A DNA stretch of 64,000 nucleotides, taken from positions 22,477 through 86,476 of the forward strand of contig JAZLII010000063.1 in the NCBI GenBank assembly GCA_045617275.1. The letters are read 5' to 3'. The stretch comes from Bacteroidaceae bacterium (GTDB lineage: Bacteria > Bacteroidota > Bacteroidia > Bacteroidales > Bacteroidaceae). Under the pieces are notes generated by a model that was not told the origin of the DNA, did not search any database, and saw only the letters and a program-made list of their open reading frames with translations. Below, piece after piece: positions 1 through 64,000 of the stretch (position 1 is the first letter of the stretch; the number at the start of each line of letters is the position of its first letter). The position numbers and the translations under genes were made by a program.

Positions 1-3000
1 TTTGAAGGGAAGAGCATTAGCGTGGGTGGCGCAGTAGCAAGATTTGAGGCCAACACCTGGTACTTTCTGCATCAGGCTCGTGTTTATGGTACCGATACCG
101 GCACGCACAGTGAGGTAGGAAGCCTGCCTGTTACCGGTGGTTTCATGTACGACACTGGTGCTAACCACATTAAGAAATCGAACCTTGAGGCTGTACCCGA
201 GGCCAGCCCCGCAGCTTCAAAAGCCGCATACATTGTCCGCTTCATTGAGAGCGAGAACAACAAGGGTGCCTACAAGATTCAATTCGGTACAGGCAATTTC
301 ATGATGGACGCCCCTGCCAGTGGTAGCGGTTCGAGCAAGTATGATGCTCAGGACTTCAACATCTACAACATCAACGATGTGGATGGTCACTTCGCTATCA
401 ACAAGTGGAACATGAGCAACATCCTCGACAACAATGGTGCCGACCAGACCTGTGCCTATTGGAGTAGTGGCGTAGTCACCGAGCTGAACGGCAACAACGA
501 CTGGGCCATCCACGAGGTTGTATGGGGAGAGATCAGTTTGCGCGATGCAGCCATGGCTGAGTTGCAGGCCGTATATGGCAACTACAGCGAATATGAGTTT
601 ATGGCTGGTACCGAGCCCGGCAACTACGGCCAGGCAGAAGTAGATGCTTTCAATGCCGCTATGGATGCTGCCTCTGAGGCTGACGGCCCCGGTGGTGCAT
701 CTCTGACTGCAGAGGATCTCGCCAAGATGGCACAGGACATCAAGGACACCTACGAAGCAGTTCTGGCTTCACGCGTTCCTTACGCCGTGAGCATCACTCC
801 GGGTTACTACTACATCAAGTCAGCTCTTGACTTCAAGACCACCACAACCACAGAGGCTACCGAGGATCCCGAGACAGGCGAGGAGATTCCCGGCGAAATC
901 ATTGAGACACACCACACCAAGGCCATGTATACCAGTGGTGCAAATGGCAAGTGGGCAGAGTTCGATGAGACCTCTCGTCAGGATGCCAACTACATCTGGA
1001 AGATCACCGAGGCAGGTGACAAGAAGTATCACCTCATCAACGCACAGACCGAGGCACAGTTCAAAGCTGTTGCCACTTCAACCGCTATCACGCTTTCCGA
1101 ACAAAGTGACAGCCTTGTCGTATTTGACACAGCCGGTCTTGAGGATAAGAATATCTACAACATCCGTCTTGCCTCTCAGGCTGAGCGCGGATATTTCTAC
1201 ATCCACTGCGACGGACATGGAGGTGGCTCTGGTGTACAGGGCAACCTCGTAGGATGGTGCAACACTGCCAATGTAGAAACCGAAACCGCCAACGCTTCAG
1301 AGTGGACACTTGAGGCCATCGACGAGAGCGTGGCTCTGGCCATTATCGAGGCTTGCAGCCCCGCAAAGAAGATCAAGGCCATGGTTGACTCTGCTGCTGT
1401 AATTCTGGCAGCTGTTCCCGCAACTATCGCCATTGCCCAGGATAAGGTGACCGAGATCAACTCCGAGTATCCTCTCATCCAGAGCGTAGAGCAGTTGAGC
1501 AGCCCCATGACCGAGCCCAACGAGGGTTCTATCGCAGGCCTCATCGATGGCAACGCCGGTACTTTCTGGCACTCACAGTGGAGCGGTCGTCAGCCTGCCA
1601 ACGGTACCGACTATATCCAGATTGAGATGGTAGAGACCGATATCGCTGATGCAGCCTTTGTCTACACCCGTCGTGCAGTCCAAAATGACCACTTGACCAT
1701 AGCCAGCGTTTATGGCACCAATGACTTTGAGGCAGAGAAGGGTGCTTGTGAGCTCCTCGCCACCGTCAACCTGCCCTTCGGCAGCAACAACGAGACTCTG
1801 ACCTCCGATGTATTCCCCTTGAAGGGTTACCAGTACATCCGCATCTACGCAGAGGCTACCACCAACAACCGCGGATACTTCCACATGGCTGAACTTCAGC
1901 TCTATCCTGCCAGTGTAAGCACTCCCTATGCTACCACTCAGGCTGCACAGCGTGCCGACTTGATCAGCACACTGGAGAAGGCCATCGAGAACTGGAACGG
2001 TGTTGCTTCCGATGCATCTGTTGAGACCTACACCGCCGCATTCAACGCCCTGAACGACGCCTACACGGCTTGGCAGGCTGTATATGTAGATCCCGCTGCT
2101 TTGCGTCAGGCTATCAAGAACGCTCCCGACACCAAGGTTATCAAGATCGGTAACAATCCCGGTGAGTGGCCAAGCGCCGAAGGTACTATTGCAGGCCTGT
2201 TGGCAAGCGCTCAGGCTTACGACGAGTCTGGTCTCTACACTCCCGCACAGAGCGAGAAGTTCATCAACGACCTGACCAAGGCTCAGGAGGATATGTTTGC
2301 TGCTGCCAACAAGGTTAAGACCGGCAAGTGGTACAACATTCGCTTCGCTACCGAGGCAGAATACGATGAGAACGGTTGGGACAAGAACCCTGCCAAGGAG
2401 ATTGTCAACGAGGATGCCAATGTAGAAACTAGCCACGCCCTGTTTGGCAAGTACATCACCGTGGGCAAGCATGCCAACGAGACTGTCTCTTATACCAATG
2501 CAGAAGGCAACGAGCAGAAGACCACTCAGTACAACGTTGAGGAGCTCACAAGCGACGATGCCACCTTTGGTGCTGGCGTATGCTTCATGACTAAGGAAGA
2601 TATCAGCAATGCTGACGCTGCTCTTTGGCAGTTCGTTGCCATCGGTGATTCTGCCTATGTACTGCAGAACAAGGCTACCGGCCTTTACATGCGTACCGGC
2701 AACACAGGTGCCGTAACCATGAGCATCCAGCCTACCACCTTCAATGCTTCTGCCATCGGTTTCGGTAAGAACCTCATCAAGGCAGTTGCTCTGAACGGTG
2801 CTAACAACAACTACCTGCACGCAGAGCGCGCTACCAACAATCTGGTAACCTGGAACGCCACTACCATCGAGTCCAACTCTGCACTCTACATCGAGGAGGT
2901 TGCCGACGTTACCGAGCAGCCTACCAACGAGTTCACTTGGAGTCTCTGGCCCGGTCAGGTACAGACCGTATGCTATCCTGCAGAACTGACTGCCAAGGAG

Positions 3001-3552
3001 GCCACCCTCTACACCGTATCTGTTGAAGGCAACACCGTTACTCTGAACCCCATCAAGGGCAACACCGTAGCAGCAGGTAAGGCTGCCGTGATGATCCTGG
3101 GCAGCACCGAGGACTACGAGGAGATAGAGTATGACGAGGAGAGCGAGAACTACAATGCTGAGAACTTCGAACTCTGCACCTTCACTCATGGCACTTCATT
3201 TGTAGCTGCAGCCGATACCACCGGCATCCTCCGCGGTGCATTTGTCAACACCACCATCGGTTCGGGCAACATCTGGGCTGAGGGCAACAGCATGGTACTC
3301 ACCAAGAAGTCCAACAACACCCTGGGTGCCAACACCGCTTACGTAAAGGCAGGCATCACCGACCTTGAGTCTACCATCACCCTGATTGTTGAAAGCGAGG
3401 AGAAGGATGCTATCCAGAGTGCCGTTGCCAACGTCAGCAAGACCGGCAACATCTACACCGTAGACGGAAAGTTCGTTGGTCGTGGCAACCTGAACAACAT
3501 CAAGGAGAAGGGCATCTACATTCTCAATGGTGTGAAGGTTCTCGTAAAGTAA
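1..3552 (+). CDS. Large T9SS-sorted surface protein (5' end outside window): repeated lectin-like modules, F5/8 type C (discoidin)-like domain, C-terminal T9SS sorting domain
   Basis: Frame 1 is open from base 1, so the track ORF at 22 is an internal GTG. Discoidin-like signature GSIAGLIDGNAGTFWHSQWSG. Three modules end in W-x-[IL]-x-E-[VA]. The tail NIYTVDGKFVGRGNLNNIKEKGIYILNGVKVLVK resembles a Por/T9SS CTD. TAA stop followed by a hairpin terminator. Confidence 0.7.
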   Translation, partial: FEGKSISVGGAVARFEANTWYFLHQARVYGTDTGTHSEVGSLPVTGGFMYDTGANHIKKSNLEAVPEASPAASKAAYIVRFIESENNKGAYKIQFGTGNFMMDAPASGSGSSKYDAQDFNIYNINDVDGHFAINKWNMSNILDNNGADQTCAYWSSGVVTELNGNNDWAIHEVVWGEISLRDAAMAELQAVYGNYSEYEFMAGTEPGNYGQAEVDAFNAAMDAASEADGPGGASLTAEDLAKMAQDIKDTYEAVLASRVPYAVSITPGYYYIKSALDFKTTTTTEATEDPETGEEIPGEIIETHHTKAMYTSGANGKWAEFDETSRQDANYIWKITEAGDKKYHLINAQTEAQFKAVATSTAITLSEQSDSLVVFDTAGLEDKNIYNIRLASQAERGYFYIHCDGHGGGSGVQGNLVGWCNTANVETETANASEWTLEAIDESVALAIIEACSPAKKIKAMVDSAAVILAAVPATIAIAQDKVTEINSEYPLIQSVEQLSSPMTEPNEGSIAGLIDGNAGTFWHSQWSGRQPANGTDYIQIEMVETDIADAAFVYTRRAVQNDHLTIASVYGTNDFEAEKGACELLATVNLPFGSNNETLTSDVFPLKGYQYIRIYAEATTNNRGYFHMAELQLYPASVSTPYATTQAAQRADLISTLEKAIENWNGVASDASVETYTAAFNALNDAYTAWQAVYVDPAALRQAIKNAPDTKVIKIGNNPGEWPSAEGTIAGLLASAQAYDESGLYTPAQSEKFINDLTKAQEDMFAAANKVKTGKWYNIRFATEAEYDENGWDKNPAKEIVNEDANVETSHALFGKYITVGKHANETVSYTNAEGNEQKTTQYNVEELTSDDATFGAGVCFMTKEDISNADAALWQFVAIGDSAYVLQNKATGLYMRTGNTGAVTMSIQPTTFNASAIGFGKNLIKAVALNGANNNYLHAERATNNLVTWNATTIESNSALYIEEVADVTEQPTNEFTWSLWPGQVQTVCYPAELTAKEATLYTVSVEGNTVTLNPIKGNTVAAGKAAVMILGSTEDYEEIEYDEESENYNAENFELCTFTHGTSFVAAADTTGILRGAFVNTTIGSGNIWAEGNSMVLTKKSNNTLGANTAYVKAGITDLESTITLIVESEEKDAIQSAVANVSKTGNIYTVDGKFVGRGNLNNIKEKGIYILNGVKVLVK

Positions 3553-3636
3553 TATAAAATCACGCCCATAAGTTCACCTGCCATTCGGCTATGTGATACC
3601 AACAGGCATCTAATATTACACCTAATATAAAAAAAG

Positions 3637-3667
3637 GCCCGAAGGTTTGTCCCTTCGGGCTTTTTTT
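3637..3667 (+). terminator. Rho-independent terminator hairpin (GCCCGAAGG-N6-CCTTCGGGC + T7)
   Basis: Perfect 9-bp GC-rich stem followed by a T run. It is flanked upstream by an A run, so it could work in both directions. Confidence 0.7.
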
Positions 3668-3669
3668 CA

Positions 3670-3677
3670 TAATTTTG
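3670..3677 (+). promoter_or_regulatory. Bacteroidetes -7 promoter box TAATTTTG
   Basis: Matches the TAnnTTTG consensus, 27 nt upstream of the ATG at 3704. Confidence 0.45.
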
Positions 3678-3703
3678 CATCAGAAACTATAAAAAAGTAT
3701 ACC

Positions 3704-6700
3704 ATGAGCAAAAGACTACTTCTCTCTCTCGTTTGTGTACTGGTAAGTGCATGGGCATGGTGCGCCGTGCCACAGACCGGCAAGTACTATCGCATAGTCA
3801 ATGCGAACTACCCAGAATACTACATGGCCGAGAACTATCAGGCTGGCACCGCCGTATGTACCACCCTGGCAAGTAAGGCTTACCAGCAACTGTGGTACTA
3901 CACCAGTTCGGGACTGCAAAACGTGTACACAGGCCACTACATCCAGCCACAAGGGTCCACCAGCCAGATATTCAAGATGGGTGCAGGTAGTGCCGGAGTG
4001 AACTTGACAAGCGAAGCTGACGGCCACATCAAGATCAAGTGTGGAGGCAACACCTTGCACTGCGATGCTTCAAAGAACGTAGTAAAATGGGAGCCCGAAG
4101 CAGAAGCCAGCCACTGGAGCTTCGCAGAAGTAAGTCTTACCGCAGAGGAGATTGCAGCTGCACGCAAGGAATATCAGGAATTTGAGAAGACTGAAAACCA
4201 ATACGCCTCCATGCTCGACAAGTTGCAGAAGACCAACTACAGCGCATTGAGCACCTTCTTTGAAGACAATGCCTGCACACAGTTGAAGGCCAACTACAAG
4301 AGCATGAGCGATGAGTCACTCCGTGCTGCCATTACCGAGGCCGGCCTGCCAGAGCAACTGGCCAATATTGCCGTGAAGATCAAAAACGGTTGGACCGACG
4401 AGACCGACGCCAGCATGTCCGCGCAATTCCGCATCCATGACTACGAGGCCTACTCTGCAGCAGGCCCTTGGCGCTGGAGAAGCGTAGATGGCAACAACAA
4501 GGTCACCGGACTGGAAGCCAGCCAGATCAACGACATGTGCAACCCGACCGGTGTATATACCACAGGTCGTGATGTATTGTTTGTATTTGTTGAGGACAAC
4601 GTTCCTGCAGGTTGCGAGTTGCGACTGAGCGCCGTGAGCGAGGGCGTGTCTGGTTTTGGATACAACAACTATGACAACGGAACCGTTCTGAAGAAGGGTA
4701 TCAACATTGTAGGTTGCGAGAATGACTTGCGTGAGTATTGGGTGATGTACAGCGTCACCAACAAGAGCCTGAAGCCTGCCGACATGCCCAAGGTGAAGAT
4801 CCATGTGGAGGGCGGTCACGTGATGGGCTACGTCAATGTACAGGATAAGGACGAGGCATCTGCCAATGCTGAATATGAAAAGGTGCTGAAGGCTGCCAAC
4901 AAGTCGGCTGAGGCCAGCCAGGCTGACAAGTGTCGCCTACGCCTTGCCGTGAAGGGCAACTATGGTATGTTCTACTTCCAAATCATGTGCTACAACCGCA
5001 TCTGGTCTGACGGTAGCGCATCTCTGCTGGCCAACAATCCCAAGGAGGTGTCTGACTTCGAGTCAGAGCGCTGGACATCCAACTACAAGCAAGGCTTCAA
5101 GATATGGAAGAGCATGCGTTTCTATGATAGTGTCCTGATGTGGGAGTGGGGCTTGATGGGCTTCATGAAAAATGTAAGTGAAGCTACCAAGGAGAATCCT
5201 CTCTATCACTGCTATGGCGGTGAGGATATCTATCCCACCTATTGCAACAATCTGGCCTATGCCATCATGGGTACTGCCGGTGGCAATCCTCATTCATCCA
5301 CCGGCTACACTCACATGCCCGGAGTAGGGGCAGTGGAGAGTAGCTACAACGCAGAGCGTGCTGACTTTGACACCTGGTGCGTAGGACATGAGAGTGGTCA
5401 CAACAACCAGGGGCTCATCAACCTGGAGAGTAGTACAGAGAGTAGTAACAACCTCTTCTCCAACGTCATCACCTATCTCTACGGTTATCGCATGAGCCGT
5501 GGTGGCACCTTCATGGACAATCAGGCTTACAGCTATGACAACGTGGTATTCTCATGGCGCGACATCGGCATGACCATGCGTATGTACTACAACCTGTACC
5601 TTTACTACCACCGTGCAGGCTACAAGCAGAACTTCTACCCTACCCTCTTCAGCAATCTGCGCCGTGATCCCATCCGCCTTGGCACCACGGCCAAGACCTC
5701 ATGGCTGCACTTCTACAAGAAAGCCTGTGAGGCTGCTCAGGAGGATCTTACCGAATACTTCCGCCTATGGGGTTTCTTCATCCCCGTTGACAAGGGTGAG
5801 TTTGGCGACTACACCTCTCGTACTGTCACTTGTACGCAGGCGGATATCGACGAGGCCATCGCATGGGTGAAATCAAAGGGCTGGCCTGAGAATAAGAGCA
5901 TCATGTTTATCGAGGACCGTCTGAAACTCGTGGAGCGTATCGACATTTGGGCCAAAGAGGGCAATATCCGTCCCGACAATACCGGCACCATGCGCGACAT
6001 CAATTACCTCCATAGCCAGTATGGAGAATTGGGTCACTTCACCGACTATATGTCAGGCAACATCCACAATGCAGGAGAATATAGCTACACCGTTTCCGGT
6101 CAGACCATCGAGATGAAGGGTGAAGGCGGCGTCGGCATTCTGGTTTACGATGCCGAAGGCAATATCATATACCGTTCCAACAAACTGAAATTCAATTTAC
6201 CCGCAGCACTATCAACCGTTCCTTTCACCATCAAGGTGATGAACGTGGACGGAACGGAAGTTGTCGCAGTCAACCAGACAGGAGCCGAGCAATACCGCGA
6301 GGCACTGATCAGCGCTATTGCCAACGCCAAGAAGATCATCGCACTTTCCGACGAGACTGGCACTAAAGTGGGATATTATACACCCGAGCAGACTGCTTCT
6401 CTGCAAAAGATGATAGACGAGGGACAGAAGATCCTGGACGAAGGCACGGAAGGTAGCTACCAGAGCCAGTATGCAAAGATCACCGGAGAGAGCCTTCGTG
6501 TGGAAAACGAAGAGGAGGTCCAGATGGTGAACAATACGGGCTTGTACACTATTCAAAGTGACCGTTCACCCAACCGCTACATGTCTGGTGACAACACCCT
6601 GGCTACAGCGACCACCAAGTCGGCACAGCAGCAATGGGCCTTCGTGGCAAGTAGCAACAAGGGTAGCTACTATCTGCAGAATGTCAAGAGCCGTAAGCTC

Positions 6701-7819
6701 CTGGCAGCCAATGTAAATAGCGAAAGCAAGATCGCCAACTGGACGGTGACCACCGACAAACTGAGCGAAGCAAGCACCTTCACGCTGGAGAGTGCAGGTT
6801 CGGGTAGTTTCTACCTAAAGACCGACAATGTAAGCAAGGGAAATCTCTACATCAACTGCGATCCCTACGGAAGCATTGCCGTCTGGAGTGCAGATGCGGG
6901 TTCGAAGTGGAACATTGTTCGTATAAGCGAGATCGAGGAATACACAGATGCAGACATAAAGAATCTGGTGACAAGCACCGAGAAACTGATAGAAACCGTT
7001 TGTGACTATAGCAGCCAGAGTACCAAGTTGGCAGATGTCCAGACAGGCGACAAGGCGGCTCCCTACTACCTGTCCACCAATGCCACGGCAGGTACTGATG
7101 AATCACATGGCCTAAGCAGCCTGCTCGGTGGCAGTTCCACCTATTTCTCTACCGCGGGTGCCACGGTTAAGGCGAAGCGATTCATTACGCTTGATTTGGG
7201 CGAAGGCAACGAAACGGACAACATGCAGATATACTATCGTACTGCCCCCGGCCTGCACACGATGAAGCCCGCACGCATCACCGTCATGGCAGGTTCCAGC
7301 ACCTCTACTCTTACCACCGTCACAGAGTTGACCAACTTGCCTTCCGATGCAACCAAGGTGGAGACCTACACCAGTCCAGGTATCACCACAAGCACTCCCG
7401 CACGCATCTGGAGATTTAGGGTAGAGGAGACCAATGGTACGGCTGCCACCACTTACCCTGAGTTTGCATTGTCTTACCTCTACTTCTACGCCTACAACCT
7501 CACCATCACGCCCAATGCCGGTTATGAGGGCATTGACAAGAATCTGATTGTTTCTGCCAAGACTACCTGTGCCGAGGTGGAAGAAGCTGTCAAGGGCGAA
7601 ACGACTCCGTTGAGCAACTATGACCTGTTCACTACACTCAACACCGTCTACAACCAGCTTAAAGACGCAGCTACTGCAACGGGCATAGACGAAATGGCAG
7701 GAGAAACGATGCCCACTCGTACCCAGACGGGCATCTATGACCTAAGTGGTAGAAGAATCACCGGGAAGGGTCACAGTGGTCTCTACATTGTCAACGGAAA
7801 GAAGGTTGTCATCCAGTAA
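3704..7819 (+). CDS. M60-like (enhancin-like) zinc metallopeptidase with lectin-like, ricin-like and discoidin-like modules and a T9SS C-terminal domain
   Basis: Signal peptide MSKRLLLSLVCVLVSAWAWCAV starts at 3704; the track start at 3647 lies inside the upstream terminator. HEXXH motif HESGH at 5387-5401 in the context WCVGHESGHNNQG, typical of M60-like peptidases. QQWAFV...YYLQN is ricin-type. The tail GIYDLSGRRITGKGHSGLYIVNGKKVVIQ resembles a T9SS CTD. Confidence 0.8.
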   Translation: MSKRLLLSLVCVLVSAWAWCAVPQTGKYYRIVNANYPEYYMAENYQAGTAVCTTLASKAYQQLWYYTSSGLQNVYTGHYIQPQGSTSQIFKMGAGSAGVNLTSEADGHIKIKCGGNTLHCDASKNVVKWEPEAEASHWSFAEVSLTAEEIAAARKEYQEFEKTENQYASMLDKLQKTNYSALSTFFEDNACTQLKANYKSMSDESLRAAITEAGLPEQLANIAVKIKNGWTDETDASMSAQFRIHDYEAYSAAGPWRWRSVDGNNKVTGLEASQINDMCNPTGVYTTGRDVLFVFVEDNVPAGCELRLSAVSEGVSGFGYNNYDNGTVLKKGINIVGCENDLREYWVMYSVTNKSLKPADMPKVKIHVEGGHVMGYVNVQDKDEASANAEYEKVLKAANKSAEASQADKCRLRLAVKGNYGMFYFQIMCYNRIWSDGSASLLANNPKEVSDFESERWTSNYKQGFKIWKSMRFYDSVLMWEWGLMGFMKNVSEATKENPLYHCYGGEDIYPTYCNNLAYAIMGTAGGNPHSSTGYTHMPGVGAVESSYNAERADFDTWCVGHESGHNNQGLINLESSTESSNNLFSNVITYLYGYRMSRGGTFMDNQAYSYDNVVFSWRDIGMTMRMYYNLYLYYHRAGYKQNFYPTLFSNLRRDPIRLGTTAKTSWLHFYKKACEAAQEDLTEYFRLWGFFIPVDKGEFGDYTSRTVTCTQADIDEAIAWVKSKGWPENKSIMFIEDRLKLVERIDIWAKEGNIRPDNTGTMRDINYLHSQYGELGHFTDYMSGNIHNAGEYSYTVSGQTIEMKGEGGVGILVYDAEGNIIYRSNKLKFNLPAALSTVPFTIKVMNVDGTEVVAVNQTGAEQYREALISAIANAKKIIALSDETGTKVGYYTPEQTASLQKMIDEGQKILDEGTEGSYQSQYAKITGESLRVENEEEVQMVNNTGLYTIQSDRSPNRYMSGDNTLATATTKSAQQQWAFVASSNKGSYYLQNVKSRKLLAANVNSESKIANWTVTTDKLSEASTFTLESAGSGSFYLKTDNVSKGNLYINCDPYGSIAVWSADAGSKWNIVRISEIEEYTDADIKNLVTSTEKLIETVCDYSSQSTKLADVQTGDKAAPYYLSTNATAGTDESHGLSSLLGGSSTYFSTAGATVKAKRFITLDLGEGNETDNMQIYYRTAPGLHTMKPARITVMAGSSTSTLTTVTELTNLPSDATKVETYTSPGITTSTPARIWRFRVEETNGTAATTYPEFALSYLYFYAYNLTITPNAGYEGIDKNLIVSAKTTCAEVEEAVKGETTPLSNYDLFTTLNTVYNQLKDAATATGIDEMAGETMPTRTQTGIYDLSGRRITGKGHSGLYIVNGKKVVIQ

Positions 7820-7832
7820 AACAATTGACACG

Positions 7833-9557
7833 GTGAAGAGCAAGAAAACACCACATATAGCAGCAAAGAGCACCGGAAACAATTCCGGTGCTACCAAGTC
7901 CAGCAAGCAGACTGAACGATCAAACAACTCTTCAAAGAAGAAGTTGCCGCTCCTTCCCATTCCCGTCCTTGCCTTCGTCCTCATATGGCTTTGGGCTTCC
8001 TGTTGCCAGGGAGATGTCTTCAGGATGGCGCGAGAGAATAGCTTTTTCGCTTTCGACAGCCTGCTCATGAACTATGAGCTATGCAAGCCACAGGGTTGGC
8101 TTTGGGCCATAGGCAGAGCGCTATTGATGCTCTTCCGATATCCATGGATCGGTGGAGCCGTACTTGCCTTCATGCTTACGATGTCTTGCTGGCTCCTTGG
8201 CTACATCTTGCGCCTCACCTCACGATGGAGATGGCTACAATGGACTCCATTGGTAGCTTACACCGGTACTGTTACCTATGCAGGCCTCAATAATTATTTT
8301 GAGGTTGAGACAGGCTACGCCATGGCCATTCCTCTTGCAGTCTTTATCCTCTTGTTAGCATTTGGTGCTATCATTCGCTTGCTTACACGCAAACCAATGC
8401 CTGCACTGGTCGGACTCGCTAAAGATGAGACATCCACTCAAAACCAACTGCAATTTGCAGTGATAGTCGTTGTAGGCCTTGCCGCCCCCATGATCTACGG
8501 AAATATGTCCCGTTCCTACGTCCGTCCCATCGCTCACATGCAGGTGGCCGTGATGGAACAAGACTGGGATGAGGTCATCAAGACAGCAGAAGCTAACGCC
8601 GAGGAGAGCTACCGCCCCTTTGCTGCTCAATACGCGATAGCACTTGTTCAGACGGGCCAGATAGCAGACCGCATGTTCAACATCCGACTGGACTACGACT
8701 CTCTTTACATAGTAGGAATGAACGGAAACCGACACGACGCGCTCAATATGTATCTTATGGAGTGCGACTACCATGCCGGATTGGTCCAGACGGCCTATCA
8801 CCATGCCATGGAGAATATGGCAATGGAAGGACCCACTTTGCGCAACCTGAAGATGCTTTGCAAGACCGCCCTTCTCAGGGGGGAATGGGAGGTAGCAGAG
8901 AAGTATCTCACCATCCTCGACAAAGTGCCTTTTGAAGGAGACTTTGTAGAGAAATACAAAGCAATGCTTCGCAACAACGACAAGATCAACGCAGATGCAG
9001 AGTTTGCAGTCGTTCGTTCCACCGAACCTCTTCGCGACAACTTCGAAAATCGTTTTATCCAACCCGTTTTCTTAGGATATACTGCTACACTTTACGAAGG
9101 ACGTTCCATCAATGCACTCTACAACAGCATGATGGTCAACATATACACAAAGACCATGCAGGAATTCCTTATGAGAAGCCAGGCCTTGGAAGGTCAGACG
9201 CCTCCCACTTGCATATCACAAGCGCTAGCCTTGATGTCGGGCAAGCAACCGGAGATCCTAAATCACTTCAATGGCGTCAACTACTATTGCGGTGACTTGC
9301 AAAGTTTCCTCGCAGAGACTCAGCAGTACATCCAACCAAGACCAGGCATAACCGAGGATGAGAAAGCAGAACTGCTCAAAATCGGCATCACGCCTTCCGG
9401 CTCAGACTCGCTGATCTCCTCGGAAAACCGCGCCCTGCATGCCAGAGCCCTTTTCCCAAAGTACAAAGGTTACTATCCCTACTACTATTTCTTCGGCAAC
9501 CTGAAAGCTACCAAGAAAAAGAATGCCACAGAGAGTTCAAGTGCGGGAGTCAACTAA
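7833..9557 (+). CDS. Polytopic membrane protein (about 6 TM) with a C-terminal TPR-like soluble domain; resembles the Bacteroidales DUF6057 family from memory
   Basis: ORF track 7746..9557. The ATG at 7746 overlaps the upstream gene by 74 nt. GTG 7833, TTG 7944 or ATG 8025 are possible starts, and only starts upstream of 8025 keep the first TM helix (LLPIPVLAFVLIWLWASCC). The family call is from memory and unverified. Confidence 0.55.
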   Translation: MKSKKTPHIAAKSTGNNSGATKSSKQTERSNNSSKKKLPLLPIPVLAFVLIWLWASCCQGDVFRMARENSFFAFDSLLMNYELCKPQGWLWAIGRALLMLFRYPWIGGAVLAFMLTMSCWLLGYILRLTSRWRWLQWTPLVAYTGTVTYAGLNNYFEVETGYAMAIPLAVFILLLAFGAIIRLLTRKPMPALVGLAKDETSTQNQLQFAVIVVVGLAAPMIYGNMSRSYVRPIAHMQVAVMEQDWDEVIKTAEANAEESYRPFAAQYAIALVQTGQIADRMFNIRLDYDSLYIVGMNGNRHDALNMYLMECDYHAGLVQTAYHHAMENMAMEGPTLRNLKMLCKTALLRGEWEVAEKYLTILDKVPFEGDFVEKYKAMLRNNDKINADAEFAVVRSTEPLRDNFENRFIQPVFLGYTATLYEGRSINALYNSMMVNIYTKTMQEFLMRSQALEGQTPPTCISQALALMSGKQPEILNHFNGVNYYCGDLQSFLAETQQYIQPRPGITEDEKAELLKIGITPSGSDSLISSENRALHARALFPKYKGYYPYYYFFGNLKATKKKNATESSSAGVN

Positions 9558-9602
9558 TAGGACAAGTATCATCTATCGTTCCGATTACCTCATAGCAATC
9601 AC

Positions 9603-11135
9603 ATGAAGAAGGTTCTATACATTATTATATTAATAGGTATGCTCATGAGTAGCTGTCAGAAGAAGGCAAGCGTGCCCTCTTCATTTCAGACACTCAGCGA
9701 ACAGGCCAACATATACCCTGACTATCGGGACGTCATCATCCCTTCCAATATCGCTCCACTCAACTTCCTCGTCAAGGATAGTCTGGCGCAAGACTTTGTG
9801 GTAGAAATGAAGGGAGAGAAAGGTGCATCGATAGTGACGGGAAATGGCGAAGGGGTCATAAAGTTCGACACCATAGCATGGCGCCAAATGCTCCAGGACA
9901 ATCGTGGCGGAAAAATCACCATATCCATCTACACCGAGCATGAAACCGGTTGGGTGAGCTACCAGCCCCACACGCTTACCGTTGCCGAGGAGGACATAGA
10001 CCCCTATCTTTCCTATCGTCTCATCGAGCCGGGCTATGAGCTCTACCGCCAGCTTGGCCTCTATCAGCGCAATCTCACCAACTGGGATGTACACACCATC
10101 TACGAGAACAACCGAACCTTCCAAAACGAAGACAACCACTGCATCAACTGCCACAACTATCAGAATTACGACACAGACCACATGCTTTTCCATGTGCGTG
10201 CCAACCATGGAGGTACGATAGTGGTTCGTGGCAACAAGGCAGAAAAGGTGATCATCAAAGATAGCACCATCATCACTTCCGGAGTATATCCCAGTTGGCA
10301 TCCCAAGCACAATTGGATTGCATTTTCTACCAACAAGACGGGCCAGACATTCCATCTCTATCACCAAGAGAGGATCGAAGTGATCGACGAAGGTAGCGAC
10401 CTGCTCTTCTACGATGCCGACAAGAATGAGGTAAGCCACATCTTCCGTACCAAGGGACAGATGGAGACCTTCCCTTGCTGGTCTCCCGATGGTAAGATGC
10501 TATATTACTGCTCTGCCGATGCATCCCCCATAGAGGAGATGCCCGACAGTCTGGCAAGCCTATGGTATCTATCCAACTGGGACAGCCTCCGCTACGATCT
10601 CATGCGCATCCCCTTTGATGAGAATACACGCACATTCGGTCCCTCGGAGATGGTCGTAGATGCAACCTCCCAAGGCAAGAGCATCAGCGTACCCCGCATC
10701 AGTCCCGATGGCAGATATGTCCTTTACACACAGGGGGACTACGGTCAGTTCCACATCTGGCACAAGAGCAGCGATCTCTGGGTAAAAGACTTACAATGCG
10801 ACACGTGCTACGCCCTCAAGGATGCCAACAGCGAGGATGTCGACAGTTACCACACATGGAGCAGTAACGGACGCTGGATCGTATTTAGCAGTCGCAGGAT
10901 GGACGGCAACTACACCCGGGCCCATATAGCCTACTTCGACAAGAATGGCAAAGCGCACAAAGCTTTCTGCCTGCCACAGGAAGATCCTCGTCACAACATC
11001 CTCCTATTGAAGAGCTACAACGTGCCGGAGCTTACAAAGAATGCAGTAAAGGTTAGCGAGGAAACACTGAAAGAGACCATCTACGGCACAGAAGGAAACC
11101 AAGCCACCTATAAAAGGAAAAAGAACATAAACTAA
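9603..11135 (+). CDS. Lipoprotein with TolB/PD40-like beta-propeller repeats and a single CxxCH heme-binding-type motif
   Basis: Lipobox LMSSC. CINCH at 10140-10154. PD40-like repeats WSPDGKMLYY, ISPDGRYVLY, WSSNGRWIVFSS. Confidence 0.6.
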   Translation: MKKVLYIIILIGMLMSSCQKKASVPSSFQTLSEQANIYPDYRDVIIPSNIAPLNFLVKDSLAQDFVVEMKGEKGASIVTGNGEGVIKFDTIAWRQMLQDNRGGKITISIYTEHETGWVSYQPHTLTVAEEDIDPYLSYRLIEPGYELYRQLGLYQRNLTNWDVHTIYENNRTFQNEDNHCINCHNYQNYDTDHMLFHVRANHGGTIVVRGNKAEKVIIKDSTIITSGVYPSWHPKHNWIAFSTNKTGQTFHLYHQERIEVIDEGSDLLFYDADKNEVSHIFRTKGQMETFPCWSPDGKMLYYCSADASPIEEMPDSLASLWYLSNWDSLRYDLMRIPFDENTRTFGPSEMVVDATSQGKSISVPRISPDGRYVLYTQGDYGQFHIWHKSSDLWVKDLQCDTCYALKDANSEDVDSYHTWSSNGRWIVFSSRRMDGNYTRAHIAYFDKNGKAHKAFCLPQEDPRHNILLLKSYNVPELTKNAVKVSEETLKETIYGTEGNQATYKRKKNIN

Positions 11136-11150
11136 AAAACAGTCATCATC

Positions 11151-11942
11151 ATGAGAGTAATCATCGAACCTAATTACGACGAGCTGTCGCGCTGGGCAGC
11201 CGAGTATGTAGCCAGCAAGATCAACGCGGCTAATCCAACTCCTGAGAAGCCTTTCAAACTGGGTTGCCCCACCGGAAGTTCTCCTTTGGGCATGTACAAG
11301 AAACTCGTTGAACTGAATAAGGCCGGCAAGGTAAGCTTCCAAAATGTCATCACCTTCAACATGGATGAGTATGTAGGTCTTCCCGAAGAGCATCCCGAAA
11401 GCTATCACAGCTTCATGTGGAACAACTTCTTCAGCCACATCGACATCAAGAAGGAGAATGTACACATCCTCAACGGCAATGCTGCAGACCTGGCTGCAGA
11501 GTGTGCACAGTATGAGGCTGCTATCGAGGCAGCAGGAGGCATCGACCTCTTCATGGGTGGTATCGGTCCCGACGGACACATCGCCTTCAACGAGCCTTTC
11601 TCTTCACTGGCAAGTCGCACCCGCGTGAAGACCCTCACCACCGACACCATCATTGCCAACAGCCGCTTCTTCGACAACGATGTCAACCTCGTACCCAAGA
11701 CGGCTCTTACTGTAGGTGTGGGCACAGTGATGGATGCCAAGGAGGTGATGATCATGGTCAACGGACACAACAAGGCTCGTGCTCTTCAGCATGCCATCGA
11801 AGCAGGTGTAAGCCAGGAGTGGACCATCAGCGCTCTTCAGATGCACCCACATGCCATCATCGTTTGCGACGAGGCTGCTACCGATGAACTGAAGCATGGT
11901 ACTTACAAGTACTTCAAAGACATCGAGAAGGACAACCTCTAA
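11151..11942 (+). CDS. nagB: Glucosamine-6-phosphate deaminase
   Basis: 263 aa. Typical NagB N-terminus and motifs ([41 protein letters not shown]). Confidence 0.9.
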
Positions 11943-11991
11943 TCCCTATCCCTACGCATATAAGGCTCAGCAAGAGCTAAACTTATCATAG

Positions 11992-12027
11992 GAATGCCCC
12001 ATCACCAAACTTGGCGATGGGGCATTC
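11992..12027. terminator. Long hairpin between convergent nagB and the K+ channel gene
   Basis: GAATGCCCCATC ... GATGGGGCATTC 12-bp stem, plus inner CCAA/TTGG pairs. Confidence 0.6.
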
Positions 12028-12057
12028 TTGCTATATTAGACACAAGCAAACGTCTTC

Positions 12058-12924
12058 TTATTGGGCTGTATCCTTCTGCTCAGTACCACAATGGGGACAA
12101 TAATGGGCATTCTGTGGTAGGGGGCAACCGCATTCGGGACAATTGAATTGCTTTTCCTTTTCGCTACGGTTCTGATGGTCATGGATAAACTGTGCACTGA
12201 CGATACCGGTAGGTACAGCCATGATGGTATAACCCATCAGCATGACCAAAGCGCTTAGAAAACGTCCTATGGGCGTGACAGGTGCGATATCGCCATAGCC
12301 CACGGTGGTCATGGTGACAATGGCCCAATAGATACTTGTGGGAATGTCGGTGTAAGGCGTGTCGGGTACTGTTCCCTCCACCATATACATCAACGTTCCC
12401 AGCGAGATCACCATCACCACTACAAAGAGGAAGAACACCATGATCTTGGGGAAACTGATACGCAGGGAACGGAGCAGATTGTCGCCCTCTTCCAAGAAGC
12501 TGAACAACTTGAACACTCGAAATACCCTGATAAGGCGGAAGGTTCGCATCACCATAAGATAGCGAGCCGAGCTAAAGAACCAACCCAGATACAAAGGCAA
12601 GGTGGCCAGGAGGTCCACGATACCAAAGAAACTGAAGATATATTTCAGTCGGTCCTGAGCACAGTATAGACGGCATAGCCACTCCAAGGTGAAGAAGAAC
12701 GTAAATACATACTCCATTACCCTAAATATATCCTTCGCCAGAGTAGGCAGTCCCTGCATACTTTCCACGATGACCAGTATGATGCTGAGCACGATAGCCC
12801 AGAGCAATGCCACATCGAAGGTTTTGCCCAAAGGTGTATTGCTTTCGAAGATGATGACATAGAGACGCTTCTTCAAGGCCTCATTGTGCATCAGCCAGTT
12901 CCAGAATTTCTTAATCTTATTCAT
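12058..12924 (-). CDS. Voltage-gated-type K+ channel (6TM, TVGYGD filter) with a C-terminal zinc-ribbon
   Basis: S4-like RTFRLIRVFRVFKLF. Selectivity filter TTVGYGD. C-terminal CPECGCPLPQNAHYCPHCG. Confidence 0.8.
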   Translation of the reverse strand: MNKIKKFWNWLMHNEALKKRLYVIIFESNTPLGKTFDVALLWAIVLSIILVIVESMQGLPTLAKDIFRVMEYVFTFFFTLEWLCRLYCAQDRLKYIFSFFGIVDLLATLPLYLGWFFSSARYLMVMRTFRLIRVFRVFKLFSFLEEGDNLLRSLRISFPKIMVFFLFVVVMVISLGTLMYMVEGTVPDTPYTDIPTSIYWAIVTMTTVGYGDIAPVTPIGRFLSALVMLMGYTIMAVPTGIVSAQFIHDHQNRSEKEKQFNCPECGCPLPQNAHYCPHCGTEQKDTAQ

Positions 12925-12939
12925 TGGTGTTTTAAGTCA

Positions 12940-14109
12940 TTAGAACATCGTATTCTCTACGATTTCTCCCATAGCCCAGACGCAGCGAACATTGAGTTTC
13001 TCATCGAGTATGAGCACATCGGCATCCTTGCCATGCTCAAGTGTGCCCTTGCGATCGAGCACATTCATGATGCGAGCCGGAGTCTCACTGCACATACGCA
13101 CGGCATCTGCCAATGGAATATCTGCCATCTGTACAGCGGTGCGTATCAGACGGTCACTGGTGGCGATACTCCCTGCCAGAGCACTGCGGTCAGAGAGCTT
13201 GCACACTCCGTCTTCGATGACAACACGGTCATCAAAGGCATGAGCACTGCCTTCCGCAGCAGCCACAGCCAAGGCATCCGTGATGAGAGCCATTCGCTCC
13301 ACACCTTTTATCTTATAGCACATCCTGAGGATGGTGGGCGGTACGTGTATGCCATCAGCCACACATTCTACCGTCATATCGTCTATGAGATACACACTCT
13401 CTACCGTTCCCTCATACTTGTACTCGCGCTTGTTGTGGAATCCAGGCATGGCATTGTAGAAGTGTGTGACGTGTGTAAAACCTGCCTTGAAGCCGGCCAG
13501 CACATCCTCATACTCCGCTGCCGTATGAGCAATACTGGGAAGGATGCCCTTCTCGGCACAATAGCGACCAAACTGTATGGCACCAGGCATCTCAGGAGCA
13601 GCATCCCAGCGTTTCAGGCAGGGAGAATTCTCCACAATGGGTATGTACTCGTTGGGATCGGGATTCTTGATCCATTCAGGCATCTGTGCCCCTGCTCTCT
13701 TCGGATTGAGATAGTGTCCTTCCAGATGCAAACCCAAGATGGGACTACCCGGTTCGCACATGAGTTGCTCACACGTTCTCACCGCCTTCTCTATCATGGG
13801 GACAGTACTGCTGGAGAGCGTGGGGAAAATACCCGTAGTACCATGCTTCAGATGCGCATCTACAGCTACACGGAAAGCATCTACCGTACCTTCCTGGAAA
13901 TCACGACCTCCACCACCATGTACATGCATCTCTATGCATCCTGGCACGACATACATACCACGGGCATCGACCAGGTTGGCTCCAATGATGGCCAAGTCAC
14001 AGTTGGTCACCTCGAGGATCTTGTTGTCACGCAGGATGACCGAACCATTCTTCAGCCATCCTTGTGGAGTGAGTATCTTACCGTTTACAATTTGTGTTAA
14101 CACTGTCAA
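12940..14109 (-). CDS. nagA: N-acetylglucosamine-6-phosphate deacetylase
   Basis: 389 aa amidohydrolase. IEMHVHGGGG motif and NagA-like overall sequence. Adjacent to glmM and near nagB. Confidence 0.9.
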   Translation of the reverse strand: MTVLTQIVNGKILTPQGWLKNGSVILRDNKILEVTNCDLAIIGANLVDARGMYVVPGCIEMHVHGGGGRDFQEGTVDAFRVAVDAHLKHGTTGIFPTLSSSTVPMIEKAVRTCEQLMCEPGSPILGLHLEGHYLNPKRAGAQMPEWIKNPDPNEYIPIVENSPCLKRWDAAPEMPGAIQFGRYCAEKGILPSIAHTAAEYEDVLAGFKAGFTHVTHFYNAMPGFHNKREYKYEGTVESVYLIDDMTVECVADGIHVPPTILRMCYKIKGVERMALITDALAVAAAEGSAHAFDDRVVIEDGVCKLSDRSALAGSIATSDRLIRTAVQMADIPLADAVRMCSETPARIMNVLDRKGTLEHGKDADVLILDEKLNVRCVWAMGEIVENTMF

Positions 14110-14126
14110 TTGTCACTCTTAATTTA

Positions 14127-15512
14127 TTATACTAAGCTATACACGACATCCATCACCTTCTTGCCTATCTCATCGGCAGCCTCCATGGTGCTTGCCTCCG
14201 AGTAGACGCGGATAATGGGCTCGGTGTTGGACTTGCGCAGGTGTACCCACTTGTCGGGGAAGTCTATCTTCACGCCATCGATGTCGTTTACCTCTTCATC
14301 CTTATACATCTCCTTCACCTTTTGCAAGATGAGATCGACATTGGTTTCGGGTGTCAGGTCGATGCGGTTCTTGGCAATGAAGTAGGGAGGATAGGTGGCA
14401 CGGAGCTCGCTCGTCTTCATCTGCTTCTTGGCCAGATAGGTCAGGATGAGGGCGATACCTACCAGGGCATCACGGCCACTGTGGGCAGCGGGATAGATGA
14501 CTCCGCCATTGCCCTCGCCGCCGATGACGGCACCAGTCTCACGCATCTTGGTTACGACGTTGACCTCGCCAACGGCAGCTGCAGTGTACTTGCAACCTTC
14601 GTACTTGTTCGTTACGTCGCGCAGGGCACGGGTAGAAGAGAGGTTGCTGACGGTGTTGCCGGGAGTATGCTGCAGGATATAGTCGGCTACGGTTACCAAA
14701 GTGTACTCTTCGCCATACATTGTACCGTCCTCGCAAAACAGCGCCAGACGATCTACGTCGGGATCAACCACGAAACCTATATCGTGACCACCCTTCTGCA
14801 TCAGCGCCTTGATATCGCCCAGGTTCTTCTCCAGAGGTTCGGGATTGTGTTGGAAATCACCGGTGGGCTCGGTAAACATGCCGGTGTACTCCACACCCAA
14901 TTGATCGAAGAGCTTGGGCAGGATGATGCCGCCCACGGAATTGACTGCATCGAAGGCCACCTTGAACTTTGCCTGCTTCACTGCGTCCACGTCCACGAGG
15001 TCCAGTCCCAGCACCATGTCGATATGCTTCTGGTCGTAACTGTTGTCCTCGATGTACTTGCCCAAGTGGTCTACGTCGGCATACTCGAAGTCCTCAGCCT
15101 CTGCGATGCGCAGCACTTCGTTGCCCTCCACGGCATTCAGGAACTCACCCTTCTCGTTCAACAACTTCAGGGCGTTCCACATACGGGGGTTATGGCTGGC
15201 AGTCAGGATGATACCGCCGCAAGCACCTTCCATGGTCACAGCTACCTCTGTGGTAGGAGTTGAGGCAAGACCGATGTTCACTACATCAAAGCCCATGCCC
15301 ATCAGCGTACCGCAAACCACATTCTTCACCATCTCGCCCGAGATACGGGCATCGCGACCTACCACGATCTTGTTCGACGTCACCTTGGTGGTGCGACGGA
15401 TGAGGGTGGCGTATGCCGAAGTAAACTTCACAATGTCAAGTGGATTGAGGGTATCACCAGCCTTTCCGCCGATGGTACCACGAATACCGGAAATAGATTT
15501 AATCAGTGTCAT
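14127..15512 (-). CDS. glmM: Phosphoglucosamine mutase
   Basis: 461 aa. Active-site loop TASHNP. Phosphohexomutase architecture with the GEGNGG sugar loop. Confidence 0.9.
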   Translation of the reverse strand: MTLIKSISGIRGTIGGKAGDTLNPLDIVKFTSAYATLIRRTTKVTSNKIVVGRDARISGEMVKNVVCGTLMGMGFDVVNIGLASTPTTEVAVTMEGACGGIILTASHNPRMWNALKLLNEKGEFLNAVEGNEVLRIAEAEDFEYADVDHLGKYIEDNSYDQKHIDMVLGLDLVDVDAVKQAKFKVAFDAVNSVGGIILPKLFDQLGVEYTGMFTEPTGDFQHNPEPLEKNLGDIKALMQKGGHDIGFVVDPDVDRLALFCEDGTMYGEEYTLVTVADYILQHTPGNTVSNLSSTRALRDVTNKYEGCKYTAAAVGEVNVVTKMRETGAVIGGEGNGGVIYPAAHSGRDALVGIALILTYLAKKQMKTSELRATYPPYFIAKNRIDLTPETNVDLILQKVKEMYKDEEVNDIDGVKIDFPDKWVHLRKSNTEPIIRVYSEASTMEAADEIGKKVMDVVYSLV

Positions 15513-15529
15513 AATGGACCCCCTCCCCG

Positions 15530-15578
15530 CTCCCCCTAAAGGGGGAGAGTAGAATGGTTTGTGGGAGGGTCATTCTAC
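15530..15578. repeat. Two adjacent hairpins (CTCCCCC-TAAA-GGGGGAG and GTAGAATG-N14-CATTCTAC) between the sulfatase and glmM genes
   Basis: Read directly from the sequence. The first belongs to the C-rich/G-rich hairpin family also seen at 40405 and 44774. Confidence 0.6.
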
Positions 15579-15635
15579 TTGTATGGTTGTTATTATTACT
15601 CTCAGTTTAATATCTTACAGTCTTGTTCTCTCAGT

Positions 15636-17255
15636 TTATTGTCTTATCGCTATGCCGTACTCCTCGATCACATGGCTGCGATGAGGTTCGACAAATTTTA
15701 CGCCGCTTGCTGCAAACGCAGGCTTTGGCGGCAGCGTCACCTTGAAGTTGTCATTGTCGCGGTGTTCGCGGTAGACGATGCGGATGAGGTTGTCTACCAC
15801 ATCGGGATGCTCCGCAGCCACGTTCCTGTCCTCGTGTATGTCGCTGGCCAGGTTGTAGAGTTCTGGTTTGCCAGACTTTACGATGAGCTTCCAGTCGCCA
15901 CGGCGAACGGCTATCTGGTCGGTCTCGTTGAACTCCCAGTACAGATGGTCGTGCTGAACCTGCTTCTTGGCCTTGCCTTGCAGAGTGGGCAGGAAAGAGA
16001 TGCCGTCGAAATGATCGGCCGTACCGAGGCGAGGATTGCGGTACTTCTCCACATATTTCTTCTCGCCGATGATGTCGCAGAAGGTGGGCATGATGTCCCA
16101 GAAGGCAATGGGTTGGTCGGTCTTCACGCCAGCCTTGACCTTACCGGGCCAGCGCACAATGAAAGGCACACGTATGCCACCCTCGTGGCAACTACGTTTC
16201 AGGCCTTTCAGCACACCGTCTCGATTGAAGAAGGTAGGATCGGCTCCACCCTCCTCATGAGGTCCGTTGTCCGAAGAGAATATAAGGATGGTATTCTCAG
16301 CCAAGCCCTTCTCTTCAAGCTTCGCCATGATCTCGCCTACGTAGGCATCCAGTCGGGTGATCATACCTGCAAATTCGGCATGCACATGGTCGATGGCGTG
16401 GTACCAACTGCCTTGGTTGCCACCAAAGCGCTTGTCTTCCTGGAACTTCTTTTTGTAGTAGTTGAGGATGCTATCCTCTGGTTGCACCAGTTCGGCATGA
16501 GGCAGGGTATAGGTAAAGAGGCCATAGAAAGGCGTGTCCTTCGACTGCCGGTCTATCCACTCCAGCGCCTTACGGTGTATCATATCGGCCGAGTACTGAG
16601 GACGACGGAAGTAATCTGCACCGAAGAAGTCATGCCGGATATTCTCCTCCAATACCTCGCGCGTCACACCCGTGTCGCCATCGTTGCGGCTGTACTTGTT
16701 CAGGAAATTGGGATAATAGGCATGAGCCTGGAACTGACAGAGGGGACCGTAGAACTCATCCACGCCACGCTTATCGGGTGTGCTGTAACTTCCCTCATAG
16801 CCACCGGCCCACTTGCCGAACTGTGCCGTGTTGTAGCCATTGGCTTTCATAATTTCAGGCAGGACCACGTGAGCCGAGTCCAGCGGATGCTGTCCCACGA
16901 CGGCATAGTCCCAGTTCTTGCCATACATGTCTTGCTGCTCCGTACCTCGCCAGTACTCCTTGTTGCCACGTATCTCGCAATGGCCGGTATGCTGCCCAGT
17001 CATCAGCGAAGCTCGACTGGGCGCACTTACAGGACTGCCGCTGTAAGCCTGCATGAACTGCATACCCTGACTGGCCAAACGGTCAATATTGGGGGTATTG
17101 ATATATTTCTGTCCATAGCAAGCCAAGTCGCCCCACCCCATATCGTCGCACAAGACAAAGATGATATTGGGCTTGGCACTCTTGGCGCACAAGGCCATGG
17201 GAACCATAAGAGTACCCAGGATCAAGCTATTGGACAGAGTAGAGCATTCCTTCAT
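15636..17255 (-). CDS. Sulfatase (S1 family), Ser-type formylglycine motif
   Basis: Signal peptide. IIFVLCDDMGWGD metal site. SAPSRASLMTG carries Ser in place of Cys in the C/S-x-P-x-R motif. Confidence 0.85.
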   Translation of the reverse strand: MKECSTLSNSLILGTLMVPMALCAKSAKPNIIFVLCDDMGWGDLACYGQKYINTPNIDRLASQGMQFMQAYSGSPVSAPSRASLMTGQHTGHCEIRGNKEYWRGTEQQDMYGKNWDYAVVGQHPLDSAHVVLPEIMKANGYNTAQFGKWAGGYEGSYSTPDKRGVDEFYGPLCQFQAHAYYPNFLNKYSRNDGDTGVTREVLEENIRHDFFGADYFRRPQYSADMIHRKALEWIDRQSKDTPFYGLFTYTLPHAELVQPEDSILNYYKKKFQEDKRFGGNQGSWYHAIDHVHAEFAGMITRLDAYVGEIMAKLEEKGLAENTILIFSSDNGPHEEGGADPTFFNRDGVLKGLKRSCHEGGIRVPFIVRWPGKVKAGVKTDQPIAFWDIMPTFCDIIGEKKYVEKYRNPRLGTADHFDGISFLPTLQGKAKKQVQHDHLYWEFNETDQIAVRRGDWKLIVKSGKPELYNLASDIHEDRNVAAEHPDVVDNLIRIVYREHRDNDNFKVTLPPKPAFAASGVKFVEPHRSHVIEEYGIAIRQ

Positions 17256-17291
17256 TGCAATTCAGGCCAAAAGATAACGTTCAGCGTGGCA

Positions 17292-17299
17292 CAAAGTTA
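17292..17299 (-). promoter_or_regulatory. -7 box TAACTTTG upstream of the sulfatase gene
   Basis: Reverse complement of CAAAGTTA, about 37 nt upstream of the ATG at 17255. Confidence 0.4.
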
Positions 17300-17372
17300 T
17301 TGTTTTTATTTGAAACGGCAAAGCTTTGCTTTGTTTTTTTATCTTTTGATTGGTAACGTCCGATTTTATTTG

Positions 17373-17380
17373 TAATTTTG
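17373..17380 (+). promoter_or_regulatory. -7 box TAATTTTG upstream of the CotH-like gene
   Basis: TAnnTTTG match, 60 nt upstream of the ATG at 17440. Confidence 0.4.
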
Positions 17381-17439
17381 CAAAAAGCATTCCTGCGGTT
17401 CCTCTCGAGGGTCGCCCCCATACCACCACCATATTCTCC

Positions 17440-20400
17440 ATGAAAAAGCTCATCGCGATACTTTTGTTGCTTTTAGTGGCCCAAGGCATTTCGGCCCAAA
17501 GCATCTACGACAACCTAATAATCAACGAGATACAAGTTTGCAATACAGACCTTTACATCGATCCGTCCAACAATTATGGCGCATGGATAGAACTCCACAA
17601 CACGGGTACTCAGGTCATCAAACTTGCCGGCCTCTACGTCACCGACGACAAGGAGAATCCCAAGAAATTCAAGATACCTGGCAGCGTGGCCAACCTCAAA
17701 GCCGGGGCATTCCGATGCCTCTGGTTTGATCACAACCAAGCTGACGGCAACTATGGAGGCCAGTCCGACCAGCAAGTGCGCTTCAAGCCCAACGTAGAGG
17801 GTGGAGCCATCTACCTTTTCGACAGCCAAGGGAGTCAGATCTGCAAGGTGGAGTATCCTGCCGGTATCCCTCGCTGTTCGTATGCCCGAACAGAGGATGG
17901 CGGTAAGACATGGGGCACCACCGGCCAACCCACCCCGGGATCATCCAATGCAACCAGTCTTTTTGCCACGGAGCGCCTGCCCATGCCCCAACTCAACCAA
18001 GACGGAGGAGTCTTCGAACAAGGCAAAAAAGTAAGTCTCACCGTGACCATCCCCGATGGAGCCACACTGGCCTACACTACCGACGGAAGCACGCCGTCCC
18101 TGACCAATGGTGTGTGCTCCAGCGACCGTTTCACCTATCTCACTATTGAGCAGACCACCGTACTCCGCTTTGCCACATTTCAGGATGGCTTTTTGCCAAG
18201 CCCGGTAGTCACCCGCTCGTTTATCTTCAAAAATCACGACTACTACCTTCCCGTACTCTCCGTCTCTACTCATCCCGACAATCTCTTCGACAACACCATA
18301 GGCGTCTACTGCACAGGTACCAACGGCATCAGCGGCAAGGGACAGAGCGAACCCAAAAACTGGAACATGGACTGGGAGCGTCCGGTCAACATGGAGTATA
18401 TGGTCCCGGAGCAGAACACAGACGGGACGACATCTTTCATCACTTACATCAACCAAGAGGTGGACCTGGAGATATGCGGTGGATGGACGCGTGCCTACGG
18501 AGGCAACACCACTGATGGTCGCTACTGGGAGGCCAAGCCCAGCTTCCGACTCAAGACCGACAAGGAGTATGAGGGTATCAACGTGCTTGACTATCCAGTC
18601 TTCCCACACAAACCGTACAATAAATATAAGGTGTGGCAAGTGCGCAACGGTGGCAACGACACCTATGCCCGAGTTATCGATACATCCGTCAGTCAGATAG
18701 CCATACGCTCGGACTTCGACATCGACGCACAGGACTGCCAACCGGCTCATATCTTTCTCAATGGCCAGTACCTGGGTATGTTCAACATCCGCGAGAGCAA
18801 CAACCGACACTATGGCTACAGCAACTGGGGTATAGACACCGACGACATGGACCAGTTTGAGCTAGGTGGCGGCATACGCATGATGGTAGGTACGGAGGAT
18901 GCCTGGAAGGAACTGGTCAATCTTGGCTTGCAACTTTCCAAGGACCAGAGCGAGGCCACCTACCAGCAGGTGTGCGACCGTCTCTGCATAGACGAGTTCG
19001 CCAATTTCATGGCCTATGGCCTCTACCTGGGCCCCAGCGACTGGATCACCAACGTCAACAACATAAAGGCCTATCGATCACGTAGCGATGGGGGAAAATA
19101 TCGCTTTGTGCTCTTCGACCAGGATTCTTCGTTTAGCAGCGACCACATGCTCCAGAGCGTCATGAACGGCAACTACGGAGCCAACGTGGACGACCTCTTC
19201 CGCTACCTTATGTCTTATCCACCCTTCAAGAAAAAATTTGTCGATGCCTTCTGCCTAGTCGACGGAAGTCTCTTCGACCCAGAGCGCTGTGAAGAAATCG
19301 TGCAAGAGATATACAACCGTACGAACAAGGCACTCAACTTCGAGGGAAACAGTTCCAACACCGATGTTGCCAAGAAGGCTCGCAGCATGCACAACGGGTC
19401 GCGCATGACCAACATGCAAAGCGTGCTCAGTCTTCCCCAACCGTATTTTGCAGAGATAGCCAGCAACATCCCCGAGGCACAACTCATGCTGAATGGACAA
19501 ATCATCCCTACGGGAAAATTTCAGGGCTTCCTCTACCCCATAGACCAGCAGATACAACTCACCGCCCAGGCACCAGCCGGCTACACCTTCGACAGCTGGA
19601 CATTTGCAGGCAGCGACAAGGGCATCCCGACATCATCCACCGACATCATCCCCTACGGGGCCAGCTGGGAGTACTACGACCAAGGTTCCATGGACGGCAG
19701 GGGATGGCAAGGATTGGATTTCGACAGCAGTTCGCAAGGCTGGAAGTCGGGACGGGCGCCCCTGGGCTATGGCAAGTCGGGCAGCAACATCGCCAACAAG
19801 ACCGTCACCCAGCTCAGCTATGGAGGCGACAGCAACAACAAGCGCCCCACCTACTATTTCCGCTATAAGTTTGATATCGACGAACTTCCCTCAGGAGACG
19901 ATGTCTATGAGTTGCACTATAAGGTGGACGATGGATTCCGCTTCTATATCAATGGAAAGGACATTAACGGATTTCGCTGCCCAGCAGGATGCGACTACGA
20001 CTACGTCACCAACGACTGGGCTGGCGACCAGCCCGATACGGGTGTCTTTACTATCGACCCTGCAGATCTGACCTTGGGAACCAACCTACTGGCAGTCGAG
20101 GTACACAACACCTCACTCACCAGTAGCGACATCTTCTGGGATGCACAACTCTTGCACCTCACCTACGAGACCAACAGCGAGAACGGCACACTCACCAGCG
20201 AGTCGTTCAACCTGACAGAGGCCGTACCTACCGGTTCGTACATCATCACGGCACACTACAGCCCCATCACCGACCCAGAGCAACTTCTGGCAGACGGCAT
20301 CACACCGATTCGCATCAACGAGGTGTCGGCAGCCAACGACATCTACATCAACGACCTGGGCAAACGCAACGACTGGGTGGAGCTATACAACACCACAGAC

Positions 20401-21813
20401 CAGGAGATCGACGTGGCCGGCATGTACCTTAGCGACAAGGCCAAGAAGCCACAGAAATGGCAGATCACCAACATGGGGCATGAGGATGCCAGCACCGTCA
20501 TACCTCCCCATGGTACACTCGTAGTCTGGTGCGACCAGTTGGAGCCCGTCAGCCAGTTGCACGCTCCCTTCAAACTTGACAATGCCGACGGAGCATCCGT
20601 AAGCATCCAGGACCAGTACGGGCGATGGAACGACCGCCTGGACTACATGGAACAACCGCGTTGGCAAACCTTCGGCCGCTATCCTGACGGAAGCAATTTC
20701 TCCACGCTGATGACCAGGCCCACCATCGGCAGTCGCAACCTCATGGGCTTCTACGACTATACACAGGACCTGCCCTCTCAATGGGACGACGGTCTCATCC
20801 ACATCACCATCGATCTGGCTCAAGGATGGAACTGGACCAGCCACAACCTGGCAAGCGACGTGCACATCTCGCGTTTCACCTCAGTTGCGCAAGAGATAGT
20901 GGGACAGAAAAGCGCTTACAAGAAAGACCCTGAGTCGGGTGAGTGGACCGGTGGCCTTGATGGCATGGAGGCCGGACTGGGCTACAAACTCAGTTGTACC
21001 TCCCCCACCCAGGTGACTCTCCGTGGCCCTCTCTTTGCATTCTCATCCACACCAGTCGCCATAAGCAAGGGATGGAACTGGATAGGATGTCCTCTCTTCC
21101 ATGCCACCACCCTGCAGTCTGCATTGGCTCAATTCAGTCCCTCTGAGGGCGACGTCATCGTGGGCCTCGACGAGATAGCCACCTTTGAAGACGGCCAATG
21201 GGAAGGCACGCTTACCTCCGTGCAGCCAGGCCAGGGCTACCTTTACAAAAGCCAGCGTGACAATAGGCTCTACTGGAACGCGCTGAGCGAGAGCAATGCC
21301 GCTCCCCGCCAGTATCGTGCCGCTCAGGCTCGCGAATCGGAGGTATGGACCTACGACATCCATGCCTATCCTCATGTGGAGAGCCTCATCGCTACCTTGC
21401 AGACCGACAAGACCGACATGGCCACCCCGCTCCTCGTAGGTGCTTTTGCGGGCGAAGAATGTCGTGGCGTAGGTCGATGGGACGGCGAACAGTTGCTCTT
21501 CAATATACATGGAGAACAGCCAGACTCATTGACATTCAGACTTTTAGATACGGATGGAAATACCTTTACATCCAAGACCCAGTTCACCTTCCAACCTCAG
21601 ACGGTACTGGGCTCACGCTTGGCTCCCTTTGTCCTGGACTTCAATCCTCAGGACATCGAAGACCTCATCGCAACGCCCAGCATGGGAGGCAAGGTGGTGG
21701 AGCGCTCGTACTACAACCTCCAGGGCCAGCAGATGGAGTCCCCACAGGGCATCTGCATAGAGAAGTGCCTGATGTCGGATGGTAGCCTGAGGGTAAGAAA
21801 AATCCGGAAATAG
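17440..21813 (+). CDS. CotH kinase-like protein with two lamin-tail (LTD) domains and a T9SS C-terminal domain
   Basis: Signal peptide MKKLIAILLLLLVAQGISAQ at 17440. LTD-like LIINEIQVCN...WIELHNTG and IRINEVSAAN...WVELYNTT. Central CotH-like region (WERPVNMEY, FRLKTDKEYEG, VLFDQDSSF). Tail YYNLQGQQMESPQGICIEK. TAG stop. Confidence 0.8.
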   Translation: MKKLIAILLLLLVAQGISAQSIYDNLIINEIQVCNTDLYIDPSNNYGAWIELHNTGTQVIKLAGLYVTDDKENPKKFKIPGSVANLKAGAFRCLWFDHNQADGNYGGQSDQQVRFKPNVEGGAIYLFDSQGSQICKVEYPAGIPRCSYARTEDGGKTWGTTGQPTPGSSNATSLFATERLPMPQLNQDGGVFEQGKKVSLTVTIPDGATLAYTTDGSTPSLTNGVCSSDRFTYLTIEQTTVLRFATFQDGFLPSPVVTRSFIFKNHDYYLPVLSVSTHPDNLFDNTIGVYCTGTNGISGKGQSEPKNWNMDWERPVNMEYMVPEQNTDGTTSFITYINQEVDLEICGGWTRAYGGNTTDGRYWEAKPSFRLKTDKEYEGINVLDYPVFPHKPYNKYKVWQVRNGGNDTYARVIDTSVSQIAIRSDFDIDAQDCQPAHIFLNGQYLGMFNIRESNNRHYGYSNWGIDTDDMDQFELGGGIRMMVGTEDAWKELVNLGLQLSKDQSEATYQQVCDRLCIDEFANFMAYGLYLGPSDWITNVNNIKAYRSRSDGGKYRFVLFDQDSSFSSDHMLQSVMNGNYGANVDDLFRYLMSYPPFKKKFVDAFCLVDGSLFDPERCEEIVQEIYNRTNKALNFEGNSSNTDVAKKARSMHNGSRMTNMQSVLSLPQPYFAEIASNIPEAQLMLNGQIIPTGKFQGFLYPIDQQIQLTAQAPAGYTFDSWTFAGSDKGIPTSSTDIIPYGASWEYYDQGSMDGRGWQGLDFDSSSQGWKSGRAPLGYGKSGSNIANKTVTQLSYGGDSNNKRPTYYFRYKFDIDELPSGDDVYELHYKVDDGFRFYINGKDINGFRCPAGCDYDYVTNDWAGDQPDTGVFTIDPADLTLGTNLLAVEVHNTSLTSSDIFWDAQLLHLTYETNSENGTLTSESFNLTEAVPTGSYIITAHYSPITDPEQLLADGITPIRINEVSAANDIYINDLGKRNDWVELYNTTDQEIDVAGMYLSDKAKKPQKWQITNMGHEDASTVIPPHGTLVVWCDQLEPVSQLHAPFKLDNADGASVSIQDQYGRWNDRLDYMEQPRWQTFGRYPDGSNFSTLMTRPTIGSRNLMGFYDYTQDLPSQWDDGLIHITIDLAQGWNWTSHNLASDVHISRFTSVAQEIVGQKSAYKKDPESGEWTGGLDGMEAGLGYKLSCTSPTQVTLRGPLFAFSSTPVAISKGWNWIGCPLFHATTLQSALAQFSPSEGDVIVGLDEIATFEDGQWEGTLTSVQPGQGYLYKSQRDNRLYWNALSESNAAPRQYRAAQARESEVWTYDIHAYPHVESLIATLQTDKTDMATPLLVGAFAGEECRGVGRWDGEQLLFNIHGEQPDSLTFRLLDTDGNTFTSKTQFTFQPQTVLGSRLAPFVLDFNPQDIEDLIATPSMGGKVVERSYYNLQGQQMESPQGICIEKCLMSDGSLRVRKIRK

Positions 21814-21853
21814 ACTTGACTTCCTGCAAGTTCTATGCGTTATCGCACAAAAA

Positions 21854-21886
21854 AGTGGGTGACGAGCATCTTGCTCATCACCCACT
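21854..21886. terminator. Bidirectional hairpin terminator between convergent CotH-like and ddh genes
   Basis: AGTGGGTGA(C)GAGCA-TCT-TGCTC(A)TCACCCACT, preceded by an A run. Confidence 0.65.
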
Positions 21887-21922
21887 CCATATATATGATT
21901 CCGCAGGAGGGAATTCTGTCGA

Positions 21923-22822
21923 TTATACCAAATGGCGGATGATATCCTCACGGTCACCGGGGAGATAGTCGATGACGGGGATCTCAATCATGGTGTACGC
22001 TCCGGGCTGCTGCTTCATAGAGGCGCGAGCCACATTGACAAGTACCTGAGCGGTCAGCGCGGGATTGTTGATCTACATGTTGAACTCGAAGAGCTGGTTG
22101 TGGGTCTGTCCACTTACACCCTTACGTACGAGGTTGACACCATGGCCCACATCGTTGAGTGCATCTACACTGTCCACCTGATATACATGGGTCTCGTCGC
22201 TTGCAAAGTAAGGATCGGCCTTGATGTCGGCAGTCACCTTCTCGAGGTCCGCACCTTCCTCCAACTCTACATATACCATACGGCGATGGATACCCTCACC
22301 GCAGGGGATGGTCATGGAGAGCGCATCCTTCACACCTTCCTTGGAGCGTACACATACGCTGTGACCCATAGAGCGGCCGGGGCCGAAATTGGTATAACTG
22401 ATACCCTTGGGAGCAAGGCTCTCCATCAGGGTGCGCACTACAGAGTCGCTTCCGGGATCCCAGCCGGCAGAGATGATGCTCACTGCACCTGCCTTCTTGG
22501 CTGCTGCATCGAGCGAGCGGCGGAGGTCACAGATCTGTCCGTGGATGTCGAAGCTGTCCACGGTATTGATACCCAGAGCCAGCATCTCGAGCGCATACTT
22601 CTCTACGCTGCGGGTGGGAGTGGCGAGGATGGCTACATCCACCTTACCCAACTCCTTGATATCCTTCACTACGGCATAGTCTGCCAACTCAGCAGGACGG
22701 TTTTCTGCACCATTGCGACGTACCACACCTACAATCTCCATATCGGGGGCTGCCTGCAAAGCCTGCAGGGTGTAACGGCCAATGTTGCCATAGCCCACGA
22801 TTGCTACCTTAATCTTACTCAT
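21923..22822 (-). pseudogene. ddh: meso-diaminopimelate D-dehydrogenase interrupted by an in-frame TAG at 22073-22075
   Basis: The track ORF 22073..22822 (249 aa, MSKIKVAIVGYGNIGRY...) ends at TAG. The same frame continues for 49 codons ([49 protein letters not shown]) to TAA at 21923-21925, giving 299 codons in total. Confidence 0.8.
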
Positions 22823-22859
22823 AATTGTCTTTAGTTTACTATTTGTCCGTTTTATGGCA

Positions 22860-22867
22860 CAAAGATA
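22860..22867 (-). promoter_or_regulatory. -7 box TATCTTTG upstream of ddh
   Basis: Reverse complement of CAAAGATA, about 38 nt upstream of the ATG at 22822. Confidence 0.4.
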
Positions 22868-23030
22868 ATCATTTTTTCAATACAAACCACGATTCGGTGA
22901 CATTTTTCTCTATATAGTGGCATGATTTGTAAACTCAAGTTTGTTTTAGCACCCATTTTGCACCTCCATAAGCCAACTTCCCCTCTTGCATCGCTCCTTG
23001 CATGCCATGCAGGTGCATTGCCTCGGTCAT

Positions 23031-23091
23031 GCGCATGCATCGGTCAAGTCAGGCGCATGCATCGGTCAAGCCAGGCGCATGCATGAAGCAG
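23031..23091. repeat. 22-bp tandem repeat x2.7 (GCGCATGCATCGGTCAAG[TC]CAG)
   Basis: Units at 23031-23052 and 23053-23074, partial unit at 23075-23091. Each unit starts with the palindrome GCATGC. Confidence 0.85.
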
Positions 23092-23126
23092 GTCATGGCT
23101 CTGCCTTTCGCGGTGGCTCATTAGAG

Positions 23127-23433
23127 TTTTTTCAAAAAAATGCAAACACTCTACCAAACATACACAACCACCTCAGATTCACAATGTTAACAAGGTAGAG
23201 TCTACGTCAAACACTCTACCAACACTCTACCAACACTCTACCAAGACTCTACCAGGAGGCATTCTGTTTTGCATTGAAACGATCGTCCTACAAAATGAAA
23301 AGTAGGTAGAGTGTTGGTAGAGTCTTGGTAGAGTGTTGGTAGAGACTTGAGGATTGACTCTACCTGTGTATTTAACTGATATTCTGCAATATACACCTCT
23401 TTGGTAGAGTGTTGCCCATTTTTTTCAAAAAAA
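23127..23433. repeat. About 300-bp nested palindrome built from 12 copies of ACTCTACC/GGTAGAGT, including 4+4 inverted 11-bp iterons
   Basis: Outer arms 23127-23158 and 23400-23433 (TTTTTTCAAAAAAATGCAAACACTCTACCAAA and its near-complement). Inner arms 23211-23254 (4 x ACACTCTACCA-type units) and 23305-23348 (4 x GGTAGAGTGTT-type units) are 40/44 complementary, around a 50-bp spacer. Confidence 0.85.
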
Positions 23434-23634
23434 TAGCATGCACCCCAATCCGGACCATGGGGAATAATCTGCGAGAATAGGGCAAGAGCGATGCGATATA
23501 ACATGCAGAAAAACGAACGCAGCACACCATAAAGCAAGAAATGTTTTAATTGTATTAAAAAATATAAAGAATCGTTTAGCCATGTGCGAAAACTTTTGTT
23601 ACTTTGCAGTCCGTAACAGCGCGCACATACTTTT

Positions 23635-24411
23635 ATGTACAAAAAACTTCTTTTATCCATGCTGGCAGCAACTTTTGTTGCGGTTCGTTGCCTGGCATGG
23701 GGGCAGGTGGGTCACGACACCACTTGCAAGATTGCAGAAAAGCACCTCACCAAGAAGGTGCAGGAGAAAATTTCCCAAGTCCTTGACGGCAAAAGCATCA
23801 TCTACTGGAGCAACTGGCTCGACAATGCCAGTCACCAGCCTGAGTATGCCTACGCATCCACTTGGCACTACAAGAACATCGATGCCGGACAGGCGTATGA
23901 AGAGGTAGTCCCCCTGGAGACCGGTGACGTGGTGACTGCACTCACAGAGCAGGTGGCCAAACTGAAATCTCACCGCCTGAGCCACGAAGAGGAAGCGCTG
24001 GCACTGAAGATGGTGGTTCACCTGATGGGCGACTTGCACCAGCCCATGCACCTCGGACACCTGAGCGATCTGGGAGGCAACCGGATTTACGTGGACTTCT
24101 TCAAGGAGCGCACCAACCTGCACCACGTGTGGGACGAGGACCTCGTGGAGAAAGGACACCACTGGACCTATGACGAGTGGACGGAGCAGATAGACCGCAC
24201 CACAAAGCAAGAGCAGGAGGAGATACTGAAAGGCAACTTCGATGACTGGGCCAAAGAGACCCTGGCCATCGCCACCCGTGTGTACGATGCCACTCCGGAG
24301 AACACCAAGATCAGCTATGACTATGTGGCCGAGTGGACACCCGTAGTGGAACAGCAGTTCCTCAGAGGTGGCCTCCGACTGGCCAGGATACTCAATGAGA
24401 TATACAGGTAA
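23635..24411 (+). CDS. Secreted S1/P1-family nuclease
   Basis: Signal peptide, then WGQVGH, HLMGDLHQPMHLGH and NLHHVWD. These match the zinc-ligand motifs of S1/P1 nucleases. Confidence 0.85.
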   Translation: MYKKLLLSMLAATFVAVRCLAWGQVGHDTTCKIAEKHLTKKVQEKISQVLDGKSIIYWSNWLDNASHQPEYAYASTWHYKNIDAGQAYEEVVPLETGDVVTALTEQVAKLKSHRLSHEEEALALKMVVHLMGDLHQPMHLGHLSDLGGNRIYVDFFKERTNLHHVWDEDLVEKGHHWTYDEWTEQIDRTTKQEQEEILKGNFDDWAKETLAIATRVYDATPENTKISYDYVAEWTPVVEQQFLRGGLRLARILNEIYR

Positions 24412-24459
24412 ATCGAAAGAAAACAAGAAACATATATTCATTAACCAAAAATCAACTTT

Positions 24460-27400
24460 ATGCAGAAAAAATTGCATTTGCTTTTTGCGCTGATGATGTT
24501 TGTAGCATCATCGGCCATGGCACAGATCACCACCTCTGGCCTGAGCGGTAAGATCACCGACGGCTCTGAGGAACTGATCGGTGCACGCGTAGAGGCTACC
24601 CACACGCCTTCCGGTACACGCTATGTAGCCGTGACCAACGCCAAGGGTCAGTATGCCATCAATGGTATGCGCGTCGGTGGTCCTTATGAGATCAAAGTGT
24701 CTTACATTGGCTTTGAGCCCAAGAGCGTGAATGGTATCACCCTCACCTTGGGAGAGACCTACCGCCAGAACTTCAACCTGAAGGAGAGCAGCCAAGAGTT
24801 GCAGGACATCGTGGTGACTGGTAGCAAGAGTAAGTTTGCCGGTCAGAAGACCGGTGCTGTCACCAACATCAGTGGTGAGCAGATGGCCAACATGCCTACC
24901 GTCGGTCGTAGCATCACTGAGTTTACTCGCCTCTCTCCCTACGGAGGCAACGGCATGACTTTCATGGGTCAGGATGGCCGTACAGCCAACTTCACCGTAG
25001 ACGGTGGTAACTTCAACAACGACTTCGGTCTGAGCGACGGTCTGCCCGGTGGTGGCAACCCCATCTCCATCGAGGCTATCGAGGAGATGCAGGTAGTCAT
25101 CGCTCCCATGGACGTTCGCCAGAGCGGCTTCATCGGCGGTGGTATCAACGCTATCACCAAGTCGGGTACCAACACCTTCAAGGGTAGTGCCTACGTTTAT
25201 CATCAGAATGAGAACATGCGCGGTGATGCCATCGACGGAGAGCAACTTCCTATCGCCCGCCAAAAGGATCGCAAGACTACCTACGGCTTCACCTTGGGCG
25301 GTCCTATCCTCAAGAACAAACTGTTCTTCTTCGTCAACGGTGAGTTCGCCAAGTCGCCCAACCAGGCCGTAACCTGGCGTGCATCAGAGAACGGTGTGGG
25401 CAACGAGACTGCCGGCCTCGCATACACCACCATCGAGGATATGCAGAAGGTTCAGGACTTTGCCATGAGCAAGTATGGCTACAACACCGGTTCCTACACC
25501 GACTTCCCCGCCGATGAGAAGAACAGCAAACTGCTTGCTCGCATCGACTGGAACATCAACGACAAGAACCATCTGGCTCTGCGCTACAACTACACCAGCA
25601 ACACCAACTGGATCGGCCCCAATGCCTCATCCATGGATGGCGGTGTACGCTCTGCATTCAATCGTACCTCGCTCTACTCCATGGCTTTCGCCAACTCTAT
25701 GTACTCTATGGACAACCTCGTCCACGGTGTATCTCTCGACCTGAACAGCCGCATCAACAACAACCTCAACAACCAGTTCCTGGCCACCTTCACCAAGAAG
25801 GACGACGTACGTGGTTCCAACTCTGACGAGTTCCCCTTCATTGACATCCAGGATGGCACGAACACGAACACCCAGTACATGTCTCTCGGCTACGAGCTCT
25901 TCACCTGGAACAATGCCGTCCACACCACCAACGCCACCGTCAAGGATGAGTTGACCTGGTACCTGGGCAACCACAAGATCTTTGGAGGACTCACCTATGA
26001 GTACCAGATGGACGACAACCAATACATGCGCAACGGTACTGGCTACTACCGCTATCGTAGCGTCAACGACTTCCTGAACGGCAACACCCCCGAGGTTGTC
26101 TGCCTCACTTATGGCTACGGTGGTGAGAAGTCACCTGCTGCTCGCGTACGTTACAATAAGGTAGGTCTCTACTTGCAGGACGAATGGACCGTAAACGACC
26201 GCTTCAACCTGAACTATGGTATCCGTCTGGAGTCTTTGATGTTCAACAACAAGGACCTCATGACCAACAATGCCATTCTGGCTCTCGACTACAACGGTCG
26301 CCACATCGATACCGGCAAATGGCCTTCAACCCAGATCATCGCTCAGCCTCGTGTGGGCTTCAACTGGGACGTACTGGGCAATAAGACCTTGAAAGTACGC
26401 GGTGGTTCTGGTATCTTCGCAGGCCGTCTGCCTATGGTATTCTTCACCAACATGCCCACCAATGGCGGTATGGTACAGTATCAGGCTCAGATCGGTCCCT
26501 CTATCAAGGATGCCAACCTGCCTCAGTCTGTACAGGACATGGGCTACACAAGCGTAAACTCTATCCTGCAGCAGTTCAACGCAGCCAACAACAATGGCTA
26601 TGGTCTGGCTGTGGATGCCAACGGCAAGGCTACCATAGAAGCTCTTCAGCAGAAGCTGATCGGCATGGGCTACCCCTCTGACATCACTCCCGAGAAGGGT
26701 GCTGCACCCAGCTCTATCTCTGCCGTAGATCCCAAGTTCAAGATGCCCATGATATGGAAGAACTCACTGGCCATCGAGTATACCTTGCCCGTAAGCTTCC
26801 CCATGACCATCACTGCCGAGGGTACTTTCAACAAGGATATCCACAAGGCTACCATCTCAGACTGGAGCATGATGGACGTAGAGGGCTTCACTCGCTGGAA
26901 CGGTGCTGATGCACGTCCCATCTTCCCCTCTAACTTCCGCACCACAAACAAGGCATTCGTGCTGGAGAATACCAGCAAGGGCTACAACTATTCATTCACT
27001 CTGAACATGAATGCAAGCCCCTGCAAGTTCATCGACCTCTTTGCAGCCTACACTCACACGGGTGCCAAGGAACTGACCTCACTGCCCGGTTCGGCTGCTG
27101 AGTCTGCCTTCACATACGTTCCCACCGTCAATGGTCCCAACAACATCAAGCTGCACAACGCTATCAACGTGGAGCCCGACCGCTTCATCGCAAGCATCAA
27201 CGGCCATGACAAGTCCAACAACCACTACAGCCTGATCTATGAGACCTGGCGCGGCGGTTACAACTACTCTTACATGATGGCCAACGATATGAATGGCGAT
27301 GGTTACAACTACGATGCTCTCTATATTCCTACAGACAAGCAGGTGGCCGATGGCGAGTTCCGTTTCGTAAGCAACGATGACCAGCAGCGCTTCATGGACT

Positions 27401-27786
27401 ACGTACACAACAGCAGCTACCTGAGCAAGCATCAGGGTGAGTATGCCGAGGCTTACAGCGTATACAGTCCTTGGGTACACCGTGTAGACGTGAGCTACAA
27501 GCACAACTTCAAGGTGAAGGCTGGCAAGCAGATGAACACCCTGCAGCTGGGCTTCGACATCAAGAACCTCATGAACCTCTTCTGCAACAGCTGGGGCGTA
27601 AGCAAGTACATGAATGCCAAGCTCAACTCAGGTCGCATCCTGAAGTACGAGAAGACCGATGCCGACGGCCACCCCGTATTCTCTACCCCCAAGGCTGTGG
27701 ACGGCAAGATCGAGACTTTCGGCCTCAACCATGCCATTGGCCAGTGCTGGTACATGTCAGTAGGTTTGAAGTATATGTTTAACTAA
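24460..27786 (+). CDS. TonB-dependent outer-membrane transporter, Oar-like (carboxypeptidase-regulatory-like N-domain + plug + about 900-aa barrel)
   Basis: Signal peptide. The GKITDG...GARVEATH...AKGQYAINGMRVGGPYEIKVSYIGF fold signature. Plug region. 1108 aa. No SusD-like gene follows. Confidence 0.85.
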   Translation: MQKKLHLLFALMMFVASSAMAQITTSGLSGKITDGSEELIGARVEATHTPSGTRYVAVTNAKGQYAINGMRVGGPYEIKVSYIGFEPKSVNGITLTLGETYRQNFNLKESSQELQDIVVTGSKSKFAGQKTGAVTNISGEQMANMPTVGRSITEFTRLSPYGGNGMTFMGQDGRTANFTVDGGNFNNDFGLSDGLPGGGNPISIEAIEEMQVVIAPMDVRQSGFIGGGINAITKSGTNTFKGSAYVYHQNENMRGDAIDGEQLPIARQKDRKTTYGFTLGGPILKNKLFFFVNGEFAKSPNQAVTWRASENGVGNETAGLAYTTIEDMQKVQDFAMSKYGYNTGSYTDFPADEKNSKLLARIDWNINDKNHLALRYNYTSNTNWIGPNASSMDGGVRSAFNRTSLYSMAFANSMYSMDNLVHGVSLDLNSRINNNLNNQFLATFTKKDDVRGSNSDEFPFIDIQDGTNTNTQYMSLGYELFTWNNAVHTTNATVKDELTWYLGNHKIFGGLTYEYQMDDNQYMRNGTGYYRYRSVNDFLNGNTPEVVCLTYGYGGEKSPAARVRYNKVGLYLQDEWTVNDRFNLNYGIRLESLMFNNKDLMTNNAILALDYNGRHIDTGKWPSTQIIAQPRVGFNWDVLGNKTLKVRGGSGIFAGRLPMVFFTNMPTNGGMVQYQAQIGPSIKDANLPQSVQDMGYTSVNSILQQFNAANNNGYGLAVDANGKATIEALQQKLIGMGYPSDITPEKGAAPSSISAVDPKFKMPMIWKNSLAIEYTLPVSFPMTITAEGTFNKDIHKATISDWSMMDVEGFTRWNGADARPIFPSNFRTTNKAFVLENTSKGYNYSFTLNMNASPCKFIDLFAAYTHTGAKELTSLPGSAAESAFTYVPTVNGPNNIKLHNAINVEPDRFIASINGHDKSNNHYSLIYETWRGGYNYSYMMANDMNGDGYNYDALYIPTDKQVADGEFRFVSNDDQQRFMDYVHNSSYLSKHQGEYAEAYSVYSPWVHRVDVSYKHNFKVKAGKQMNTLQLGFDIKNLMNLFCNSWGVSKYMNAKLNSGRILKYEKTDADGHPVFSTPKAVDGKIETFGLNHAIGQCWYMSVGLKYMFN

Positions 27787-27806
27787 TATTGTACAGTCAT
27801 AAGATT

Positions 27807-29411
27807 ATGAAACTCAAATATTTCTTTGGACTTTTACTGAGCATCCTCTTCATGACCGGTTGCTCTGAAGATGCCATCGTAGGCTCTCTCGACGAGATCT
27901 CTGTGGATCAGACTTTCGTTTCGATCCCTGCTGGTGGTGGTAAGGTCGTTGTAACCCTCAAGGCCGACCAGGCCTGGGAGTTCATGCCTCACTATTATAA
28001 GAATGCCGTTTATACCAAAAACGACCATCTCAATGAGATGACCGTTCTTCCCGACTGGCTGACTGCTTCCCAGGTAAGCGGAGAGACTGGCGAGACCAAG
28101 GTCGAGTTCTCTGCCAAGAGTTGTGAGTACGGTCGTGAAGCCGAAGTGATGATTCGTTGTGGCGAGAAGACTCAGTTCGTCAACGTGCGTCAGGGTTCGA
28201 TGGATGCTTCCAAAGCAACCTGTGCCGAGGTCATCGCCGGAGCTGATGGCAAGACCTACATCGCTTCCGGTACGGTAACATCCATCGCCAATACCACATA
28301 CGGCAACTGGTACCTGAATGATGGTACCGGTGAGGTATACATCTATGGTACACTCGATGCTGATGGTGCCACCAAGAACTTCACCAGCCTCGGCATCGAG
28401 GTAGGCGACGTAGTCACCGTACAGGGTCCCAAGACCACCTACGGTACCACCGTAGAGTTGGTAGACGTCACCGTACTGAAGATAGAGAAGGCCCTGCTGA
28501 AGGTTACCGAGGAGCCCAAGAGCGTAGCAAAAGAAGGCGGCGAGGCAACCTTTAAGGTAGCATACAAGGGCAGCGGTATCTTCCTGAATATCCCTGAGGA
28601 TTGTCCTTGGGTAAATCTGAAGAGCATGAACTATGTGGCAGGCGTTCCCACCAAACTGGAGAAAGCTCCCGCCGACACAGCCATCGTCACCCTATCCGTA
28701 GCCCCCAACACCGGTGCTGCACGTGCTGCCACCGTCATCGTTTCATCCAAGAAGGAGAAGAACTCGACCGACGCCAAGATCACCGTCTCTCAGGAGGGTG
28801 CCATCCAGGATGTCAACTGCGCTCAGTTCAACGCCCAGGAGGACGGTGAGGCTCAGTACAAGGTACGCGGCATCATCACCAGTATCACCAACACCACCTT
28901 TGGCAACCTCTACATCAATGATGGTACAGGTGAGGTATACGTCTACGGTATGCTCGATGCTGAAGGCAACACCAAGAACTTCCTGTCGCTGGGCCTGAAG
29001 GTAGGCGACGAGGTGGTACTGCAGAGTGTGAAGACCTCACACAACAACAGTCCTCAGATGAAGAACGCCACACTCGTATCTGTAGTGCCTCACGAGGTGA
29101 AGACCGTAGCCGAACTGAAGGCTTTGCCCGACGACAAGGATACCTACTTCCTTGTGACCGGTACCGTATGCCACGCAGAGGAGGCAAGTGCCAAGTTTGA
29201 CCTTGAGCAATATGGCAATTTCGGTCTGCAGGACGAGACCGGCACCATCTACGTCTATGGTGTAGCAGATGCTTTGAATGGCAAGACCAAGAACTTTGCA
29301 GCTACGGGCGTAAAGGAGGGTGACAAGATCACCATCCTGGCCTACAAGACCAGCTACAAGGATACCATCGAGCTGGTAGGTCAGTTCATCAAGAAAGAAA
29401 GTGCTGAGTAG
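27807..29411 (+). CDS. Surface lipoprotein: two BACON-like modules and three OB-fold-like repeats
   Basis: Lipobox FMTGC; the ATG at 27807 is preferred over the TTG at 27789. Three repeats share [YF]GN-x-Y[LI]NDGTGE[VI]Y[IV]YG-x-LDA-x-G-x-TKNF-x-SLG-x-x-VGD. Modules ending in V-x-Q-[GE]G are BACON-like. TAG stop. Confidence 0.7.
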   Translation: MKLKYFFGLLLSILFMTGCSEDAIVGSLDEISVDQTFVSIPAGGGKVVVTLKADQAWEFMPHYYKNAVYTKNDHLNEMTVLPDWLTASQVSGETGETKVEFSAKSCEYGREAEVMIRCGEKTQFVNVRQGSMDASKATCAEVIAGADGKTYIASGTVTSIANTTYGNWYLNDGTGEVYIYGTLDADGATKNFTSLGIEVGDVVTVQGPKTTYGTTVELVDVTVLKIEKALLKVTEEPKSVAKEGGEATFKVAYKGSGIFLNIPEDCPWVNLKSMNYVAGVPTKLEKAPADTAIVTLSVAPNTGAARAATVIVSSKKEKNSTDAKITVSQEGAIQDVNCAQFNAQEDGEAQYKVRGIITSITNTTFGNLYINDGTGEVYVYGMLDAEGNTKNFLSLGLKVGDEVVLQSVKTSHNNSPQMKNATLVSVVPHEVKTVAELKALPDDKDTYFLVTGTVCHAEEASAKFDLEQYGNFGLQDETGTIYVYGVADALNGKTKNFAATGVKEGDKITILAYKTSYKDTIELVGQFIKKESAE

Positions 29412-29442
29412 GATATAGATTTTACTCAAGCATATATCATCA

Positions 29443-29479
29443 AGCAGGCTTCGTCATTGGGTCGAAGCCTGCTCTTTTT
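29443..29479 (+). terminator. Rho-independent terminator ending the nuclease/TBDT/lipoprotein operon
   Basis: AGCAGGCTTCG-N9-CGAAGCCTGCT followed by CTTTTT. Confidence 0.7.
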
Positions 29480-29597
29480 GTACAGTAAATGCCCGAGGAA
29501 TTGCATTTCGAGAGCCATGACGATTGCGCTAAATCAATTTTTTTCCTTATTTATAAAATAATAGGGAGATACACCACACACATTCGGGATTTTTGTG

Positions 29598-29605
29598 TAT
29601 TTTTG
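29598..29605 (+). promoter_or_regulatory. -7 box TATTTTTG upstream of the purH fragment / mre operon
   Basis: TAnnTTTG match, 75 nt upstream of the ATG at 29680. Confidence 0.4.
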
Positions 29606-29679
29606 CAACCTCAAATATGCGCCCCTTTGAAGGGGACCTGTGAAACGGCAATTATCAATCATTAAACAAGCATACAATT

Positions 29680-30276
29680 ATGGCAGAAACAAGAAAAATA
29701 AAGAGAGCGTTGGTCAGCGTATTCCACAAGGACGGACTGGACGAGATCTTGCGCAAGCTCCACGCTGAGGGCGTAGAGCTGTTGTCAACCGGTGGCACCC
29801 AGGCCTTCATCGAGTCACTTGGCATCCCTTGCCAGAAGGTAGAGGACGTGACCAGCTATCCCAGCATCCTGGGTGGTCGCGTGAAGACCCTTCACCCCAA
29901 GGTATTCGGTGGTATCCTCGGTCGTCGCGAACTGGAAGGCGATCAGCAGCAGATGGCTCAGTATGAGATTCCCGAGATCGACCTCGTCATCGTAGACCTC
30001 TATCCCTTCGAGCAGACCGTGGCAAGCGGAGCAAGCGAGGCAGACATCATCGAGAAGATCGACATCGGCGGCATCAGCCTCATCCGTGCTGCAGCCAAGA
30101 ACTTCCGCGACGTCATCATCGTTCCTTCTAAGGAGGAGTACAAGCCCCTCTTAGAGCTTCTCCAGAAGAATGGCGCACAGAGCGAGATAGAGGATCGCAA
30201 GTGGTTTGCCACACAGGCATTTGGCGTAAGCAGCCACTACGACACCGCCATCCACGCTTGGTTTGAGAAGAACTAA
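29680..30276 (+). CDS. purH: IMP cyclohydrolase (MGS-like N-terminal domain of PurH) as a stand-alone 198-aa protein
   Basis: KRALVSVFHKDGL, LLSTGGT, GGRVKTLHPKVFGGIL, VIVDLYPF and DIGGISLIRAAAKN match the PurH N-domain. The ORF stops after the linker helix. No AICAR-transformylase domain follows. Confidence 0.8.
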   Translation: MAETRKIKRALVSVFHKDGLDEILRKLHAEGVELLSTGGTQAFIESLGIPCQKVEDVTSYPSILGGRVKTLHPKVFGGILGRRELEGDQQQMAQYEIPEIDLVIVDLYPFEQTVASGASEADIIEKIDIGGISLIRAAAKNFRDVIIVPSKEEYKPLLELLQKNGAQSEIEDRKWFATQAFGVSSHYDTAIHAWFEKN

Positions 30277-30388
30277 TAAAACAGGAAGACTAAACTTCTT
30301 GATTTTCCAGCTCGTCTATAGCCTATACACCCCCAGTTCCTATAGACTGGCCAGAAAAACTTGAAAACGCATAAAGCAGATTACAACT

Positions 30389-31408
30389 ATGAGATGGTTC
30401 TCTTTGAATAAGGAAATAGCCATGGACTTGGGCACCGCCAACACCATTATCATCAGCGACAACAAGATATTGGTGGACGAGCCTAGCGTGGTAGCCTTGG
30501 ACCGCCGTACGGACAAGATGATCGCCGTAGGTGACAAGGCAAAGATGATGTATGAGAAAACGAATGCCGACATCAAGACCATCCGCCCCTTGCGCGATGG
30601 TGTGATCGCAGACTTCAACGCCTGCGAGCAGATGATGCGCGGTATGATCAAGATGGTGCACACTGGTAGCCGCCTGTTCTCACCCTCAATGCGTATGGTC
30701 ATTGGCGTGCCCAGTGGCAGTACTGAGGTGGAGCTGCGCGCTGTACGCGACAGTGCAGAGCACGCTGGTGGTCGTGAGGTGTACCTTGTATACGAGCCCA
30801 TGGCTGCAGCCATCGGTATCGGCCTCGACGTATTAGCTCCCGAAGGCAATATGATCGTGGATATAGGTGGTGGTAGTACTGAGATTGCCGTCATCTCACT
30901 GGGTGGTATCGTAGCAGACAAGAGCCTACGCATCGCCGGTGACGAACTGACCGCTGACATCCAGGACTACATGAGCCGCCAACACAACATGAAGGTCAGT
31001 GAGCGTATGGCTGAGCGTATCAAGATACATGTAGGTAGCGCCCTGACCGACCTGGGCGAGGATGCTCCTGAGGACTACGTAGTATACGGACCTAACCGTA
31101 TCACTTCACTCCCCATGGAGGTACCCGTATGCTATCAGGAGATTGCACACTGTCTGGAGAAGACCATTGCGCGCATCGAGACTGCAGTCCTCGACGCTTT
31201 GGCCGAGACTCCCCCAGAACTGTATGCCGATATCGTACACAATGGCATCTACCTCACTGGTGGCGGTGCCTTGCTGCGCGGTCTTGACAAGCGCTTGCAG
31301 GACAAGATCAACATCCCCTTCCACGTGGCAGAGGATCCCCTCCACAGCGTGGCAAAGGGTACCGGCATTGCTTTGAAGAATATTCATGAGTTCACTTTCT
31401 TGATGTAA
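30389..31408 (+). CDS. mreB: Rod-shape-determining actin homolog MreB
   Basis: IAMDLGTANT phosphate-1 motif, GGGSTEIAVISLGG, 339 aa. Confidence 0.9.
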   Translation: MRWFSLNKEIAMDLGTANTIIISDNKILVDEPSVVALDRRTDKMIAVGDKAKMMYEKTNADIKTIRPLRDGVIADFNACEQMMRGMIKMVHTGSRLFSPSMRMVIGVPSGSTEVELRAVRDSAEHAGGREVYLVYEPMAAAIGIGLDVLAPEGNMIVDIGGGSTEIAVISLGGIVADKSLRIAGDELTADIQDYMSRQHNMKVSERMAERIKIHVGSALTDLGEDAPEDYVVYGPNRITSLPMEVPVCYQEIAHCLEKTIARIETAVLDALAETPPELYADIVHNGIYLTGGGALLRGLDKRLQDKINIPFHVAEDPLHSVAKGTGIALKNIHEFTFLM

Positions 31409-31470
31409 TACCCTTACACGGGAAAACGTGAATGACACTTTACAGGTAAGCAAGAGATAGCAGAAGACTG

Positions 31471-32310
31471 ATGTCCAACTTCACAACCTGGCTGAAAACG
31501 CATCTCCATTGGTTTGTCTTCCTCCTCCTCGAGGTCGCAAGCATGGTGATGCTTTTCCGTTTCAACAGCTACCACAACAGCGTGTGGGTGACACAAGCCA
31601 ACGCTGTGGCAGGACAAGTGGTGGCCTGGGAGGCGGAACTGCATAGTTATACCCAGTTGAAAGAGATGAACGAGATACTGGTTCGCCAGAATCTCGCTCT
31701 GCAACTGAGCAATGAGAACATGCGACAGGAATTGGACAGCCTCACTCACGACAGTACACTCACAGAGCGTACACTGGCCAAAAGGCTCGGAGACTACGAG
31801 AAGATATATGCGCACGTCATTAGCAACAGCATCAAGAACAAGGACAACATCATCACCTTGGACAAAGGCTGGGCCGACGGTGTACAAAATGAGATGGGCG
31901 TAGTGAGTGGCACGGGCCCCGTGGGGATCGTCTATGCCGTGAGCGAGCACTACTCTCTGGTACTGCCCATACTCAACTCGAAGTCCAACATCAGCTGCCG
32001 ACTTCGTGGCACCAACTATTTCGGTTCGCTGTCATGGCGCGGTGGAAAGGTACTGGAGGCCTACCTGAGCGACATCCCCCATCATGCGAAATGCAGCGTG
32101 GGCGATCAGGTGGAGACCAGCGGATACAGCAGCGTCTTCCCCCCAGGCATCTTCGTAGGTACAGTATCACGCATCGGCAATTCCAAGGACGGTCAGAGCT
32201 ACGAACTACGTGTTAAGCTGAGTACCGACCTGGCCATCCTGAGGGATGTATGCATCTTGAAAAATCCTATGAAGGAGGAGATAGACACCCTGAACACAGT
32301 AAAACAATAG
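31471..32310 (+). CDS. mreC: Rod-shape-determining protein MreC
   Basis: N-terminal TM segment, coiled-coil, C-terminal beta domain (GDQVETSGYSSVFPPGIFVGTV). Position between mreB and mreD. Confidence 0.8.
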   Translation: MSNFTTWLKTHLHWFVFLLLEVASMVMLFRFNSYHNSVWVTQANAVAGQVVAWEAELHSYTQLKEMNEILVRQNLALQLSNENMRQELDSLTHDSTLTERTLAKRLGDYEKIYAHVISNSIKNKDNIITLDKGWADGVQNEMGVVSGTGPVGIVYAVSEHYSLVLPILNSKSNISCRLRGTNYFGSLSWRGGKVLEAYLSDIPHHAKCSVGDQVETSGYSSVFPPGIFVGTVSRIGNSKDGQSYELRVKLSTDLAILRDVCILKNPMKEEIDTLNTVKQ

Positions 32311-32314
32311 GCAG

Positions 32315-32830
32315 ATGATACTCAATTTCTTTATCCGACTATTGCAAGTGCTTGCGCTGGGAATCATCCAAGTGCTACTGTTCAACCATATTCATTTTAT
32401 GGGATATGGCACTCCTCTCGTATATGTGGCACTCCTGCTATACATCCCCTCCGATGCCAACAGAACAGCAACTTTGATATGGGCTTTCCTACTGGGTACA
32501 CTCATGGACATGTTTGCCAATACCGCAGGCATCTCCGCCGCATCGCTTACCTTGGCAGCCATGGTACAACCGTCTCTACTCAAAGCCAGTCTTCCCAAGG
32601 ACGCCCTTGAGGACATGGTGCCCAACTACCACACGATGGGCATGTGGAATCATATGCGCTATTTCACAGTCCTATTGCTTATCCACCACGTCTTCTATTT
32701 CGCCCTCGAATCCTTTTCTTTCTTCAATCTTACTGATTTAGCCATCTCCGCCGGCACCAGTTTTGCATCATCATGGCTCATCATTGCCTTGATGGAGACA
32801 CTGCGAGGCAAGAAACAACACGTTGCTTAA
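32315..32830 (+). CDS. mreD: Rod-shape-determining protein MreD
   Basis: 171-aa polytopic membrane protein at the conserved position. Its stop overlaps the mrdA start (TAATG). Confidence 0.7.
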   Translation: MILNFFIRLLQVLALGIIQVLLFNHIHFMGYGTPLVYVALLLYIPSDANRTATLIWAFLLGTLMDMFANTAGISAASLTLAAMVQPSLLKASLPKDALEDMVPNYHTMGMWNHMRYFTVLLLIHHVFYFALESFSFFNLTDLAISAGTSFASSWLIIALMETLRGKKQHVA

Positions 32831-34689
32831 TGGCAGACAAGGACTACAAACTTGAAAGAAGAAAATTTGTGTTGGGCGGGGTGATCTTTTTGGTCATCCT
32901 GCTGTATCTTCTGCGCCTTTTCACGCTTCAGCTGCTGAGCGACGACTATCAGAAGAACGCAGACTCCAACGCATTCCTCAAGCGCATACAGTACCCTGCC
33001 AGAGGGGCCATAAGAGACCGGCAAGGCGAACTGCTTGTCTACAATCAACCTTCCTACGACGTCATGGTCGTAGAGCATGAGATGGGCAAAAACCTTGACA
33101 CTTTGGATCTATGCGAATCATTGGGCATCACACCTGAATGGTTTGTCTACCGAATGGCAGAGATAAAGGACAAGCGCAAGAATCCCGGCTATAGCGAATA
33201 CACACAGCAGATATTTCGCAGCCAGCTTTCTGCGGAGGAGTTCTGCAGTTTTCAGGAGAAGCTGTTCCGTTTCCCAGGCTTCTACATCCAGAAGCGAAGC
33301 ATCCGCCAGTACACACGTACCAGCGCAGCTCATATCCTCGGCGATGTGGGTGAAGTGAATCCAAAAGACATCGAAGAAGACGACTACTATCAAGGCGGTG
33401 ACTACATCGGAAAACTGGGTGTAGAGCGAAGCTACGAAGCAAAGTTGAGAGGTGAGAAGGGCACGGAGATACTGCTTCGTGATGCAAGAGGACGCATCAA
33501 GGGCAAGTACCAGAACGGCAAATACGACAAGGCACCCGTGCCTGGCAAAAACCTCACTTTGAGTATCGACATCGAACTGCAGGAACTTGGTGAACGCCTG
33601 ATGAAGGGAAAACTGGGGAGTATCGTGGCCATAGAACCTTCCACGGGAGAAATACTCTGTATGGTGTCCTCACCTTCCTACGATCCACATCTGATGGTGG
33701 GACGACAGCGTGGAGCCAACAACATGAAGCTCCAGCAAGACCCCATGAAGCCTCTTCTCAACCGCGCCATTGCCGGACGATATCCTCCCGGTTCGACCTT
33801 TAAGACGAGTCAGGCCCTGACCTTCCTACAGGAGGGCATCATCTCTCCATCGGGTACGGCTTACCCATGTAGCCGAGGTTTCCATTATAGAGGACTTACA
33901 GTGGGTTGTCACGGGCATGGATCTCCTCTTCCTCTGATACCCGCCATAGCCACCTCCTGCAACGGATTTTTCTGCTGGGGACTCTTTCACATGTTTGGCA
34001 ACAGAAGTAAGTATCCACGCGTACAAGATGCCATGACACGCTGGAAAGACTATATGGTAAGTATGGGATTCGGCTATCCTCTGGGTGTGGACCTTCCTGG
34101 TGAGAACCGAGGCATGATACCCAATGCAGACTACTATGACAAGGCATACAAAGGATCCTGGAACGGCATCACCGTCATCTCCATCGCCATCGGTCAGGGT
34201 GAGGTTTGTCTCACGCCACTGCAGATTGCCAATCTGGGAGCGACCATTGCCAACCGCGGCTACTACATCACTCCTCATGTGGTCAAAGAGGTACAGGGCG
34301 AACAGCCCGACACGCTCTACACCAAGAAGCACTATACCATGGTCAGCCGAGAGAACTACGAATATGTGGTGAAAGGTATGCGTGCCGCCGTGACAGGTGG
34401 TACATGTAGGTCGGCCAACAACAGCATGTATGAAGTATGCGGCAAGACTGGAACTGCCCAGAACCGTGGACAAGACCACTCTGCATTTATGGGCTTCGCG
34501 CCTATGAACAATCCCAAAATTGCCGTAGCAGTCTATGTGGAGAACGGTGGTTTTGGTGCTCACTTCGGAGTGCCCATCGGTGCGCTCATCATGGAGAAAT
34601 ACATCAACGGCAAACTCTCTGCCGCAAGCGAGGCACAAGCTACAGTATTTGAAAACAAGACCATCAGATATGGCAACTATTCACGATAA
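32830..34689 (+). CDS. mrdA: Penicillin-binding protein 2 (elongasome transpeptidase)
   Basis: The start MADKDYKLERRKF at 32830 is preferred over the track start at 32773. Motifs STFK, a possible SxN at CSRG, and KTGTA. Confidence 0.9.
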   Translation: MADKDYKLERRKFVLGGVIFLVILLYLLRLFTLQLLSDDYQKNADSNAFLKRIQYPARGAIRDRQGELLVYNQPSYDVMVVEHEMGKNLDTLDLCESLGITPEWFVYRMAEIKDKRKNPGYSEYTQQIFRSQLSAEEFCSFQEKLFRFPGFYIQKRSIRQYTRTSAAHILGDVGEVNPKDIEEDDYYQGGDYIGKLGVERSYEAKLRGEKGTEILLRDARGRIKGKYQNGKYDKAPVPGKNLTLSIDIELQELGERLMKGKLGSIVAIEPSTGEILCMVSSPSYDPHLMVGRQRGANNMKLQQDPMKPLLNRAIAGRYPPGSTFKTSQALTFLQEGIISPSGTAYPCSRGFHYRGLTVGCHGHGSPLPLIPAIATSCNGFFCWGLFHMFGNRSKYPRVQDAMTRWKDYMVSMGFGYPLGVDLPGENRGMIPNADYYDKAYKGSWNGITVISIAIGQGEVCLTPLQIANLGATIANRGYYITPHVVKEVQGEQPDTLYTKKHYTMVSRENYEYVVKGMRAAVTGGTCRSANNSMYEVCGKTGTAQNRGQDHSAFMGFAPMNNPKIAVAVYVENGGFGAHFGVPIGALIMEKYINGKLSAASEAQATVFENKTIRYGNYSR

Positions 34690-36154
34690 AGAGCAAAAAG
34701 GAATACTGAGGTCACTGGACTGGTTCACCATCATCATCTACATCGCCCTCATGGGTATGGGATGGATGAGCATCTGTGGTGCCAGCTATGACTTTGACCA
34801 GGCCGGACAACTCATGTCCTTCTCTTCTCGCTCCGGTATGCAGATAGTGTGGATACTCACATCGTTAGGGTTGGGCTCCATACTGCTTGCCATCGACGAA
34901 CGTATCTATGAGTCGTTTTCCTACCTGATCTATGGAGCATTCATCATACTCCTCGCGGTGACACCCTTTATTGCCCACGACATCAAAGGATCATTGTCAT
35001 GGATTAAGATTGGCTCATTCAGCGTGCAGCCAGCCGAATTTGCAAAGTTCGGTACGGCTCTGTGCTTAGCCAGAGTCATCGGATCATTTGACCTTCATCT
35101 CGCGCGCATGCGCGATTTAATAATATGTGGAGCTCTCATCCTGCTACCCATGGGCCTTATCGTGATGCAGAAGGAGACGGGAAGTGCACTGGTATACTTG
35201 AGTTTCTGCTTCATGTTTTATCGTGAAGGCATGCCTGGGAGCATACTCTTCTGTGGCGTGGCAGCCGTGTTCTACTTTGTAGTAGGCCTCAAATATGCAG
35301 CTGATCCTCTGTTTGACTTACCGGAAGTGAGCTTGGGTAAGTCTCTCGTCATCCTTGCCGTCTACCTTTTCACACTCGGCATGCTGCGTATCTACACTTC
35401 GCTCAAGGCTCCCTTCTGGTGGATGGCCGGCTGGGGCATCCTTGCCATGGGCGGTGCTTTTGCTTTTAGCGAATATGTCATCCCCTTCGACATCACTATC
35501 GTACAACTCATTGCTTGTGGCGTGATGTTTCTCTATCTGCTTTATCTGGCTCTCCGGGAAAGGATGATCAGCTACCTGTTTCTTGCCTTGTTTATGTTTG
35601 GTTCCATCGGATTCTCCTATTCGACCAACTATGTCATGGACCATGTGCTTGAACAGCACCAGCAAAAGCGCATCAGGGTATTGCTTGGCATCGAGAATGA
35701 CCCTCGCGGAGCAGGCTACAACGTGGCTCAAGCTCAGATAGCCATCGGCTCGGGCGGACTGAAAGGAAAAGGATTTCTCAACGGCACACAGACCAAACTA
35801 AAGTACGTGCCTGAGCAAGATACAGACTTCATCTTCTGCACCGTAGGCGAGGAAGAGGGTTTTGTGGGATGTAGCGTTGTACTGCTTCTGTTCCTGATAC
35901 TGATGATCCGTATCATACATATTGCAGAGCGGCAGATATACACCTTTGGGCGAGTCTATGGATACTGTGTACTGGGAATATTCTTCCTTCACGTATTCAT
36001 CAATGTAGGCATGGTACTTGGTCTGACACCAGTCATCGGCATCCCTCTACCTTTCTTCAGCTACGGAGGTTCGTCGCTTTGGGGATTTACTATCCTGCTC
36101 TTCATCTTGCTACGCATCGATGCGGCACGCAACAAGATGGTGAGAAACAAATAA
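34670..36154 (+). CDS. rodA: SEDS-family peptidoglycan polymerase RodA
   Basis: The start MATIHDKEQKGILRSLDW at 34670 overlaps the mrdA end. Polytopic, with the conserved C-terminal GIPLPFFSYGGSS. Confidence 0.9.
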   Translation: MATIHDKEQKGILRSLDWFTIIIYIALMGMGWMSICGASYDFDQAGQLMSFSSRSGMQIVWILTSLGLGSILLAIDERIYESFSYLIYGAFIILLAVTPFIAHDIKGSLSWIKIGSFSVQPAEFAKFGTALCLARVIGSFDLHLARMRDLIICGALILLPMGLIVMQKETGSALVYLSFCFMFYREGMPGSILFCGVAAVFYFVVGLKYAADPLFDLPEVSLGKSLVILAVYLFTLGMLRIYTSLKAPFWWMAGWGILAMGGAFAFSEYVIPFDITIVQLIACGVMFLYLLYLALRERMISYLFLALFMFGSIGFSYSTNYVMDHVLEQHQQKRIRVLLGIENDPRGAGYNVAQAQIAIGSGGLKGKGFLNGTQTKLKYVPEQDTDFIFCTVGEEEGFVGCSVVLLLFLILMIRIIHIAERQIYTFGRVYGYCVLGIFFLHVFINVGMVLGLTPVIGIPLPFFSYGGSSLWGFTILLFILLRIDAARNKMVRNK

Positions 36155-36222
36155 GGATGTAGAAATATAAGAAGAAGTGGGAACAACAAAAAGGGGATGC
36201 CAACAACGATTGACGCCCCCCA

Positions 36223-36699
36223 TCAACGTTGCGGAACAAGCAAGATACCCACGTCGTGCACTCCTGGAACGGGGGTTACGGTCAAGATATGTCTTACACA
36301 AATATCCAAGGTATCCGTGGGTGCTACAGCAATTGATCGAACCGGTTTCTTATAGCCCAAGATGTTTCTACCACTGCCGTCCATTTCACCACTGCGGGCC
36401 ACTACATCCAGACATACCGTATCCAAAGCCTGCACCTCCCCGTTTTTCTTGGTCTCAACCTCCAGCCAGAGATCTTTGTAAAGGTATTGCTTGGCAATCC
36501 TGGCCTCTACGGACAAGTCATACTGTCCTCGGAGCTTCATATCCGTGAGATGGAATCTTGCCTTGTAGCTCTTCTGCCAGTCCTGGCTATCCACAGCACA
36601 AAAGCGATGTACCATATCCTCTTCACATGCACAAAAGACACATGCAAAGAGGATACAGCACCATCTGCGTAAGCCACGGATACCCATCATCCTACCCAT
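36223..36699 (-). CDS. gldH: GldH-like lipoprotein
   Basis: Lipobox FCAC. 158 aa. Position downstream of the holB-PSP1 pair, as I recall for gldH in Bacteroidetes. The family call is from memory. Confidence 0.5.
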   Translation of the reverse strand: MGRMMGIRGLRRWCCILFACVFCACEEDMVHRFCAVDSQDWQKSYKARFHLTDMKLRGQYDLSVEARIAKQYLYKDLWLEVETKKNGEVQALDTVCLDVVARSGEMDGSGRNILGYKKPVRSIAVAPTDTLDICVRHILTVTPVPGVHDVGILLVPQR

Positions 36700-36704
36700 A
36701 AACG

Positions 36705-38153
36705 TTACTCACCCTGTTGAGATTGTTGAGGTTGCTGGGGCTTGTCTGAATTGCCATGGTGGCGATTGCCGTGACGACGCGGTTTTCGGTCATGATGACG
36801 CTCGTCTGAAGGCCTGTCTTGCTTGGGTTCACGCTCGCCACTACGCTTTTCGTGACGCTTCTCCTCCTGCTGGCTTTCTGTCTTTCCTGCAGACGTCTCC
36901 TCGCGCTTAGGCTCACGTCCTTCACGTTTTCCTTCGCCATCCTCACGTTTTCCTCCACGATCCTCGCGCTTTCCTTCACGGTTCTCACGCTTTCCTTCAC
37001 GGTCCTCACGCTTGTCGTTGTTGCGCTTCTTCTTCTTTTTCTTTTTGTCGAAACGATTCAGGTCATCCTGAGTAGCCAAGTCGATGGGCTTCTCAGGCAG
37101 ACTGCGTCCACCCTCTTCCAGAGTCTCAGGATTCTCGCCCTTGCGATTCATCTGGATGATTTCCATCGCACGCTGTGCGGAGATGGTAGTCAGGTTGGCT
37201 GCCATTCGCTTGTCCGTGCTGTAGGTGATCATGCCAGACAGGATGTCGGCCTTGAAGTAGAAGTACTCACCATCAGCCGTATGAAGCGTGATCTCTCTGC
37301 TGGGCAACTTGCGTGTAGCCTCTACATACTGGTCGGCCTCATAGTTCATGCAGCACTTCAGTTTGGCACACTGGCCTGCCAGTTTCTGCGGATTGAGTGA
37401 GATATCCTGAAAACGCGCTGCCGCGGTACTTACGCTAACAAAGTTCTTCATCCAAGTGGCACAACAGAGTTCACGGCCGCAAGGACCAAATCCTCCAATA
37501 CGACCTGCCTCCTGGCGAGCACCGATCTGCTTCATCTCAATACGTACGCGGAACTCCTCTGCCAAGACCTTGATGAGCTGACGGAAATCCACACGGCCAT
37601 CGGCTATGTAGTAGAAGATGGCCTTGTTGCCATCGCCCTGATACTCCACGTCGCCTATCTTCATCTCAAGTCCGAGATCCTTTGCTATCTGGCGGCTCTT
37701 GATCATGGTCTCATGCTCCTTGGCCTTAGCCTCCTCGTACTTCTCCATGTCCACAGGCTTTACCTTACGGTAGATACGCTTGATGTCGTCAGGAGACTTC
37801 AAGTTGACCTTCTTCAGTTGAAGAGCCACCAGCTTTCCTGTCATCGTTACGGTACCGATGTCATGTCCGGGAGAAGCCTCAACGGCTACGACATCTCCTT
37901 TCTCGATAGGCAGATTGTTGATATTGTGATAATATCCCTTTCGTGTATTCTTGAACTGCACCTCCACCAAGTCGGTGAAATCCGTATTGCCAGGTATGTC
38001 GGCCAGATAGTCATGGATATTGAGCTGGAAAGCATCCTTTCCGCATCCCTTGGCACACAAGCCTCTACCACCGCCACCACACATGAAAGGCAGTTCGTTG
38101 GCACTTGTCCTTCCGGCCATATTCTCCTGCAACTTATCTATCTCTTCTGTCAT
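36705..38153 (-). CDS. PSP1-domain protein (RicT/YaaT-like) with a highly charged repetitive C-terminal tail
   Basis: PSP1 core (IGARQEAGRIGGFGPCGRELCC). The tail KKKKKKKRNNDKREDREGKRENREGKREDRGGKRE... is encoded by about 21-bp tandem repeats near 36890-37010. Confidence 0.8.
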   Translation of the reverse strand: MTEEIDKLQENMAGRTSANELPFMCGGGGRGLCAKGCGKDAFQLNIHDYLADIPGNTDFTDLVEVQFKNTRKGYYHNINNLPIEKGDVVAVEASPGHDIGTVTMTGKLVALQLKKVNLKSPDDIKRIYRKVKPVDMEKYEEAKAKEHETMIKSRQIAKDLGLEMKIGDVEYQGDGNKAIFYYIADGRVDFRQLIKVLAEEFRVRIEMKQIGARQEAGRIGGFGPCGRELCCATWMKNFVSVSTAAARFQDISLNPQKLAGQCAKLKCCMNYEADQYVEATRKLPSREITLHTADGEYFYFKADILSGMITYSTDKRMAANLTTISAQRAMEIIQMNRKGENPETLEEGGRSLPEKPIDLATQDDLNRFDKKKKKKKRNNDKREDREGKRENREGKREDRGGKREDGEGKREGREPKREETSAGKTESQQEEKRHEKRSGEREPKQDRPSDERHHDRKPRRHGNRHHGNSDKPQQPQQSQQGE

Positions 38154-38233
38154 AAAGTATTCAAATGTATGTTTATATCGTTCATCCTCCGTCTTTGGTA
38201 AGGCAGAAGGAATCTGTTTATTCCTGTTTCAAA

Positions 38234-39364
38234 CTATTGCTTCAGCAAAACGATGATCTGCAAAGCCAGGTCGAAGAAGACCATCCTTGCACTGACATTG
38301 CCTTCGATGTCTCGTTCTGCATCACTCAACTCATCCATAATCCTTATCACATTTCTCTCATTGATGAAGCGGGCAAAGTTTTTGGAAAAATCAGCCTCTG
38401 CGGATATCTGATAGTTCAGTTCGCTCTGCCGCTGGAAATTATAGATGAAATTTTCTCGCACAAGATGCTGTGCATATCTGAGGAAGCGCTTCTGTGACTC
38501 ACGTCCCAGCGCCACCATCTTCTCGCTCCACTCTCTCAGGTCCTTGATCTTACGCATGTAAGCCAGTCGCATGAGTGAGACGAAATATTCAAAATACTGA
38601 GCCTCATCGCTGCCCGCAGACATACGGTGCAAAGCCTCTGTGTAGCTACCCTGAGAGACATGGGCCAACTCTTGGGCTATCTCCCGAGGGAGTGCATGGC
38701 GGACGACAAGGGCCTCTTCTATCTCCTGCTCGCTAAGTGCAGGAACCGCCAGACGCTGTGTACGGCTGATGATGGTACCCAGCACTTTCTCTGGTTCCTC
38801 ACACACCATAATAAAATAGGTATGCGTGGGAGGCTCCTCGATGAGTTTCAACAATTTGTTGGCCGTCTCGGAGTTCATACGCTCCGGAAGCCACATGACA
38901 ACCACACGATTGCCACCCTGACTCGACTTGATAGCCAACTTCTTCAAGAGCGAGTCGCTCTCTGTCACATAGTAGGAGGCCTGCTGATTCTCAGCCTTCA
39001 TATCTTCCAGCCAGTCGTTGATGTCAAAGTAAACCTCGCGATTGAGCTGTTGCCTCCATTCCTTTAGGTAGTCGTCACAGATGGGCGCTGTACCACTACT
39101 TTTCTTTTTGATGATGGGAAACGTGAAATGCAAGTCAGGATGCGCCCATTCGTTCACCATCTTACAATTGCGACACTCTCCACATGCATCGTCCTCCGAG
39201 GGATGTTCGCATAAGAGGTAGCGAGCCAGAGCCAAGGCAAGTGCCATCTTTCCAGCCCCTTTGGGGCCAGTCAGCATCAAGGCATGAGGAATACGATTCT
39301 CACGCACATTGTGCAACAGACGTTGCTTTACGGCATCCTGACAAATTACCTCTCTAAATGTCAT
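38234..39364 (-). CDS. holB: DNA polymerase III delta-prime subunit
   Basis: HALMLTGPKGAGKMALALALARYLLCE P-loop variant plus a Cys zinc module (CGECRNC). Confidence 0.8.
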   Translation of the reverse strand: MTFREVICQDAVKQRLLHNVRENRIPHALMLTGPKGAGKMALALALARYLLCEHPSEDDACGECRNCKMVNEWAHPDLHFTFPIIKKKSSGTAPICDDYLKEWRQQLNREVYFDINDWLEDMKAENQQASYYVTESDSLLKKLAIKSSQGGNRVVVMWLPERMNSETANKLLKLIEEPPTHTYFIMVCEEPEKVLGTIISRTQRLAVPALSEQEIEEALVVRHALPREIAQELAHVSQGSYTEALHRMSAGSDEAQYFEYFVSLMRLAYMRKIKDLREWSEKMVALGRESQKRFLRYAQHLVRENFIYNFQRQSELNYQISAEADFSKNFARFINERNVIRIMDELSDAERDIEGNVSARMVFFDLALQIIVLLKQ

Positions 39365-39436
39365 TTCTTGTTCTTTTTACGGCCTATACATCTGGCTCAC
39401 ATCTGGCGTCTTCTGAATGTCCAGGCCTATCTCACA

Positions 39437-40390
39437 TCAATATATCTTCTGGGCTATCTTTTCAATGCTATCCACCGCCGATACGGTGTAGAAGTGCAGA
39501 CTTGGGGCTCCATGCTCCATCAATTCCTTGCACTGGCTCACAGCCCACTCTATACCCAGTTGCTTGATCTCTTCGTCCGTCTTGCACTTCACGGCTTCGC
39601 GATAGAGTGCCTCAGGCAGATCGCAGTGGAAGGTCTTGGGCACTACGGTGAGCTGGCTCATCTTAGCCAAAGGCTTAATACCCGGGATGATGGGTATGCT
39701 CACCCCCATCTCACGTGCCTTTTCCACAAACTGGAAATACTTCTCATTGTCATAGAAAAGCTGGGTCACAGCATACTGTGCTCCCATGTCGGCCTTTTGC
39801 TTCAGCACCTGAAGATCGCTGTCCAAATTGGCGGCCTCCTCATGCTTCTCCGGATAGCAGGCGACACCGAAATGGAAAGGCTTGCCGGGTACCTTGATGG
39901 GGGTTCCGTCAAAGAAGAAGCCCTCATTGAAACGATTGATCTGCTCGATGAGCTCCGTGGCATGGGCAGGACCGTCGCCCGTTGGCTTGAAACTACTCTC
40001 CTCCTTGGCCTTGTCGCCTCTCAACACGAGTACGTCGCTGATGTCCAGGAACTGAAGGTCGAGCAGCATATACTCTAGGTCCTCACGGGTATTGCCACTA
40101 CACACGATATGCGGGATCACGGGTATACCGTATTTGCGCTGAATGGCAGATGCCACCGCGATTGTACCCGGACGGCGACGGATGCGCTGACGTTGCAACA
40201 GTCCTCCTTCTACCTCATTGTACACATACTCGCTACGGTGTGTAGTGATGTTGATGTAGCGAGGGTCAAACTCCTTCAGTCGGTCTATGGTACGAAACAA
40301 TGCGTCCGTACCATTACCCTTAATAGGTGGCAGCACCTCAAAAGAGAATGCCGTACCCTCGTGTTGATTGATCAGGTCGATGATTTCCAT
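39437..40390 (-). CDS. metF: Methylenetetrahydrofolate reductase
   Basis: FSFEVLPP motif and MTHFR fold. The start MEIIDL at 40390 is preferred, because the 12 upstream codons of the track ORF are encoded by an intergenic hairpin repeat. Confidence 0.85.
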   Translation of the reverse strand: MEIIDLINQHEGTAFSFEVLPPIKGNGTDALFRTIDRLKEFDPRYINITTHRSEYVYNEVEGGLLQRQRIRRRPGTIAVASAIQRKYGIPVIPHIVCSGNTREDLEYMLLDLQFLDISDVLVLRGDKAKEESSFKPTGDGPAHATELIEQINRFNEGFFFDGTPIKVPGKPFHFGVACYPEKHEEAANLDSDLQVLKQKADMGAQYAVTQLFYDNEKYFQFVEKAREMGVSIPIIPGIKPLAKMSQLTVVPKTFHCDLPEALYREAVKCKTDEEIKQLGIEWAVSQCKELMEHGAPSLHFYTVSAVDSIEKIAQKIY

Positions 40391-40404
40391 TTCTTCATAT
40401 ATCA

Positions 40405-40440
40405 CCCCTCCCCGCACGGTTTGCAAGGTGCAGGGAGGGG
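40405..40440. repeat. CCCCTCCCC...GGGAGGGG hairpin element
   Basis: CCCCTCCC(CGCAC)-N10-(GTGCA)GGGAGGGG. Related hairpins at 15530-15547 and 44774-44794. Confidence 0.7.
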
Positions 40441-40518
40441 ATGTTGTTGGGTATGCCTATCAGGCAGAGAAGCCCATACGTCGATCGGCTATACTCTGCT
40501 ATTGACAAGTCGATTTTT

Positions 40519-41412
40519 TTACTTCAACTCGCACTTGGCGTCGTAGTAGCCAGACTCGCTAAGAGGCTTGATAGCCTTGAATGCCATCCAGTTGGGATCC
40601 ATCTTGAAGTCGTCGATGAGTGCATCGGGGATGTATACCTCACACTGAGCCTTGTTGAATGCCTTAGCAGCGCTCTTGCTGGGGTAAGGATAGAAGGCAG
40701 GGGTCAGGATGTAGAGCTTGTTGATCTGCTTGCTGTCTGAGATGATAGCATAGATATTGTCCTTGCGGTTGTAGGGAACAGCCACTTCCTCAAGAGCGGT
40801 ACAGCCTGCAAAAGCATCCTCCTTGATCTGATCCTCCTCAAGACCGAGCAATACAGTCTTCAGAGAAGTACAGCCAGCGAAAGCCTTCTCGCGAATATCC
40901 ATCTGAGGAAGGTTGGCCAACTTCACAGTCTGGAGTGAAGTACAACCCTCAAAGGCATGCTCACCGATGGTATAGGTGTTGGCATCCAGAGAGGTCAGCG
41001 AGGTACAGCCTGCAAAGCTATAGTCGCCAAATACCAGGATCTCATTGTCAGAATAGATATTCTTCAGGTTGGTACAGTTCTGGAAAGCACTGGTACCGAT
41101 GATACCGATCTTGCCAAAGATGTACACGTTCTCAATAGACTTGTTGCCCTTAGCCATCTCCTCGCAAGGCTCGGTAGACAGACCGATGTTGGCATTGGTA
41201 ATCTGCATAGCAGGACCTACCTCCTTCAGCATCAGCAGGTCAGCGGGCTTCTCAATGGCTTTGCGGGCATTGGGATCAGCCGCAGCCTCGGTCTCAGCAG
41301 CCTCGGCAGCCTCACTGTCAGCAGCCTTCTTCTCACCACCGCAACTTACCATTGCGAATGCAGCACATGCCATAACACCTACGGTCAGGCTCTTCATAAA
41401 ATTCTTCTTCAT
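40519..41412 (-). CDS. BspA-like leucine-rich-repeat surface lipoprotein
   Basis: Lipobox MVSCG. Repeats F-x-[GN]C[TS]-x-L-x-x-[VI] (SAFQNCTNLKNI, FAGCTSLTSL, FEGCTSLQTV, FAGCTSLKTV, FAGCTALEEV). Confidence 0.75.
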   Translation of the reverse strand: MKKNFMKSLTVGVMACAAFAMVSCGGEKKAADSEAAEAAETEAAADPNARKAIEKPADLLMLKEVGPAMQITNANIGLSTEPCEEMAKGNKSIENVYIFGKIGIIGTSAFQNCTNLKNIYSDNEILVFGDYSFAGCTSLTSLDANTYTIGEHAFEGCTSLQTVKLANLPQMDIREKAFAGCTSLKTVLLGLEEDQIKEDAFAGCTALEEVAVPYNRKDNIYAIISDSKQINKLYILTPAFYPYPSKSAAKAFNKAQCEVYIPDALIDDFKMDPNWMAFKAIKPLSESGYYDAKCELK

Positions 41413-41463
41413 AACTATTATTCTTTATGGTTTAAGGTTAATCTAATGATTCTCTGTCTGTAG

Positions 41464-41496
41464 AATTTTCAATTCTCAATTCTCAATTTTCAATTC
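41464..41496 (-). repeat. 7-nt tandem array (AATTGA[AG] x4.5 on the minus strand) just downstream of the GH51 stop
   Basis: The plus strand shows TCA at 41469, 41476, 41483 and 41490. That gives TGA every 7 nt on the gene's sense strand. Confidence 0.8.
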
Positions 41497-41499
41497 GCC

Positions 41500-43482
41500 T
41501 TACTTCTTTGCCTTGAAGATAACGAAGTTCTTACCTGCCACGGTGGCATTGATGGTATTGCCTGTAGCCTTCAGCAAAGCCTCCTGGGGAACGATGGCAT
41601 TGGGGTTGTCCACCGTGTTCTCCATCTCATAGTCGCTGCAGTCCAGTGTGATGGTGTTCACCTTGCTGATGGTACCCTTCACGCCCTCCAAAGCGATCTT
41701 GATGGTCTTAGGCTGCTCTGTAGTGTTGATGACCTTGACGATGTACTCACCGGTCTCTGCGTCATATACGGCACTGCTGAAGATGCCATCCTGACCCTTG
41801 GGAGTAGGATTGCTGATGGTAGTGGCCAGTACGTTGGTACCCTTGTTCTGAGCGTAGAGGGCCTGCACATAGTAGCTCACGGTCTTAGCGCAACGGAGGT
41901 TGTCAAACCAGATAGCATCGGGACGCCACTGCCAGCCTTCCACATGAGCAAACAGAGGAGCATAGGTGGCCATGTGTACGATATCGGCATTCTTCTCAAG
42001 GTTGGTCATGAAAGCTGCCTCATAGATGCTGGCACCTGCGTGATTGTACTTCTTGCCCTTGTCATGGCAAGCATACTCACCGGCAAACACCTTGGGACCC
42101 TTACGGTCATACTCATCATAGCGGTACATCTCGTTCTTGAACCAGTTGATGTCACGATAGAAATGCTCGTCCACGAGGTCTGCCTTCAGCTCCTTCATGG
42201 CAGTCCAACCCAGGTCGAAGTCCTGACCCTCACTGTTAGGACCACTGGTACCGACGATCTTCACCTCGGGATGAGCCTTACGGATGGCATCCATGAAGAC
42301 CTTCAGACGCTTGCTGTATGCCTTGTTGTCCTTATAGTCCCACTGCTCGTTGCCCACGCCGATGAACTTCAGGTTGAAAGGCTCGGGATGACCCATGTCG
42401 GCACGCATCTTGGCCCACTTGTTCTTGGCAGGATCGCCATTGGCGAATTCAATCAGGTCGATGCAGTCGTCGATGTAGGGCTGCAGGTTGTCCATATCTA
42501 CGTGTACCTTCTTCTCATCGCGGATTTCGTTCTGGAACTGACAAGACAGACCTACGCTGAGTACGGGCAGGGGCTCTGCGCCAATCTGCTCAGACAGGCG
42601 GAAGTACTCGAAGAAACCGAGACCGTAGCTCTGGAAATAGTTGGGATAGTAGCGAGAGGTGAAGGTATAGTGCCAGCGATTCTCGTTCAAAGGACGATTC
42701 TCCACGGGACCTACACTGTTCTTCCACTGATAGCGGCTCTCCAGGTCGGTACCCTCAACGATACATCCACCGGGGAAACGGAAGATACCGGGGTGCATGT
42801 CGTACAGTGCCTGAGCCAGGTCCTTGCGCATACCGTTCTCGTCACCATTGTAAGTATCAACGGGGAAAAGACTTACATGCTCCAGGTCGGTGGTAACCTT
42901 CGAGTCACCCCAGACACGCATGTGGGCACGCTCCAATGTCTTGTTGGGAGTCAGCACTACGGTGTACTTCTTCCACTCCTTGCCCTGGATCTCGACACCA
43001 CCGTTGGCCACCTTCTGGTCCTCACCCATGGTCGCATTGTCCACCAGGTCAATCCAGATCTTACTGTTGCCGCCTTCGGGACAACGAGCCCATACGCTAA
43101 ACTTATACTCTGCGCCCTTCTTGATACCCATGCCGAAGAAACCGCTGTTCTCTATCATGGTATGCTTGTGTGCATGACCAGAGGGAGCCAGACGGACATA
43201 GTGGGGATTCTTATCGAAAGGACCATCGTTCTGCAAACTTACCTTGCCGCTGATATCCCAGCCGGCAAAATGATTGGGAAACTCAAACGAACGGTTCATG
43301 ACCAACTCTGCATACAGACCGCCGTCTGCCGCATAGTTGATATCCTCAAAGAAGATACCGTACATCGTACTCTGCACAGGTGCGCCAAGCTTGGCAGTCT
43401 GCACCGTGATGGTGTTGTCTTGTGCCATGGCTGAAGCCGAAACTGCCAGCGAAGCACCTAAGATAAGATTTCTTAATTTCAT
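41500..43482 (-). CDS. GH51 alpha-L-arabinofuranosidase
   Basis: Signal peptide. GGLYAELVMNRSFE, FRFPGGCIVEG, IGVGNEQW (catalytic Glu context). 660 aa. Confidence 0.85.
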   Translation of the reverse strand: MKLRNLILGASLAVSASAMAQDNTITVQTAKLGAPVQSTMYGIFFEDINYAADGGLYAELVMNRSFEFPNHFAGWDISGKVSLQNDGPFDKNPHYVRLAPSGHAHKHTMIENSGFFGMGIKKGAEYKFSVWARCPEGGNSKIWIDLVDNATMGEDQKVANGGVEIQGKEWKKYTVVLTPNKTLERAHMRVWGDSKVTTDLEHVSLFPVDTYNGDENGMRKDLAQALYDMHPGIFRFPGGCIVEGTDLESRYQWKNSVGPVENRPLNENRWHYTFTSRYYPNYFQSYGLGFFEYFRLSEQIGAEPLPVLSVGLSCQFQNEIRDEKKVHVDMDNLQPYIDDCIDLIEFANGDPAKNKWAKMRADMGHPEPFNLKFIGVGNEQWDYKDNKAYSKRLKVFMDAIRKAHPEVKIVGTSGPNSEGQDFDLGWTAMKELKADLVDEHFYRDINWFKNEMYRYDEYDRKGPKVFAGEYACHDKGKKYNHAGASIYEAAFMTNLEKNADIVHMATYAPLFAHVEGWQWRPDAIWFDNLRCAKTVSYYVQALYAQNKGTNVLATTISNPTPKGQDGIFSSAVYDAETGEYIVKVINTTEQPKTIKIALEGVKGTISKVNTITLDCSDYEMENTVDNPNAIVPQEALLKATGNTINATVAGKNFVIFKAKK

Positions 43483-43524
43483 GATATTGTTTTAGTTGTT
43501 TTGATTGTTTGCTTGTCTTTTCTG

Positions 43525-43532
43525 CAAAGATA
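43525..43532 (-). promoter_or_regulatory. -7 box TATCTTTG upstream of the GH51 gene
   Basis: Reverse complement of CAAAGATA, about 43 nt upstream of the ATG at 43482. Confidence 0.4.
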
Positions 43533-43697
43533 CAAACAATTCTTCATTCTGCAAAGTGTTGAGCCAAGAAATATTTCCTTATATTAATATGGTGTGCCTT
43601 ATTTGCAACAACTGCCTTTTGCAATATCGACATGACAAAAGACATATTTTTCATCAATTTCTGTCATTTTCCTTTGGTCGATTGAAGCAAAAACGCA

Positions 43698-43705
43698 TAA
43701 ATTTG
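43698..43705 (+). promoter_or_regulatory. -7 box TAAATTTG upstream of the SPFH gene
   Basis: TAnnTTTG match, about 100 nt upstream of the ATG at 43808. Confidence 0.35.
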
Positions 43706-43807
43706 CAATATCATTTTGATATCACATTAAAATCAACTATTCACCTCGTACAGAGAACAAGAAAGAGAAACTATCCACATTAAACAACAACTTAAAACTA
43801 TACGATT

Positions 43808-44758
43808 ATGAAAACAAACATCACAAGCGAACAAGAGTACAAGGGCGGTTACCTCAACGGTTTCCTGATGATCATCATCGACCTCCTGCTGTGGGGTCTC
43901 ACCGCAATCTTGCTAATTGAGGCCATCAAACTGGAAAACGCATGGATGACAATACCTATCGTCATTTTGTTTTTCGCCAGCATCCTCTTCAGCTGCGGTT
44001 TCACCATGTTGGAGCCCAACGAGGCCAAGGTTCTGACTTTCTTCGGACGCTACGTTGGCACTTTCCGCAAGACCGGCTTCTTCTGGATCAACCCCTTCAT
44101 GACTTGCAAGAACGTCAGTCTGCGTGCTCGCAACCTCAACGCCGAGCCCATCAAGGTAAACGACAAGACGGGCAACCCCATCCTCATCGGCTTGGTAGTG
44201 GTATGGAAACTGAAGGATACCTACAAGGCTATCTTCGACATTGACACCGACGTGAGCAATACCACTGCTGTAGGTGGCGCTGCAGGTGCCCGAATGAACA
44301 AGTTCGAGAAGTTCGTAGCCGTTCAGAGCGACTCTGCTCTCCGCGAAGTTGCCGGCATGTATGCCTACGACAACGAGGACACCAAGGAGGAAGAGACCAT
44401 CACTCTGCGCAGTGGTGCCGCCGAGATCAACGAGGTGCTGACCAACAAGCTCAATGAGCGCCTGGCCATGGCTGGCTTAGAGGTTATCGAGGCTCGCATC
44501 AACTACCTGGCCTACGCTCCCGAGATTGCCGCCGTCATGCTGCGTCGCCAGCAGGCTGCTGCCATCATCACTGCCCGTGAGAAGATCGTGGATGGTGCAG
44601 TAAGCATGGTGAAGATGGCCCTCGACAAGCTTTCTGACGAGGAGATCGTAGAATTGGACGAGGAGAAGAAGGCTGCTATGGTCAGCAATCTGCTCGTAGT
44701 CCTCTGTGCTGACGAACCCGCACAGCCTGTGATTAATTCGGGTACATTGAATCACTAA
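43808..44758 (+). CDS. SPFH/band-7 domain membrane protein
   Basis: Two N-terminal TM helices, then an SPFH-like core (VLTFFGRYVGTFRKTGFFWINPF...). Coiled-coil, Ala-rich C-terminus. Confidence 0.8.
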   Translation: MKTNITSEQEYKGGYLNGFLMIIIDLLLWGLTAILLIEAIKLENAWMTIPIVILFFASILFSCGFTMLEPNEAKVLTFFGRYVGTFRKTGFFWINPFMTCKNVSLRARNLNAEPIKVNDKTGNPILIGLVVVWKLKDTYKAIFDIDTDVSNTTAVGGAAGARMNKFEKFVAVQSDSALREVAGMYAYDNEDTKEEETITLRSGAAEINEVLTNKLNERLAMAGLEVIEARINYLAYAPEIAAVMLRRQQAAAIITAREKIVDGAVSMVKMALDKLSDEEIVELDEEKKAAMVSNLLVVLCADEPAQPVINSGTLNH

Positions 44759-44913
44759 AAGCCTCTCCCCCAACCCCTCCCCAAAAGGGAGGGGAGCAGG
44801 ATGGGGACTGGCACAGAGGTAATACAAAGAAAAAGTTAGTAATTTTTTTAACATCACTCTTATTCCCTGCATTTTGACCGTCGTCAAAAGCCGGGGGTTA
44901 GGGGGGCTTGATT

Positions 44914-45315
44914 ATGAGATTTCGTTCACGCATAAGCATATTATTGGTGCTTCTCATCACGGGAGTCACAGGATTTGGCACCTACAATGCCTGGTCGCAG
45001 GGAAAGTACATTGCAATCGTTGTATTGGCAGTAGTTTTATTCGCATTCATCGGTACTATCCTGGGTATTCACTACACGATCGACGAGGACAAACTGATCG
45101 TTAAAGACCTTTTCATAATAAAGGAGACCTACGAGCTGAAGAAGCTCAAGAGCATCACCCGCACCTACAACCCCGTCAGTTCTCCTGCAGCTTCACTCAA
45201 GCGCATCAAACTGGACTTCGGTTGCGGTCATCCCCTCATCATCTCTCCTGCCAATCAGGACGTATTCATCGAGGAAATCCTGCGTATCAACCCTAATGTT
45301 CAGGTGGAGGTATAA
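44914..45315 (+). CDS. Small membrane protein with a bacterial PH-like (bPH) domain
   Basis: Two TM helices, then YTIDEDKLIVKD...LKRIKLDF...ISPANQDVFIEEI. The ATG at 44914 is preferred over the TTG at 44908. Confidence 0.5.
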   Translation: MRFRSRISILLVLLITGVTGFGTYNAWSQGKYIAIVVLAVVLFAFIGTILGIHYTIDEDKLIVKDLFIIKETYELKKLKSITRTYNPVSSPAASLKRIKLDFGCGHPLIISPANQDVFIEEILRINPNVQVEV

Positions 45316-45318
45316 GTC

Positions 45319-45765
45319 ATGAGAAGATTCCTGTATCACATCGTTCGCATCCTGCCAGTTCTTGCTTTGGTTGCCTTGGGTGTATGGTTGTCGTACCCCA
45401 AGTGGATGGAAGGCAGACATGTATATGCCGTTTTTCAAGGTTTAGCTGCGTTGGGGGTTGCAACAACGCTTGGTTGCTGGCTCTATGGTGGACAGTTTGA
45501 GATGCGCTCATTCGGAGCGTACATTTCGCGATACAAAAGTTGGCGATTCTTCAAGCGCGACATTCTGCCGTACATCCTCTTTTCACTGCTTGGTGCAGCC
45601 GTCGCTGCCGTCATCTTTGCAATCAAAGGCAAGGAAAACGTGCTCAAAGATCCCGAATTCTACTTTGTTTTGGGAGGTTTCATTCTTGCGCTAGGCCTGT
45701 ATGAAATGATAAAAGGCTACATTAAATACTGTTACAAAAAGACTGATGGCTACCAAGGAAAATAA
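45319..45765 (+). CDS. Hypothetical 4-TM membrane protein
   Basis: The ORF starts 4 nt after the preceding stop. Four hydrophobic segments. No recognisable motif. Confidence 0.45.
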   Translation: MRRFLYHIVRILPVLALVALGVWLSYPKWMEGRHVYAVFQGLAALGVATTLGCWLYGGQFEMRSFGAYISRYKSWRFFKRDILPYILFSLLGAAVAAVIFAIKGKENVLKDPEFYFVLGGFILALGLYEMIKGYIKYCYKKTDGYQGK

Positions 45766-45931
45766 AACCAAGAACTTTGTGCTCCGTATCGACGAGCAAA
45801 CCATGTCCGCCATCGAAGCTTGGGCCGCTGACGAGTTTCGCTCCGTCAACGGTCAGTTGCAATGGATCATAGCCGAGGCTTTGAAGAAGAGTGGTCGCGT
45901 GAAGAAGGAGAAGGCTCAAAAAAAAGTTTGA
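45746..45931 (+). CDS. Arc/MetJ-type ribbon-helix-helix DNA-binding protein
   Basis: FVLRIDEQTMSAIEAWAADEFRSVNGQLQWIIAEALKK fits a beta-strand/helix/helix RHH pattern. The last codons and the TGA lie inside the inverted-repeat arm. Confidence 0.6.
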   Translation: MATKENKTKNFVLRIDEQTMSAIEAWAADEFRSVNGQLQWIIAEALKKSGRVKKEKAQKKV

Positions 45932-46262
45932 TTTTGTAGTTTCACAGTTTCACGCTTTCACATTTTGGGTTTTATACGGCGTTGCTATCCAAGCAGTGCC
46001 TTATCGCCAAGACATAAGGTTTGTACATTTTTTCTATATGTCACGGGTGGGGGCGGATAAGAATACACCTGAGGTTAGATTAGAACACACGTGTTGATCG
46101 GTCAAACACACACGTGTATTATCGACACATGACCATTAGCGAAGTAATTGTTTTGAATAGTTCGTGCGCTCAAAGCATCATGGAGATCCGGCCGATAACC
46201 TCTGCCCCAGGACGATTTTTGTGAAACCGTGAAACTGTGAAACTACAAAATCAAACTTTTTT
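45920..46262. repeat. 43-bp near-perfect inverted repeats (42/43) flanking a 257-bp segment
   Basis: Left arm 45920-45962: AAAAAAGTTTGATTTTGTAGTTTCACAGTTTCACGCTTTCACA. Right arm 46220-46262 is its complement, with one C/G mismatch. Each arm contains 3 tandem 8-mers ([AG][GC]TTTCAC). Confidence 0.9.
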
Positions 46263-46354
46263 CCAACTACGTATAGGAGCGGGAATCACTGACCTGGAGG
46301 AGATTTTTGTGCAGATTTTACGTCAAACATAGACCTTATATAAATAAGATTTAG

Positions 46355-46362
46355 TATTTTTG
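46355..46362 (+). promoter_or_regulatory. -7 box TATTTTTG upstream of galM
   Basis: TAnnTTTG match, 60 nt upstream of the ATG at 46422. Confidence 0.4.
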
Positions 46363-46421
46363 CAAATGAAACCCTTACGGGTAACACATAAAACGAACAG
46401 ATCACAATAAATCATAGCATC

Positions 46422-47654
46422 ATGAAAAAGCATCTCACCCTCCTGGCAGCATTGTTGCTGACCCTCACAGCATGGGCCGCTGAGCCCGTAATCCCTTTGT
46501 ACGAGAAAGCCGCGTTCGACACCATCATGGATGGCCAGAAGGTTAGTCTCTACACCATCACCAACGGTACTGTGACCGCGCAGGTGACCAACTATGGAGC
46601 ATTCCTCGTAGGTCTCTTTGCCCCGGACCGCAATGGTGAATACCAAAATCTCGTCACCTCCTACCCCACCATCCATCAGTATCCCCGATACAATCTGGGA
46701 CAGATTGGTCCTAGCGTGGGTCGTTTTGCCAACCGTATAGCGAATGGTACCTTTACCCTCGATGGTCAGGAATACCATATCACCAAGAACAACGGCCAGC
46801 ACACTCTGCACGGCGGAACCAAGGGATTCGACCATGTGGTATGGACCGTCAAGAGTGTCGCCAAGGACAAGGTGGTCATGGAGTGCGTTTTACCCGATGG
46901 AGCCGACGGTTTCCCCGGCAATCTGACTACCGTCATGACCTACGCCATCACCAAGGACAATGGTCTGAGCATCACCTTTGAGAGCACCACCGACAAGGCT
47001 ACCGTAGTGAATACCACCTGTCACTCTTACTTCAACCTCGACGGTGTGGGCAACGGTGATATCATGGACTACGAACTGCAGATCAACGCCGACAACATCA
47101 CCGAAACCGACCAGGCCAACATACCAACCGGTAAACTGCTGTCCGTAGAAGGTACACCCTATGATTTCCGCAAAGCCGTAAAACTTAGCGAGCGCATCGC
47201 TCCCATGCCTCAACGTCCCATGATGGGACAGGGAGGTCCTCGTCCACAGATGGGACAGGGCGCACCTCAAGGCGGCCAGCGTGCACAAGGTCAGGGTGCA
47301 CAAGGTGGCCAGGGTGGCAATGGTCCCCGTCCCGGTGGCTTCGGCGGCTTCCAGCCTCAGCCCATCCCCGAAGGTATGGTGCGCCAGTATGATCACAACT
47401 TCTGCCTCACCCACACGGACAAGAACAAGGTAGAGAAGGTGGTAAGTTGCTATGCGCCCAAGTCGGGCCGCGTCATGGAGGTATGGAACAACCACCCAGG
47501 CCTGCAAGTCTACACAGGTGCCCGTACCGCCATCGCGCTGGAGTCGCAGATGTACCCCGACTCACCCAACCACCCCGAGTTCCCCAGCACCACGCTGCGT
47601 CCCGGTGAGAAGTACAGCCACACGGTAGTATACAAGTTCTCTGTGAAGAAATAA
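46422..47654 (+). CDS. galM: Aldose 1-epimerase (galactose mutarotase) with a Gln/Gly/Pro-rich insertion
   Basis: Signal peptide. GRFANRIANGTFTLDGQEYHITKNNGQHTLHGG and QYDHNFCL motifs. Low-complexity insert at about aa 261-316. Confidence 0.85.
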   Translation: MKKHLTLLAALLLTLTAWAAEPVIPLYEKAAFDTIMDGQKVSLYTITNGTVTAQVTNYGAFLVGLFAPDRNGEYQNLVTSYPTIHQYPRYNLGQIGPSVGRFANRIANGTFTLDGQEYHITKNNGQHTLHGGTKGFDHVVWTVKSVAKDKVVMECVLPDGADGFPGNLTTVMTYAITKDNGLSITFESTTDKATVVNTTCHSYFNLDGVGNGDIMDYELQINADNITETDQANIPTGKLLSVEGTPYDFRKAVKLSERIAPMPQRPMMGQGGPRPQMGQGAPQGGQRAQGQGAQGGQGGNGPRPGGFGGFQPQPIPEGMVRQYDHNFCLTHTDKNKVEKVVSCYAPKSGRVMEVWNNHPGLQVYTGARTAIALESQMYPDSPNHPEFPSTTLRPGEKYSHTVVYKFSVKK

Positions 47655-47716
47655 GAAAAACCTTCATGGTTAAGAGATAAATCCAAAACAAAAACACCCA
47701 CAACCAAAACAACACA

Positions 47717-50188
47717 ATGAAGTCCTTTTCCCTACTTATCACTTCATTATGCCTATCGTCTGCACTCTGGGCACAGCGTAGCGAGACCATGCTGACAGAA
47801 GGATGGCATTTCCATCGCGGCGAGGCGACCAATGCACAACAAACACAGTTCGACGACGCTAAATGGCAACAGGTCAGCGTCCCACACGACTGGGCTGTCT
47901 ATGGTCCTTTCGGCGTGAGCAATGATCTGCAAAACGTAGCCGTGACACAGAATGGAGAAAAAGAAGCCACAATGAAGACTGGCCGTACCGGCGGCCTACC
48001 CTGGGTGGGCATAGGTTGGTATCGCACCACCTTCGATGCTCCCAAATCGGGTGCCACAACGCTTCTTTTTGACGGTGCCATGAGCGAGGCGCATGTCTAT
48101 GTCAACGGCCAAGAGGCTATCTTCTGGCCCTATGGTTACAACAGTTTCCATGTGGACGTATCCAACCTCGTACATCGTGACGGCACACCCAACACGCTGG
48201 CCATACGCTTGGAGAACCGCGACGAGAGTAGCCGTTGGTATCCCGGAGCAGGCTTGTATCGCAACGTACACGTCATCCACACCGACTCCATCCACATCCC
48301 CATTTGGGGAACTTACATCACCACGCCTCATGTAGAGAAGGATTTTGCCAGCGTCAAGTTGCAAGTTGAGGTGGTGGGCAACAAGGGTAAGGCCGTTCGC
48401 CTTGATACCGAGATCCTTTCGCCAGAAGGCAAGGTGGTAGCTAGCAGCAGCAAGCAGACGGTGACACGCGAAGGACATCCCTTCGAGCAGACACTGCTGG
48501 TAGAGAAGCCCGCCTTATGGTCGTGCGAGACGCCCCATCTCTACACAGCCGTGACAAAGGTTATCGTAGACGGCAAGGAGCGCGACACTCAGCGCACCAC
48601 CTTCGGTATCCGCAAGATCGAGTACGTGGCGCACAAAGGTTTCTTCCTCAATGGCAAGAATATCCAGTTCAAGGGTGTCTGCAACCATCACGATCTGGGT
48701 CCCTTGGGTACGGCTATCCACGTGGATGCCCTCCGTCACCAGTTGACCATGCTCAAGGCGATGGGGTGCAATGCCATCCGAACCAGCCACAACATGCCTG
48801 CCCCCGAACTGGTGAAATTGTGCGATGAAATGGGACTTATGATGATGGTGGAGCCCTTCGACGAGTGGGATCAGGCCAAGTGCAAGAACGGCTATCACCG
48901 CTACTGGAAGGAGTGGGCAGAGAAGGATATGGTCAACATGCTTCATCACTATCGCAACAATCCCAGCGTAGTGATGTGGAGTATCGGTAATGAGGTACCC
49001 ACGCAGGGACGCAAGGACGGCTATAAGATGGTGGACTTCCTCCAAGGCATCTGCCACCGCGAGGATCCCACACGCCCTTGTACCTGTGGTATGGATCAGG
49101 TGGGTACGATCTTGAAAAACGGCTTTGGCGCTACCGTCGACATACCTGGTTTCAACTATCGTGACCAGTACTATGAGGAGGGCTACAAGACTCTTCCTCA
49201 GGGATTCATCTTAGGTAGTGAAACGGCCAGTACGGTCAGCAGTCGTGGCACGTACATGTTCCCCGTGACGTTGAAGAAGCAGGCTCGCTACGAAAATCAT
49301 CAGAGCAATGGCTACGACACAGAGGCTTGCTCTTGGAGCAACGTGCCCGACCTTGACTTCTGGCTCGAGGATGACAACCCATGGCATATGGGTCAGTTCA
49401 TCTGGACCGGTTTCGACTACCTCGGCGAACCTTCCCCCTACGACACCAAAGACTGGCCCAGCCACTCTTCCGTCTTCGGTATCATTGACCTTGCTTCGTT
49501 GCCCAAGGATCGCTACTACCTCTATCAGAGCAAGTGGGCTCCCGAGGCCAACACACTTCACATACTGCCTCACTGGACATGGCCCGGACGTGAAGGCGAG
49601 GTAACTCCCATCTTCGTCTATACCAGTGCACCTGAGGCCGAGCTCTTCATCAACGGAGTGAGCCAAGGACGCCAGAAGAAACTCTCCAAGACCGAGGCAG
49701 AAGCTCTGCAGAAGACCGACCCACTGTGGCAGCAGCGACGCTATCGCCTGATGTGGACCGACGTGAAGTATCAGCCCGGAGAGGTCAAGGTGGTAGCTTA
49801 CAACGCAGACGGCAGTGTGATGGGAGAGAAAACGGTAAAAACTGCCGGTAAACCCGACCATTTAGTGCTTACGCCCACCAATCTGGACGAGCCCAAGGCC
49901 GACCCATCAAATGCCCTTTATTACGTAACCGTAAGCGTAGTGGACAAGGACGGCAATCCCTGCCCCAACCAGACAGACTTGGTACAGTTTGCAGTAAAGG
50001 GTGCTGGTAAGTTCCGCGCCGCTGGCAATGGCGATGCCACCAATCTCGACCTCTTCCATCTTCCCCAGCACCATCTCTTTGCCGGCCAACTCACAGCAAT
50101 AGTCCAGCGAACCAGCGAAAGCGGAAGCATCATTCTTGAAGCAAAAGCCAAAGGAATGAAATCAGCCAAGCTGGTGATTGAGCGTTGA
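47717..50188 (+). CDS. GH2 beta-galactosidase
   Basis: Signal peptide. CNHHDLGPLG, NAIRTSHN, WSIGNEV (acid/base Glu). 823 aa. The terminal codons and TGA lie inside the heptamer array. Confidence 0.85.
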   Translation: MKSFSLLITSLCLSSALWAQRSETMLTEGWHFHRGEATNAQQTQFDDAKWQQVSVPHDWAVYGPFGVSNDLQNVAVTQNGEKEATMKTGRTGGLPWVGIGWYRTTFDAPKSGATTLLFDGAMSEAHVYVNGQEAIFWPYGYNSFHVDVSNLVHRDGTPNTLAIRLENRDESSRWYPGAGLYRNVHVIHTDSIHIPIWGTYITTPHVEKDFASVKLQVEVVGNKGKAVRLDTEILSPEGKVVASSSKQTVTREGHPFEQTLLVEKPALWSCETPHLYTAVTKVIVDGKERDTQRTTFGIRKIEYVAHKGFFLNGKNIQFKGVCNHHDLGPLGTAIHVDALRHQLTMLKAMGCNAIRTSHNMPAPELVKLCDEMGLMMMVEPFDEWDQAKCKNGYHRYWKEWAEKDMVNMLHHYRNNPSVVMWSIGNEVPTQGRKDGYKMVDFLQGICHREDPTRPCTCGMDQVGTILKNGFGATVDIPGFNYRDQYYEEGYKTLPQGFILGSETASTVSSRGTYMFPVTLKKQARYENHQSNGYDTEACSWSNVPDLDFWLEDDNPWHMGQFIWTGFDYLGEPSPYDTKDWPSHSSVFGIIDLASLPKDRYYLYQSKWAPEANTLHILPHWTWPGREGEVTPIFVYTSAPEAELFINGVSQGRQKKLSKTEAEALQKTDPLWQQRRYRLMWTDVKYQPGEVKVVAYNADGSVMGEKTVKTAGKPDHLVLTPTNLDEPKADPSNALYYVTVSVVDKDGNPCPNQTDLVQFAVKGAGKFRAAGNGDATNLDLFHLPQHHLFAGQLTAIVQRTSESGSIILEAKAKGMKSAKLVIER

Positions 50189-50212
50189 GCGATGAGCGAT
50201 GAGCGTTGAGCG
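50178..50212 (+). repeat. 7-nt tandem array ([TA]TGAGCG x5) overlapping the GH2 stop codon
   Basis: TGA at 50179, 50186 (the real stop), 50193, 50200 and 50207, so all three frames are closed. Confidence 0.9.
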
Positions 50213-50248
50213 AAAAATCGAACCCTCGACGCCCAACGAAAAAAAACA

Positions 50249-50278
50249 GAAGGTCTCTCCTATGATGGAGAGACCTTC
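50249..50278. terminator. Hairpin between convergent GH2 and CobW-like genes
   Basis: GAAGGTCTCTCC-N6-GGAGAGACCTTC, with an A run upstream. Confidence 0.65.
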
Positions 50279-50291
50279 ATCGTTCAACCCT

Positions 50292-50337
50292 CCGCTCGGC
50301 CCTTTGGGACGCTTGCAGAGCGAAGCGGGGCAAGAAC
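50292..50337 (-). repeat. 46-bp intergenic element, copy 1 (identical copy at 58620-58665)
   Basis: CCGCTCGGCCCTTTGGGACGCTTGCAGAGCGAAGCGGGGCAAGAAC is 46/46 identical at both loci. Each copy sits 8-10 nt downstream of a minus-strand stop codon and is flanked by GTTGA[AG][CG] heptamers. Confidence 0.9.
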
Positions 50338-50344
50338 GTTCAAC

Positions 50345-51700
50345 CTAATCGCAGAGGCAAGCGTCGAGGGCCAACTTGATGTCTGCCTCATTCATGTGCT
50401 GGCCGATGAAGACCAACTTCTGCATACGGTCGCCATAGTACTCATCCCAGTCCTTAGCGGCTTGTGGATTCTGGTCCAAGAATTGTTCCAGTTCCTCCTG
50501 TGGCATAGTGGCATACCAGCGTCCGGCATTGCGCAGAGACACTTGCTTACCAGCCTGTTCGAACACGTAGCAGATATCCTGCTCATCGCGGAAGTAGCAC
50601 ATACCCTTGCATCGGATGATGCTCTTAGGCCACAGGCGAGCCACAAACTCGTCAAAACGACCTAAGTTGAACGGACGACGTGCATAATATACAAAGGTAC
50701 CGATGCCATATTCCTCACCATGTGCATGATCATGGTCATGATGATGCTGGCAATGGTGACAATGGCAGTCTGCCCCATGATGATGGTGGTGATGTTCGTG
50801 CTCATCTTCGTCGTCATCATCGTCATGATGGTGGTGATGATGCTCGTGTTCATCCTCGTCGTCATCGTCATCATGATGGTGGTTATGGTGCTCATGGTCA
50901 TCCTCGTCGTCATCGTCATCATGATGGTGGTGATGCTCGTGCTCATCTTCGTCGTCATCGTCCTCCACAGGTTTCTCTATCTCTGCTATCCAAGCAGCAG
51001 AGGTGGCCACTTTGTCAAAATCAAACAACTTGGTGTTGACGAGCAGATCCAAGGACACATCACAGTAGTCACAAGGGATAATCTCGGCCTTGGGCTGGAG
51101 GGCACGAAGCACCAGGGTGATACGTTCCAATTCTTCCGGAGCGACCTCAGAGGCCTTGTTGAGCAGGATGATATTGCAGAACTCGATCTGCTGGATGACC
51201 AGATTCTCGATATCATCCTCCTCCAGATTCTTGTGGATGAAGTCCTGACCTCCATTGAACTCGTCCTTCAGTCTCAAGGCATCCACCACGCTCACGATGC
51301 TATCCAGGCGCAGGAAACCGTCCTTGATATAGTCGGGACCCATGTCGGGAATGGAGCAAATGGTCTGAGCAATGGGGGCCGGTTCGCAGATACCACTGGC
51401 CTCGATGACGATATAGTCAAAACGGCGAAGTGCCATGAGGTCCTGCAACTGCTTCACGAGGTCCATCTTCAAGGTACAGCAGATGCAACCGTTCTGCAAG
51501 GGCACCAGACTGTCGTCCTGCTGATCGACGATGCCACCTTTTTGGATGAGGTCTGCATCAATATTCACCTCACCGATATCATTCACGATAACGGCAAACT
51601 TTATACCACGACGATTGGCCAGAATACGATTCAAAAGCGTGGTCTTACCGCTGCCCAGATAACCCGTAAGCAGCAATACAGGGATTTCAGGAACTGTCAT
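50345..51700 (-). CDS. CobW/COG0523-family metallochaperone GTPase with a very long His/Asp/Glu-rich insert
   Basis: The start MTVPEIPVLLLTGYLGSGKTTLLN at 51700 is preferred, because the track start at 51826 runs through the tRNA gene. CICC metal motif. About 85 aa of HDDDDDEDEHEHHHHH-type repeats, encoded at about 50721-50963. Confidence 0.85.
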   Translation of the reverse strand: MTVPEIPVLLLTGYLGSGKTTLLNRILANRRGIKFAVIVNDIGEVNIDADLIQKGGIVDQQDDSLVPLQNGCICCTLKMDLVKQLQDLMALRRFDYIVIEASGICEPAPIAQTICSIPDMGPDYIKDGFLRLDSIVSVVDALRLKDEFNGGQDFIHKNLEEDDIENLVIQQIEFCNIILLNKASEVAPEELERITLVLRALQPKAEIIPCDYCDVSLDLLVNTKLFDFDKVATSAAWIAEIEKPVEDDDDEDEHEHHHHHDDDDDEDDHEHHNHHHDDDDDEDEHEHHHHHHDDDDDEDEHEHHHHHHGADCHCHHCQHHHDHDHAHGEEYGIGTFVYYARRPFNLGRFDEFVARLWPKSIIRCKGMCYFRDEQDICYVFEQAGKQVSLRNAGRWYATMPQEELEQFLDQNPQAAKDWDEYYGDRMQKLVFIGQHMNEADIKLALDACLCD

Positions 51701-51735
51701 TTTCTTATTTCTGTTTAAATCAATTGTCCATATAC

Positions 51736-51770
51736 GAAAAACAGAGGTTGAAGGAAAACCATCACCTCTG
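51736..51770 (-). terminator. Hairpin + T run downstream of the tRNA
   Basis: Minus strand reads CAGAGGT-N15-ACCTCTG followed by TTTTT. Confidence 0.5.
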
Positions 51771-51780
51771 CGTTGCTTTG

Positions 51781-51854
51781 TAGCGGGGCCGGGGATTGAA
51801 CCCGGGACCTCATGATTATGAATCATGCGCTCTAACCAGCTGAGCTACCCCGCC
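51781..51854 (-). tRNA. tRNA with anticodon CAT (Met; a lysidine-modified Ile2 cannot be excluded)
   Basis: Manual cloverleaf fold: GGCGGGG / TA / GCTC-AGCTGGTTA-GAGC / G / CATGA-TTCATAA-TCATG / AGGTC / CCGGG-TTCAATC-CCCGG / CCCCGCT-A. 74 nt, with no encoded CCA. Confidence 0.85.
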
Positions 51855-51875
51855 ATCATTTCTTGATTGCGGGTG

Positions 51876-51883
51876 CAAAGGTA
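51876..51883 (-). promoter_or_regulatory. -7 box TACCTTTG upstream of the tRNA
   Basis: Reverse complement of CAAAGGTA, about 22 nt upstream of the tRNA 5' end. Confidence 0.45.
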
Positions 51884-51999
51884 GTGCATTTTTTTCTTCC
51901 ATGCAAGTATTTGGGCAGAAAAATGCAATAAAAGTGAGTATTCTTTCTTAAAGAATGCCAAAAAATAGGCTTTTAATTCCTAATTACTAATTTTTATCG

Positions 52000-52007
52000 T
52001 ACCTTTG
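52000..52007 (+). promoter_or_regulatory. -7 box TACCTTTG upstream of the lptF/G-like gene
   Basis: TAnnTTTG match, about 77 nt upstream of the ATG at 52084. Confidence 0.4.
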
Positions 52008-52083
52008 CAATCTATTATGCACACACGCACATATGCAACGTGTGCGTAGACGTAAATAGTATTAGAGTTAAAAGGAAAAAAGA

Positions 52084-53646
52084 ATGAGAATCATCAAGAA
52101 GATGGATCAGTATTTGCTGAAGACCTATCTGCAATTGTTTGCAGGTACGTTCTTCATATGCCTCTTCATCTTCCTGATGCAGTTCACCTGGCGCTATGTC
52201 AACGAACTTATCGGCAAGGGCCTCTCAACCGAGGTGCTGGGCAAGTTTTTCTGGTATGCTTCGCTCAACCTCGTCCCCATGGCTCTCCCCCTGGCCATCC
52301 TTTTGGCAGCCCTCATCTCCTTTGGCAACATGGGAGAGAAACTCGAGTTGCTGTCCATGAAAGCTGCGGGTGTGTCGCTCATTCGCATCCTCGCCCCCAT
52401 CTTCGTCTTTGTGATCTTCCTGAGTTTCGGTAGTTTTTATTTCCAGAACAAGGTCGGACCGGAGGCCACGAAGCAACTTCATGCGCTCATCTACTCCATC
52501 AAGACGAAATCGCCCGAACTGGAGATCCCAGAAGGAATCTTCTACAACGAGATCCCCGGCTACAACCTCTTCGTGGAGCGCAAGGACAGAGATACGGGTA
52601 TGCTCTACGGTGTGATGATCTACCACAATCCCTCGGGCTCCAGCGACACGCAGATAGTGCTGGCCGACTCGGGCCGCATGCAGAGCACCGCCGATCATAT
52701 GCACCTGAAACTGACACTCTACGGAGGCGAACGTTTCCAAAACATGTCGCAAAATGGAGGTCAGATGCTCAAGGCCAACATCCCATACATGAGAGAGACC
52801 TTCTTTGTAGAGGAAGACCTGATAGAGTTTGCCGACACCTTCGACGTGATGAATGCAGAGAACTTCTCCGGCCATGCTGCCACCAAGGATCTCGCTTCCA
52901 TCAATCATGGCATTGACTCCATCCAGCAGAGACTGAGCATGGTGGGGCACGACATTTACAGGTCGTACTGTGCATCCTTGCTCAACCGAGAGATCAAGCC
53001 AGGCCGTGCCGACTCTGCCAAAATCGTCAAGGGTGTGGCCAAGGTAGCCGTGCTCGACACACTGAAGGGTCGCCTCAGCCAGTCACAGCGCCAGGACGTG
53101 TGGAAGATGGCTCGCAGTTCTTCGGTTCAGCTGACCAACGAATGCGAATTCCGCTCTCTGGCATTCAACCTGGAGGAGACCAACAAGAACTACCGTCTGC
53201 ACTGGGTGGAGTGGCATAAGAAGTTCACACTCTCCGTGGCCTGTCTCATCTTCTTCTTCATCGGAGCGCCTCTTGGCGCCATCATCCGAAAAGGAGGTCT
53301 GGGTATGCCCGTAGTGGTGAGCGTGCTCATTTTCATCTTCTACTACATCATCAACATCAGTGGTGAGAAGTTGGCCAAAGCTGGCACCTGGGAGATCACC
53401 TTCGGCATATGGCTGAGCAGCATGGTACTGGCCCCCATCGGAGCCTTCCTTACCTACAAGGCCAACAACGACTCCGCGATGTTCAGCATCGAAGGCTACA
53501 TACTCCCCATCAAGCGATTCATAGAGCGGGTGAAGGGATGGCGCATGCGCAAGAGTCTGGCCACCGAGATAGCACCGGAGGATTCTCCCGAAGATAACAA
53601 CAACGTACAAGAACAGCAAGACAATGATAACACTCGACAAGATTGA
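52084..53646 (+). CDS. LptF/LptG-family LPS export permease
   Basis: YjgP/YjgQ-type N-terminus ([27 protein letters not shown]), a large periplasmic insert, and C-terminal TM helices. Confidence 0.8.
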
Positions 53647-54826
53647 AGAAGCCATCGCAGATTTCCGTGAAGGCAAATTCGTCATCGTAGTTGACGACGA
53701 AGACCGCGAAAACGAGGGCGACTTTATCACCGCAGCAGAGATGATCACTCCCGAAAAGGTGAACTTCATGCTGCAAAACGGACGAGGCGTGCTCTGCGCC
53801 CCCATCACTATCAGTCGTGCCAAGGAACTGGAGCTGGCACACCAGGTGGAGGAGAACACCTCCATGCTGGGCACGCCTTTCACCATCACCGTTGACCTCC
53901 TGGAAGGTTGTACTACGGGTGTCAGCGCCCACGACCGTGCCGCCACCATACGTGCCCTGGCCGATCCCAGCACCAAGCCCGCAGCCTTCGGCCGTCCCGG
54001 TCACATCAACCCTCTCTACGCCCAGGACAAGGGTGTCCTCAAGCGTGCAGGACACACCGAGGCAGGTATCGACATGGCTCGCTTGGCCGGACTGCAGCCC
54101 GCAGCTGCGCTCATCGAGATACTCAATGAAGACGGCACCATGGCTCGCCTGCCCCAACTCAAGGAGGTATCCGAGCGCTTTGGCATCAAGATCATCAGCA
54201 TCCGCGACCTCATCGCCTACCGTCTCAAGCAGGAGTCACTGGTAGAAAAGGGAGTGGAGGCCGACATGCCCACAGCCCACGGTCACTTCCGCATCATCCC
54301 CTTCCGCCAGAAGAGCAACGGACTGGAGCATATCGCACTCATCAAGGGCGAGTGGAAAGCCGACGAACCTATCCTGGTGCGCATGCATAGCAGCTGTATG
54401 ACAGGCGACATCTTCGGAAGTCGCCGTTGTGACTGCGGTGAACAGCTCCAAAAGAGCATGGAACTCATCGAGCAGGAAGGTAAGGGCCTCATCGTCTACC
54501 TCAACCAAGAGGGACGTGGCATCGGTCTGATGAACAAGATTGCCGCCTACAAGCTCCAAGAGGAAGGCGACGACACCGTCGATGCCAACATTCACCTGGG
54601 CTTCCAAGCCGACGAGCGCGACTATGGCGTCGGAGCACAGATACTCTGCGAACTGGGTGTCAGCAAGATACGCCTCATCACCAACAATCCCGTGAAGCGT
54701 GTCGGCCTTGAGGGCTACGGACTGGAGATCGTGGAGAACGTAGGCATAGAGATCAAGCCCAACCCCTTCAACGAGCGCTACCTCCGCACCAAGAAGGAGC
54801 GCATGGGACATCTCCTGAAACTGTAA
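53624..54826 (+). CDS. ribBA: Bifunctional 3,4-dihydroxy-2-butanone-4-phosphate synthase / GTP cyclohydrolase II
   Basis: [11 protein letters not shown] (RibB) and [19 protein letters not shown] (RibA zinc site). 400 aa. Confidence 0.9.
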
Positions 54827-54830
54827 ACGA

Positions 54831-54882
54831 ATTGAAAATTGAAAATTGAAAGTTGAAAATTGAAAGTTGAAAATTGAAAATT
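54831..54882 (+). repeat. 7-nt tandem array ([AG]TTGAAA x7) 5 nt downstream of the ribBA stop
   Basis: TGA at 54833, 54840, 54847, 54854, 54861, 54868 and 54875. Confidence 0.9.
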
Positions 54883-54907
54883 AATCATTGAATAAACTTT
54901 ACCAAAC

Positions 54908-55609
54908 ATGAACGAGTACGAAAGAAACTACGGAAACTATGGCGTTCAGGAAAATGCCATGGTAGTGACGATGAACAAAGTATACAGCTGGATGACACTG
55001 GCACTGGTAGCAACCGCACTGTCCGCATTGTATGTGGCTCATAGCGAAACCGTCCTTGGCATCATCTTCGGCAACCAGGCCATGCCCTGGATCCTGATGC
55101 TCGTCGAGGTGGGTGTCGTCATGTATCTCAGCGCACGCATCAACCGTATCAGCTATGCTACAGCCGTGACTCTCTTCGGTGTCTACTCCATCCTCAACGG
55201 TGTAGTACTCTCCGTCGTCCTCTTGATATACGAACTTAGCACCATCTATGCGGCATTCTTTGCCACGGCAGGCACCTTCGCAGCCATGAGTCTCATCGGC
55301 TACACCACCAAGAAGGATCTTTCCGGTCTGGGCGGCATCCTCACCATGGCTCTCATCGGCCTCATCATCGCCAGCCTGGTGAACCTCTTCCTCCACAATG
55401 ACACCATGACCAGCATCATCACCTACGCAGGTGTATTCATCTTCGTGGGCCTCACTGCCTACGACACGCAGAAGATCAAGCAGATGCTCATGTACAGTAA
55501 CGGTGCCGACCAGCGCAAGATTGGCATCATGGGCGCCCTGAGCCTCTACCTGGACTTCGTCAACCTCTTCCTCTACATCCTGCGCCTCCTTGGCAACCGC
55601 AGAAACTAA
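54908..55609 (+). CDS. Bax-inhibitor-1/YccA-family membrane protein
   Basis: 7-TM protein of 233 aa, with the conserved YDTQKIKQM and LYLDFVNLFLYILRLLG C-terminal region. Confidence 0.8.
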   Translation: MNEYERNYGNYGVQENAMVVTMNKVYSWMTLALVATALSALYVAHSETVLGIIFGNQAMPWILMLVEVGVVMYLSARINRISYATAVTLFGVYSILNGVVLSVVLLIYELSTIYAAFFATAGTFAAMSLIGYTTKKDLSGLGGILTMALIGLIIASLVNLFLHNDTMTSIITYAGVFIFVGLTAYDTQKIKQMLMYSNGADQRKIGIMGALSLYLDFVNLFLYILRLLGNRRN

Positions 55610-55623
55610 TCACGTACCAAGGA

Positions 55624-55714
55624 CACCTCACGAGGCCGACCCGTTGATACTCGACATCTCACAGGCCGTCCCGCCGATATCGATCATCACGAGGCCGTCC
55701 CCGTTAATTTCGGG
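55624..55714. repeat. About 30-bp imperfect tandem repeat x3 (core CAC[G]AGGCCG[AT]CCCG), followed by hairpin GGGCGAATA-G-TATTCGCCC
   Basis: Units at about 55624-55654, 55655-55684 and 55685-55714. Read directly from the sequence. Confidence 0.75.
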
Positions 55715-55768
55715 CGAATAGTATTCGCCCTCCCCTTACAAAAAACAACAAAAAAACACTATACAACA

Positions 55769-56962
55769 ATGAACACACTTTCCGACAGACTGAACCGCTT
55801 GGCACCCAGTGCCACCCTGGCAATGAGTCAGCGTAGCAGCGAGCTCAAGGCTCAAGGCGTTGACGTTATCAACATGAGCGTGGGTGAACCCGACTTCAAC
55901 ACGCCCGACCACATCAAGGCTGCTGCCATCAAGGCAGTGGAGGAGAACTGGAGCCGTTACTCTCCCGTTCCCGGTTATCCCGAACTGAAGAAGGCCATCG
56001 TCAACAAGCTGAAGAATGAGAACGGCGTGGACTACACTCCCGCTCAGATTTTGTGCTCCAATGGTGCCAAGCAGAGTGTCTGCAACGCCATCATGGCTCT
56101 GGTCAATGCCGGCGATGAGGTCATCATCCCCGCTCCCTACTGGGTAAGCTACCCTCAGATGGTTCTCCTGGCCGAGGGTACCCCCGTATTCGTAGAGGCT
56201 AAGATCGAGGCCGATTTCAAGATTACCCCCGAGCAGCTCGAGGCAGCCATCACTCCCAAGACTCGTGCCATCATCCTCTGCTCACCCTCCAACCCCACCG
56301 GTTCGGTATACAGCAAGGAAGAGCTCGAGGCTCTGAAGAACGTCCTGCTAAAGCATGAGCGCGTCATCGTCATTGCCGATGAGATCTACGAGCACATCAA
56401 CTACGTGGGCGAACATGCCTCTATGGCTCAGTTCCCCGACATCAAGGAGCGCGTAGTCATCATCAACGGTGTCAGCAAGGCTTATGCCATGACTGGTTGG
56501 CGTATCGGTTTCATCGCTGCTCCCGACTGGATTGTGAAGGGCTGCAACAAGCTCCAAGGCCAGTACACCAGCGGTCCTTGTTCTGTAAGCCAGAAGGCTG
56601 CCGAGGCTGCTTTTGCCGGCGACCAGCAGTGTGTGGAGGATATGCGTCAGGCCTTTGAGCGCAGAAAGAACCTCATCGTGAAGCTGGCCAAGGAGATCCC
56701 CGGTCTGGAGGTCAACGATCCTCAGGGCGCCTTCTATCTCTTCCCCAAGTGCTCAAGCTTCTTCGGCAAGGCTGATGGCGACCGTGTCATCAACAACAGC
56801 ACCGACCTGGCTATGTACCTCCTCGAGGTAGGCCACGTTGCCACTGTAGGTGGTGATGCTTTCGGTAGCCCCGAATGTTTCCGTATGAGCTATGCCACCA
56901 GCGATGAGAACATCGTTGAGGCTATGCGTCGCATCAAGGAGACTTTAGCAAAGCTAAAGTAG
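55769..56962 (+). CDS. aspC: Aspartate/aromatic aminotransferase (class I PLP enzyme)
   Basis: SKAYAMTGWRIG (PLP-lysine context) and NPTG. 397 aa. Confidence 0.85.
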   Translation: MNTLSDRLNRLAPSATLAMSQRSSELKAQGVDVINMSVGEPDFNTPDHIKAAAIKAVEENWSRYSPVPGYPELKKAIVNKLKNENGVDYTPAQILCSNGAKQSVCNAIMALVNAGDEVIIPAPYWVSYPQMVLLAEGTPVFVEAKIEADFKITPEQLEAAITPKTRAIILCSPSNPTGSVYSKEELEALKNVLLKHERVIVIADEIYEHINYVGEHASMAQFPDIKERVVIINGVSKAYAMTGWRIGFIAAPDWIVKGCNKLQGQYTSGPCSVSQKAAEAAFAGDQQCVEDMRQAFERRKNLIVKLAKEIPGLEVNDPQGAFYLFPKCSSFFGKADGDRVINNSTDLAMYLLEVGHVATVGGDAFGSPECFRMSYATSDENIVEAMRRIKETLAKLK

Positions 56963-56990
56963 TTGAGCGATGAGCGATGAGAGTTGAGCG
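56963..56990 (+). repeat. 7-nt tandem array ([TA]TGAG[CA]G x4) immediately after the aminotransferase TAG stop
   Basis: TGA at 56964, 56971, 56978 and 56985. Confidence 0.9.
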
Positions 56991-57008
56991 AAAGTATCAA
57001 CTACAACT

Positions 57009-57383
57009 ATGAAAGAGAACGGATTTAGACAACTACGTGTTTACAACGAAGCAATAGAGTGGATTGCAGAAATCTACCTATTGCTTCAGCATTTTCCACA
57101 AGAGGAAAGGTATGCACTTTGCGATCAAATCAAGCGGGCTGCAGTATCCGTGACCTCCAACATCGCTGAAGGGACTAGTCGCACATCAAGAAAAGAATAT
57201 GCCCACTTTCTGGAGATATCATACGGTTCTCTCATGGAAGTACAAAGCCAGCTAGATGTCTCTCTAAAAATAGGGTACATCACGCAAGAAATGCATACAA
57301 ACATGGACAACCGGATTACGACTATTTCCAAAATGCTTTCAGGCTTAAGATATTCTATCCTATCAAAAGAAGAGAACGGATAA
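57009..57383 (+). CDS. Four-helix-bundle protein (23S rRNA intervening-sequence protein family)
   Basis: LRVYNEAIEW...QIKRAAVSVTSNIAEGTSRTSRKEYAHFLEISYGSLMEVQSQL matches the family pattern as I remember it. Confidence 0.8.
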   Translation: MKENGFRQLRVYNEAIEWIAEIYLLLQHFPQEERYALCDQIKRAAVSVTSNIAEGTSRTSRKEYAHFLEISYGSLMEVQSQLDVSLKIGYITQEMHTNMDNRITTISKMLSGLRYSILSKEENG

Positions 57384-57389
57384 AAACAT

Positions 57390-57417
57390 AAAAGAGTGAA
57401 GTTTCCTTCACTCTTTT
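57390..57417. terminator. Hairpin between convergent four-helix-bundle and ferredoxin genes
   Basis: AAAAGAGTGAAG-TTTC-CTTCACTCTTTT. The flanking A and T runs allow action in both directions. Confidence 0.55.
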
Positions 57418-57494
57418 ATATTCTCAATTGAACGTTCTGCGATGTTACGCAAAGCTAAAATCCGCTCAACGTTCAACAATTTTGCAAAGCAAAA

Positions 57495-57659
57495 TTACAG
57501 AGAGATAGCGCCGCTAGGACAAGCATCTGCGCAAGTACCACACTCGGTGCACTCGTCAGGATTGATTGAATACTTGTCGCCCTCAGAGATAGCTCCTACG
57601 GGGCACTCATCGATACATGTGCCGCAAGCAACACAGTCATCACTAATTACGTAAGCCAT
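57495..57659 (-). CDS. 2x[4Fe-4S] ferredoxin, 54 aa (below the ORF-track length cut-off)
   Basis: Hand translation gives MAYVISDDCVACGTCIDECPVGAISEGDKYSINPDECTECGTCADACPSGAISL, with two CxxCxxCxxxCP motifs. Confidence 0.8.
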   Translation of the reverse strand: MAYVISDDCVACGTCIDECPVGAISEGDKYSINPDECTECGTCADACPSGAISL

Positions 57660-57747
57660 AGTTCTGTTTATTAATTAGGTTATTAATGTTATTTCTCGCA
57701 CTTGAAAGGTGATCGTGCCACATGTGCACTGTCACCATTTCTAAAGG

Positions 57748-57755
57748 CAAAGGTA
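57748..57755 (-). promoter_or_regulatory. -7 box TACCTTTG upstream of the ferredoxin gene
   Basis: Reverse complement of CAAAGGTA, about 90 nt upstream of the ATG at 57659. Confidence 0.35.
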
Positions 57756-57839
57756 ATCAAAAATAATTAATAGCGTATCAATTCAAGGCATTTTTTTTGC
57801 TTCTTCTCATCAAAATCTATGATTCTCGCAATAATTTGC

Positions 57840-57847
57840 TAACTTTG
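57840..57847 (+). promoter_or_regulatory. -7 box TAACTTTG upstream of the PorT-like gene
   Basis: TAnnTTTG match, 33 nt upstream of the ATG at 57880. Confidence 0.45.
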
Positions 57848-57879
57848 CAGTTATGTAATGGTCGAAACATAACTTTGGA

Positions 57880-58584
57880 ATGAAAAAGGGACTCTTCATA
57901 TTCATTATGCTTTTAAGCTCACTCACGGGTGTGGCACAGGAGCGTCGTGTGATGAACCGCCCCTACCTCGACATGCGTCACCTTCACTATGGTTTTCTCT
58001 TGGGCTTCCATATGCAAGACCTCGAGTTCACCAACAACGGCCATATCAATCCCGAGACCGGCGAGCAGTGGTATTGCGACATCGACAACTACAGTCCTGG
58101 CTTCAACGTAGGTGTGCTGGCCGAACTGCGTCTCAACCAATACCTCTCCTTACGTTTCACCCCCACCCTTTATTTTGGTCAGAAGCGTGCTTGGTTTCAT
58201 GAGCAGGTAAGCGGTCGCGACACCACAACGGTCATCAAGAGCACACAGATAGCCTTTCCCCTCGACCTGAAGTTTGCTGCGCCTCGCTACAACAATTTCC
58301 GTCCCTATTTCGTGGCCGGCGTAGCCCCAAGCATCGACCTCACCACGCGCAAGCACCATGCCCTTCGCATGAACGCCATGGACTGCTGTCTGGAAGTAGG
58401 TATGGGCTGCGACATGTATCTGCGCTACTTCAAACTGATCCCCGAGATCAAGTTCAGCTTCGGACTCGCCAACCTCCTCAAGAAGGATCGTAGTGACCTC
58501 ATCGATGCTTCTTTGATAAAGTACACCGACGCCTTGGACCGTGCCCGGGCCAAGATGATCACCTTCAGCCTTTATTTCGAGTAG
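57880..58584 (+). CDS. Outer-membrane beta-barrel protein, PorT/SprT-like (T9SS-associated)
   Basis: Signal peptide. NRPYLDMRHLHYGFLLGF N-terminal motif. Alternating beta-strand pattern with a C-terminal aromatic (SLYFE). The family call is from memory. Confidence 0.5.
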   Translation: MKKGLFIFIMLLSSLTGVAQERRVMNRPYLDMRHLHYGFLLGFHMQDLEFTNNGHINPETGEQWYCDIDNYSPGFNVGVLAELRLNQYLSLRFTPTLYFGQKRAWFHEQVSGRDTTTVIKSTQIAFPLDLKFAAPRYNNFRPYFVAGVAPSIDLTTRKHHALRMNAMDCCLEVGMGCDMYLRYFKLIPEIKFSFGLANLLKKDRSDLIDASLIKYTDALDRARAKMITFSLYFE

Positions 58585-58619
58585 CGTTGATGCCAAGCAT
58601 CAAGCCTTCCCTCAACGTT

Positions 58620-58665
58620 CCGCTCGGCCCTTTGGGACGCTTGCAGAGCGAAGCGGGGCAAGAAC
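58620..58665 (-). repeat. 46-bp intergenic element, copy 2 (identical to 50292-50337)
   Basis: Identical 46-mer, same orientation. It lies immediately downstream of the minus-strand metallophosphatase gene. Confidence 0.9.
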
Positions 58666-58694
58666 CCTCAACGCTCAACGCTCAACCCTCAACG
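58666..58694 (-). repeat. 7-nt tandem array (GTTGAG[GC] x4 on the minus strand) overlapping the metallophosphatase stop
   Basis: The last codons T-L-R-V-E-R-stop are encoded by ACG TTG AGG GTT GAG CGT TGA. Confidence 0.9.
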
Positions 58695-59508
58695 TCACCA
58701 CGCCCACGAAGCGTCCGTTCTTGCCCTGGTGATCCAAGGCCACGTCGATGCCTTCGGCATCCTTGATGAAGTCGGGCACTTCCTGATAGGTATGCGTGTG
58801 TCCGCCCAGCAGCACGTCGATGCCTCGGGTACGGCTGATGAAGGCGGGGTCCATCTCTGGGTCAGTGCCCTTGCCCAAGTGTGACAGACAGATCACCACG
58901 TCGCAGTGCTCCTCACCTCTCAAGCGGTCTATCACGGGCTGAGCAGCCTCAGCAGGATCGATATATCTTGTATTGCCGATATTGGCCGCCGCCACCAAGC
59001 CGTCCATCTTCGGACTCACACCCAGTATGCCTACGCGCACGCCCGCGCATTCCTTTACTATATAAGGCTTCACCAGTCCCTCTACGGGAGTGCCGGTGAA
59101 GTCATAGTTGCAGCACACCACGGGGAACTTCGCCATGCGGAAGAGCTTCGCCATATTCTCCAGTCCGTTGTCAAACTCATGGTTGCCGATGGTGCAGGCA
59201 TCATAGCCCATCTCATTCATCAGCTTCACCTCCACCTCGCCCTTATATAGGTTGTAGTAAACCGATCCCTGTGAGAAATCCCCACAGTCTAGCAGCAGCA
59301 AGTCCTTGTGCTCCTCGCGCAGACGGTCCAGTAAGGCAGCCCTTCGCAGGTAGCCACCCTTGTCCGCCTCCTCCACATTAGGATTGTTGGGCGAAAGCGG
59401 TTCCACGCATGAGTGCGTGTCACTGGTATGCACGATGCACAGTTCCTTCTGTTGCGCCATCATCACGCTGCTCGTGATCCAGGCTATCAATATCAATATC
59501 TTTTTCAT
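58675..59508 (-). CDS. Metallophosphoesterase half of a split 5'-nucleotidase/UDP-sugar hydrolase
   Basis: Signal peptide. HTSDTHS, DCGDFSQGS and GNHEFD motifs. Confidence 0.85.
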   Translation of the reverse strand: MKKILILIAWITSSVMMAQQKELCIVHTSDTHSCVEPLSPNNPNVEEADKGGYLRRAALLDRLREEHKDLLLLDCGDFSQGSVYYNLYKGEVEVKLMNEMGYDACTIGNHEFDNGLENMAKLFRMAKFPVVCCNYDFTGTPVEGLVKPYIVKECAGVRVGILGVSPKMDGLVAAANIGNTRYIDPAEAAQPVIDRLRGEEHCDVVICLSHLGKGTDPEMDPAFISRTRGIDVLLGGHTHTYQEVPDFIKDAEGIDVALDHQGKNGRFVGVVTLRVER

Positions 59509-59529
59509 CTTCCTTATTCCTTTTTATTT

Positions 59530-59557
59530 CGTCCTTCGTCCTTCGCTCAACGCTCCA
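59530..59557 (-). repeat. 7-nt tandem array (minus strand: TGGAGCG TTGAGCG AAGGACG AAGGACG) overlapping the 5'-nucleotidase C-domain gene stop
   Basis: The last codons V-E-R-stop are encoded by GTG GAG CGT TGA. Confidence 0.8.
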
Positions 59558-60293
59558 CCACCACTCTGCCCTCTATCTTCGAGTCGATGGTGCCATGCTG
59601 GCGTATGGTCTTCATGAGTACGTCTCTCACGGCGATGTCGCTCTGACGTATGCTGATACGCTTCTTCAGGGCATGCATCTTGTCATTGCCCTCTGCCACA
59701 TAGTCCAGTGTGGCAATGTTGTATATGCGCTCCGGCTCCACGGCCTTCCCTGATACCGTGGCACTTTTCAGTTCACCCTTTTTCGTGATGACTAGTTTCA
59801 CCTCATGACTCAGCGCCTCGCCCCCCACGGCAGCGATGTTGGCAAAGAGCTCCAGCAGTTCCGTGCCCTTCAGCTGCACCACGCAGAGGAAGTTCTGGAA
59901 GGGAGATATCAGCATGATGTCACCCTGACGCACAATGCCACGAGGCATATTGTTGCGCAGGCCACCCACGTTGAAGAGCCCCATGTCGGCCTTGCCTTTC
60001 CCGTCGAAGTTGCTCTGTTCCACCAGCGCATCGGCAGCCCAGTTGCCCAGCAGGCTCTCAGGTCGTCCTCCCGTCATGGCCACCCGGCTTTCGCCCAGCA
60101 CAGGGGCCATGATGCTGTCCACTCCTTTCTTGTAGGGAGCAAGCAAGGCGTCCAGGCTCTTCTTGTGAGCTCCGTCCAAGGCACTTGTCACCTCATAGCG
60201 CGTACCTCTTATCTCTTTGATATTGTGATGCTGAGCCCACAAGCCTATGCCGGGGAGCAGCAACATCACACCCAGTAGAATACGTTTCATCAT
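59547..60293 (-). CDS. 5'-nucleotidase C-terminal (substrate-binding) domain protein
   Basis: The start MMKRILLGVMLLLPGIGLWAQ at 60293 is preferred. The GNWAADAL and ATLDYVAEGNDKM regions are typical of the UshA C-domain. Confidence 0.8.
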   Translation of the reverse strand: MMKRILLGVMLLLPGIGLWAQHHNIKEIRGTRYEVTSALDGAHKKSLDALLAPYKKGVDSIMAPVLGESRVAMTGGRPESLLGNWAADALVEQSNFDGKGKADMGLFNVGGLRNNMPRGIVRQGDIMLISPFQNFLCVVQLKGTELLELFANIAAVGGEALSHEVKLVITKKGELKSATVSGKAVEPERIYNIATLDYVAEGNDKMHALKKRISIRQSDIAVRDVLMKTIRQHGTIDSKIEGRVVVER

Positions 60294-60317
60294 GATCGTA
60301 GATTGATTTATACCCCA

Positions 60318-60325
60318 CAAAAATA
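60318..60325 (-). promoter_or_regulatory. -7 box TATTTTTG upstream of the 5'-nucleotidase gene pair
   Basis: Reverse complement of CAAAAATA, about 25 nt upstream of the ATG at 60293. Confidence 0.4.
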
Positions 60326-60388
60326 CAAAAAAACACACCAAAAACAAAAATTTCCCGTAACTTTAAATGCAAATAGCAAAATTATTCG

Positions 60389-60396
60389 TAACTTTG
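60389..60396 (+). promoter_or_regulatory. -7 box TAACTTTG upstream of rplS
   Basis: TAnnTTTG match, about 96 nt upstream of the ATG at 60492. Confidence 0.4.
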
Positions 60397-60491
60397 CACC
60401 CGCTTTCCGCCACAGGTCGCTGACAGGATGAAGAGTTCCCTAGTTATGCCTCGGGTGAGATCGACAAACAATTTAATTAACAAACAACAAA

Positions 60492-60860
60492 ATGGCAGAT
60501 TTAATTAAAATTGCTGAGGAAGCATTTGCTACTGGCAAGCAGCACCCCACTTTCAAGGCTGGTGACACCGTAACCGTAGCTTACAAGATCATCGAGGGTA
60601 ACAAGGAGCGTATCCAGTTGTACCGTGGTGTATGTATCAAGATCAGCGGTCATGGCGACAAGAAGCGCTTCACCGTTCGCAAGATGTCTGGTACCGTAGG
60701 TGTAGAGCGTATCTTCCCTATCGAGAGCCCCAACATCGACAGCATCACCGTCAACAAGATTGGTAAGGTACGTCGCGCTAAGTTGTACTACCTCCGCAAC
60801 CTCACCGGTAAGAAGGCTCGCATCGCTGAGAAGCGCGTTGCTACCAAGAGCGCTGAGTAA
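60492..60860 (+). CDS. rplS: 50S ribosomal protein L19
   Basis: [29 protein letters not shown]...[10 protein letters not shown] is a typical L19 sequence. Confidence 0.95.
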
Positions 60861-60916
60861 TATTTTCAGCCCTCTTCAAGAGAGCAGTCTTACTACTCAA
60901 GAAAAAAGCAAATAAC

Positions 60917-60954
60917 AAGGCATCAAGGATTCACCTCCTTGATGCCTTTGCTTT
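60917..60954 (+). terminator. Rho-independent terminator after rplS
   Basis: AAGGCATCAAGGA-N6-TCCTTGATGCCTT followed by TGCTTT. Confidence 0.65.
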
Positions 60955-61049
60955 ATCTCCCGGTTCTTGTGGCTTTCGTGTAAAAGGAAGAAACTGAAAC
61001 ACGATGTCCACAGATACCTATTTTTCTATTCTGTCCGGTAAGAAGAAAC

Positions 61050-61229
61050 TTACCACTCATCATCCCAAGCACTGTGGGATTTGACCATACCAGGTGGCTG
61101 CCCCTCAGAGCCGCCATCTCCGCCAATACCAATTTCTGTCCCATCACTGAGCGCAAGCATCTCCTCAGCAGAGAGATCAGCCACCATCATCTCGGGCACT
61201 ATATACATTTTCATTTCCGTATTGTTCAT
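61050..61229 (-). CDS. Candidate small acidic protein (59 aa), one codon below the ORF-track cut-off
   Basis: Hand translation gives MNNTEMKMYIVPEMMVADLSAEEMLALSDGTEIGIGGDGGSEGQPPGMVKSHSAWDDEW. It starts 16 nt downstream of the lipase-like gene's stop, on the same strand. No homology is known to me. Confidence 0.3.
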   Translation of the reverse strand: MNNTEMKMYIVPEMMVADLSAEEMLALSDGTEIGIGGDGGSEGQPPGMVKSHSAWDDEW

Positions 61230-61244
61230 TTTTCGTTATCCTTT

Positions 61245-63533
61245 TTATTTTTTCATTACCTTCTTCACAGTGCCGTCAGCCTTACGAACGATGTTCACGC
61301 CACGCAGTAAGCCTGAGCGCACCGTGCCATCCAGACCATAGACAGCCTCTTGCTGCTGTTCGCTCTTGAGCACGGCAGAGATGGCGTCGGTCTCGTCGTC
61401 TTCCTCCATGGAGATGATGCATCCCTTCACGTTGCTGCCATTGGGCAGATAAGCATAGTAAGCAGGTATGGTCGTTACGCTTGAGTAGGTATAGAAGCCC
61501 ATGTCTCCCGTCTTGTTGAAGCCAAAGAACAGGTGGCCGTTGTTGGATATGGCCGTATAGCTACCCGTCAGCATGCTCTCTCCTTCAGGGCAAGACCCAT
61601 CCAGCAGAGGCTCCAGCACGGTCAACGTCTCGGCATTCACATTCTCCAGCAGCACACCCGTAGCCACGGGCACCTCAAGCATCTTCTTCGTCTTCACATA
61701 TCCAGTCTTCCCGCTCTCCACGATGGCAAAAGCATGCGACTCCTCGGGAAGAACATAGGCAAAAGGCATGTAGCCCGTGCCGAAAGAACTAATGCCATTG
61801 GGCGAAAGCTTGCGTATGTTCAGTTCGCGCCAAGCCAGCGCATCGTCCACAGTCTTTGTCAAGGCACCGGCCCTCTCGCTCAGCACCTCCTGGATGCCCG
61901 CTTTCTCACTGCTCACCAGATAAACCTTTCCGGCCTCAAAGTCGGCCATGTCGTCCATCTCAGTATAGCCCACGGCTTCACCATCCCCATTCACTTCCAC
62001 CTCATAGCGGGGCGCATCGATACCGAAGGCATAGCCATCCACCTTGCCGGCGAACTGCACGAATACCGGTTTGCCCTGAGGCAAGGGATACTGGAAGGCA
62101 GTCTTCACACGGTCGTAGGCACCCTGTTGAGAGGCAGAGCCCGCAGGTACATCGAGTGTGGTCAGAGTAGTCACAGGGTCAATGTTCGTGCTATTGGCAT
62201 TACCCGTAGTACTGGTGGCGGCAGGACGCATCTGCAGCGAAAGGATCTGCGCATAGAAGCGAGCACCAAAGGTGCGGTGGTCCAGCTGAGAGAACTTATA
62301 GCTCACATTGCCCGTTATACCTGCAGCTGCCATCACGAGACCCTCGGTAAATCGGCTTGCACTTCCATACTCCTTGGGCAGGTTCTCGCGGAATACGGCA
62401 CAGTGCCAAAGCGAGTTGACACCGCTCACACTATACTTATAGTCATCGATGGCGTCCACGTACGAGCAGTGACCGGCAAAGCGCACCAATGCGGCCTGCG
62501 TGCAGGCATAAGGCACCACGATGTCCTGGCCGGTTGCAGGAGTAGTGGCCTTGGTATGATAGAAGATGACGGGAGTAGCAGGCGTCCAGCCGTCCTCCTT
62601 GAGCAGGTTGGTATGCTCCAGCGTCTTACGGATGATGCGATACACCTTGGAGTTGTGATCGGCATAGTCGGCATTGATGATGCTGTAGAAGGTTTCAAAG
62701 CCAGCTTTTTTCAGTTCGTCATTGAGCTTATCCACATCCGTAGCCTTGGCCTCAAACTTTGCCTTGAAGCCACTCTGCAGATAGTTCCAGAACTCAGGGG
62801 TGAAGCACTCCTGCAGTTCCAGGTCCCTCATGGTGCTGTTGCCATAGGTAGCCTTGTGACCGTTGAGCAGATAGTACATATAGATGGGATAGTCCAGTGT
62901 CTTTCCTTCGGAGCACCACTGCTCGTAGGTGTCAAACACCATATTCTGATCATACGCACCAGCACCGCAGATAGATCCGCGGAGATTCACCAGCTTACGA
63001 TCGGCCTCCGTAGCCTCAGTCTCCAGATACTTCTGGAAAGCCAGTGCCGTGGAGCCACCTTGAGAGTAGCCCACATTCATCGTGTAGTAGTTGGCCGAGA
63101 TGGTGCGCTTGCCCGTCTCCTTCACATACTTCACGGCAGCCTTGAAGCAGTCGAGCAAGTTGCGCGAGGTGATGGTCGTACACATGTAAGGGTGCGTCTC
63201 ATTCTTTGACTGGCCAAAGCCGATGTAGTCGGGGCAGATGAGCAGGCAGTTCTCACTCACCATGTACTTGATAGCCTCCATCTGAGGTTCGGATCCCGTG
63301 GGGCACCCCGCATCATGCGTGATGGTGGCATGACAGTTGAGCATGATGAAGTTCACCGTCTGATTGTTCTTGTAGTAAATCTTCGCAGAAAGCGTGATGG
63401 GATTGTTGTTGACATCCACGCTTTGATAAGTGATCGACGGGCTGGCCACATTGGTCAAAGCACCAGTCACGTCAGCAGCATGCACTGCTGCGCAGACAAA
63501 GAAAGCCAGGCACGCAAGTAAAAGTTTTTTCAT
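61245..63533 (-). CDS. T9SS-sorted alpha/beta-hydrolase (lipase/esterase-like) protein
   Basis: Signal peptide MKKLLLACLAFFVCAAVHA at 63533. Nucleophile elbow GYSQGG. Tail VYGLDGTVRSGLLRGVNIVRKADGTVKKVMKK resembles a T9SS CTD. Confidence 0.7.
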   Translation of the reverse strand: MKKLLLACLAFFVCAAVHAADVTGALTNVASPSITYQSVDVNNNPITLSAKIYYKNNQTVNFIMLNCHATITHDAGCPTGSEPQMEAIKYMVSENCLLICPDYIGFGQSKNETHPYMCTTITSRNLLDCFKAAVKYVKETGKRTISANYYTMNVGYSQGGSTALAFQKYLETEATEADRKLVNLRGSICGAGAYDQNMVFDTYEQWCSEGKTLDYPIYMYYLLNGHKATYGNSTMRDLELQECFTPEFWNYLQSGFKAKFEAKATDVDKLNDELKKAGFETFYSIINADYADHNSKVYRIIRKTLEHTNLLKEDGWTPATPVIFYHTKATTPATGQDIVVPYACTQAALVRFAGHCSYVDAIDDYKYSVSGVNSLWHCAVFRENLPKEYGSASRFTEGLVMAAAGITGNVSYKFSQLDHRTFGARFYAQILSLQMRPAATSTTGNANSTNIDPVTTLTTLDVPAGSASQQGAYDRVKTAFQYPLPQGKPVFVQFAGKVDGYAFGIDAPRYEVEVNGDGEAVGYTEMDDMADFEAGKVYLVSSEKAGIQEVLSERAGALTKTVDDALAWRELNIRKLSPNGISSFGTGYMPFAYVLPEESHAFAIVESGKTGYVKTKKMLEVPVATGVLLENVNAETLTVLEPLLDGSCPEGESMLTGSYTAISNNGHLFFGFNKTGDMGFYTYSSVTTIPAYYAYLPNGSNVKGCIISMEEDDETDAISAVLKSEQQQEAVYGLDGTVRSGLLRGVNIVRKADGTVKKVMKK

Positions 63534-63576
63534 GGATATTATCACGTGTTTGTATTGGTCAGTATAATAAACTGGG

Positions 63577-63584
63577 CAAAGTTA
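63577..63584 (-). promoter_or_regulatory. -7 box TAACTTTG upstream of the lipase-like gene
   Basis: Reverse complement of CAAAGTTA, about 44 nt upstream of the ATG at 63533. Confidence 0.4.
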
Positions 63585-63670
63585 ATCATCCATGCTTATA
63601 AACAAATTATAAAATGTAATAAAAAGCGCCGTTCGGTGCCATTTTGCCATGTCTGCATAGCAAAAATGGC

Positions 63671-63704
63671 AAAAAAATCCCGCACCACGATAAGATGGTG
63701 CGGG
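63671..63704 (-). terminator. Rho-independent terminator of the partial minus-strand gene at the window end
   Basis: Minus strand reads CCCGCACCA-N8-TGGTGCGGG followed by T7. Confidence 0.65.
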
Positions 63705-63735
63705 TAATAGGCTATAACAGGGAAGAACAAAAAGC

Positions 63736-64000
63736 TTACTTGAAGTTCAAGTTCCATACGGCATTAACTGCTGCTTGCCCCTTCTGGTATGCATCAGATG
63801 TACATACATATCCCATCAAAACGATACCAAGCGATTGACCAGGCTGGCATTTCGCTACTTCATCAATCACGTATTCATTGATGTCACGCATTCGATCAGA
63901 GATATTGTTGGCAGAGCTAGTGTGGTAGCAAGAGCATGTAATGTGCCAGTTAGAACCGTCATTGTCTGTCTTGCAAGCATTGAAGGCATCTGTCAGCTGA
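63736..64000 (-). CDS. Hypothetical protein, C-terminal 88 codons only (gene continues beyond the window)
   Basis: The minus frame is open from 64000 to TAA at 63736-63738. It ends ...GIVLMGYVCTSDAYQKGQAAVNAVWNLNFK and is followed by a terminator. The function was not recognised. Confidence 0.5.
   Translation of the reverse strand, partial: QLTDAFNACKTDNDGSNWHITCSCYHTSSANNISDRMRDINEYVIDEVAKCQPGQSLGIVLMGYVCTSDAYQKGQAAVNAVWNLNFK

What the first reader, a model, noticed from the sequence alone, without database searches (positions are those of the whole stretch)
23127..23433. About 300-bp nested palindrome of 11-bp iterons (12 copies of ACTCTACC/GGTAGAGT) in the 800-bp gap upstream of the nuclease operon
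Four tandem 11-mers (ACACTCTACCA x3 and AGACTCTACCA, 23211-23254) face four inverted 11-mers (23305-23348) across a 50-bp spacer. The two sets are 40/44 complementary. Outer arms at 23127-23158 and 23400-23433 (TTTTTTCAAAAAAATG-CAAACACTCTACCAAA and its complement) bracket the whole structure. Each half also carries one oppositely oriented copy (23194, 23357), which allows local hairpins. An 11-bp period equals one helical turn, as in iteron or centromere-like arrays; the parC site of plasmid R1 is a loose analogy only. The structure could be any of four things: an operator array for an unidentified DNA-binding protein controlling the divergent ddh and nuclease operons, an invertible (phase-variable) promoter segment, a non-autonomous palindromic element, or a structured RNA. 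No recombinase or regulator is encoded next to it.
Basis: seen in the sequence. Interest (0 to 1): 0.62.

Follow-up and report, generated by a model that had tools for sequence, protein, structure and literature searches.

The report
Dispersed palindromic binding-site repeat of gut Bacteroidales
The 300-bp "nested palindrome" is real. It is one copy of a non-coding repeat scattered about ten times per genome in gut Prevotella-like bacteria, built from twelve copies of one short protein-binding site at fixed spacings, so it is most likely a miniature mobile element and not a switch for the neighbouring genes.

Summary
There are 11 exact ACTCTACC/GGTAGAGT 8-mers plus one 1-mismatch copy, all within 23148-23410 (chance expectation 1.5 in the whole window). 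Start-to-start spacings are perfectly symmetric: 46,19,11,11,11,[59],11,11,11,19,46.

It is not locus-specific. The same layout (46-48, 19-20, 11, 11, (11), variable centre, mirrored) occurs in four other places in two Bacteroidales MAGs, next to unrelated housekeeping genes, and at the orthologous site of a close relative. In public gut metagenomes the array is 10-70x deeper than its flanks. One sample holds at least four long contigs of equal depth, each with a copy.

Only the 13-bp sites (AACACTCTACCAA) and their spacing are conserved. DNA between sites is near random, even between the two arms of one element, so the symmetry is one of binding sites and not of a hairpin. Relatives with ddh next to the nuclease gene have a 190-243 bp gap without the array. 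Tandem unit number and inner deletions vary between strains.

Best reading (about 0.5): a MITE/BIME-like "foldback" element, two multi-site ends joined back to back and serviced by an unidentified protein encoded elsewhere. No transposase, target duplication or clean empty site was found. The operator, inverton and RNA readings are unsupported.

The parts
23127..23141 (.). Left terminal T-run/A-run, TTTTTTCAAAAAAAT. It is an exact direct repeat of 23420-23434 and is also nearly its inverted complement. It may be the element terminus, a duplicated target or an A/T-tract flank.
   Evidence: (D9, I7). All ten half-elements compared carry a T-run/A-run 7-30 nt outside the outer site.
23145..23157 (+). 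Outer left site, AACACTCTACCAA.
   Evidence: Present at the same relative place in L101, L040 and L090.
23158..23193 (.). Left inter-site spacer. Its length is conserved (site starts 46-48 bp apart) but its sequence is not.
   Evidence: mean pairwise identity of this segment among 10 half-elements is 0.40 against 0.32 for random sequence. The two arms of the window copy are unlike here.
23194..23201 (-). Left inner site in the opposite orientation. With the first tandem site it forms the 27-bp palindrome GGTAGAGT(ctacgtcaaac)ACTCTACC. The family form is GGTAGAGTGTT-N5-AACACTCTACC.
   Evidence: The 19-20 bp distance to the first tandem site is kept in every copy and in at least 10 paralogue ends seen in metagenome contigs.
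23210..23254 (+). Left tandem array, 4 x 11 bp (AACACTCTACC x3, AAGACTCTACC).
   Evidence: (D1).
23255..23304 (.). Central spacer of 50 bp. It is not conserved in sequence or length across copies (26-90 bp between the inner arrays).
   Evidence: Loose ends after the left array all differ between paralogues.
23305..23348 (-). Right tandem array, 4 x 11 bp (GGTAGAGTGTT, GGTAGAGTCTT, GGTAGAGTGTT, GGTAGAGACTT).
   Evidence: (D2). Conserved in the orthologous copy L176.
23357..23364 (+). Right inner site in the opposite orientation (mirror of 23194).
23365..23400 (.). Right inter-site spacer. Its length is conserved and its sequence evolves fast.
   Evidence: 25/38 identical to the orthologue L176, against 180/201 in the flanking intergenic DNA and 40/40 in the sites.
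23401..23413 (-). Outer right site, TTGGTAGAGTGTT.
23420..23434 (.). Right terminal T-run/A-run, TTTTTTCAAAAAAAT.
23031..23084 (+). Adjacent 22-bp tandem repeat (GCGCATGCATCGGTCAAGCCAG, 2.5 copies), 43 bp left of the element. Whether it belongs to the element is uncertain. Its copy number varies between samples.
   Evidence: A 22-bp extra unit appears in one metagenome contig. L040 also has a 22-bp array (4 copies) about 50 bp outside its element, but L101 and L090 have none and the units are not clearly alike.

Best explanation
The segment 23127-23434 is one copy of a dispersed, non-coding repeat family of about 260-310 bp in gut Prevotella-group Bacteroidales. In kind it is a MITE/BIME-like 'foldback' element.

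What is shown:
- The conserved part is a fixed layout of 10-12 copies of a 13-bp site (AACACTCTACCAA; TCTACC invariant), not a sequence palindrome.
- Each half has an outer site, then about 38 bp of free sequence, then an oppositely oriented site that forms a 27-bp palindrome with the first of 3-4 tandem sites spaced 11 bp apart.
- The two halves face each other across a variable centre.
- The family has about ten copies per genome. They sit in intergenic DNA among housekeeping genes and vary in presence between related species.
- The family changes by gain and loss of units and by deletions between sites.

What is inferred:
- Each half is the multi-site end of a transposable element, and the copy is two such ends joined back to back with no gene between them.
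- A sequence-specific DNA-binding protein encoded elsewhere (a transposase, recombinase or domesticated relative) occupies the sites. The tandem ones lie on one face of the helix. The 38-bp free segment would act as a bend or loop that brings the outer and inner sites together. The result would be a paired-end complex that moves or maintains the element.
- At this locus it is a passenger between two divergent promoters, not their operator.
For: Same layout elsewhere:
- L101 (+-++++---+-), L090, L040 and the half-copy L083 come from two MAGs. Site spacings are 46-48/19-20/11/11 on both arms in every copy.
- In alignment A1 the invariant columns are the sites. Overall identity is 65%.
- A logo from 49 sites gives AACACTCTACCAA.

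Unrelated flanks:
- argR; DUF2007/thioredoxin-like; DUF6359/ClpB; ispG, purE, rpoN.
- No protein recurs next to the arrays.

Multi-copy:
- Array depth is 100-476 against 3-15 in the flanks, with at least 10 different flanks, each keeping GGTAGAGT 19 nt before the array.
- At the L101 locus the array:flank ratio is about 10 in three samples (28 to about 270, 22 to about 260, 13 to 137).
- One sample has four long contigs of depth 12-14, each with a copy.

Presence and absence:
- L173/L174 (Ddh 97% identical) and L177 have ddh next to the nuclease gene with only 243 or 190 bp between them and no array.
- L176 (nuclease 94%) has the element at the same place.

Sites constrained, spacers free:
- Orthologue comparison gives sites 40/40, element non-site 50/72, flanking intergenic 180/201.
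- Inter-site identity among arms is 0.40 against 0.32 for random sequence.

Structural turnover:
- An 89-bp inner deletion between direct sites, and changes of 11 and 22 bp in unit number.
- A solo half-copy, L083, whose inner boundary is also seen in another sample.

No coding capacity: only a 140-aa shadow ORF with no Pfam match.
Against: - No transposase or recombinase was tied to the family. None was found among 27 window proteins tested or near any other copy.
- No full-length element with a gene between two half-arrays was found.
- No unambiguous target-site duplication was found. The 15-bp direct repeat is also part of the inverted repeat, and other copies show none.
- No clean empty site exists. 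Homology to the array-less relatives stops at about 22882 and resumes at about 23590, so the comparison shows replacement of about 700 bp and not a precise insertion.
- Copies within one MAG (L101 against L090) are as diverged from each other as from the window copy. That is not the signature of a recent burst. It fits long-term maintenance of sites, which a host function or gene conversion would also give.
- Only about six copies were read base by base. The copy-number estimate rests on assembler word depth.
Confidence: 0.5

Rival explanations
1. Host-maintained architectural or regulatory array. A chromosomally encoded Bacteroidales DNA-binding protein (nucleoid-associated, or a response-regulator-type protein that binds 11-bp direct repeats) occupies the twelve sites. 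It would form a looped complex that acts as an insulator, a decoy or titration site, a topological barrier or a long-range regulatory element. The family would have spread long ago and is now kept by selection on the host.
For: - Sites are perfectly conserved (40/40) in the orthologous copy while neighbouring positions diverge.
- Copies within one genome are old and diverged yet keep the sites and spacing.
- All copies lie in core-gene neighbourhoods with no mobile-element genes nearby.
- The same 8-mer core in 10/11-bp arrays turns up in other Bacteroidota lineages: Lentimicrobium (6 loci) and the Bacteroidales MAG CAXXOX01.
Against: - Flanking genes share no function.
- The element is absent from the same intergenic region in related species.
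- Half-copies and inner deletions are tolerated.
- No candidate protein was found.
- Gene conversion among paralogues would give the same pattern of conserved sites and scrambled spacers without host selection.
Confidence: 0.22
2. Remnant or miniature of an integrative element. The tandem and inverted sites would be arm-type sites of a tyrosine recombinase (as P1, P2 and P'1-3 are in lambda attP), and the 15-bp direct repeats would be the crossover core.
For: - Tandem sites at 10-11 bp spacing on one arm, inverted relative to the other arm, with a free segment between outer and inner sites, match attP logic.
- That free segment carries an 8-9/9 match to the E. coli IHF consensus in four arms of one MAG.
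- An exact 15-bp direct repeat brackets the window copy.
- In MAG CAXXOX01 an array of the same 8-mer lies inside a 3-copy repeat of more than 7.5 kb that has an integrase fragment and two NikA-like mobilisation genes.
Against: - No integrase lies near any Prevotella-type copy.
- The solo half L083 is flanked by ispG, purE and rpoN, not by an island.
- Other copies have no bracketing direct repeat.
- The IHF-like match is absent from the window copy (7/9 at best).
- CAXXOX01 proteins have no homologue in the window or in the other loci, and its array has the opposite polarity.
Confidence: 0.07
3. Structured nucleic acid. The element would act as a long hairpin in RNA or single-stranded DNA, for example as a two-way terminator or transcript stabiliser (stem closed by the outer sites and followed by a T-run on either strand), or as a hairpin recognised by a single-strand transposase of the REP/RAYT type.
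For: - Predicted fold of -74 kcal/mol, z = -11.6.
- Every half has an A/T tract outside the outer site, so either strand reads stem then T-run.
- In L040 and L090 the element lies between genes on the same strand.
- Local 11-bp stem/5-nt loop hairpins are possible at the inverted-site/first-tandem-site pair.
- The site contains GTAG, the tetranucleotide conserved in REPs (recalled from my own knowledge, not tested).
Against: - No Rfam match at E <= 1.
- The RNAalifold covariation term is +3 kcal/mol, which lends no support to the fold, and nearly all pairs lie in invariant sites.
- The 38-nt segments of the two arms are not complementary.
- In the window the element lies between divergent promoters, where no transcript is expected to cross it.
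- No RNA data were available.
Confidence: 0.07
4. Local operator or invertible (phase-variable) promoter segment controlling ddh and/or the nuclease-TonB-receptor operon.
For: - Position between two divergently transcribed units.
- Nested inverted repeats could in principle be recombinase targets.
- An 11-bp phase is typical of cooperative regulator binding.
Against: - The same element occurs beside unrelated genes.
- Relatives keep the ddh and nuclease promoters without it.
- The promoters lie outside it.
- The centre, the only part whose orientation would change, is unconserved and holds no -33/-7 pair.
- No recombinase or regulator gene is nearby.
- No inverted joint was seen in the contigs, though contigs are a weak test.
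Confidence: 0.05
5. Relic of a plasmid or phage origin, partition site or packaging site: 11-bp iterons as in R1 parC, plus the neighbouring 22-bp iterons as Rep sites.
For: - 11-bp and 22-bp tandem arrays lie side by side.
- Nested arrays of the same 8-mer lie directly upstream of the small terminase gene in a group of phage contigs.
Against: - There is no rep, par or terminase gene here.
- The family is multi-copy in core chromosome regions.
- No match was found in the plasmid or phage collections or in viral contigs for the Prevotella-type layout.
- The phages are proteobacterial and use different spacings.
Confidence: 0.03

Closest known systems
BrickBuilt MITE of Porphyromonas gingivalis (Klein et al. 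2015, PMC4596501)
   Same: - Bacteroidales host.
- Non-coding and always intergenic.
- About 19 copies per genome.
- Contains a tandem short repeat without spacers, with a variable number of units, between inverted-repeat ends.
- No linked transposase.
   Different: - BrickBuilt has one direct array of 23-nt units between a 'leader' and a 'tail'.
- Here 11-bp units form two facing arrays plus four single sites at fixed distances.
- There is no sequence similarity, and the family spans several genera.
[quoted passage not shown]
   Same: The arms are made of tandem copies of a short protein-binding motif in inverted orientation. Many copies consist of the two arms only. Arm structure varies through unit gain and loss.
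   Different: Those are eukaryotic and kilobase-sized, with a known P-superfamily transposase and target duplications. None of these was shown here.
REP/BIME mosaic elements of enterobacteria (REPIN-RAYT systems)
   Same: - Dispersed intergenic mosaics of short units in alternating orientation with fixed inter-unit segments.
- Variable number of units.
- Bound by proteins encoded elsewhere: IHF, gyrase, and the RAYT transposase (from my own knowledge of the field).
- Vertically persistent.
   Different: REP units are themselves imperfect palindromes of about 35 bp recognised as hairpins. Here the unit is an asymmetric 13-bp site. No RAYT gene was looked for genome-wide, and this could not be done here.
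Multi-site ends of Mu, Tn7, Tn552 and Tn402 transposons, and lambda attP/cosB
   Same: Several phased binding sites for one protein at each end or arm. Some sites are inverted relative to others. A bendable segment lies between the outer and inner sites (R3-I1-R2 in cosB; P1-H1-P2 in attP). This comparison is from my own knowledge.
   Different: Those sites are about 20 bp long and flank coding DNA, and their proteins are known. Here the sites are 13 bp at an 11-bp phase, and nothing is encoded between the ends.
parC centromere of plasmid R1 (two sets of five 11-bp iterons bound by ParR)
   Same: Two blocks of 11-bp iterons, with phasing on one helix face.
   Different: parC blocks are direct, flank the par promoter, occur once per plasmid and sit next to parMR. 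Here the blocks are inverted, the element is multi-copy and chromosomal, and there are no par genes.
Correia elements of Neisseria
   Same: Short palindromic non-coding elements at high copy number, some with an IHF site in the middle, inserted between genes. This comparison is from my own knowledge.
   Different: Correia elements have simple 26-bp terminal repeats and a TA duplication, with no internal iteron layout.

Membership tests
MITE (miniature inverted-repeat transposable element) | Short (under about 800 bp) with no coding capacity | tested here: met
   The element is 308 bp. The only ORF across it is a 140-aa shadow ORF with no Pfam hit. Other copies are 260-310 bp.
MITE (miniature inverted-repeat transposable element) | Terminal inverted repeats | tested here: met
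   The outer arms 23127-23158 and 23400-23431 are 26/32 complementary. Equivalent outer repeats occur in L101, L040 and L090.
MITE (miniature inverted-repeat transposable element) | Many dispersed copies within one genome | tested here: met
   - At least 2 copies in each of two MAGs.
- Array:flank depth of about 10 in three samples, and four equal-depth long contigs with copies in one sample.
- At least 10 distinct flanks.
- Only one copy in this 64-kb window.
- Depth is the assembler's word depth, so the number is approximate.
MITE (miniature inverted-repeat transposable element) | Target-site duplication flanking the ends | tested here: inconclusive
   The exact 15-bp direct repeat TTTTTTCAAAAAAAT lies at both ends but is also part of the inverted repeat. 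No clear duplication was seen in L101, L040 or L090.
MITE (miniature inverted-repeat transposable element) | Filled and empty sites at orthologous loci | tested here: inconclusive
   The element is present in the window and L176 and absent in L173, L174 and L177, which keep ddh-nuclease adjacency. The empty loci differ over about 700 bp, so no precise boundary could be drawn. No skipping joint was seen in the contigs.
MITE (miniature inverted-repeat transposable element) | A related autonomous element with the same ends and a transposase | tested here: not met
   - None in the loci held.
- None in viral contigs, plasmids or phages.
- The protein-word search with the shadow ORF found nothing.
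REP/BIME (RAYT-associated) | Unit is an imperfect palindrome with a 5' GTAG, and a RAYT gene is in the genome | not testable with these tools
   The unit is asymmetric. A hairpin arises only from the pair of an inverted site and a tandem site. GTAG is inside the site. The genome outside the window was not available to look for a RAYT gene.
Iteron replication origin / R1-type parC centromere | Adjacent rep or parMR genes; a single locus per replicon | tested here: not met
   The neighbours are ddh and an S1/P1 nuclease operon. The context is core chromosome with mreBC, gldH and rplS. The family is multi-copy.
Inverton (invertible promoter) | Inverted repeats flanking a promoter, a nearby invertase, and both orientations present in the population | tested here: inconclusive
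   There is no invertase among the tested neighbours and no -33/-7 promoter pair in the centre. Orientation could not be tested because all runs were available only as assembled contigs.
Operator array of a local regulator | Sites overlap or adjoin the regulated promoters, and the same sites precede functionally related genes | tested here: not met
   The promoters lie 150-240 bp away and the flanking genes of other copies are unrelated.
Known structured RNA family | Match to an Rfam model, or covariation supporting a fold | tested here: not met
   No Rfam match at E <= 1 or at gathering score in four other loci. The covariation term is +3 kcal/mol, which lends no support to the fold, and only 4 of 60 pairs show double changes.
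Integrative-element att site | Recombinase gene and island next to the site, with direct-repeat cores at both island ends | tested here: not met
   No integrase is nearby. There is no second array at the far end of the nuclease operon (29412-29679). The half-copy L083 sits among housekeeping genes.

The most novel reading that the evidence does not exclude
The element would be the first bacterial 'foldback' transposon family, or a domesticated descendant of one. It would be a chromosome-wide set of about ten 12-site platforms per genome, on which an as yet unknown Bacteroidales protein assembles a symmetric, looped complex. The same 8-bp core (ACTCTACC), in the same three-tier arrangement (outer site, inverted site(s), tandem block, mirrored), is also used by a group of proteobacterial phages next to their small terminase gene. 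That would point to a widespread and undescribed DNA-binding module and assembly logic shared by mobile elements, phages and chromosomes.
Probability: 0.2. Interest if true: 0.7.

Novelty: new variant of a known kind. Interest (0 to 1): 0.5.

Why it matters
Prevotella-group bacteria dominate many human and livestock guts, yet their repeat content is poorly described.

- A roughly 10-copy element whose only conserved feature is a strict layout of binding sites marks out an unknown sequence-specific DNA-binding protein, and gives an easy bait (AACACTCTACCAA arrays) to fish for it.
- These arrays break short-read assemblies. Here contigs end inside them. They also vary by unit number and inner deletions, so they affect MAG contiguity and could serve as strain markers.
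- If a transposase services them, this would be a bacterial counterpart of eukaryotic foldback elements.
- If a host protein does, it would be a new kind of chromosome-organising or insulating site in Bacteroidales.

For this locus the practical message is negative. The array is not evidence for special regulation of ddh or the nuclease operon.

Tried and rejected
- **Shadow-ORF protein search.** I searched the 5.8-billion-protein set with the shadow ORF that runs through the right arm, to collect paralogous copies. 213 word candidates came up and none scored.
- **Exact look-ups.** The window's nuclease and Ddh proteins are not on record.
- **Metagenome scan.** The scan with GGTAGAGTGTTGGTAGA gave 54 hits. 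All but one were chance matches with a single pair of sites, many inside genes. The exception, L162, is a one-directional array and not the family layout.
- **Plasmid, phage and viral searches.** BLAST of the element against the plasmid and phage collections, and two stricter viral scans, found nothing. BLAST masks simple repeats, so the two BLAST negatives are weak.
- **Recurrent neighbour proteins.** All-against-all BLASTP over 40 loci found none.
- **CAXXOX01 proteins.** TBLASTN of the mobilisable element's proteins against the window and the other copies gave no hit.
- **IHF-like bend site.** The match is perfect or near-perfect in the four arms of MAG CALBJW01 only and absent in the window copy, so I did not use it as a family feature.
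- **The 22-bp tandem array as a second module.** It is present next to two of four copies, but the units are not convincingly alike. I left it as uncertain.
- **Array at the far end of the nuclease operon.** I looked for one that would have made the operon an island bounded by such sites. There is none, only an ordinary terminator hairpin.
- **Literature.** Searches for the motif and for Bacteroidales interspersed repeats found no description of this family. Motif hits were primers and tRNA probes.
- **RNA runs.** None were usable.
Full report
**1. The observation**

- ACTCTACC or its complement occurs 11 times in the 64-kb window, all between 23148 and 23410. Chance expectation is 1.47, and none of 100 shuffles reached 11. 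A twelfth copy with one mismatch (GGTAGAGA) lies at 23338.
- Tandem Repeats Finder reports 11-bp arrays at 23210-23254 and 23305-23349.
- The repeat finder reports the facing arrays and the outer arms 23127-23158 / 23400-23431. In the right register the arrays are 40/44 complementary, and the outer arms 26/32.
- No other 8-mer in the window is as clustered.
- Start-to-start distances between the twelve sites are 46, 19, 11, 11, 11, 59, 11, 11, 11, 19, 46, which is perfectly symmetric.
- An exact 15-bp direct repeat, TTTTTTCAAAAAAAT, sits at both ends and is nearly self-complementary.
- The element lies in the 812-bp gap between ddh (22822 downward, minus strand) and an operon of an S1/P1 nuclease, a TonB-dependent receptor and a BACON/OB-fold protein.

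**2. It is a family, not a local device**

A scan of one genome per species for two sites 11 bp apart gave mostly chance hits. It also gave several Bacteroidales loci with whole arrays.

- Four of these, from two MAGs, have the window's architecture: L101 and L090 (Prevotellaceae MAG CALBJW01), and L040 plus the half-copy L083 (MAG JAZQQX01). The orientation string is +-++++---+- in L101, against +-++++----+- in the window.
- Site distances are 46-48, 19-20, 11, 11, (11) on each arm in every copy. The centre varies from 26 to 90 bp.
- In the alignment the invariant columns are the sites, and overall identity is 65%.
- A logo of 49 sites gives AACACTCTACCAA with TCTACC invariant. The core is partly fixed by the way I picked the sites.
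- The genes next to these copies have nothing in common: argR; a DUF2007 protein and a thioredoxin-like protein; DUF6359 and ClpB; ispG, purE and rpoN.
- No protein family recurs beside the arrays in 40 loci.

**3. Copy number**

Logan contigs of gut metagenome runs that hold the window's locus show a word depth of 100-476 over the tandem array against 3-15 in the flanks. They also show at least ten different sequences leading into the array, each with GGTAGA(G/A)T placed 19 nt before the first tandem unit.

At the L101 locus the array:flank ratio is close to 10 in three samples of different depth (28 to about 270, 22 to about 260, 13 to 137). In one sample four long contigs (5.7, 12.7, 13.8 and 2.3 kb) of equal depth (12-14) each carry a copy. 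I take this as about ten copies per genome in that species.

In about 110 kb of related genomes fetched for other reasons there was no further copy, and the 64-kb window has one. So the density is of the order of one per 100-300 kb.

**4. Presence, absence and turnover**

- A contig from a close relative (nuclease 94% identical) has the right half of the element at the same place.
- Contigs from more distant relatives keep ddh next to the nuclease gene with only 243 bp (L173/L174, Ddh 97% identical) or 190 bp (L177) between them and no array.
- The comparison is not a clean filled/empty pair. Homology ends about 60 bp upstream of the ddh start (about 22882) and resumes at the conserved nuclease promoter block (about 23590).
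- At the L101 locus one sample has an 89-bp deletion that removes the inner arrays, joined at a CAAC shared by two directly oriented sites. Other samples have one or two fewer 11-bp units.
- L083 is a solo half whose inner boundary is seen again in another sample.

**5. What is conserved**

- Between the window and its orthologue L176 the sites are 40/40 identical. The other positions of the element are 50/72 identical. The adjacent intergenic DNA is 180/201 and the nuclease gene 94%.
- Among ten half-elements the 38-40 nt between the outer and inverted sites is 40% identical on average, against 32% for random sequence. The two arms of a single element are no more alike there than arms of different copies.
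- So the 'palindrome' is a symmetry of binding sites and distances, not of sequence.
- A consensus fold puts nearly all pairs in invariant sites. The covariation term is +3 kcal/mol, which lends no support to the fold.
- There is no Rfam match.
- This argues for protein recognition of double-stranded sites and against a hairpin as the functional form. Local 11-bp hairpins (inverted site plus first tandem site) remain possible.

**6. Position relative to promoters**

The ddh promoter is a good Bacteroidetes -33/-7 pair (TTTG ... TATCTTTG) at 22860-22890. The block TTTTGTTACTTTGCA, conserved upstream of the nuclease gene in all relatives, is at 23593-23607. The element lies 150-240 bp from both, in the dead zone between two divergent promoters. 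The centre has no promoter pair.

**7. Mechanism**

I commit to the following as the most likely reading, at about 0.5. Each half is a multi-site transposon end, and the element is two ends back to back.

- A protein encoded elsewhere binds the 13-bp sites. The 11-bp phase puts the tandem sites on one face of the helix.
- The inverted site and the first tandem site form a dimer-type palindrome, GGTAGAGTGTT-N5-AACACTCTACC.
- The free 38-bp segment lets the outer site fold back onto the inner block. In one MAG this segment carries 8-9/9 matches to the E. coli IHF consensus at a fixed offset, but the window copy does not.

What is shown: the layout, its conservation, the multi-copy dispersed distribution, the lack of coding capacity, and the structural turnover.

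What is inferred: protein binding, end-pairing and mobility.

What is missing: a transposase, a target duplication, a clean empty site and an autonomous relative.

The main rival (0.22) is that a host protein uses these arrays and selection keeps them. The old, diverged yet site-perfect copies favour that reading. So would gene conversion among copies.

**8. Other readings**

- A dedicated operator, an inverton, an att-site remnant, a plasmid/phage origin relic and a structured RNA are each disfavoured by specific tests. These are set out under the rival explanations and the membership table.
- Orientation heterogeneity could not be tested. Every run was available only as assembled contigs.

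**9. Known relatives**

- The nearest described thing in the same order is the BrickBuilt MITE of P. gingivalis. It is an intergenic, roughly 19-copy element containing a 23-nt minisatellite (PMC4596501). It has a single direct array and no site layout of this kind.
- In architecture the closest analogues are eukaryotic Foldback/Galileo elements, whose long inverted repeats are tandem arrays of transposase-binding motifs (PMC3688188).
- Other analogues, from my own knowledge, are enterobacterial BIMEs and the multi-site ends of Mu/Tn7 or the arms of lambda attP/cosB.
- A large MITE catalogue for Bacteroidota exists (PMC11602168) and may contain this family as an unnamed cluster. I found no description of it.

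**10. Side findings**

- The same 8-mer builds nested arrays in other settings. In Bacteroidales MAG CAXXOX01 the array sits inside a 3-copy mobilisable element that has an integrase fragment and NikA-like genes. A Lentimicrobium MAG has small +++--- palindromes at six loci. A group of PhiJL001/NP1-like phage contigs has them at two conserved places per genome, one directly upstream of the small terminase gene.
- The phage arrays have their own fixed distances (14-28, 11, 38, 9, 9) but the same three-tier orientation logic. This may be coincidence, since I searched for this very 8-mer, or a shared DNA-binding module.

**11. Verdict**

Its third interpretation, a non-autonomous palindromic element, is the right direction. 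It is a new variant of a known kind, namely dispersed palindromic non-coding repeats. The site layout is unusual and strictly conserved, and the protein partner is unknown. Interest: moderate (0.5).

Noticed in passing
window 22073-22075 (ddh, minus strand): ddh has an in-frame stop at codon 250. The frame then continues to the normal end at 21923, and relatives are 297-299 aa. Every metagenome contig laid on the locus reads T instead of A at 22075, which gives a sense codon. So this is either a nonsense mutation or an error in this assembly.
   Followed up: partly
window 23031-23084: A 22-bp tandem repeat (GCGCATGCATCGGTCAAGCCAG, 2.5 copies) lies in a GC-rich stretch 43 bp left of the element. 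One metagenome contig has an extra 22-bp unit, and loose ends show the motif also occurs elsewhere. L040 has an unrelated-looking 22-bp array (4 copies, 5710-5800) about 50 bp outside its copy of the element.
   Followed up: partly
window 23635-29411 compared with L198-L205, L173: The operon of nuclease, TonB-dependent receptor and BACON/OB protein is a variable insert. In species with 90%-identical Ddh, ddh lies directly opposite purH-mreB-mreC. In the window those genes follow the operon at 29680-32310. In L173, Ddh is 97% identical but the nuclease only 73%, so the region upstream of ddh is a recombination or replacement hotspot.
   Followed up: partly
L200:2530-2705 (also L201, L203) compared with L198:2700: A different, clean 175-bp MITE-like insertion with 20-bp perfect terminal inverted repeats (AATGTTCAAAAAATAACTTC ... 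GAAGTTATTTTTTGAACATT) is present or absent in the ddh-purH gap of otherwise near-identical pig-gut contigs. The same gap is therefore hit by another small element in a sister species.
   Followed up: no
L194:6640-6882, L193:5037-5311, L180:7184-7458 (locus A); L196:4385-4656, L192:14684-14853, L178:2094-2365 (locus B): Viral contigs related to phage PhiJL001 and Pseudomonas phage NP1 (portal about 50% identical) carry roughly 275-bp nested palindromes of the same 8-mer ACTCTACC, with fixed spacings (14-28, 11, 38, 9, 9, centre, mirrored). There are two per genome. One lies directly upstream of the small terminase gene. The other lies after the tail gene and before a DUF932 gene. They may be packaging or regulatory sites. 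A link to the Bacteroidales family is unproven.
   Followed up: partly
L102:4457-4612 (= L059:4799-4954, L081:3352-3507): In Bacteroidales MAG CAXXOX01 an array of the same 8-mer (outer site, four GGTAGAGT at a 10-11 bp period, four ACTCTACC, outer site) lies inside a repeat of more than 7.5 kb present three times at 99.97% identity. That repeat carries an integrase fragment, a STAND-type NTPase and two NikA-like mobilisation genes. It is probably an integrative mobilisable element.
   Followed up: partly
L013, L018, L022, L024, L029, L043 (Lentimicrobium MAG CAZXQT01): Six loci of one MAG carry small palindromes of three ACTCTACCTCA units facing three TGAGGTAGAGT units across 10-25 nt. This is a simpler dispersed hairpin repeat with the same 8-bp core.
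   Followed up: no
L207:3440-3520 and 3730-3800; L206:2140-2230 and 3720-3800: Another species (Ddh 91% identical) has an 817-bp gap upstream of ddh with other iteron-like arrays (TGACGAACGG x4; GATGCATATTTTTCGGCAC x3). In L206 an AAA_14/DUF4143 gene is inserted between the two arrays.
   Followed up: no
window 23210-23254 and all family sites: The 10-mer CTCTACCAAC (complement GTTGGTAGAG) equals the D-arm/D-loop consensus of many tRNAs (…CAGTTGGTAGAGC…). Literature hits for the 10-mer included primers and a tRNA-detection protocol. This is probably coincidence, and I did not explore it.
   Followed up: no
window 17350-21813: A 1487-aa protein with lamin-tail, CotH kinase-like and chitobiase C-terminal domains lies upstream on the + strand; its 3' end abuts the 3' end of ddh. 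I only annotated it.
   Followed up: no

Follow-up and report, generated by a model that had tools for sequence, protein, structure and literature searches.

Within the window, the whole 64,000-nt stretch of DNA that was analysed, lies a real and coherent operon of a Prevotella-like gut bacterium, whose products are a zinc nuclease, an outer-membrane transporter powered by TonB and a lipoprotein of the cell surface. Its features, in window positions, are as follows.

23600..23606, + strand: putative promoter, a Bacteroidota -7 box (TACTTTG) read from the sequence, 29 nt 5' of the nuclease ATG
23635..24411, + strand: gene 1, S1/P1-family zinc nuclease, 258 aa (Pfam PF02265)
23635-23697, + strand: gene 1 type-I signal peptide, with the mature enzyme starting at Trp22
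24460..27786, + strand: gene 2, Oar-like TonB-dependent transporter (TBDT), 1108 aa, with signal peptide (Pfam)
24541-24783, + strand: gene 2 CarboxypepD_reg domain (Pfam, 65.6 bits, 5e-18)
24805-24822, + strand: gene 2 TonB-box-like DIVVTG, residues 116-121, identified by eye
about 24862-25152, + strand: gene 2 plug-like segment (sub-threshold Pfam Plug)
25153-27783, + strand: gene 2 beta-barrel (Pfam OMP_b-brl_4)
27807..29411, + strand: gene 3, surface lipoprotein, 534 aa from the ATG (lipobox Cys19 and domains)
27894-28193, + strand: gene 3 BACON1
28209-28487, + strand: gene 3 OB1, residues 135-227
28497-28793, + strand: gene 3 BACON2
28806-29087, + strand: gene 3 OB2, residues 334-427
29106-29396, + strand: gene 3 OB3, residues 434-530
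29443..29479, + strand: intrinsic terminator closing the operon, an 11-bp G+C-rich stem followed by a U-run

The ORF coordinates confirmed that the three genes are co-oriented on the + strand with intergenic gaps of 48 and 20 nt, as an earlier note on this DNA had described, and the three-gene operon spans 5,777 bp. For gene 3, the mechanically called ORF starts at TTG 27789, ahead of the ATG at 27807. The claim of one strong closing terminator also held: the hairpin folded at -20.7 kcal/mol (z = -5.63), and 0 of 200 shuffled sequences were as stable. A consensus terminator scan did not recover it, presumably because the loop is longer than the 8-nt limit of the scan. Upstream, a sigma-70 promoter scan is not applicable to Bacteroidota, and in L082, a related locus, a canonical TAnnTTTG box (TACCTTTG) occupies the corresponding site 5' of the S1/P1 gene.

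The operon is flanked by DAPDH and MGS/AICARFT genes. Pfam searches and inspection of neighbouring genes found no glycoside hydrolase in or adjoining it, in agreement with the earlier reading, and no SusD-like gene within or beside it; there is no CAZyme, hybrid two-component regulator or ECF regulator within the operon, and gene 2 matched no NCBIfam SusC/RagA model. In these respects the locus differs from SusC/SusD polysaccharide utilisation loci (PULs). It resembles them in encoding a TBDT together with a degradative enzyme and a surface binder, and PUL proteins, too, are typically exported to the surface as lipoproteins and carry BACON modules. The proposal that the layout mimics a PUL with a nuclease as its enzyme was thus supported, with nucleases standing where PULs have glycosidases.

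Gene 1 matched Pfam S1-P1_nuclease over its full length with 191.4 bits (cutoff 29.5; 3.5e-56), its residues 22-257 spanning model positions 1-257 of 258. It carries the zinc-ligand motifs WGQVGH (mature residues 1-6), WLD, WHY, HLMGDLHQPMH and NLHHVWD, and the metal-ligand motifs aligned to the same motifs of 8qjl and 4cxo. Trp22 directly follows the predicted signal-peptidase I site, and it is with this residue that residue 1 of the S1/P1 chains in the PDB (8qjl, 4cxo, 5fb9 and 1ak0) aligned. Identity to the solved members was low, the best match having E = 1e-23. The S1/P1 assignment, signal peptide and zinc-ligand motifs of the earlier note were therefore borne out by Pfam and the PDB alignments. 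Compared with the characterised family (1AK0, S1 5FB9, the plant bifunctional enzymes 4CXO/3SNG and bacterial 8QJL), gene 1 shares the full-length Pfam match and keeps the mature N-terminal Trp and all His/Asp metal-ligand motifs, and it differs by its operon linkage to a TBDT, a context that to our knowledge has been described for none of the characterised enzymes.

S1/P1 nucleases break single strands down to mononucleotides. Where gene 1 would do so was judged from its sorting signals. Sequence inspection found no lipobox and no C-terminal extension or T9SS C-terminal domain. Because it has a type-I signal peptide and neither of these, the enzyme is probably periplasmic rather than surface-exposed or secreted, and it is more likely to be a downstream processing enzyme than a surface or secreted one. 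The earlier description of a secreted nuclease has to be revised in this direction.

Gene 2 matched OMP_b-brl_4 with 156 bits (cutoff 30; 1.4e-45), and the match to TonB_dep_Rec_b-barrel was weak (25.3 bits, under the cutoff of 27; 1.7e-5). A Plug match of 16.9 bits (cutoff 23.9; 0.0093) was seen only when residues about 110-257 were searched alone. Thus, of the domains expected in the transporter, CarboxypepD_reg and the barrel stood above their cutoffs and Plug fell below its own, and Pfam upheld the description of an 1108-aa TBDT with a carboxypeptidase-regulatory-like N-domain and no SusD partner.

Gene 3 has the domain order BACON-OB-BACON-OB-OB behind a lipobox whose Cys19 is followed by the surface-export motif SED; this cysteine is invariant in 47 homologs (consensus GCSED). 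The BACON family (PF13004) matched the whole protein with 47.2 bits (2.2e-12), and when the modules were searched alone, module 2 scored 27.8 bits and module 1 scored 23.6 bits (cutoff 25). Both are beta-sandwiches in the full-length AF2 model (pLDDT 87), so the identification of a lipoprotein with two BACON-like modules stood. Profile searches did less for the three repeats that had been likened by eye to OB folds: BACON rose above its cutoff, but the Pfam OB families stayed below theirs (tRNA_anti-codon, 23 bits against 27; also RMI2 and CDC24_OB3), and the RPA32 profile gave E = 0.012. Structure prediction spoke more clearly. An AlphaFold model of OB2-OB3 (pLDDT 95.9, pTM 0.90) matched Teb1 (4.8e-8), the p204 HIN-dsDNA domain (8e-6) and RPA (2.8e-5) in Foldseek, with further matches to POT1, SSB, the LysRS anticodon-binding OB domain, Stn1 and YgiW, and there was no carbohydrate-binding module among the 50 matches listed. 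As modelled, the repeats are three nucleic-acid-type OB folds and not a carbohydrate-binding fold, as the earlier note had suggested.

In the homolog alignment the OB domains carry an aromatic motif, Y-G-N-W/F-Y, in which Y165, G166 and N167 are invariant. Members of the family are annotated in their sources as 'DNA-binding protein', 'RPA family protein' and, by JGI/IMG in one case, 'YhcR'. The resemblance to the OB modules of ExeM/NucH/YhcR-type extracellular nucleases extends to a similar pattern around G-D-x-V-x-V-x-G...Y...EL and to a weak profile match between the gene 3 OBs and the DUF5689 region of Endonuclease I fusions. Unlike those modules, the OB domains of gene 3 have no fused catalytic domain and are part of a separate lipoprotein whose partner is a transporter.

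We compared the locus with related loci in other genomes. The BACON-OB lipoprotein occurs in at least 529 species genomes and at least 511 protein clusters at 50% identity. The homolog lists, which give the best 120, and two cluster look-ups did not reach as far as Phocaeicola or Bacteroides. In every locus of L002-L081 that includes upstream DNA, the gene directly before that of the lipoprotein encodes a TBDT ortholog (53-90% identity), usually across a gap of 15-30 nt; these loci come from Prevotella, Segatella, Xylanibacter, Alistipes, Muribaculaceae, Proteiniphilum, Petrimonas, Prolixibacteraceae and others. S1/P1 adjoins the pair in only 2 of 80 species loci (L003 and L009). The three-gene synteny therefore held for the TBDT-lipoprotein pair and failed for the nuclease, and the closest relative keeps the pair with neither S1/P1 nor any other nuclease in its locus.

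Other nucleases take that place: Endonuclease_1 (L069, L078, L080, L043), Endonuclease_1 fused to DUF5689 and a T9SS tail (L065, L046, L068, L081), Endonuclease_NS in S. copri (L047, L063, L075), and Endonuclease_NS together with Exo_endo_phos_3 (EEP; L010, L014, L028, L064). Two loci (L062, L020) have a BACON+DUF5689+Endonuclease_NS gene upstream of the pair and two 5'-nucleotidases downstream. Of the 49 loci that extend at least 2.5 kb in both directions, 16 (33%) had a co-oriented nuclease gene within 2.5 kb, and two thirds had none, nucleases being called by a reference set. This co-occurrence far exceeds chance, as judged against an estimated background of a handful of nuclease genes per genome. 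The S1/P1 proteins tell a similar story: five of six sampled homologs at ≥62% identity adjoin this type of TBDT, in two different gene orders and differing genomic contexts, and homologs at 56-59% identity stand alone. The conserved unit across Bacteroidales is thus the TBDT-lipoprotein pair; unrelated nuclease and nucleotidase genes are repeatedly recruited to it, and S1/P1 is an exchangeable accessory, one of at least four interchangeable nuclease families.

These data bear on whether nucleic acid is the cargo at all. The pair could instead import a glycan, peptide or cofactor through its OB domains, the nuclease being an incidental neighbor. All three OB domains are acidic (pI 4.3-5.2), the net charge of the mature protein is about -21, and this acidity holds in the window protein and in 47 homologs; an acidic pI is unusual among non-specific DNA binders. 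By target TM-score the best single-domain match of the OB2-OB3 model was YgiW, a periplasmic OB protein without a known nucleic-acid ligand. OB folds may also bind oligosaccharides or small ligands, BACON was originally proposed as carbohydrate-associated, and the sub-threshold OB scores and the lack of a detected nuclease in most loci fit a different ligand as well. Against this, neither CAZymes nor peptidases show a consistent link to the pair, and four nuclease families plus nucleotidases do, at a rate above the estimated background; DUF5689, the domain of the ddb partner protein DdbD, is fused to nucleases within the same loci; and the closer S1/P1 homologs track the TBDT. We consider a different ligand improbable.

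The earlier note had also offered export in place of uptake. The Myxococcus xanthus TBDT Oar reportedly secretes the protease PopC, and gene 2 shares its CarboxypepD_reg plus OMP_b-brl_4 composition, a likeness at the level of Pfam architecture; moreover, gene 1 carries a Sec signal only and is encoded immediately upstream, so that the TBDT might carry S1/P1 across the outer membrane. Such export is highly unlikely, because the pair persists without a nuclease in most genomes by the reference set (without S1/P1 in 78 of 80 loci) and because the nucleases beside it come from unrelated families and often have lipoprotein or T9SS export signals of their own. The closest relative lost the nuclease and retained the pair, and a surface OB binder fused to BACON spacers fits capture instead. 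Here there is no protease cargo but an invariant surface OB-fold partner, and the comparative pattern favors import.

The earlier note knew of no characterised Bacteroidales system of this composition, a statement that is now out of date. The ddbABCDEF DNA-utilisation loci of gut Bacteroidales combine nucleases with a TBDT and a DNA-binding-like partner (Sharan 2025, PNAS; PMC12478041), and they are considered evolutionarily related to the DNA-uptake TBDT of Riemerella (PMC12478041; PMC8459023). Both ddb and the present locus are PUL-like with nucleases in place of glycosidases, and both have a TBDT followed by a surface partner with a HIN/OB-like DNA-binder fold; DdbD has a DUF5689 domain and is assigned to the p202 HIN fold class (PMC12478041), the same class as our p204 HIN-dsDNA match. 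In both, nucleases with type-I and type-II signals occur, strains differ in the nucleases they carry and some subtypes have no secreted one, and DUF5689 and BACON domains are found in loci of the family. The nuclease of the present locus is S1/P1, 48 nt upstream of the TBDT, a family not named in the main text of Sharan et al. (PMC12478041). The present locus has three genes where ddb has six, and its binder is BACON-OB-BACON-OB-OB without DUF5689, which makes it a function-level analogue, a HIN-like tandem OB after a TBDT. Neither gene 3 nor its separate domains matched Pfam DUF5689 even at E ≤ 10, and HHalign against DUF5689 segments gave a weak match (probability 39%, E = 3e-4). DdbC is defined by >50% identity and >75% coverage to WP_008762511.1, WP_055220680.1, WP_005843284.1 or WP_117829583.1, and the 'Pv-type' example Pv2 spans 5,767 bp (PMC12478041), compared with our 5,777 bp; our locus may or may not be of this type. 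The operon is a variant of these Bacteroides DNA-utilisation loci and is therefore not unprecedented.

The likeness to Riemerella brings in another outcome, the import of long DNA for recombination. In Riemerella anatipestifer, RA0C_RS04915, a CarboxypepD_reg outer-membrane protein, and RA0C_RS04920 (DUF5689+DUF5017) are natural-transformation genes (Huang et al. 2021, PMC8459023). Our operon is built alike, with the gene for a putative DNA-binding surface protein directly behind that for a CarboxypepD_reg TBDT and a nuclease gene adjoining, and the relation that Sharan et al. draw between the ddb loci and that system (PMC12478041) adds to the case. As described, the two differ in outcome, in lineage (Flavobacteriales) and in partner domains, BACON-OB here. 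The related loci recruit degradative endonucleases, EEP nucleases, 5'-nucleotidases and S1/P1, and within the window we noticed no comEC, dprA or other competence genes beside the operon. Transformation in place of nutrition accordingly strikes us as very improbable.

Slightly better placed, though still quite improbable, is a role in remodelling extracellular DNA, in which matrix or host DNA would be trimmed (biofilm, or escape from neutrophil extracellular traps) and the TBDT would be minor or scavenging. BT3560-3563 of B. thetaiotaomicron VPI-5482 is a ddb-type operon whose DNase BT3563 affects bile-dependent biofilm (Bechon et al. 2022, PMC8851478), and relatives of our locus have surface or T9SS-secreted nucleases. 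However, the sole nuclease in the window has no surface-export signal, it is the transporter and binder that are invariant and not the nuclease, and the periplasmic-type 5'-nucleotidases of some loci point to assimilation.

Taken with these comparisons, the locus is probably a compact, ddb-type locus for nucleic-acid utilisation, and comparative genomics lends strong support to its presumed uptake function. Of the capture and uptake system first proposed, the OB fold and the PUL-like layout have stood; broad three-gene synteny has not, and a secreted nuclease is less likely than a periplasmic one. From anatomy and context, we would expect the lipoprotein to reach the cell surface by its type-II signal peptide with Cys19 and S-E-D, where the two BACON spacers would hold the three OB domains off the membrane to capture nucleic-acid fragments, probably single-stranded DNA or RNA oligonucleotides. 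It would sit on the Oar-like TBDT as substrate-binding partner, in the role of SusD or DdbD, and pass the ligand on to the barrel, where TonB would energise import. Signal-peptide cleavage would create the catalytic N-terminal Trp of S1/P1. The enzyme would most likely remain in the periplasm or inside outer-membrane vesicles, in their lumen, and degrade single-stranded oligonucleotides after their import, yielding 5'-mononucleotides that the cell could salvage or catabolise.

In the gut and rumen, nucleic acids supply phosphorus, nitrogen and nucleobases in abundance, and breakdown products such as uracil, xanthine and nucleosides have effects on the host. DNA import by Bacteroides through a TBDT-centred locus was established by the ddb work of 2025 (PMC12478041). 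The present comparison shows that a differently built binder, BACON-OB x3, and a highly conserved TBDT form the invariant core of similar loci in many Bacteroidales families, with nuclease modules swapped in and out around it. A more speculative idea, to which we give rather less than an even chance, is that the pair represents a second, very widespread class of Bacteroidales nucleic-acid importer, apart from the DUF5689-based DdbCD/Riemerella type and specialised for single-stranded RNA or ssDNA oligonucleotides. Such specialisation, if true, would explain the S1/P1 sub-clade, the RPA/Teb1/POT1-like OBs and an acidic, stacking-based binding surface, and it would give gut and rumen Bacteroidales a dedicated RNA/ssDNA scavenging route beyond that of the ddb work. 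The pair offers a simple genomic marker of nucleic-acid-scavenging capacity in Prevotella-rich microbiomes and a tractable candidate for a first biochemical definition of cargo (ssDNA, dsDNA or RNA, and its length), and the loci with and without nucleases form a natural set for testing the contribution of each nuclease.

The earlier note was correct in the coordinates and features of the operon, which comprises three ORFs with intergenic gaps of 48 and then 20 nt, with domains and terminator as described.

23635-24411, + strand: gene 1, S1/P1 nuclease (ORF and Pfam, 191 bits, full length)
24460-27786, + strand: gene 2, TonB-dependent transporter (TBDT) with a CarboxypepD_reg domain and an OMP_b-brl_4 barrel
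27807-29411, + strand, counted from the ATG: gene 3, lipoprotein with lipobox Cys19 and two BACON modules
29443-29479: strong terminator (-20.7 kcal/mol, z = -5.6), missed by the terminator scan

Residue 1 of solved S1/P1 nucleases aligns at Trp22 of gene 1, and the motifs WGxxGH, WxD, WHY, HLxGDxHQPxH and NLHxxWD are all kept. The N-terminal Trp serves as a metal ligand in this family; since the first residue of solved chains corresponds to Trp22, a signal-peptidase I cut after Ala21 would expose it. Gene 2 carries a sub-threshold Plug segment and a TonB-box-like motif, DIVVTG, and matched neither the SusC family in NCBIfam nor any PDB sequence at E <= 0.001. In gene 3, where Pfam OB matches were sub-threshold, the lipobox Cys19 is followed by S-E-D, which fits C(x)(D/E)(D/E), the motif for surface export applied in PMC12478041. 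We found no SusD-like gene or CAZyme at the operon, confirming that it has no SusD partner and no glycoside hydrolase. It is flanked by a diaminopimelate dehydrogenase gene on the opposite strand and, on the other side, by an MGS/AICARFT-like gene and then mreB. None of the three proteins matched a PADLOC defence model, and Rfam placed no regulatory RNA near the operon, its sole match being a tRNA at 51781-51854. The sigma-70 promoter scan used a model that is not meaningful for Bacteroidota.

To define what is conserved, one genome per GTDB species was scanned with the lipoprotein alignment, and the relatives returned numbered at least 529. Of these, the 80 best were retrieved; they came from Prevotella, Segatella copri, Xylanibacter, Alistipes, Muribaculaceae, Proteiniphilum, Petrimonas, Prolixibacteraceae, Mariniphaga and Carboxylicivirga. 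Wherever a locus included upstream DNA, the lipoprotein gene directly followed a gene for a TBDT that shares 53-90% identity with gene 2, usually with a spacing of 15-30 nt. The two-gene TBDT-lipoprotein unit is the real conserved feature, and it is this pair, not the three-gene synteny proposed for checking in the earlier note, that is conserved: an S1/P1 gene was adjacent in only 2 of the 80 loci (L003 and L009), where it follows the lipoprotein gene. The lipoprotein family comprised 511 clusters at 50% identity (E <= 1e-30). Among the homologs listed for placing the TBDT, the top 120 were saturated with Prevotella-like sequences, and the members seen in two cluster look-ups were confined to Prevotella, Paraprevotella, Hallella, Xylanibacter and MAGs. 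In three loci (L020, L052 and L064) the pair adjoins another TBDT, which shares 46-48% identity with gene 2 and may be a sister transporter subtype with a different partner; the L052 copy precedes a 701-aa protein that matched nothing in Pfam.

Nuclease counts were taken from tblastn because the longest-ORF caller preferred to the nuclease gene a 274-aa antisense ORF (23653-24477, - strand), which covers the nuclease gene entirely, exceeds it in length and is probably spurious. The closest relative, whose TBDT and lipoprotein are 90% and 86% identical and whose operon has the same neighbours, lacks the nuclease and has 225 bp in place of window positions 22883-24457. A more distant locus, L082, has DAPDH, S1/P1-TBDT-lipoprotein and MGS-mreB in exactly the order of the window, so the nuclease was probably ancestral in the window lineage and deleted in the closest relative. 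Among sampled S1/P1 homologs of at least 62% identity, 5 of 6 lie beside this type of TBDT, in two gene orders and differing genomic contexts (one of the five without the lipoprotein), and this S1/P1 sub-clade is thus specifically linked to the transporter. Stand-alone homologs were found at 72% identity (one) and at 56-59% (two). In the S1/P1 locus L087 (3651-7777), a TBDT of 54.5% identity is followed after 14 nt by an S1/P1 nuclease of 62% identity with no lipoprotein gene between, a natural variant without the OB binder.

Other nucleases also accompany the pair. Endonuclease I adjoins it in Prevotella, in one case just 13 nt downstream, and in Prolixibacteraceae and Mariniphaga loci carries DUF5689 and a T9SS sorting domain as fusion partners (L065, 11625-13520; likewise L046, L068 and L081). 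Endonuclease_NS lies beside the pair in S. copri; in other species the neighbours are Endonuclease_NS, in some with BACON, and then an Exo_endo_phos_3 nuclease. In two loci (L062 and L020) the pair is preceded by a gene for a BACON+DUF5689+Endonuclease_NS protein (4504-6588 in L062) and followed by two for 5'-nucleotidases. Given these fusions in orthologous loci, DUF5689 acts both as a portable module of nucleases and, standing alone, as a partner of the TBDT. When loci flanked by 2.5 kb or more on either side were counted, with catalytic domains only as references, 16 of 49 had a co-oriented nuclease within 2.5 kb. As a genome is estimated to hold only a handful of such genes, we estimate the enrichment at tens of fold. 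In the Segatella copri group, an Endonuclease_NS gene begins about 85 nt after the lipoprotein gene in L047, L063 and L075; at that position the complete genome of strain HDD05 (L060) lacks a nuclease and carries a TBDT paralog of 32% identity in its stead.

These neighbourhoods bear on what the transporter does. Export of the nuclease by the TBDT in the manner of Oar and PopC, the alternative raised in the earlier note, is contradicted on two counts: the pair is conserved where nucleases are missing, and the other nucleases bring export signals of their own. Extracellular DNA remodelling alone would leave the invariant transporter unaccounted for. DNA uptake for natural transformation is possible but disfavoured, given the degradative accessory genes in the loci.

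The lipoprotein itself was modelled at full length with AlphaFold2 from 47 homologs (pLDDT 87), giving five predicted domains.

Residues 30-129 of gene 3: BACON1
Residues 135-227: OB1
Residues 231-329: BACON2
Residues 334-427: OB2
Residues 434-530: OB3

Foldseek with the full-length model was uninformative, with multi-domain Ig-like arrays on top, and was replaced by a search with an OB2-OB3 sub-model (pLDDT 95.9, pTM 0.90). The PDB neighbours of this predicted structure are all nucleic-acid-binding OB proteins, bearing out the suggestion that the repeats are OB-like: Teb1 AB (4.8e-8), the p204 HINab-dsDNA complex and p204 HIN1, then RPA70, POT1, SSB, the LysRS anticodon-binding domain, Stn1/CST and RMI2. 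YgiW gave the best single-domain overlay. No carbohydrate-binding module was among the listed Foldseek matches, so the carbohydrate-binding fold that the earlier note gave as refuting its reading did not appear. The family profile marginally matched RPA32 in the PDB (E = 0.012), and some members are labelled 'DNA-binding protein', 'RPA family protein' or 'YhcR' in public sources. Gene 3, whole or domain by domain, had no Pfam match to DUF5689 at E <= 10; HHalign gave a weak one. The main caveat is charge. Each of the three OB domains is acidic (pI 4.3-5.2), the net charge of the mature lipoprotein is about -21 family-wide, and acidic OB domains are atypical among non-specific DNA binders. This leaves room for cation-bridged or stacking-based binding, or for another ligand. 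We therefore keep alive the reading that the pair binds and imports a non-nucleic-acid ligand, but the neighbour statistics contradict it.

We propose instead that the pair takes up nucleic acids. The surface-exposed lipoprotein, as substrate-binding partner of the TBDT, would catch nucleic-acid fragments with its OB domains, and the TBDT would import them, powered through TonB. The earlier note had the nuclease secreted; with a type-I signal peptide and neither a lipobox nor a T9SS domain, it is most likely periplasmic, where it would convert single-stranded oligonucleotides to 5'-mononucleotides. The established single-strand specificity of the S1/P1 family, together with the RPA-, Teb1- and POT1-like neighbours of the OB model, hints at a preference for RNA or ssDNA as cargo.

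The concept of nucleic-acid uptake is itself already published, and the capture-and-uptake reading of the earlier note, largely right in spirit, erred in finding no Bacteroidales precedent as well as in the breadth of synteny and the place of the nuclease. In B. thetaiotaomicron, ddbABCDEF is needed for depletion of exogenous DNA; its products are three nucleases, DdbC (the TBDT), DdbD (a DUF5689 protein with a model similar to a p202 HIN domain) and DdbE (Sharan et al. 2025, PMC12478041). Those authors noted its PUL-like logic, assigned the type-I-signal nuclease DdbB the periplasmic role that we propose for S1/P1, and related DdbCD to Riemerella RA0C_RS04915/04920 (PMC12478041), genes on which natural transformation depends (PMC8459023). 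Bechon et al. 2022 (PMC8851478) had already reported the BT3560-3563 operon, along with a BACON protein found in variant strains. The main text of PMC12478041 mentions neither BACON, OB folds nor S1/P1. The window locus works like the ddb and Riemerella systems, but we do not file it as a ddb member, since its binder, unlike DdbD, is not DUF5689.

Four ddb subtypes, Bt1, Bt2, Pv1 and Pv2, are set by DdbC identity, one of them without a secreted nuclease (PMC12478041). On circumstantial grounds, we lean slightly towards a Pv-type assignment: the TBDT family is widespread in Bacteroidales, its paralogs at 46-48% identity mirror the 'less than 50%' between Pv1 and Pv2, and the locus spans 5,777 bp against 5,767 bp for Pv2. 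The strain-level presence or absence of the nuclease in the S. copri group resembles the Pv1/Pv2 pattern.

Several further features were observed around the operon. Upstream of the nuclease gene, within 22883-23634, lies a nested palindromic element of about 306 bp (23127-23432), with outer arms of TTTTTTCAAAAAAATGCAAACACTCTACCAAA and its complement and inner arms of 3-4 tandem 11-mers (AACACTCTACC) opposite inverted copies; folded as single-stranded DNA it reached -74 kcal/mol (z = -11.5). It occurs once in the window and is absent from L002, one of the retrieved loci, and from L082, whose intergenic region there is 244 bp. With no match in the fetched loci and one unrelated match in JGI metagenomes, it was rejected as a recognisable widespread mobile element; its 11-bp phasing could reflect an array of operators or the insertion of a MITE-like element. 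At about 23028-23085 there are two copies of a second direct repeat (gcatgcatcggtcaag.caggc).

The diaminopimelate dehydrogenase (21923-22825, - strand) shares 98.7% protein identity with its ortholog in L002 but is truncated to 249 aa by an in-frame stop (FEFNM*INNP in the window, FEFNMKINNP in L002); the stop is a nonsense mutation of recent origin or else an error in sequencing. A 1487-aa protein with two lamin-tail domains, a CotH kinase domain and a CHB_HEX_C domain (17350-21813, +) is kept beside the locus in L002; lamin-tail domains occur also in ExeM/NucH-type extracellular nucleases. A 1176-aa ORF at 22-3552, tested as a TBDT paralog, is not a TBDT. At 3647-11135 lies a cluster for a 1390-aa M60-like peptidase that carries a ricin-type lectin domain, one DUF6057 protein and one protein with PD40 repeats; the same DUF6057-PD40 pair recurs in a Prevotellaceae locus (L078), there placed after an Oar-like TBDT paralog of 33% identity.

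Follow-up and report, generated by a model that had tools for sequence, protein, structure and literature searches.

Within the window, that is the whole stretch of 64,000 nucleotides of Bacteroidaceae DNA that was analysed, tandem arrays of heptamers lie on or against the 3' ends of genes, and these arrays are members of a class of bacterial heptanucleotide repeats known from earlier work. On balance, their most likely origin is that of dispersed simple-sequence repeats prone to slippage, whose orientation has been filtered by selection. The initial annotation had stated that no description of such arrays was known; heptanucleotide repeats, with the GGGAATC and TAACTGA families, have however already been published (PMC4679880, PMC4692102). 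It had placed arrays at four positions, each on the sense strand at the 3' end of a gene, and this placement was borne out at all four sites. The arrays themselves are clear at 50178-50212, 56963-56990 and 58663-58694, whereas the one at 59530-59557 is weaker, with just two GAGCG units and two units of another, stop-free heptamer, and five further sites show the same geometry (Table 1). The partial unit that flanks a 46-nt core at 58609-58619 is one of these five. Closure of all three reading frames by TGA, also proposed for every array, is real at the other three, as at the GH2 array, where the gene stop falls in the second unit and TGA occurs in all three frames, but it fails at 59530-59557, in which the single TGA is the gene's own stop.

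Table 1. Positions of the heptamer arrays, their host genes and associated elements in the window
Feature	Position	Strand	Units and context
Array AATTGA[A/G]	41464-41497	-	4.7 copies; begins 4 nt past the alpha-L-arabinofuranosidase stop codon TAA (gene 41500-43482, -), with the next start codon 52 nt further on
GH2 gene	47717-50188	+	Ends GAG CGT TGA inside the next array
Array TTGAGCG/[T/A]TGAGCG	50178-50212	+	Tandem Repeats Finder: period 7, 5.0 copies, 92% matches, at the coordinates of the initial annotation
Intrinsic-terminator-like hairpin, cobW-like gene	50238-50278	-	12-bp stem, 6-nt loop, T8 run
Composite element at the end of the cobW-like gene	50280-50346	-	TAG (50345-50347), GTTGAAC unit, 46-nt core (50292-50337), then GGGTTGAACGA; heptamers sense for the cobW-like gene
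Array AATTGAA	54830-54885	+	7.6 copies; begins 3 nt past the TAA of ribBA (53624-54826, +); 23 nt upstream of the next start codon
Aminotransferase gene	55769-56962	+	Ends TAG, next array adjoins
Array TTGAGCG ATGAGCG ATGAGAG TTGAGCG	56963-56990	+	4.0 copies (56964-56991 in Tandem Repeats Finder); immediately 3' of the aminotransferase TAG
Inserted 124-aa gene	57009-57383		Matches families 23S_rRNA_IVP and bAvd; left boundary is the preceding array
Two-unit site GTTGAAC GTTGAGC(G) (GTTGAACGTTGAGCG)	57463-57477	-	17 nt past the TAA of the ferredoxin gene (57495-57659, -); inverted partner of array 56963-56990, across the inserted gene
Composite element at the metallophosphatase end	58609-58694	-	Array TTGAGGG TTGAGCG TTGAGCG TTGAGGG (58666-58694), 46-nt core (58620-58665), then AACGTTGAGGG (58609-58619)
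Array at the metallophosphatase end	58663-58694	-	4.6 copies (Tandem Repeats Finder); TTGAGGG/TTGAGCG units hold the stop codon of the metallophosphatase gene (58675-59508, -)
Weak array TGGAGCG TTGAGCG AAGGACG AAGGACG	59530-59557	-	Includes the stop codon of the 5'-nucleotidase C-domain gene; the metallophosphatase start codon follows 22 nt further on
5'-nucleotidase C-domain gene	59547-60293/60347	-	Ends inside the weak array

Three unit families occur in the window, [T/A]TGAGCG, AATTGA[A/G] and AAGGACG, and in Tandem Repeats Finder the 7-nt arrays comprised 4-7.6 copies that matched at 80-92%. G runs are missing from the units TTGAGCG and AATTGAA, and the arrays are either intergenic or overlap no more than the last 1-3 codons of a gene, in agreement with heptanucleotide LSSR. 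An integron attC site, suggested by the fit of GTTGAGC to GTTRRRY, was rejected because the order is reversed (GTTGAGC ... GCTCAAC and not RYYYAAC ... GTTRRRY) and the units are in tandem. Sigma-70-like matches inside the AATTGAA array were set aside as an artefact of its periodicity, irrelevant to promoters of Bacteroidales.

The pattern TGAGCGNTGAGCG, with one mismatch allowed, was matched 13 times in the window against 0.59 expected, and none of 100 shuffles reached 13. We also simulated the placement of an array at random into intergenic DNA, on a random strand, and the chance that it came to lie on a gene's strand and no more than 20 nt past its stop codon was about 5% per array; in the window, 8-9 of the 9 arrays have this geometry (at most 17 nt from the stop, or overlapping it), for which the joint probability is about 1e-10. 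Where the arrays lie and how they point with respect to stop codons, for which a statistical check had been proposed, is thus strongly non-random within the window, and the view that the arrays are not a simple microsatellite holds here, although the bias is moderate in other genomes. That ordinary microsatellites came to lie near the gene ends of a compact genome by coincidence is extremely unlikely: short intergenic regions (7.4 kb in total, in 41 regions) put any intergenic repeat near some gene end, but the simulated probabilities, the excess of pattern matches and the same bias in independent loci argue against it. A replication-strand (GC-skew) cause of the orientation was also rejected, since within 19 kb the strand of the arrays, plus for three and minus for five or six, switches with that of their genes.

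The initial annotation had further claimed that the arrays donate C-terminal residues to three proteins. Translation confirms that the GH2 protein (...KLVIER), the metallophosphatase (...VTLRVER) and the 5'-nucleotidase C-domain protein (...RVVVER) all end with GAG CGT TGA inside an array. However, when orthologous gene ends were compared, some relatives were found to have no arrays and their C-termini already resembled the array-encoded ones, so that donation is overstated. An array-free GH2 relative with 94% identity ends ...KLVIE (ATC GAA TAA) and has a plain terminator, array-free metallophosphatase orthologues end ...VGTVSLMVE or ...VSVERYSK, and an array-free orthologue of the 5'-nucleotidase C-domain protein ends ...EGRIVVEK. 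The fact that orthologues without arrays already end in ...VIE, ...VE or ...VVEK shows that the arrays overlap native V/I-E codons, with one to three residues at most gained or lost. GH2 has one residue more (R), the metallophosphatase about three fewer and the 5'-nucleotidase C-domain protein is essentially unchanged, and the practical consequence for the three proteins is small. The GH2 protein has 67% identity to proteins of Bacteroidaceae or Mediterranea, while the composite element has its relatives in Prevotella koreensis; judged from such closest relatives, the DNA would be that of a Prevotellaceae-like member of the gut Bacteroidales. Exact-protein look-ups for GH2 and ribBA gave no match, and a look-up with rplS gave three syntenic loci.

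Concerning other genomes, the [T/A]TGAGCG-type unit is found in many phyla, at more than 120 loci among the matches listed, and unit sequences differ between genomes. We surveyed about 1 Mb of loci, each selected for carrying one such array, with crude ORF-based gene calls. Period-7 arrays numbered 217 in this set, against 34 of period 6 and 42 of period 8, and when the GAGCG units were removed the counts were 106, 31 and 41. Unit-number polymorphism, tandem 7-nt units beyond chance and an excess of period 7, the features by which heptanucleotide LSSR are recognised, were all found. Heptamers with a stop on one strand were sense in 46 cases and antisense in 13, and 4 others were read through near the ORF end, all on these crude gene calls. 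For AATTGAA arrays in unrelated metagenome contigs, sense orientation also prevailed within 10 nt (20 vs 6, p = 0.009). Where the gene has its own stop the bias is weaker, 22 vs 13 and 13 vs 9. The cross-genome sense-strand bias is moderate, and much of it comes from frames closed by the array's own TGA. In stop-less heptamers, the G-rich strand is the sense strand in 7 of 8.

In the origin that we prefer, arrays would lengthen and shorten through replication slippage, and new copies would arise at short unit matches, for instance at the ...(A/G)TTGAG... that gene ends coding for V/I-E natively contain. Selection would then filter orientation, since at or beside a gene end an array would be tolerated only with its stop-bearing strand, rich in G and poor in C, as mRNA; this strand would close any frame within 18 nt, and therefore would change the protein by 0-3 residues only. 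The same filter would also keep C-rich unstructured RNA out of the transcript. The weaker orientation bias of genes with their own stop is what such a tolerance filter predicts, and favours it. However, all five window arrays located after an independent stop codon are sense and start 0-17 nt past the stop, which argues against a pure tolerance filter acting on overlaps. A relative with just 87% GH2 identity also still carries the GH2-end and arabinofuranosidase-end arrays in their places, a long persistence for neutral unstable repeats.

Between convergent genes, two sense arrays are complementary and would lengthen the terminator stem, while operon-internal arrays would form an unstructured, purine-rich spacer from the stop codon to the next start; both are better regarded as consequences than as proven functions. 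The strongest terminator-like site of the window is the hairpin of the cobW-like gene, which sits between the GH2 array and its inverted partner, the heptamers of the composite at 50280-50346, and the array is predicted to pair with these heptamers around the hairpin. For the region 50176-50300 the predicted fold is -55.6 kcal/mol (z = -8.25), and the convergent-gene spacers gave predicted z values of -8.3 and -7.6. Inverted partners were seen at GH2/cobW, at aminotransferase/ferredoxin and in the related locus L127. Operon-internal arrays are predicted to be unstructured, the ribBA-end array having z = +2.1. With Rfam 15 at the gathering score, only tRNA was found in the window. Among metatranscriptomes, stored as undirected contigs, a single one contained 10% of the sequence words. 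Among the inverted array pairs of the survey, the stop-bearing arm comes first in 26 of 31 (10:1 and 16:4).

It is possible, though rather unlikely, that the arrays are instead a selected 3'-end module, in which stops in all frames would halt read-through or frameshifted ribosomes before the terminator melts, and complementary arrays would act as stem arms for bidirectional termination or 3'-end protection. The polarity of the inverted pairs, the strong stems predicted for L127 and around the cobW terminator, the sense orientation of all five non-overlapping window arrays and the positions kept in the relative at 87% identity would all agree with such a module. It should be noted, however, that close relatives (the one with 94% GH2 identity; L127, L128 and L129) do with a plain terminator where the array is absent, that for about 85% of arrays no inverted partner lies closer than 200 nt and that no hairpin is formed by operon-internal arrays. 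The array at 59530-59557, with its one TGA, the strand preference shared by stop-less heptamers and the weak cross-genome bias of non-overlapping arrays also count against such a module.

Comparison of related strains showed that the arrays are gained and lost, differ in copy number and carry small nested insertions. The ribBA-end array has 7.6 units in the window and 2-3 in L121 and L122, is degenerate in L128 and is absent in L127; the arabinofuranosidase-end array has 4.7 units in the window against 5.7 in L127 and is absent in L129 and L130. At the ferredoxin end, where L127 has no site, one metagenome strain has 14 extra bases, equal to two more units, and an array in the chrA spacer has 8 units in one relative against 4 in another. 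The array at 56963-56990 and the 124-aa gene are both present in the window and in L121 and both absent in L122, L127 and L128, and L127, L128 and L129 are without arrays at several sites. The very small insertions for which arrays are flanks or landing places comprise the nested elements, of 46 nt and of 72-83 nt, and a small gene cassette. The 46-nt core occurs in two identical copies in the window (0 expected), each lying in direct, not inverted, heptamers and with an 8-nt direct repeat on either side, which is not the same at the two sites (GTTCAACC and CCTCAACG) and is not diagnostic inside a tandem array. In relatives, the metallophosphatase-end array carries at the same position a different element of 83 nt, in one or two copies. 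The earlier suggestion of an insertion element that remodels C-termini was right in so far as the arrays are insertion-prone and variable in presence, unit number and nested elements, but the effect on the proteins does not exceed 1-3 residues.

These insertions raise the question of whether the arrays are the footprint of mobile elements, namely of small non-autonomous elements that had their ends or their targets there, or left a scar on excision, and for which a putative recombinase would prefer TTGAG-like sites near stops and units would build up by repeated target duplication. The two cores with their site-specific repeats and the differing elements nested at one array would be expected in this case, as would the 124-aa gene, absent in relatives and bounded by inverted arrays, and the very high metagenome depth over arrays, seen in the bin of the ribBA-end array. 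In Prevotella koreensis, moreover, an array-core-array composite lies in frame, in antisense orientation, inside two reading frames, sufS, where the insertion amounts to 42 residues, and one other, and coding copies of arrays are found only in this stop-free antisense orientation. We nevertheless hold a mobile footprint to be unlikely. Most arrays are without a core, the core is flanked by direct and not inverted repeats, and in P. koreensis it stands inside an unbroken array where no duplication is evident. Slippage accounts better for changes by one or two units, and the core has no significant fold on either strand (z about +0.5). As for the dispersal of one unit to many loci, no transposase, other recombinase, target duplication or donor was identified, and no integrase was noted among the annotated genes adjoining the arrays. 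A BLAST search for further copies of the core returned just those already known. A profile of the antisense-composite peptide, run against 5.8 billion proteins in search of more in-frame insertions, returned three small hypothetical ORFs only; the same search led to one additional intergenic composite.

In Bacillus, RNA with triplet repeats is read by ring-shaped or multimeric proteins, HutP (UAG-N4 repeats) and TRAP (GAG/UAG repeats), whose sites resemble the window arrays in the 7-nt spacing of the triplets only. By analogy, the arrays might be a putative protein-binding RNA site, in which UGA/GAG every 7 nt would be read by a protein of this kind, acting on the transcript's 3' end or on how the next gene is translated. 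The strict 7-nt spacing of a conserved TTGA(G/A) core in two unit families and the sense-strand specificity could be understood in this way, and of the nine arrays, four precede a co-directional start codon by 18-52 nt, as published for TAACTGA repeats (PMC4679880). The other arrays, however, face a convergent gene, with nothing downstream to be controlled, unit number varies freely, unit sequences vary among genomes, the arrays are dispensable in relatives and no Rfam family was matched, so that we judge such a site highly unlikely. The initial suggestion of a dedicated termination or RNA-binding factor gained no support from the analysis.

The window and its relatives provide a natural series for the study of what are reportedly the commonest long simple repeats of bacteria, as the same gene ends occur without an array, with arrays of differing lengths or with nested insertions. 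If confirmed genome-wide, the polarity of the inverted pairs and the sense preference, which goes with G-richness and not with stop codons alone, would set limits on models for the persistence of these repeats. There are also implications for annotation, because gene callers end frames inside arrays and composites can hide in frame, as in sufS of P. koreensis. A bolder and quite unlikely extension is that heptamer arrays are a widespread, actively targeted 3'-end module seeded at stops, with a fixed polarity, the stop-bearing G-rich arm always facing the incoming gene, that selection would maintain as a shield for terminators and downstream genes against read-through ribosomes and Rho loading; if true, this would be a general and unrecognised layer of gene-end architecture across many phyla.

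Several known systems can be compared with the window arrays. REP/BIME and REPIN sequences are short dispersed extragenic repeats at gene 3' ends, linked to a RAYT transposase, whose unit is an imperfect palindrome and which form hairpins between convergent genes. Their palindromic unit of 20-40 nt differs from the non-palindromic 7-mer of the window, which is in tandem and pairs only between separate arrays; with this unit and a core without significant fold, the arrays were not assigned to REP/REPIN. MITEs are marked by terminal inverted repeats and a target-site duplication; in the window, inverted arrays do flank the 124-aa gene, and the 46-nt core has direct heptamers at its sides. Rickettsia palindromic elements (RPEs) can sit in frame inside protein genes, as the composite of P. 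koreensis does. The cyanobacterial STRR heptamers of Mazel 1990 and Elhai 2008 reportedly contain small dispersed repeats nested inside them, and would likewise be intergenic tandem arrays hosting mobile insertions of tens of nucleotides, with other units, other cores and in another phylum.

TAACTGA direct repeats occur in marine Beggiatoaceae, in Cyanobacteria and in some Bacteroidetes, lying "forward" in the intergenic DNA of many operons (MacGregor 2015, PMC4679880). Their stops limit the overlap with the end of a reading frame to 18 nt, whereas reverse-orientation copies are translatable, and in Bacteroidetes they co-occur with other heptamer arrays, their dispersal mechanism being unknown (PMC4679880). 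The likeness to the window arrays is that of a stop-bearing heptamer. However, the TAACTGA unit is not present among the window units, and its repeats have been described mainly by their nearness to a downstream start, while the window arrays are tied to the upstream stop and half of them have no co-directional downstream gene. According to the summary in PMC4679880, no other long simple repeats of prokaryotes are as abundant as those with a heptanucleotide unit (Mrazek 2007). The heptanucleotide LSSR of Mrazek, Guo and Shah 2007, as summarised in PMC4679880 and PMC4692102, are like the window arrays in being 7-nt tandem repeats, mostly intergenic, above neighbouring periods and strain-variable, with slippage proposed; they differ in their unit sequences, and these summaries report no families tied to stop codons. 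In Xanthomonas, GGGAATC heptamers are found on the sense strand, no more than 50 bp from stop codons, and also occur as inverted pairs (PMC4692102), and the heptamers of the window are likewise stop-proximal and sense. The GGGAATC / GGGGA(T/C)T repeats of Xanthomonas and Nostoc (Rehm et al. 2015, PMC4692102) share with the window arrays dispersed heptamers, inverted pairs (70-75 per genome there), a G-rich sense strand and a length that varies between relatives, but their units have no stop codon and can form G-quadruplexes, whereas those of the window, in another phylum, carry TGA and form no G-quadruplex.

Tandem heptamer arrays at gene 3' ends in the window are real and non-random in position and orientation (see the table). 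The initial annotation had reported four [T/A]TGAGCG-like arrays. The one ending the GH2 gene was recovered exactly as claimed and the sites at 56963 and 58663-58694 also stood, while the fourth is weaker than claimed because its strand holds two GAGCG units and one TGA. A second unit family, AATTGA[A/G], occurs beside the first, and a two-unit pattern with one mismatch allowed gave 13 matches in the window against 0.59 expected. The stretch from 41 to 60 kb has TTGA-type heptamers at nine gene ends, each on the sense strand of the preceding gene. If arrays fell at random in intergenic DNA and on either strand, each would show this geometry with a probability of about 5%, so the reported placement at gene 3' ends in sense orientation holds. 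Both strands carry such arrays, three on plus and five or six on minus; orientation therefore tracks the gene, and replication strand is ruled out as its cause.

Repeats and associated features of the window
Feature	Position	Strand	Description
Array [T/A]TGAGCG	50178-50212	+	5 units; period 7; 5.0 copies; 92% matches
Heptamer array comparable to the GH2 one	~56963-56991	+	sequence reading, repeat finding
Heptamer array comparable to the GH2 one	58663-58694	-	sequence reading, repeat finding
Weak array TGGAGCG TTGAGCG AAGGACG AAGGACG	59530-59557	-	two GAGCG units, single TGA
Array AATTGA[A/G]	54830-54885	+ (ribBA sense)	7.6 copies; starts 3 nt past ribBA TAA
Array AATTGA[A/G]	41464-41497	-	starts 4 nt past alpha-L-arabinofuranosidase TAA
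GTTGAAC unit	adjoining cobW-like gene TAG at 50345	-	directly after TAG
Two heptamer units	17 nt past TAA of ferredoxin gene (57495-57659)	-	sequence reading
Identical 46-nt core, two copies	50292-50337 and 58620-58665		both embedded in same-orientation heptamers
124-aa gene	57009-57383		matches 23S_rRNA_IVP and bAvd families
Inverted heptamer arrays bounding the 124-aa gene	56963-56990 and 57463-57477
22-nt repeat and inverted 11-mer arrays	23031-23084, 23193-23253, 23305-23365		intergenic
Further single copies, ~23-kb repeat region	23127-23158 and 23400-23431
43-nt arms	45920-45962 and 46220-46262		98% complementary
48-nt repeat, cobW-like gene	50712-50965		4 copies; encodes His/Asp-rich stretches
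tRNA-Met gene	51780-51854	-	overlaps 5' part of mechanical ORF 50345-51826
21-nt repeat	36913-37013		4.8 copies; 82% matches; in minus-strand ORF 36705-38153

Three perfect TGAGCG units, searched for in one genome per species, were found at no fewer than 120 loci; among the matches listed are Gemmatimonadota, Verrucomicrobiota, Actinomycetota, Pseudomonadota, Bacteroidota (including Prevotella koreensis) and others. In fetched loci totalling about 1 Mb, arrays of period 7 greatly outnumber those of neighbouring periods. We counted orientation, with crude ORF-based gene calls, for 147 heptamer arrays bearing a stop codon on one strand only: a sense-strand gene end lay within -21 to +30 nt of 46 and an antisense one equally close to 13, and 34 lay inside antisense ORFs, only four of these near the ORF 3' end. 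Restricted to genes with a stop codon of their own, the counts became 22 sense against 13 antisense. An independent test on AATTGAA arrays of metagenome contigs gave 20 sense against 6 antisense within 10 nt (p = 0.009), and 13 against 9 for non-overlapping cases. The cross-genome sense bias is therefore real but moderate, and owes much to reading frames closed by the array itself. Where stop-less heptamers abut a gene end, the sense strand is the G-rich one in 7 of 8, and units with their stop on the C-rich strand favour the G-rich strand as sense by 3:1; these small numbers suggest that a G-rich or C-poor mRNA strand counts besides stop codons. An inverted partner lies within 200 nt of roughly 10-15% of arrays, the stop-bearing arm being the 5' arm (10:1 and 16:4). 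On three metagenome contigs of 63-68% G+C (L148, L202, L232), AATTGAA arrays lie between genes; they are AT-rich and have perfect inverted partners (28-bp A/T stems, G+C-rich loops), a composition strikingly foreign to the host DNA. Depth of gut-metagenome contigs is 128-459 in the bin holding the AATTGAA array (54638-55004) against about 5-15 in the flanks, so those communities contain the array in very many copies; the tRNA-Met bin (51702-52068) is also high, as expected.

The arrays had also been held to donate the C-termini of three proteins. Translation confirmed that the GH2 beta-galactosidase-like protein (...KLVIER), the metallophosphatase (...VTLRVER) and the 5'-nucleotidase C-domain protein (...RVVVER) all end in GAG CGT TGA. 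We compared syntenic loci from close strains (L121-L123) and from relatives of lower GH2 identity (L253 94%, L254 93%, L127 87%, L128 82%, L129/L130 80%, L255 78%). The GH2 protein ends ...KLVIE (ATC GAA TAA) in L253, where neither gene end of the GH2/cobW spacer has an array, just a compact bidirectional terminator; L255 ends ATT GAG TAA, and L128 and L129 have different short tails and no arrays. The metallophosphatase of L127, without array, ends ...VSVERYSK with a native GTG GAG CGC, and wider orthologues end ...VGTVSLMVE and alike; 5'-nucleotidase orthologues end ...EGRIVVEK, ...EGRVVVKE and alike. The C-termini are thus native-like: the three ER-stop ends are native V/I-E ends overlapped by the array, with a change of +1 residue in GH2, about -3 in the metallophosphatase and about 0 in the third protein, which largely refutes donation. 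The overlap is not pure accident, since in every case the native end agrees with the (A/G)TTGAG of the repeat unit; this points to arrays seeded at short matches, or surviving only where the protein stays unchanged.

The same loci show polymorphism in copy number and presence. At the ribBA end the window has 7.6 units, L121 and L122 have 2-3, L128 has a degenerate array and L127 has none; at the arabinofuranosidase end, 4.7 in the window, 5.7 in L127 and none in L129. One metagenome strain has 14 additional bases at the ferredoxin end. Insertions are nested in the arrays: at the GH2 end of L127 a 72-nt element interrupts the array, which resumes behind it and is followed by an inverted array abutting the cobW stop, and the metallophosphatase end of L121-L123 holds one or two copies of an 83-nt element, the proteins ending ...TLSVEGRE or ...KLSVEGRE. 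Arrays undergo gain, loss, expansion and invasion by small elements. Beside such insertions, the reading of the arrays themselves as a mobile-element footprint has to be weighed; we consider it quite improbable. The 72-83-nt elements (L121 7790-7941, L122 4134-4212, L127 12519-12591), nested at two different gene ends, are united by an internal palindrome and by the motif GCCGAGCG, and L121 and L123 carry them as tandem duplicates.

In the spacer between the convergent GH2 and cobW genes, the GH2 array pairs by complementarity with the cobW-side heptamers, and together they enclose the region's strongest predicted terminator-like hairpin; the 125-nt stretch has a predicted fold of -55.6 kcal/mol (z = -8.3), and that of L127 z = -7.6. 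Operon-internal arrays are unstructured in predicted folds (ribBA spacer z = +2.1). Hairpin and spacer effects are plausibly consequences of the arrays, and a selected stop-buffer or terminator module seems unlikely. Folding prediction gave no significant structure for the core, and an Rfam search of the window returned tRNA only, with no family for the arrays; that they are a protein-binding RNA site is very doubtful.

What stands of the earlier interpretation is an insertion-prone, orientation-constrained repeat; the size of the protein effect and the novelty do not. Such arrays probably expand and contract by slippage, new ones being seeded at short matches to the unit. Orientation would then be filtered: the stop-bearing, G-rich strand would be harmless beside a reading-frame end, and an antisense array would lengthen the protein through itself and put C-rich unstructured, Rho-loading-site-like RNA into the transcript. 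Most reusable are the natural allele series at gene ends and the hairpin polarity bias, together with the hint that G-richness, not TGA alone, decides the strand.

The window has further features. The 124-aa gene, carried by the window and L121 and absent from L122, L127 and L128, occupies the place of a plain bidirectional terminator; the aminotransferase-end array is found only in loci with this insertion, and gene and bounding arrays look like a small cassette. Near 23 kb, a 22-nt repeat (2.5 copies) shares a long intergenic region with inverted 11-mer arrays, AACACTCTACC (4 copies) opposite GGTAGAGTGTT (3.6), which make up a second inverted tandem-array family. The 43-nt arms, of tandem 8-mers (GTGAAAC[N]) with an A/T-rich tail, lie on either side of a 257-nt intergenic stretch that precedes the aldose epimerase gene, a layout resembling a foldback/MITE-type element or invertible segment. 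The cobW-like repeat region, with 58-103-nt deletions among metagenome strains, is a variable, metal-binding-like linker; the tRNA-Met overlap means that the true cobW-like start must be further downstream, and relatives have proteins of 434-453 aa. The 21-nt repeat is an in-frame 7-residue protein repeat.

In P. koreensis, array-core-array composites occur in three settings. One composite follows a gene. Another separates two chrA genes, is sense-oriented and has 8 units in one assembly against 4 in a second. Two others lie within reading frames, in frame and in the antisense, stop-free orientation; on locus L012 these are a SufS-like cysteine desulfurase gene, with an insertion of about 42 residues (...FNPTSSLNAQPSSLNAPLGSDNGRFNSEAEKQRSTLNAQRSTL...), and a second ORF (3730-5082 and 6212-6766). 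This placement resembles, by analogy, that of Rickettsia palindromic elements. Cyanobacterial STRR heptamers, too, host very small nested elements. REP, attC and Rfam families were rejected as the arrays' identity, as membership tests failed. The initial annotation knew of no description, but heptanucleotide repeats are already published: among long simple repeats they are reported to be the most abundant type in most prokaryotic genomes, and slippage is their proposed origin (Mrazek 2007, as cited in PMC4679880 and PMC4692102). Xanthomonas GGGAATC-type heptamers lie on the sense strand no more than 50 bp from stop codons and form 70-75 inverted pairs per genome (PMC4692102), and forward-oriented TAACTGA repeats are described from Beggiatoaceae, Cyanobacteria and Bacteroidetes, their stops restricting overlap of reading-frame ends to 18 nt and the reverse orientation being translatable (MacGregor, PMC4679880). 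The window arrays show what defines heptanucleotide simple repeats and fit the stop-proximal, sense-strand pattern; their units differ in sequence from both families, of which they are not members, and they are an additional heptamer repeat of an already known kind.
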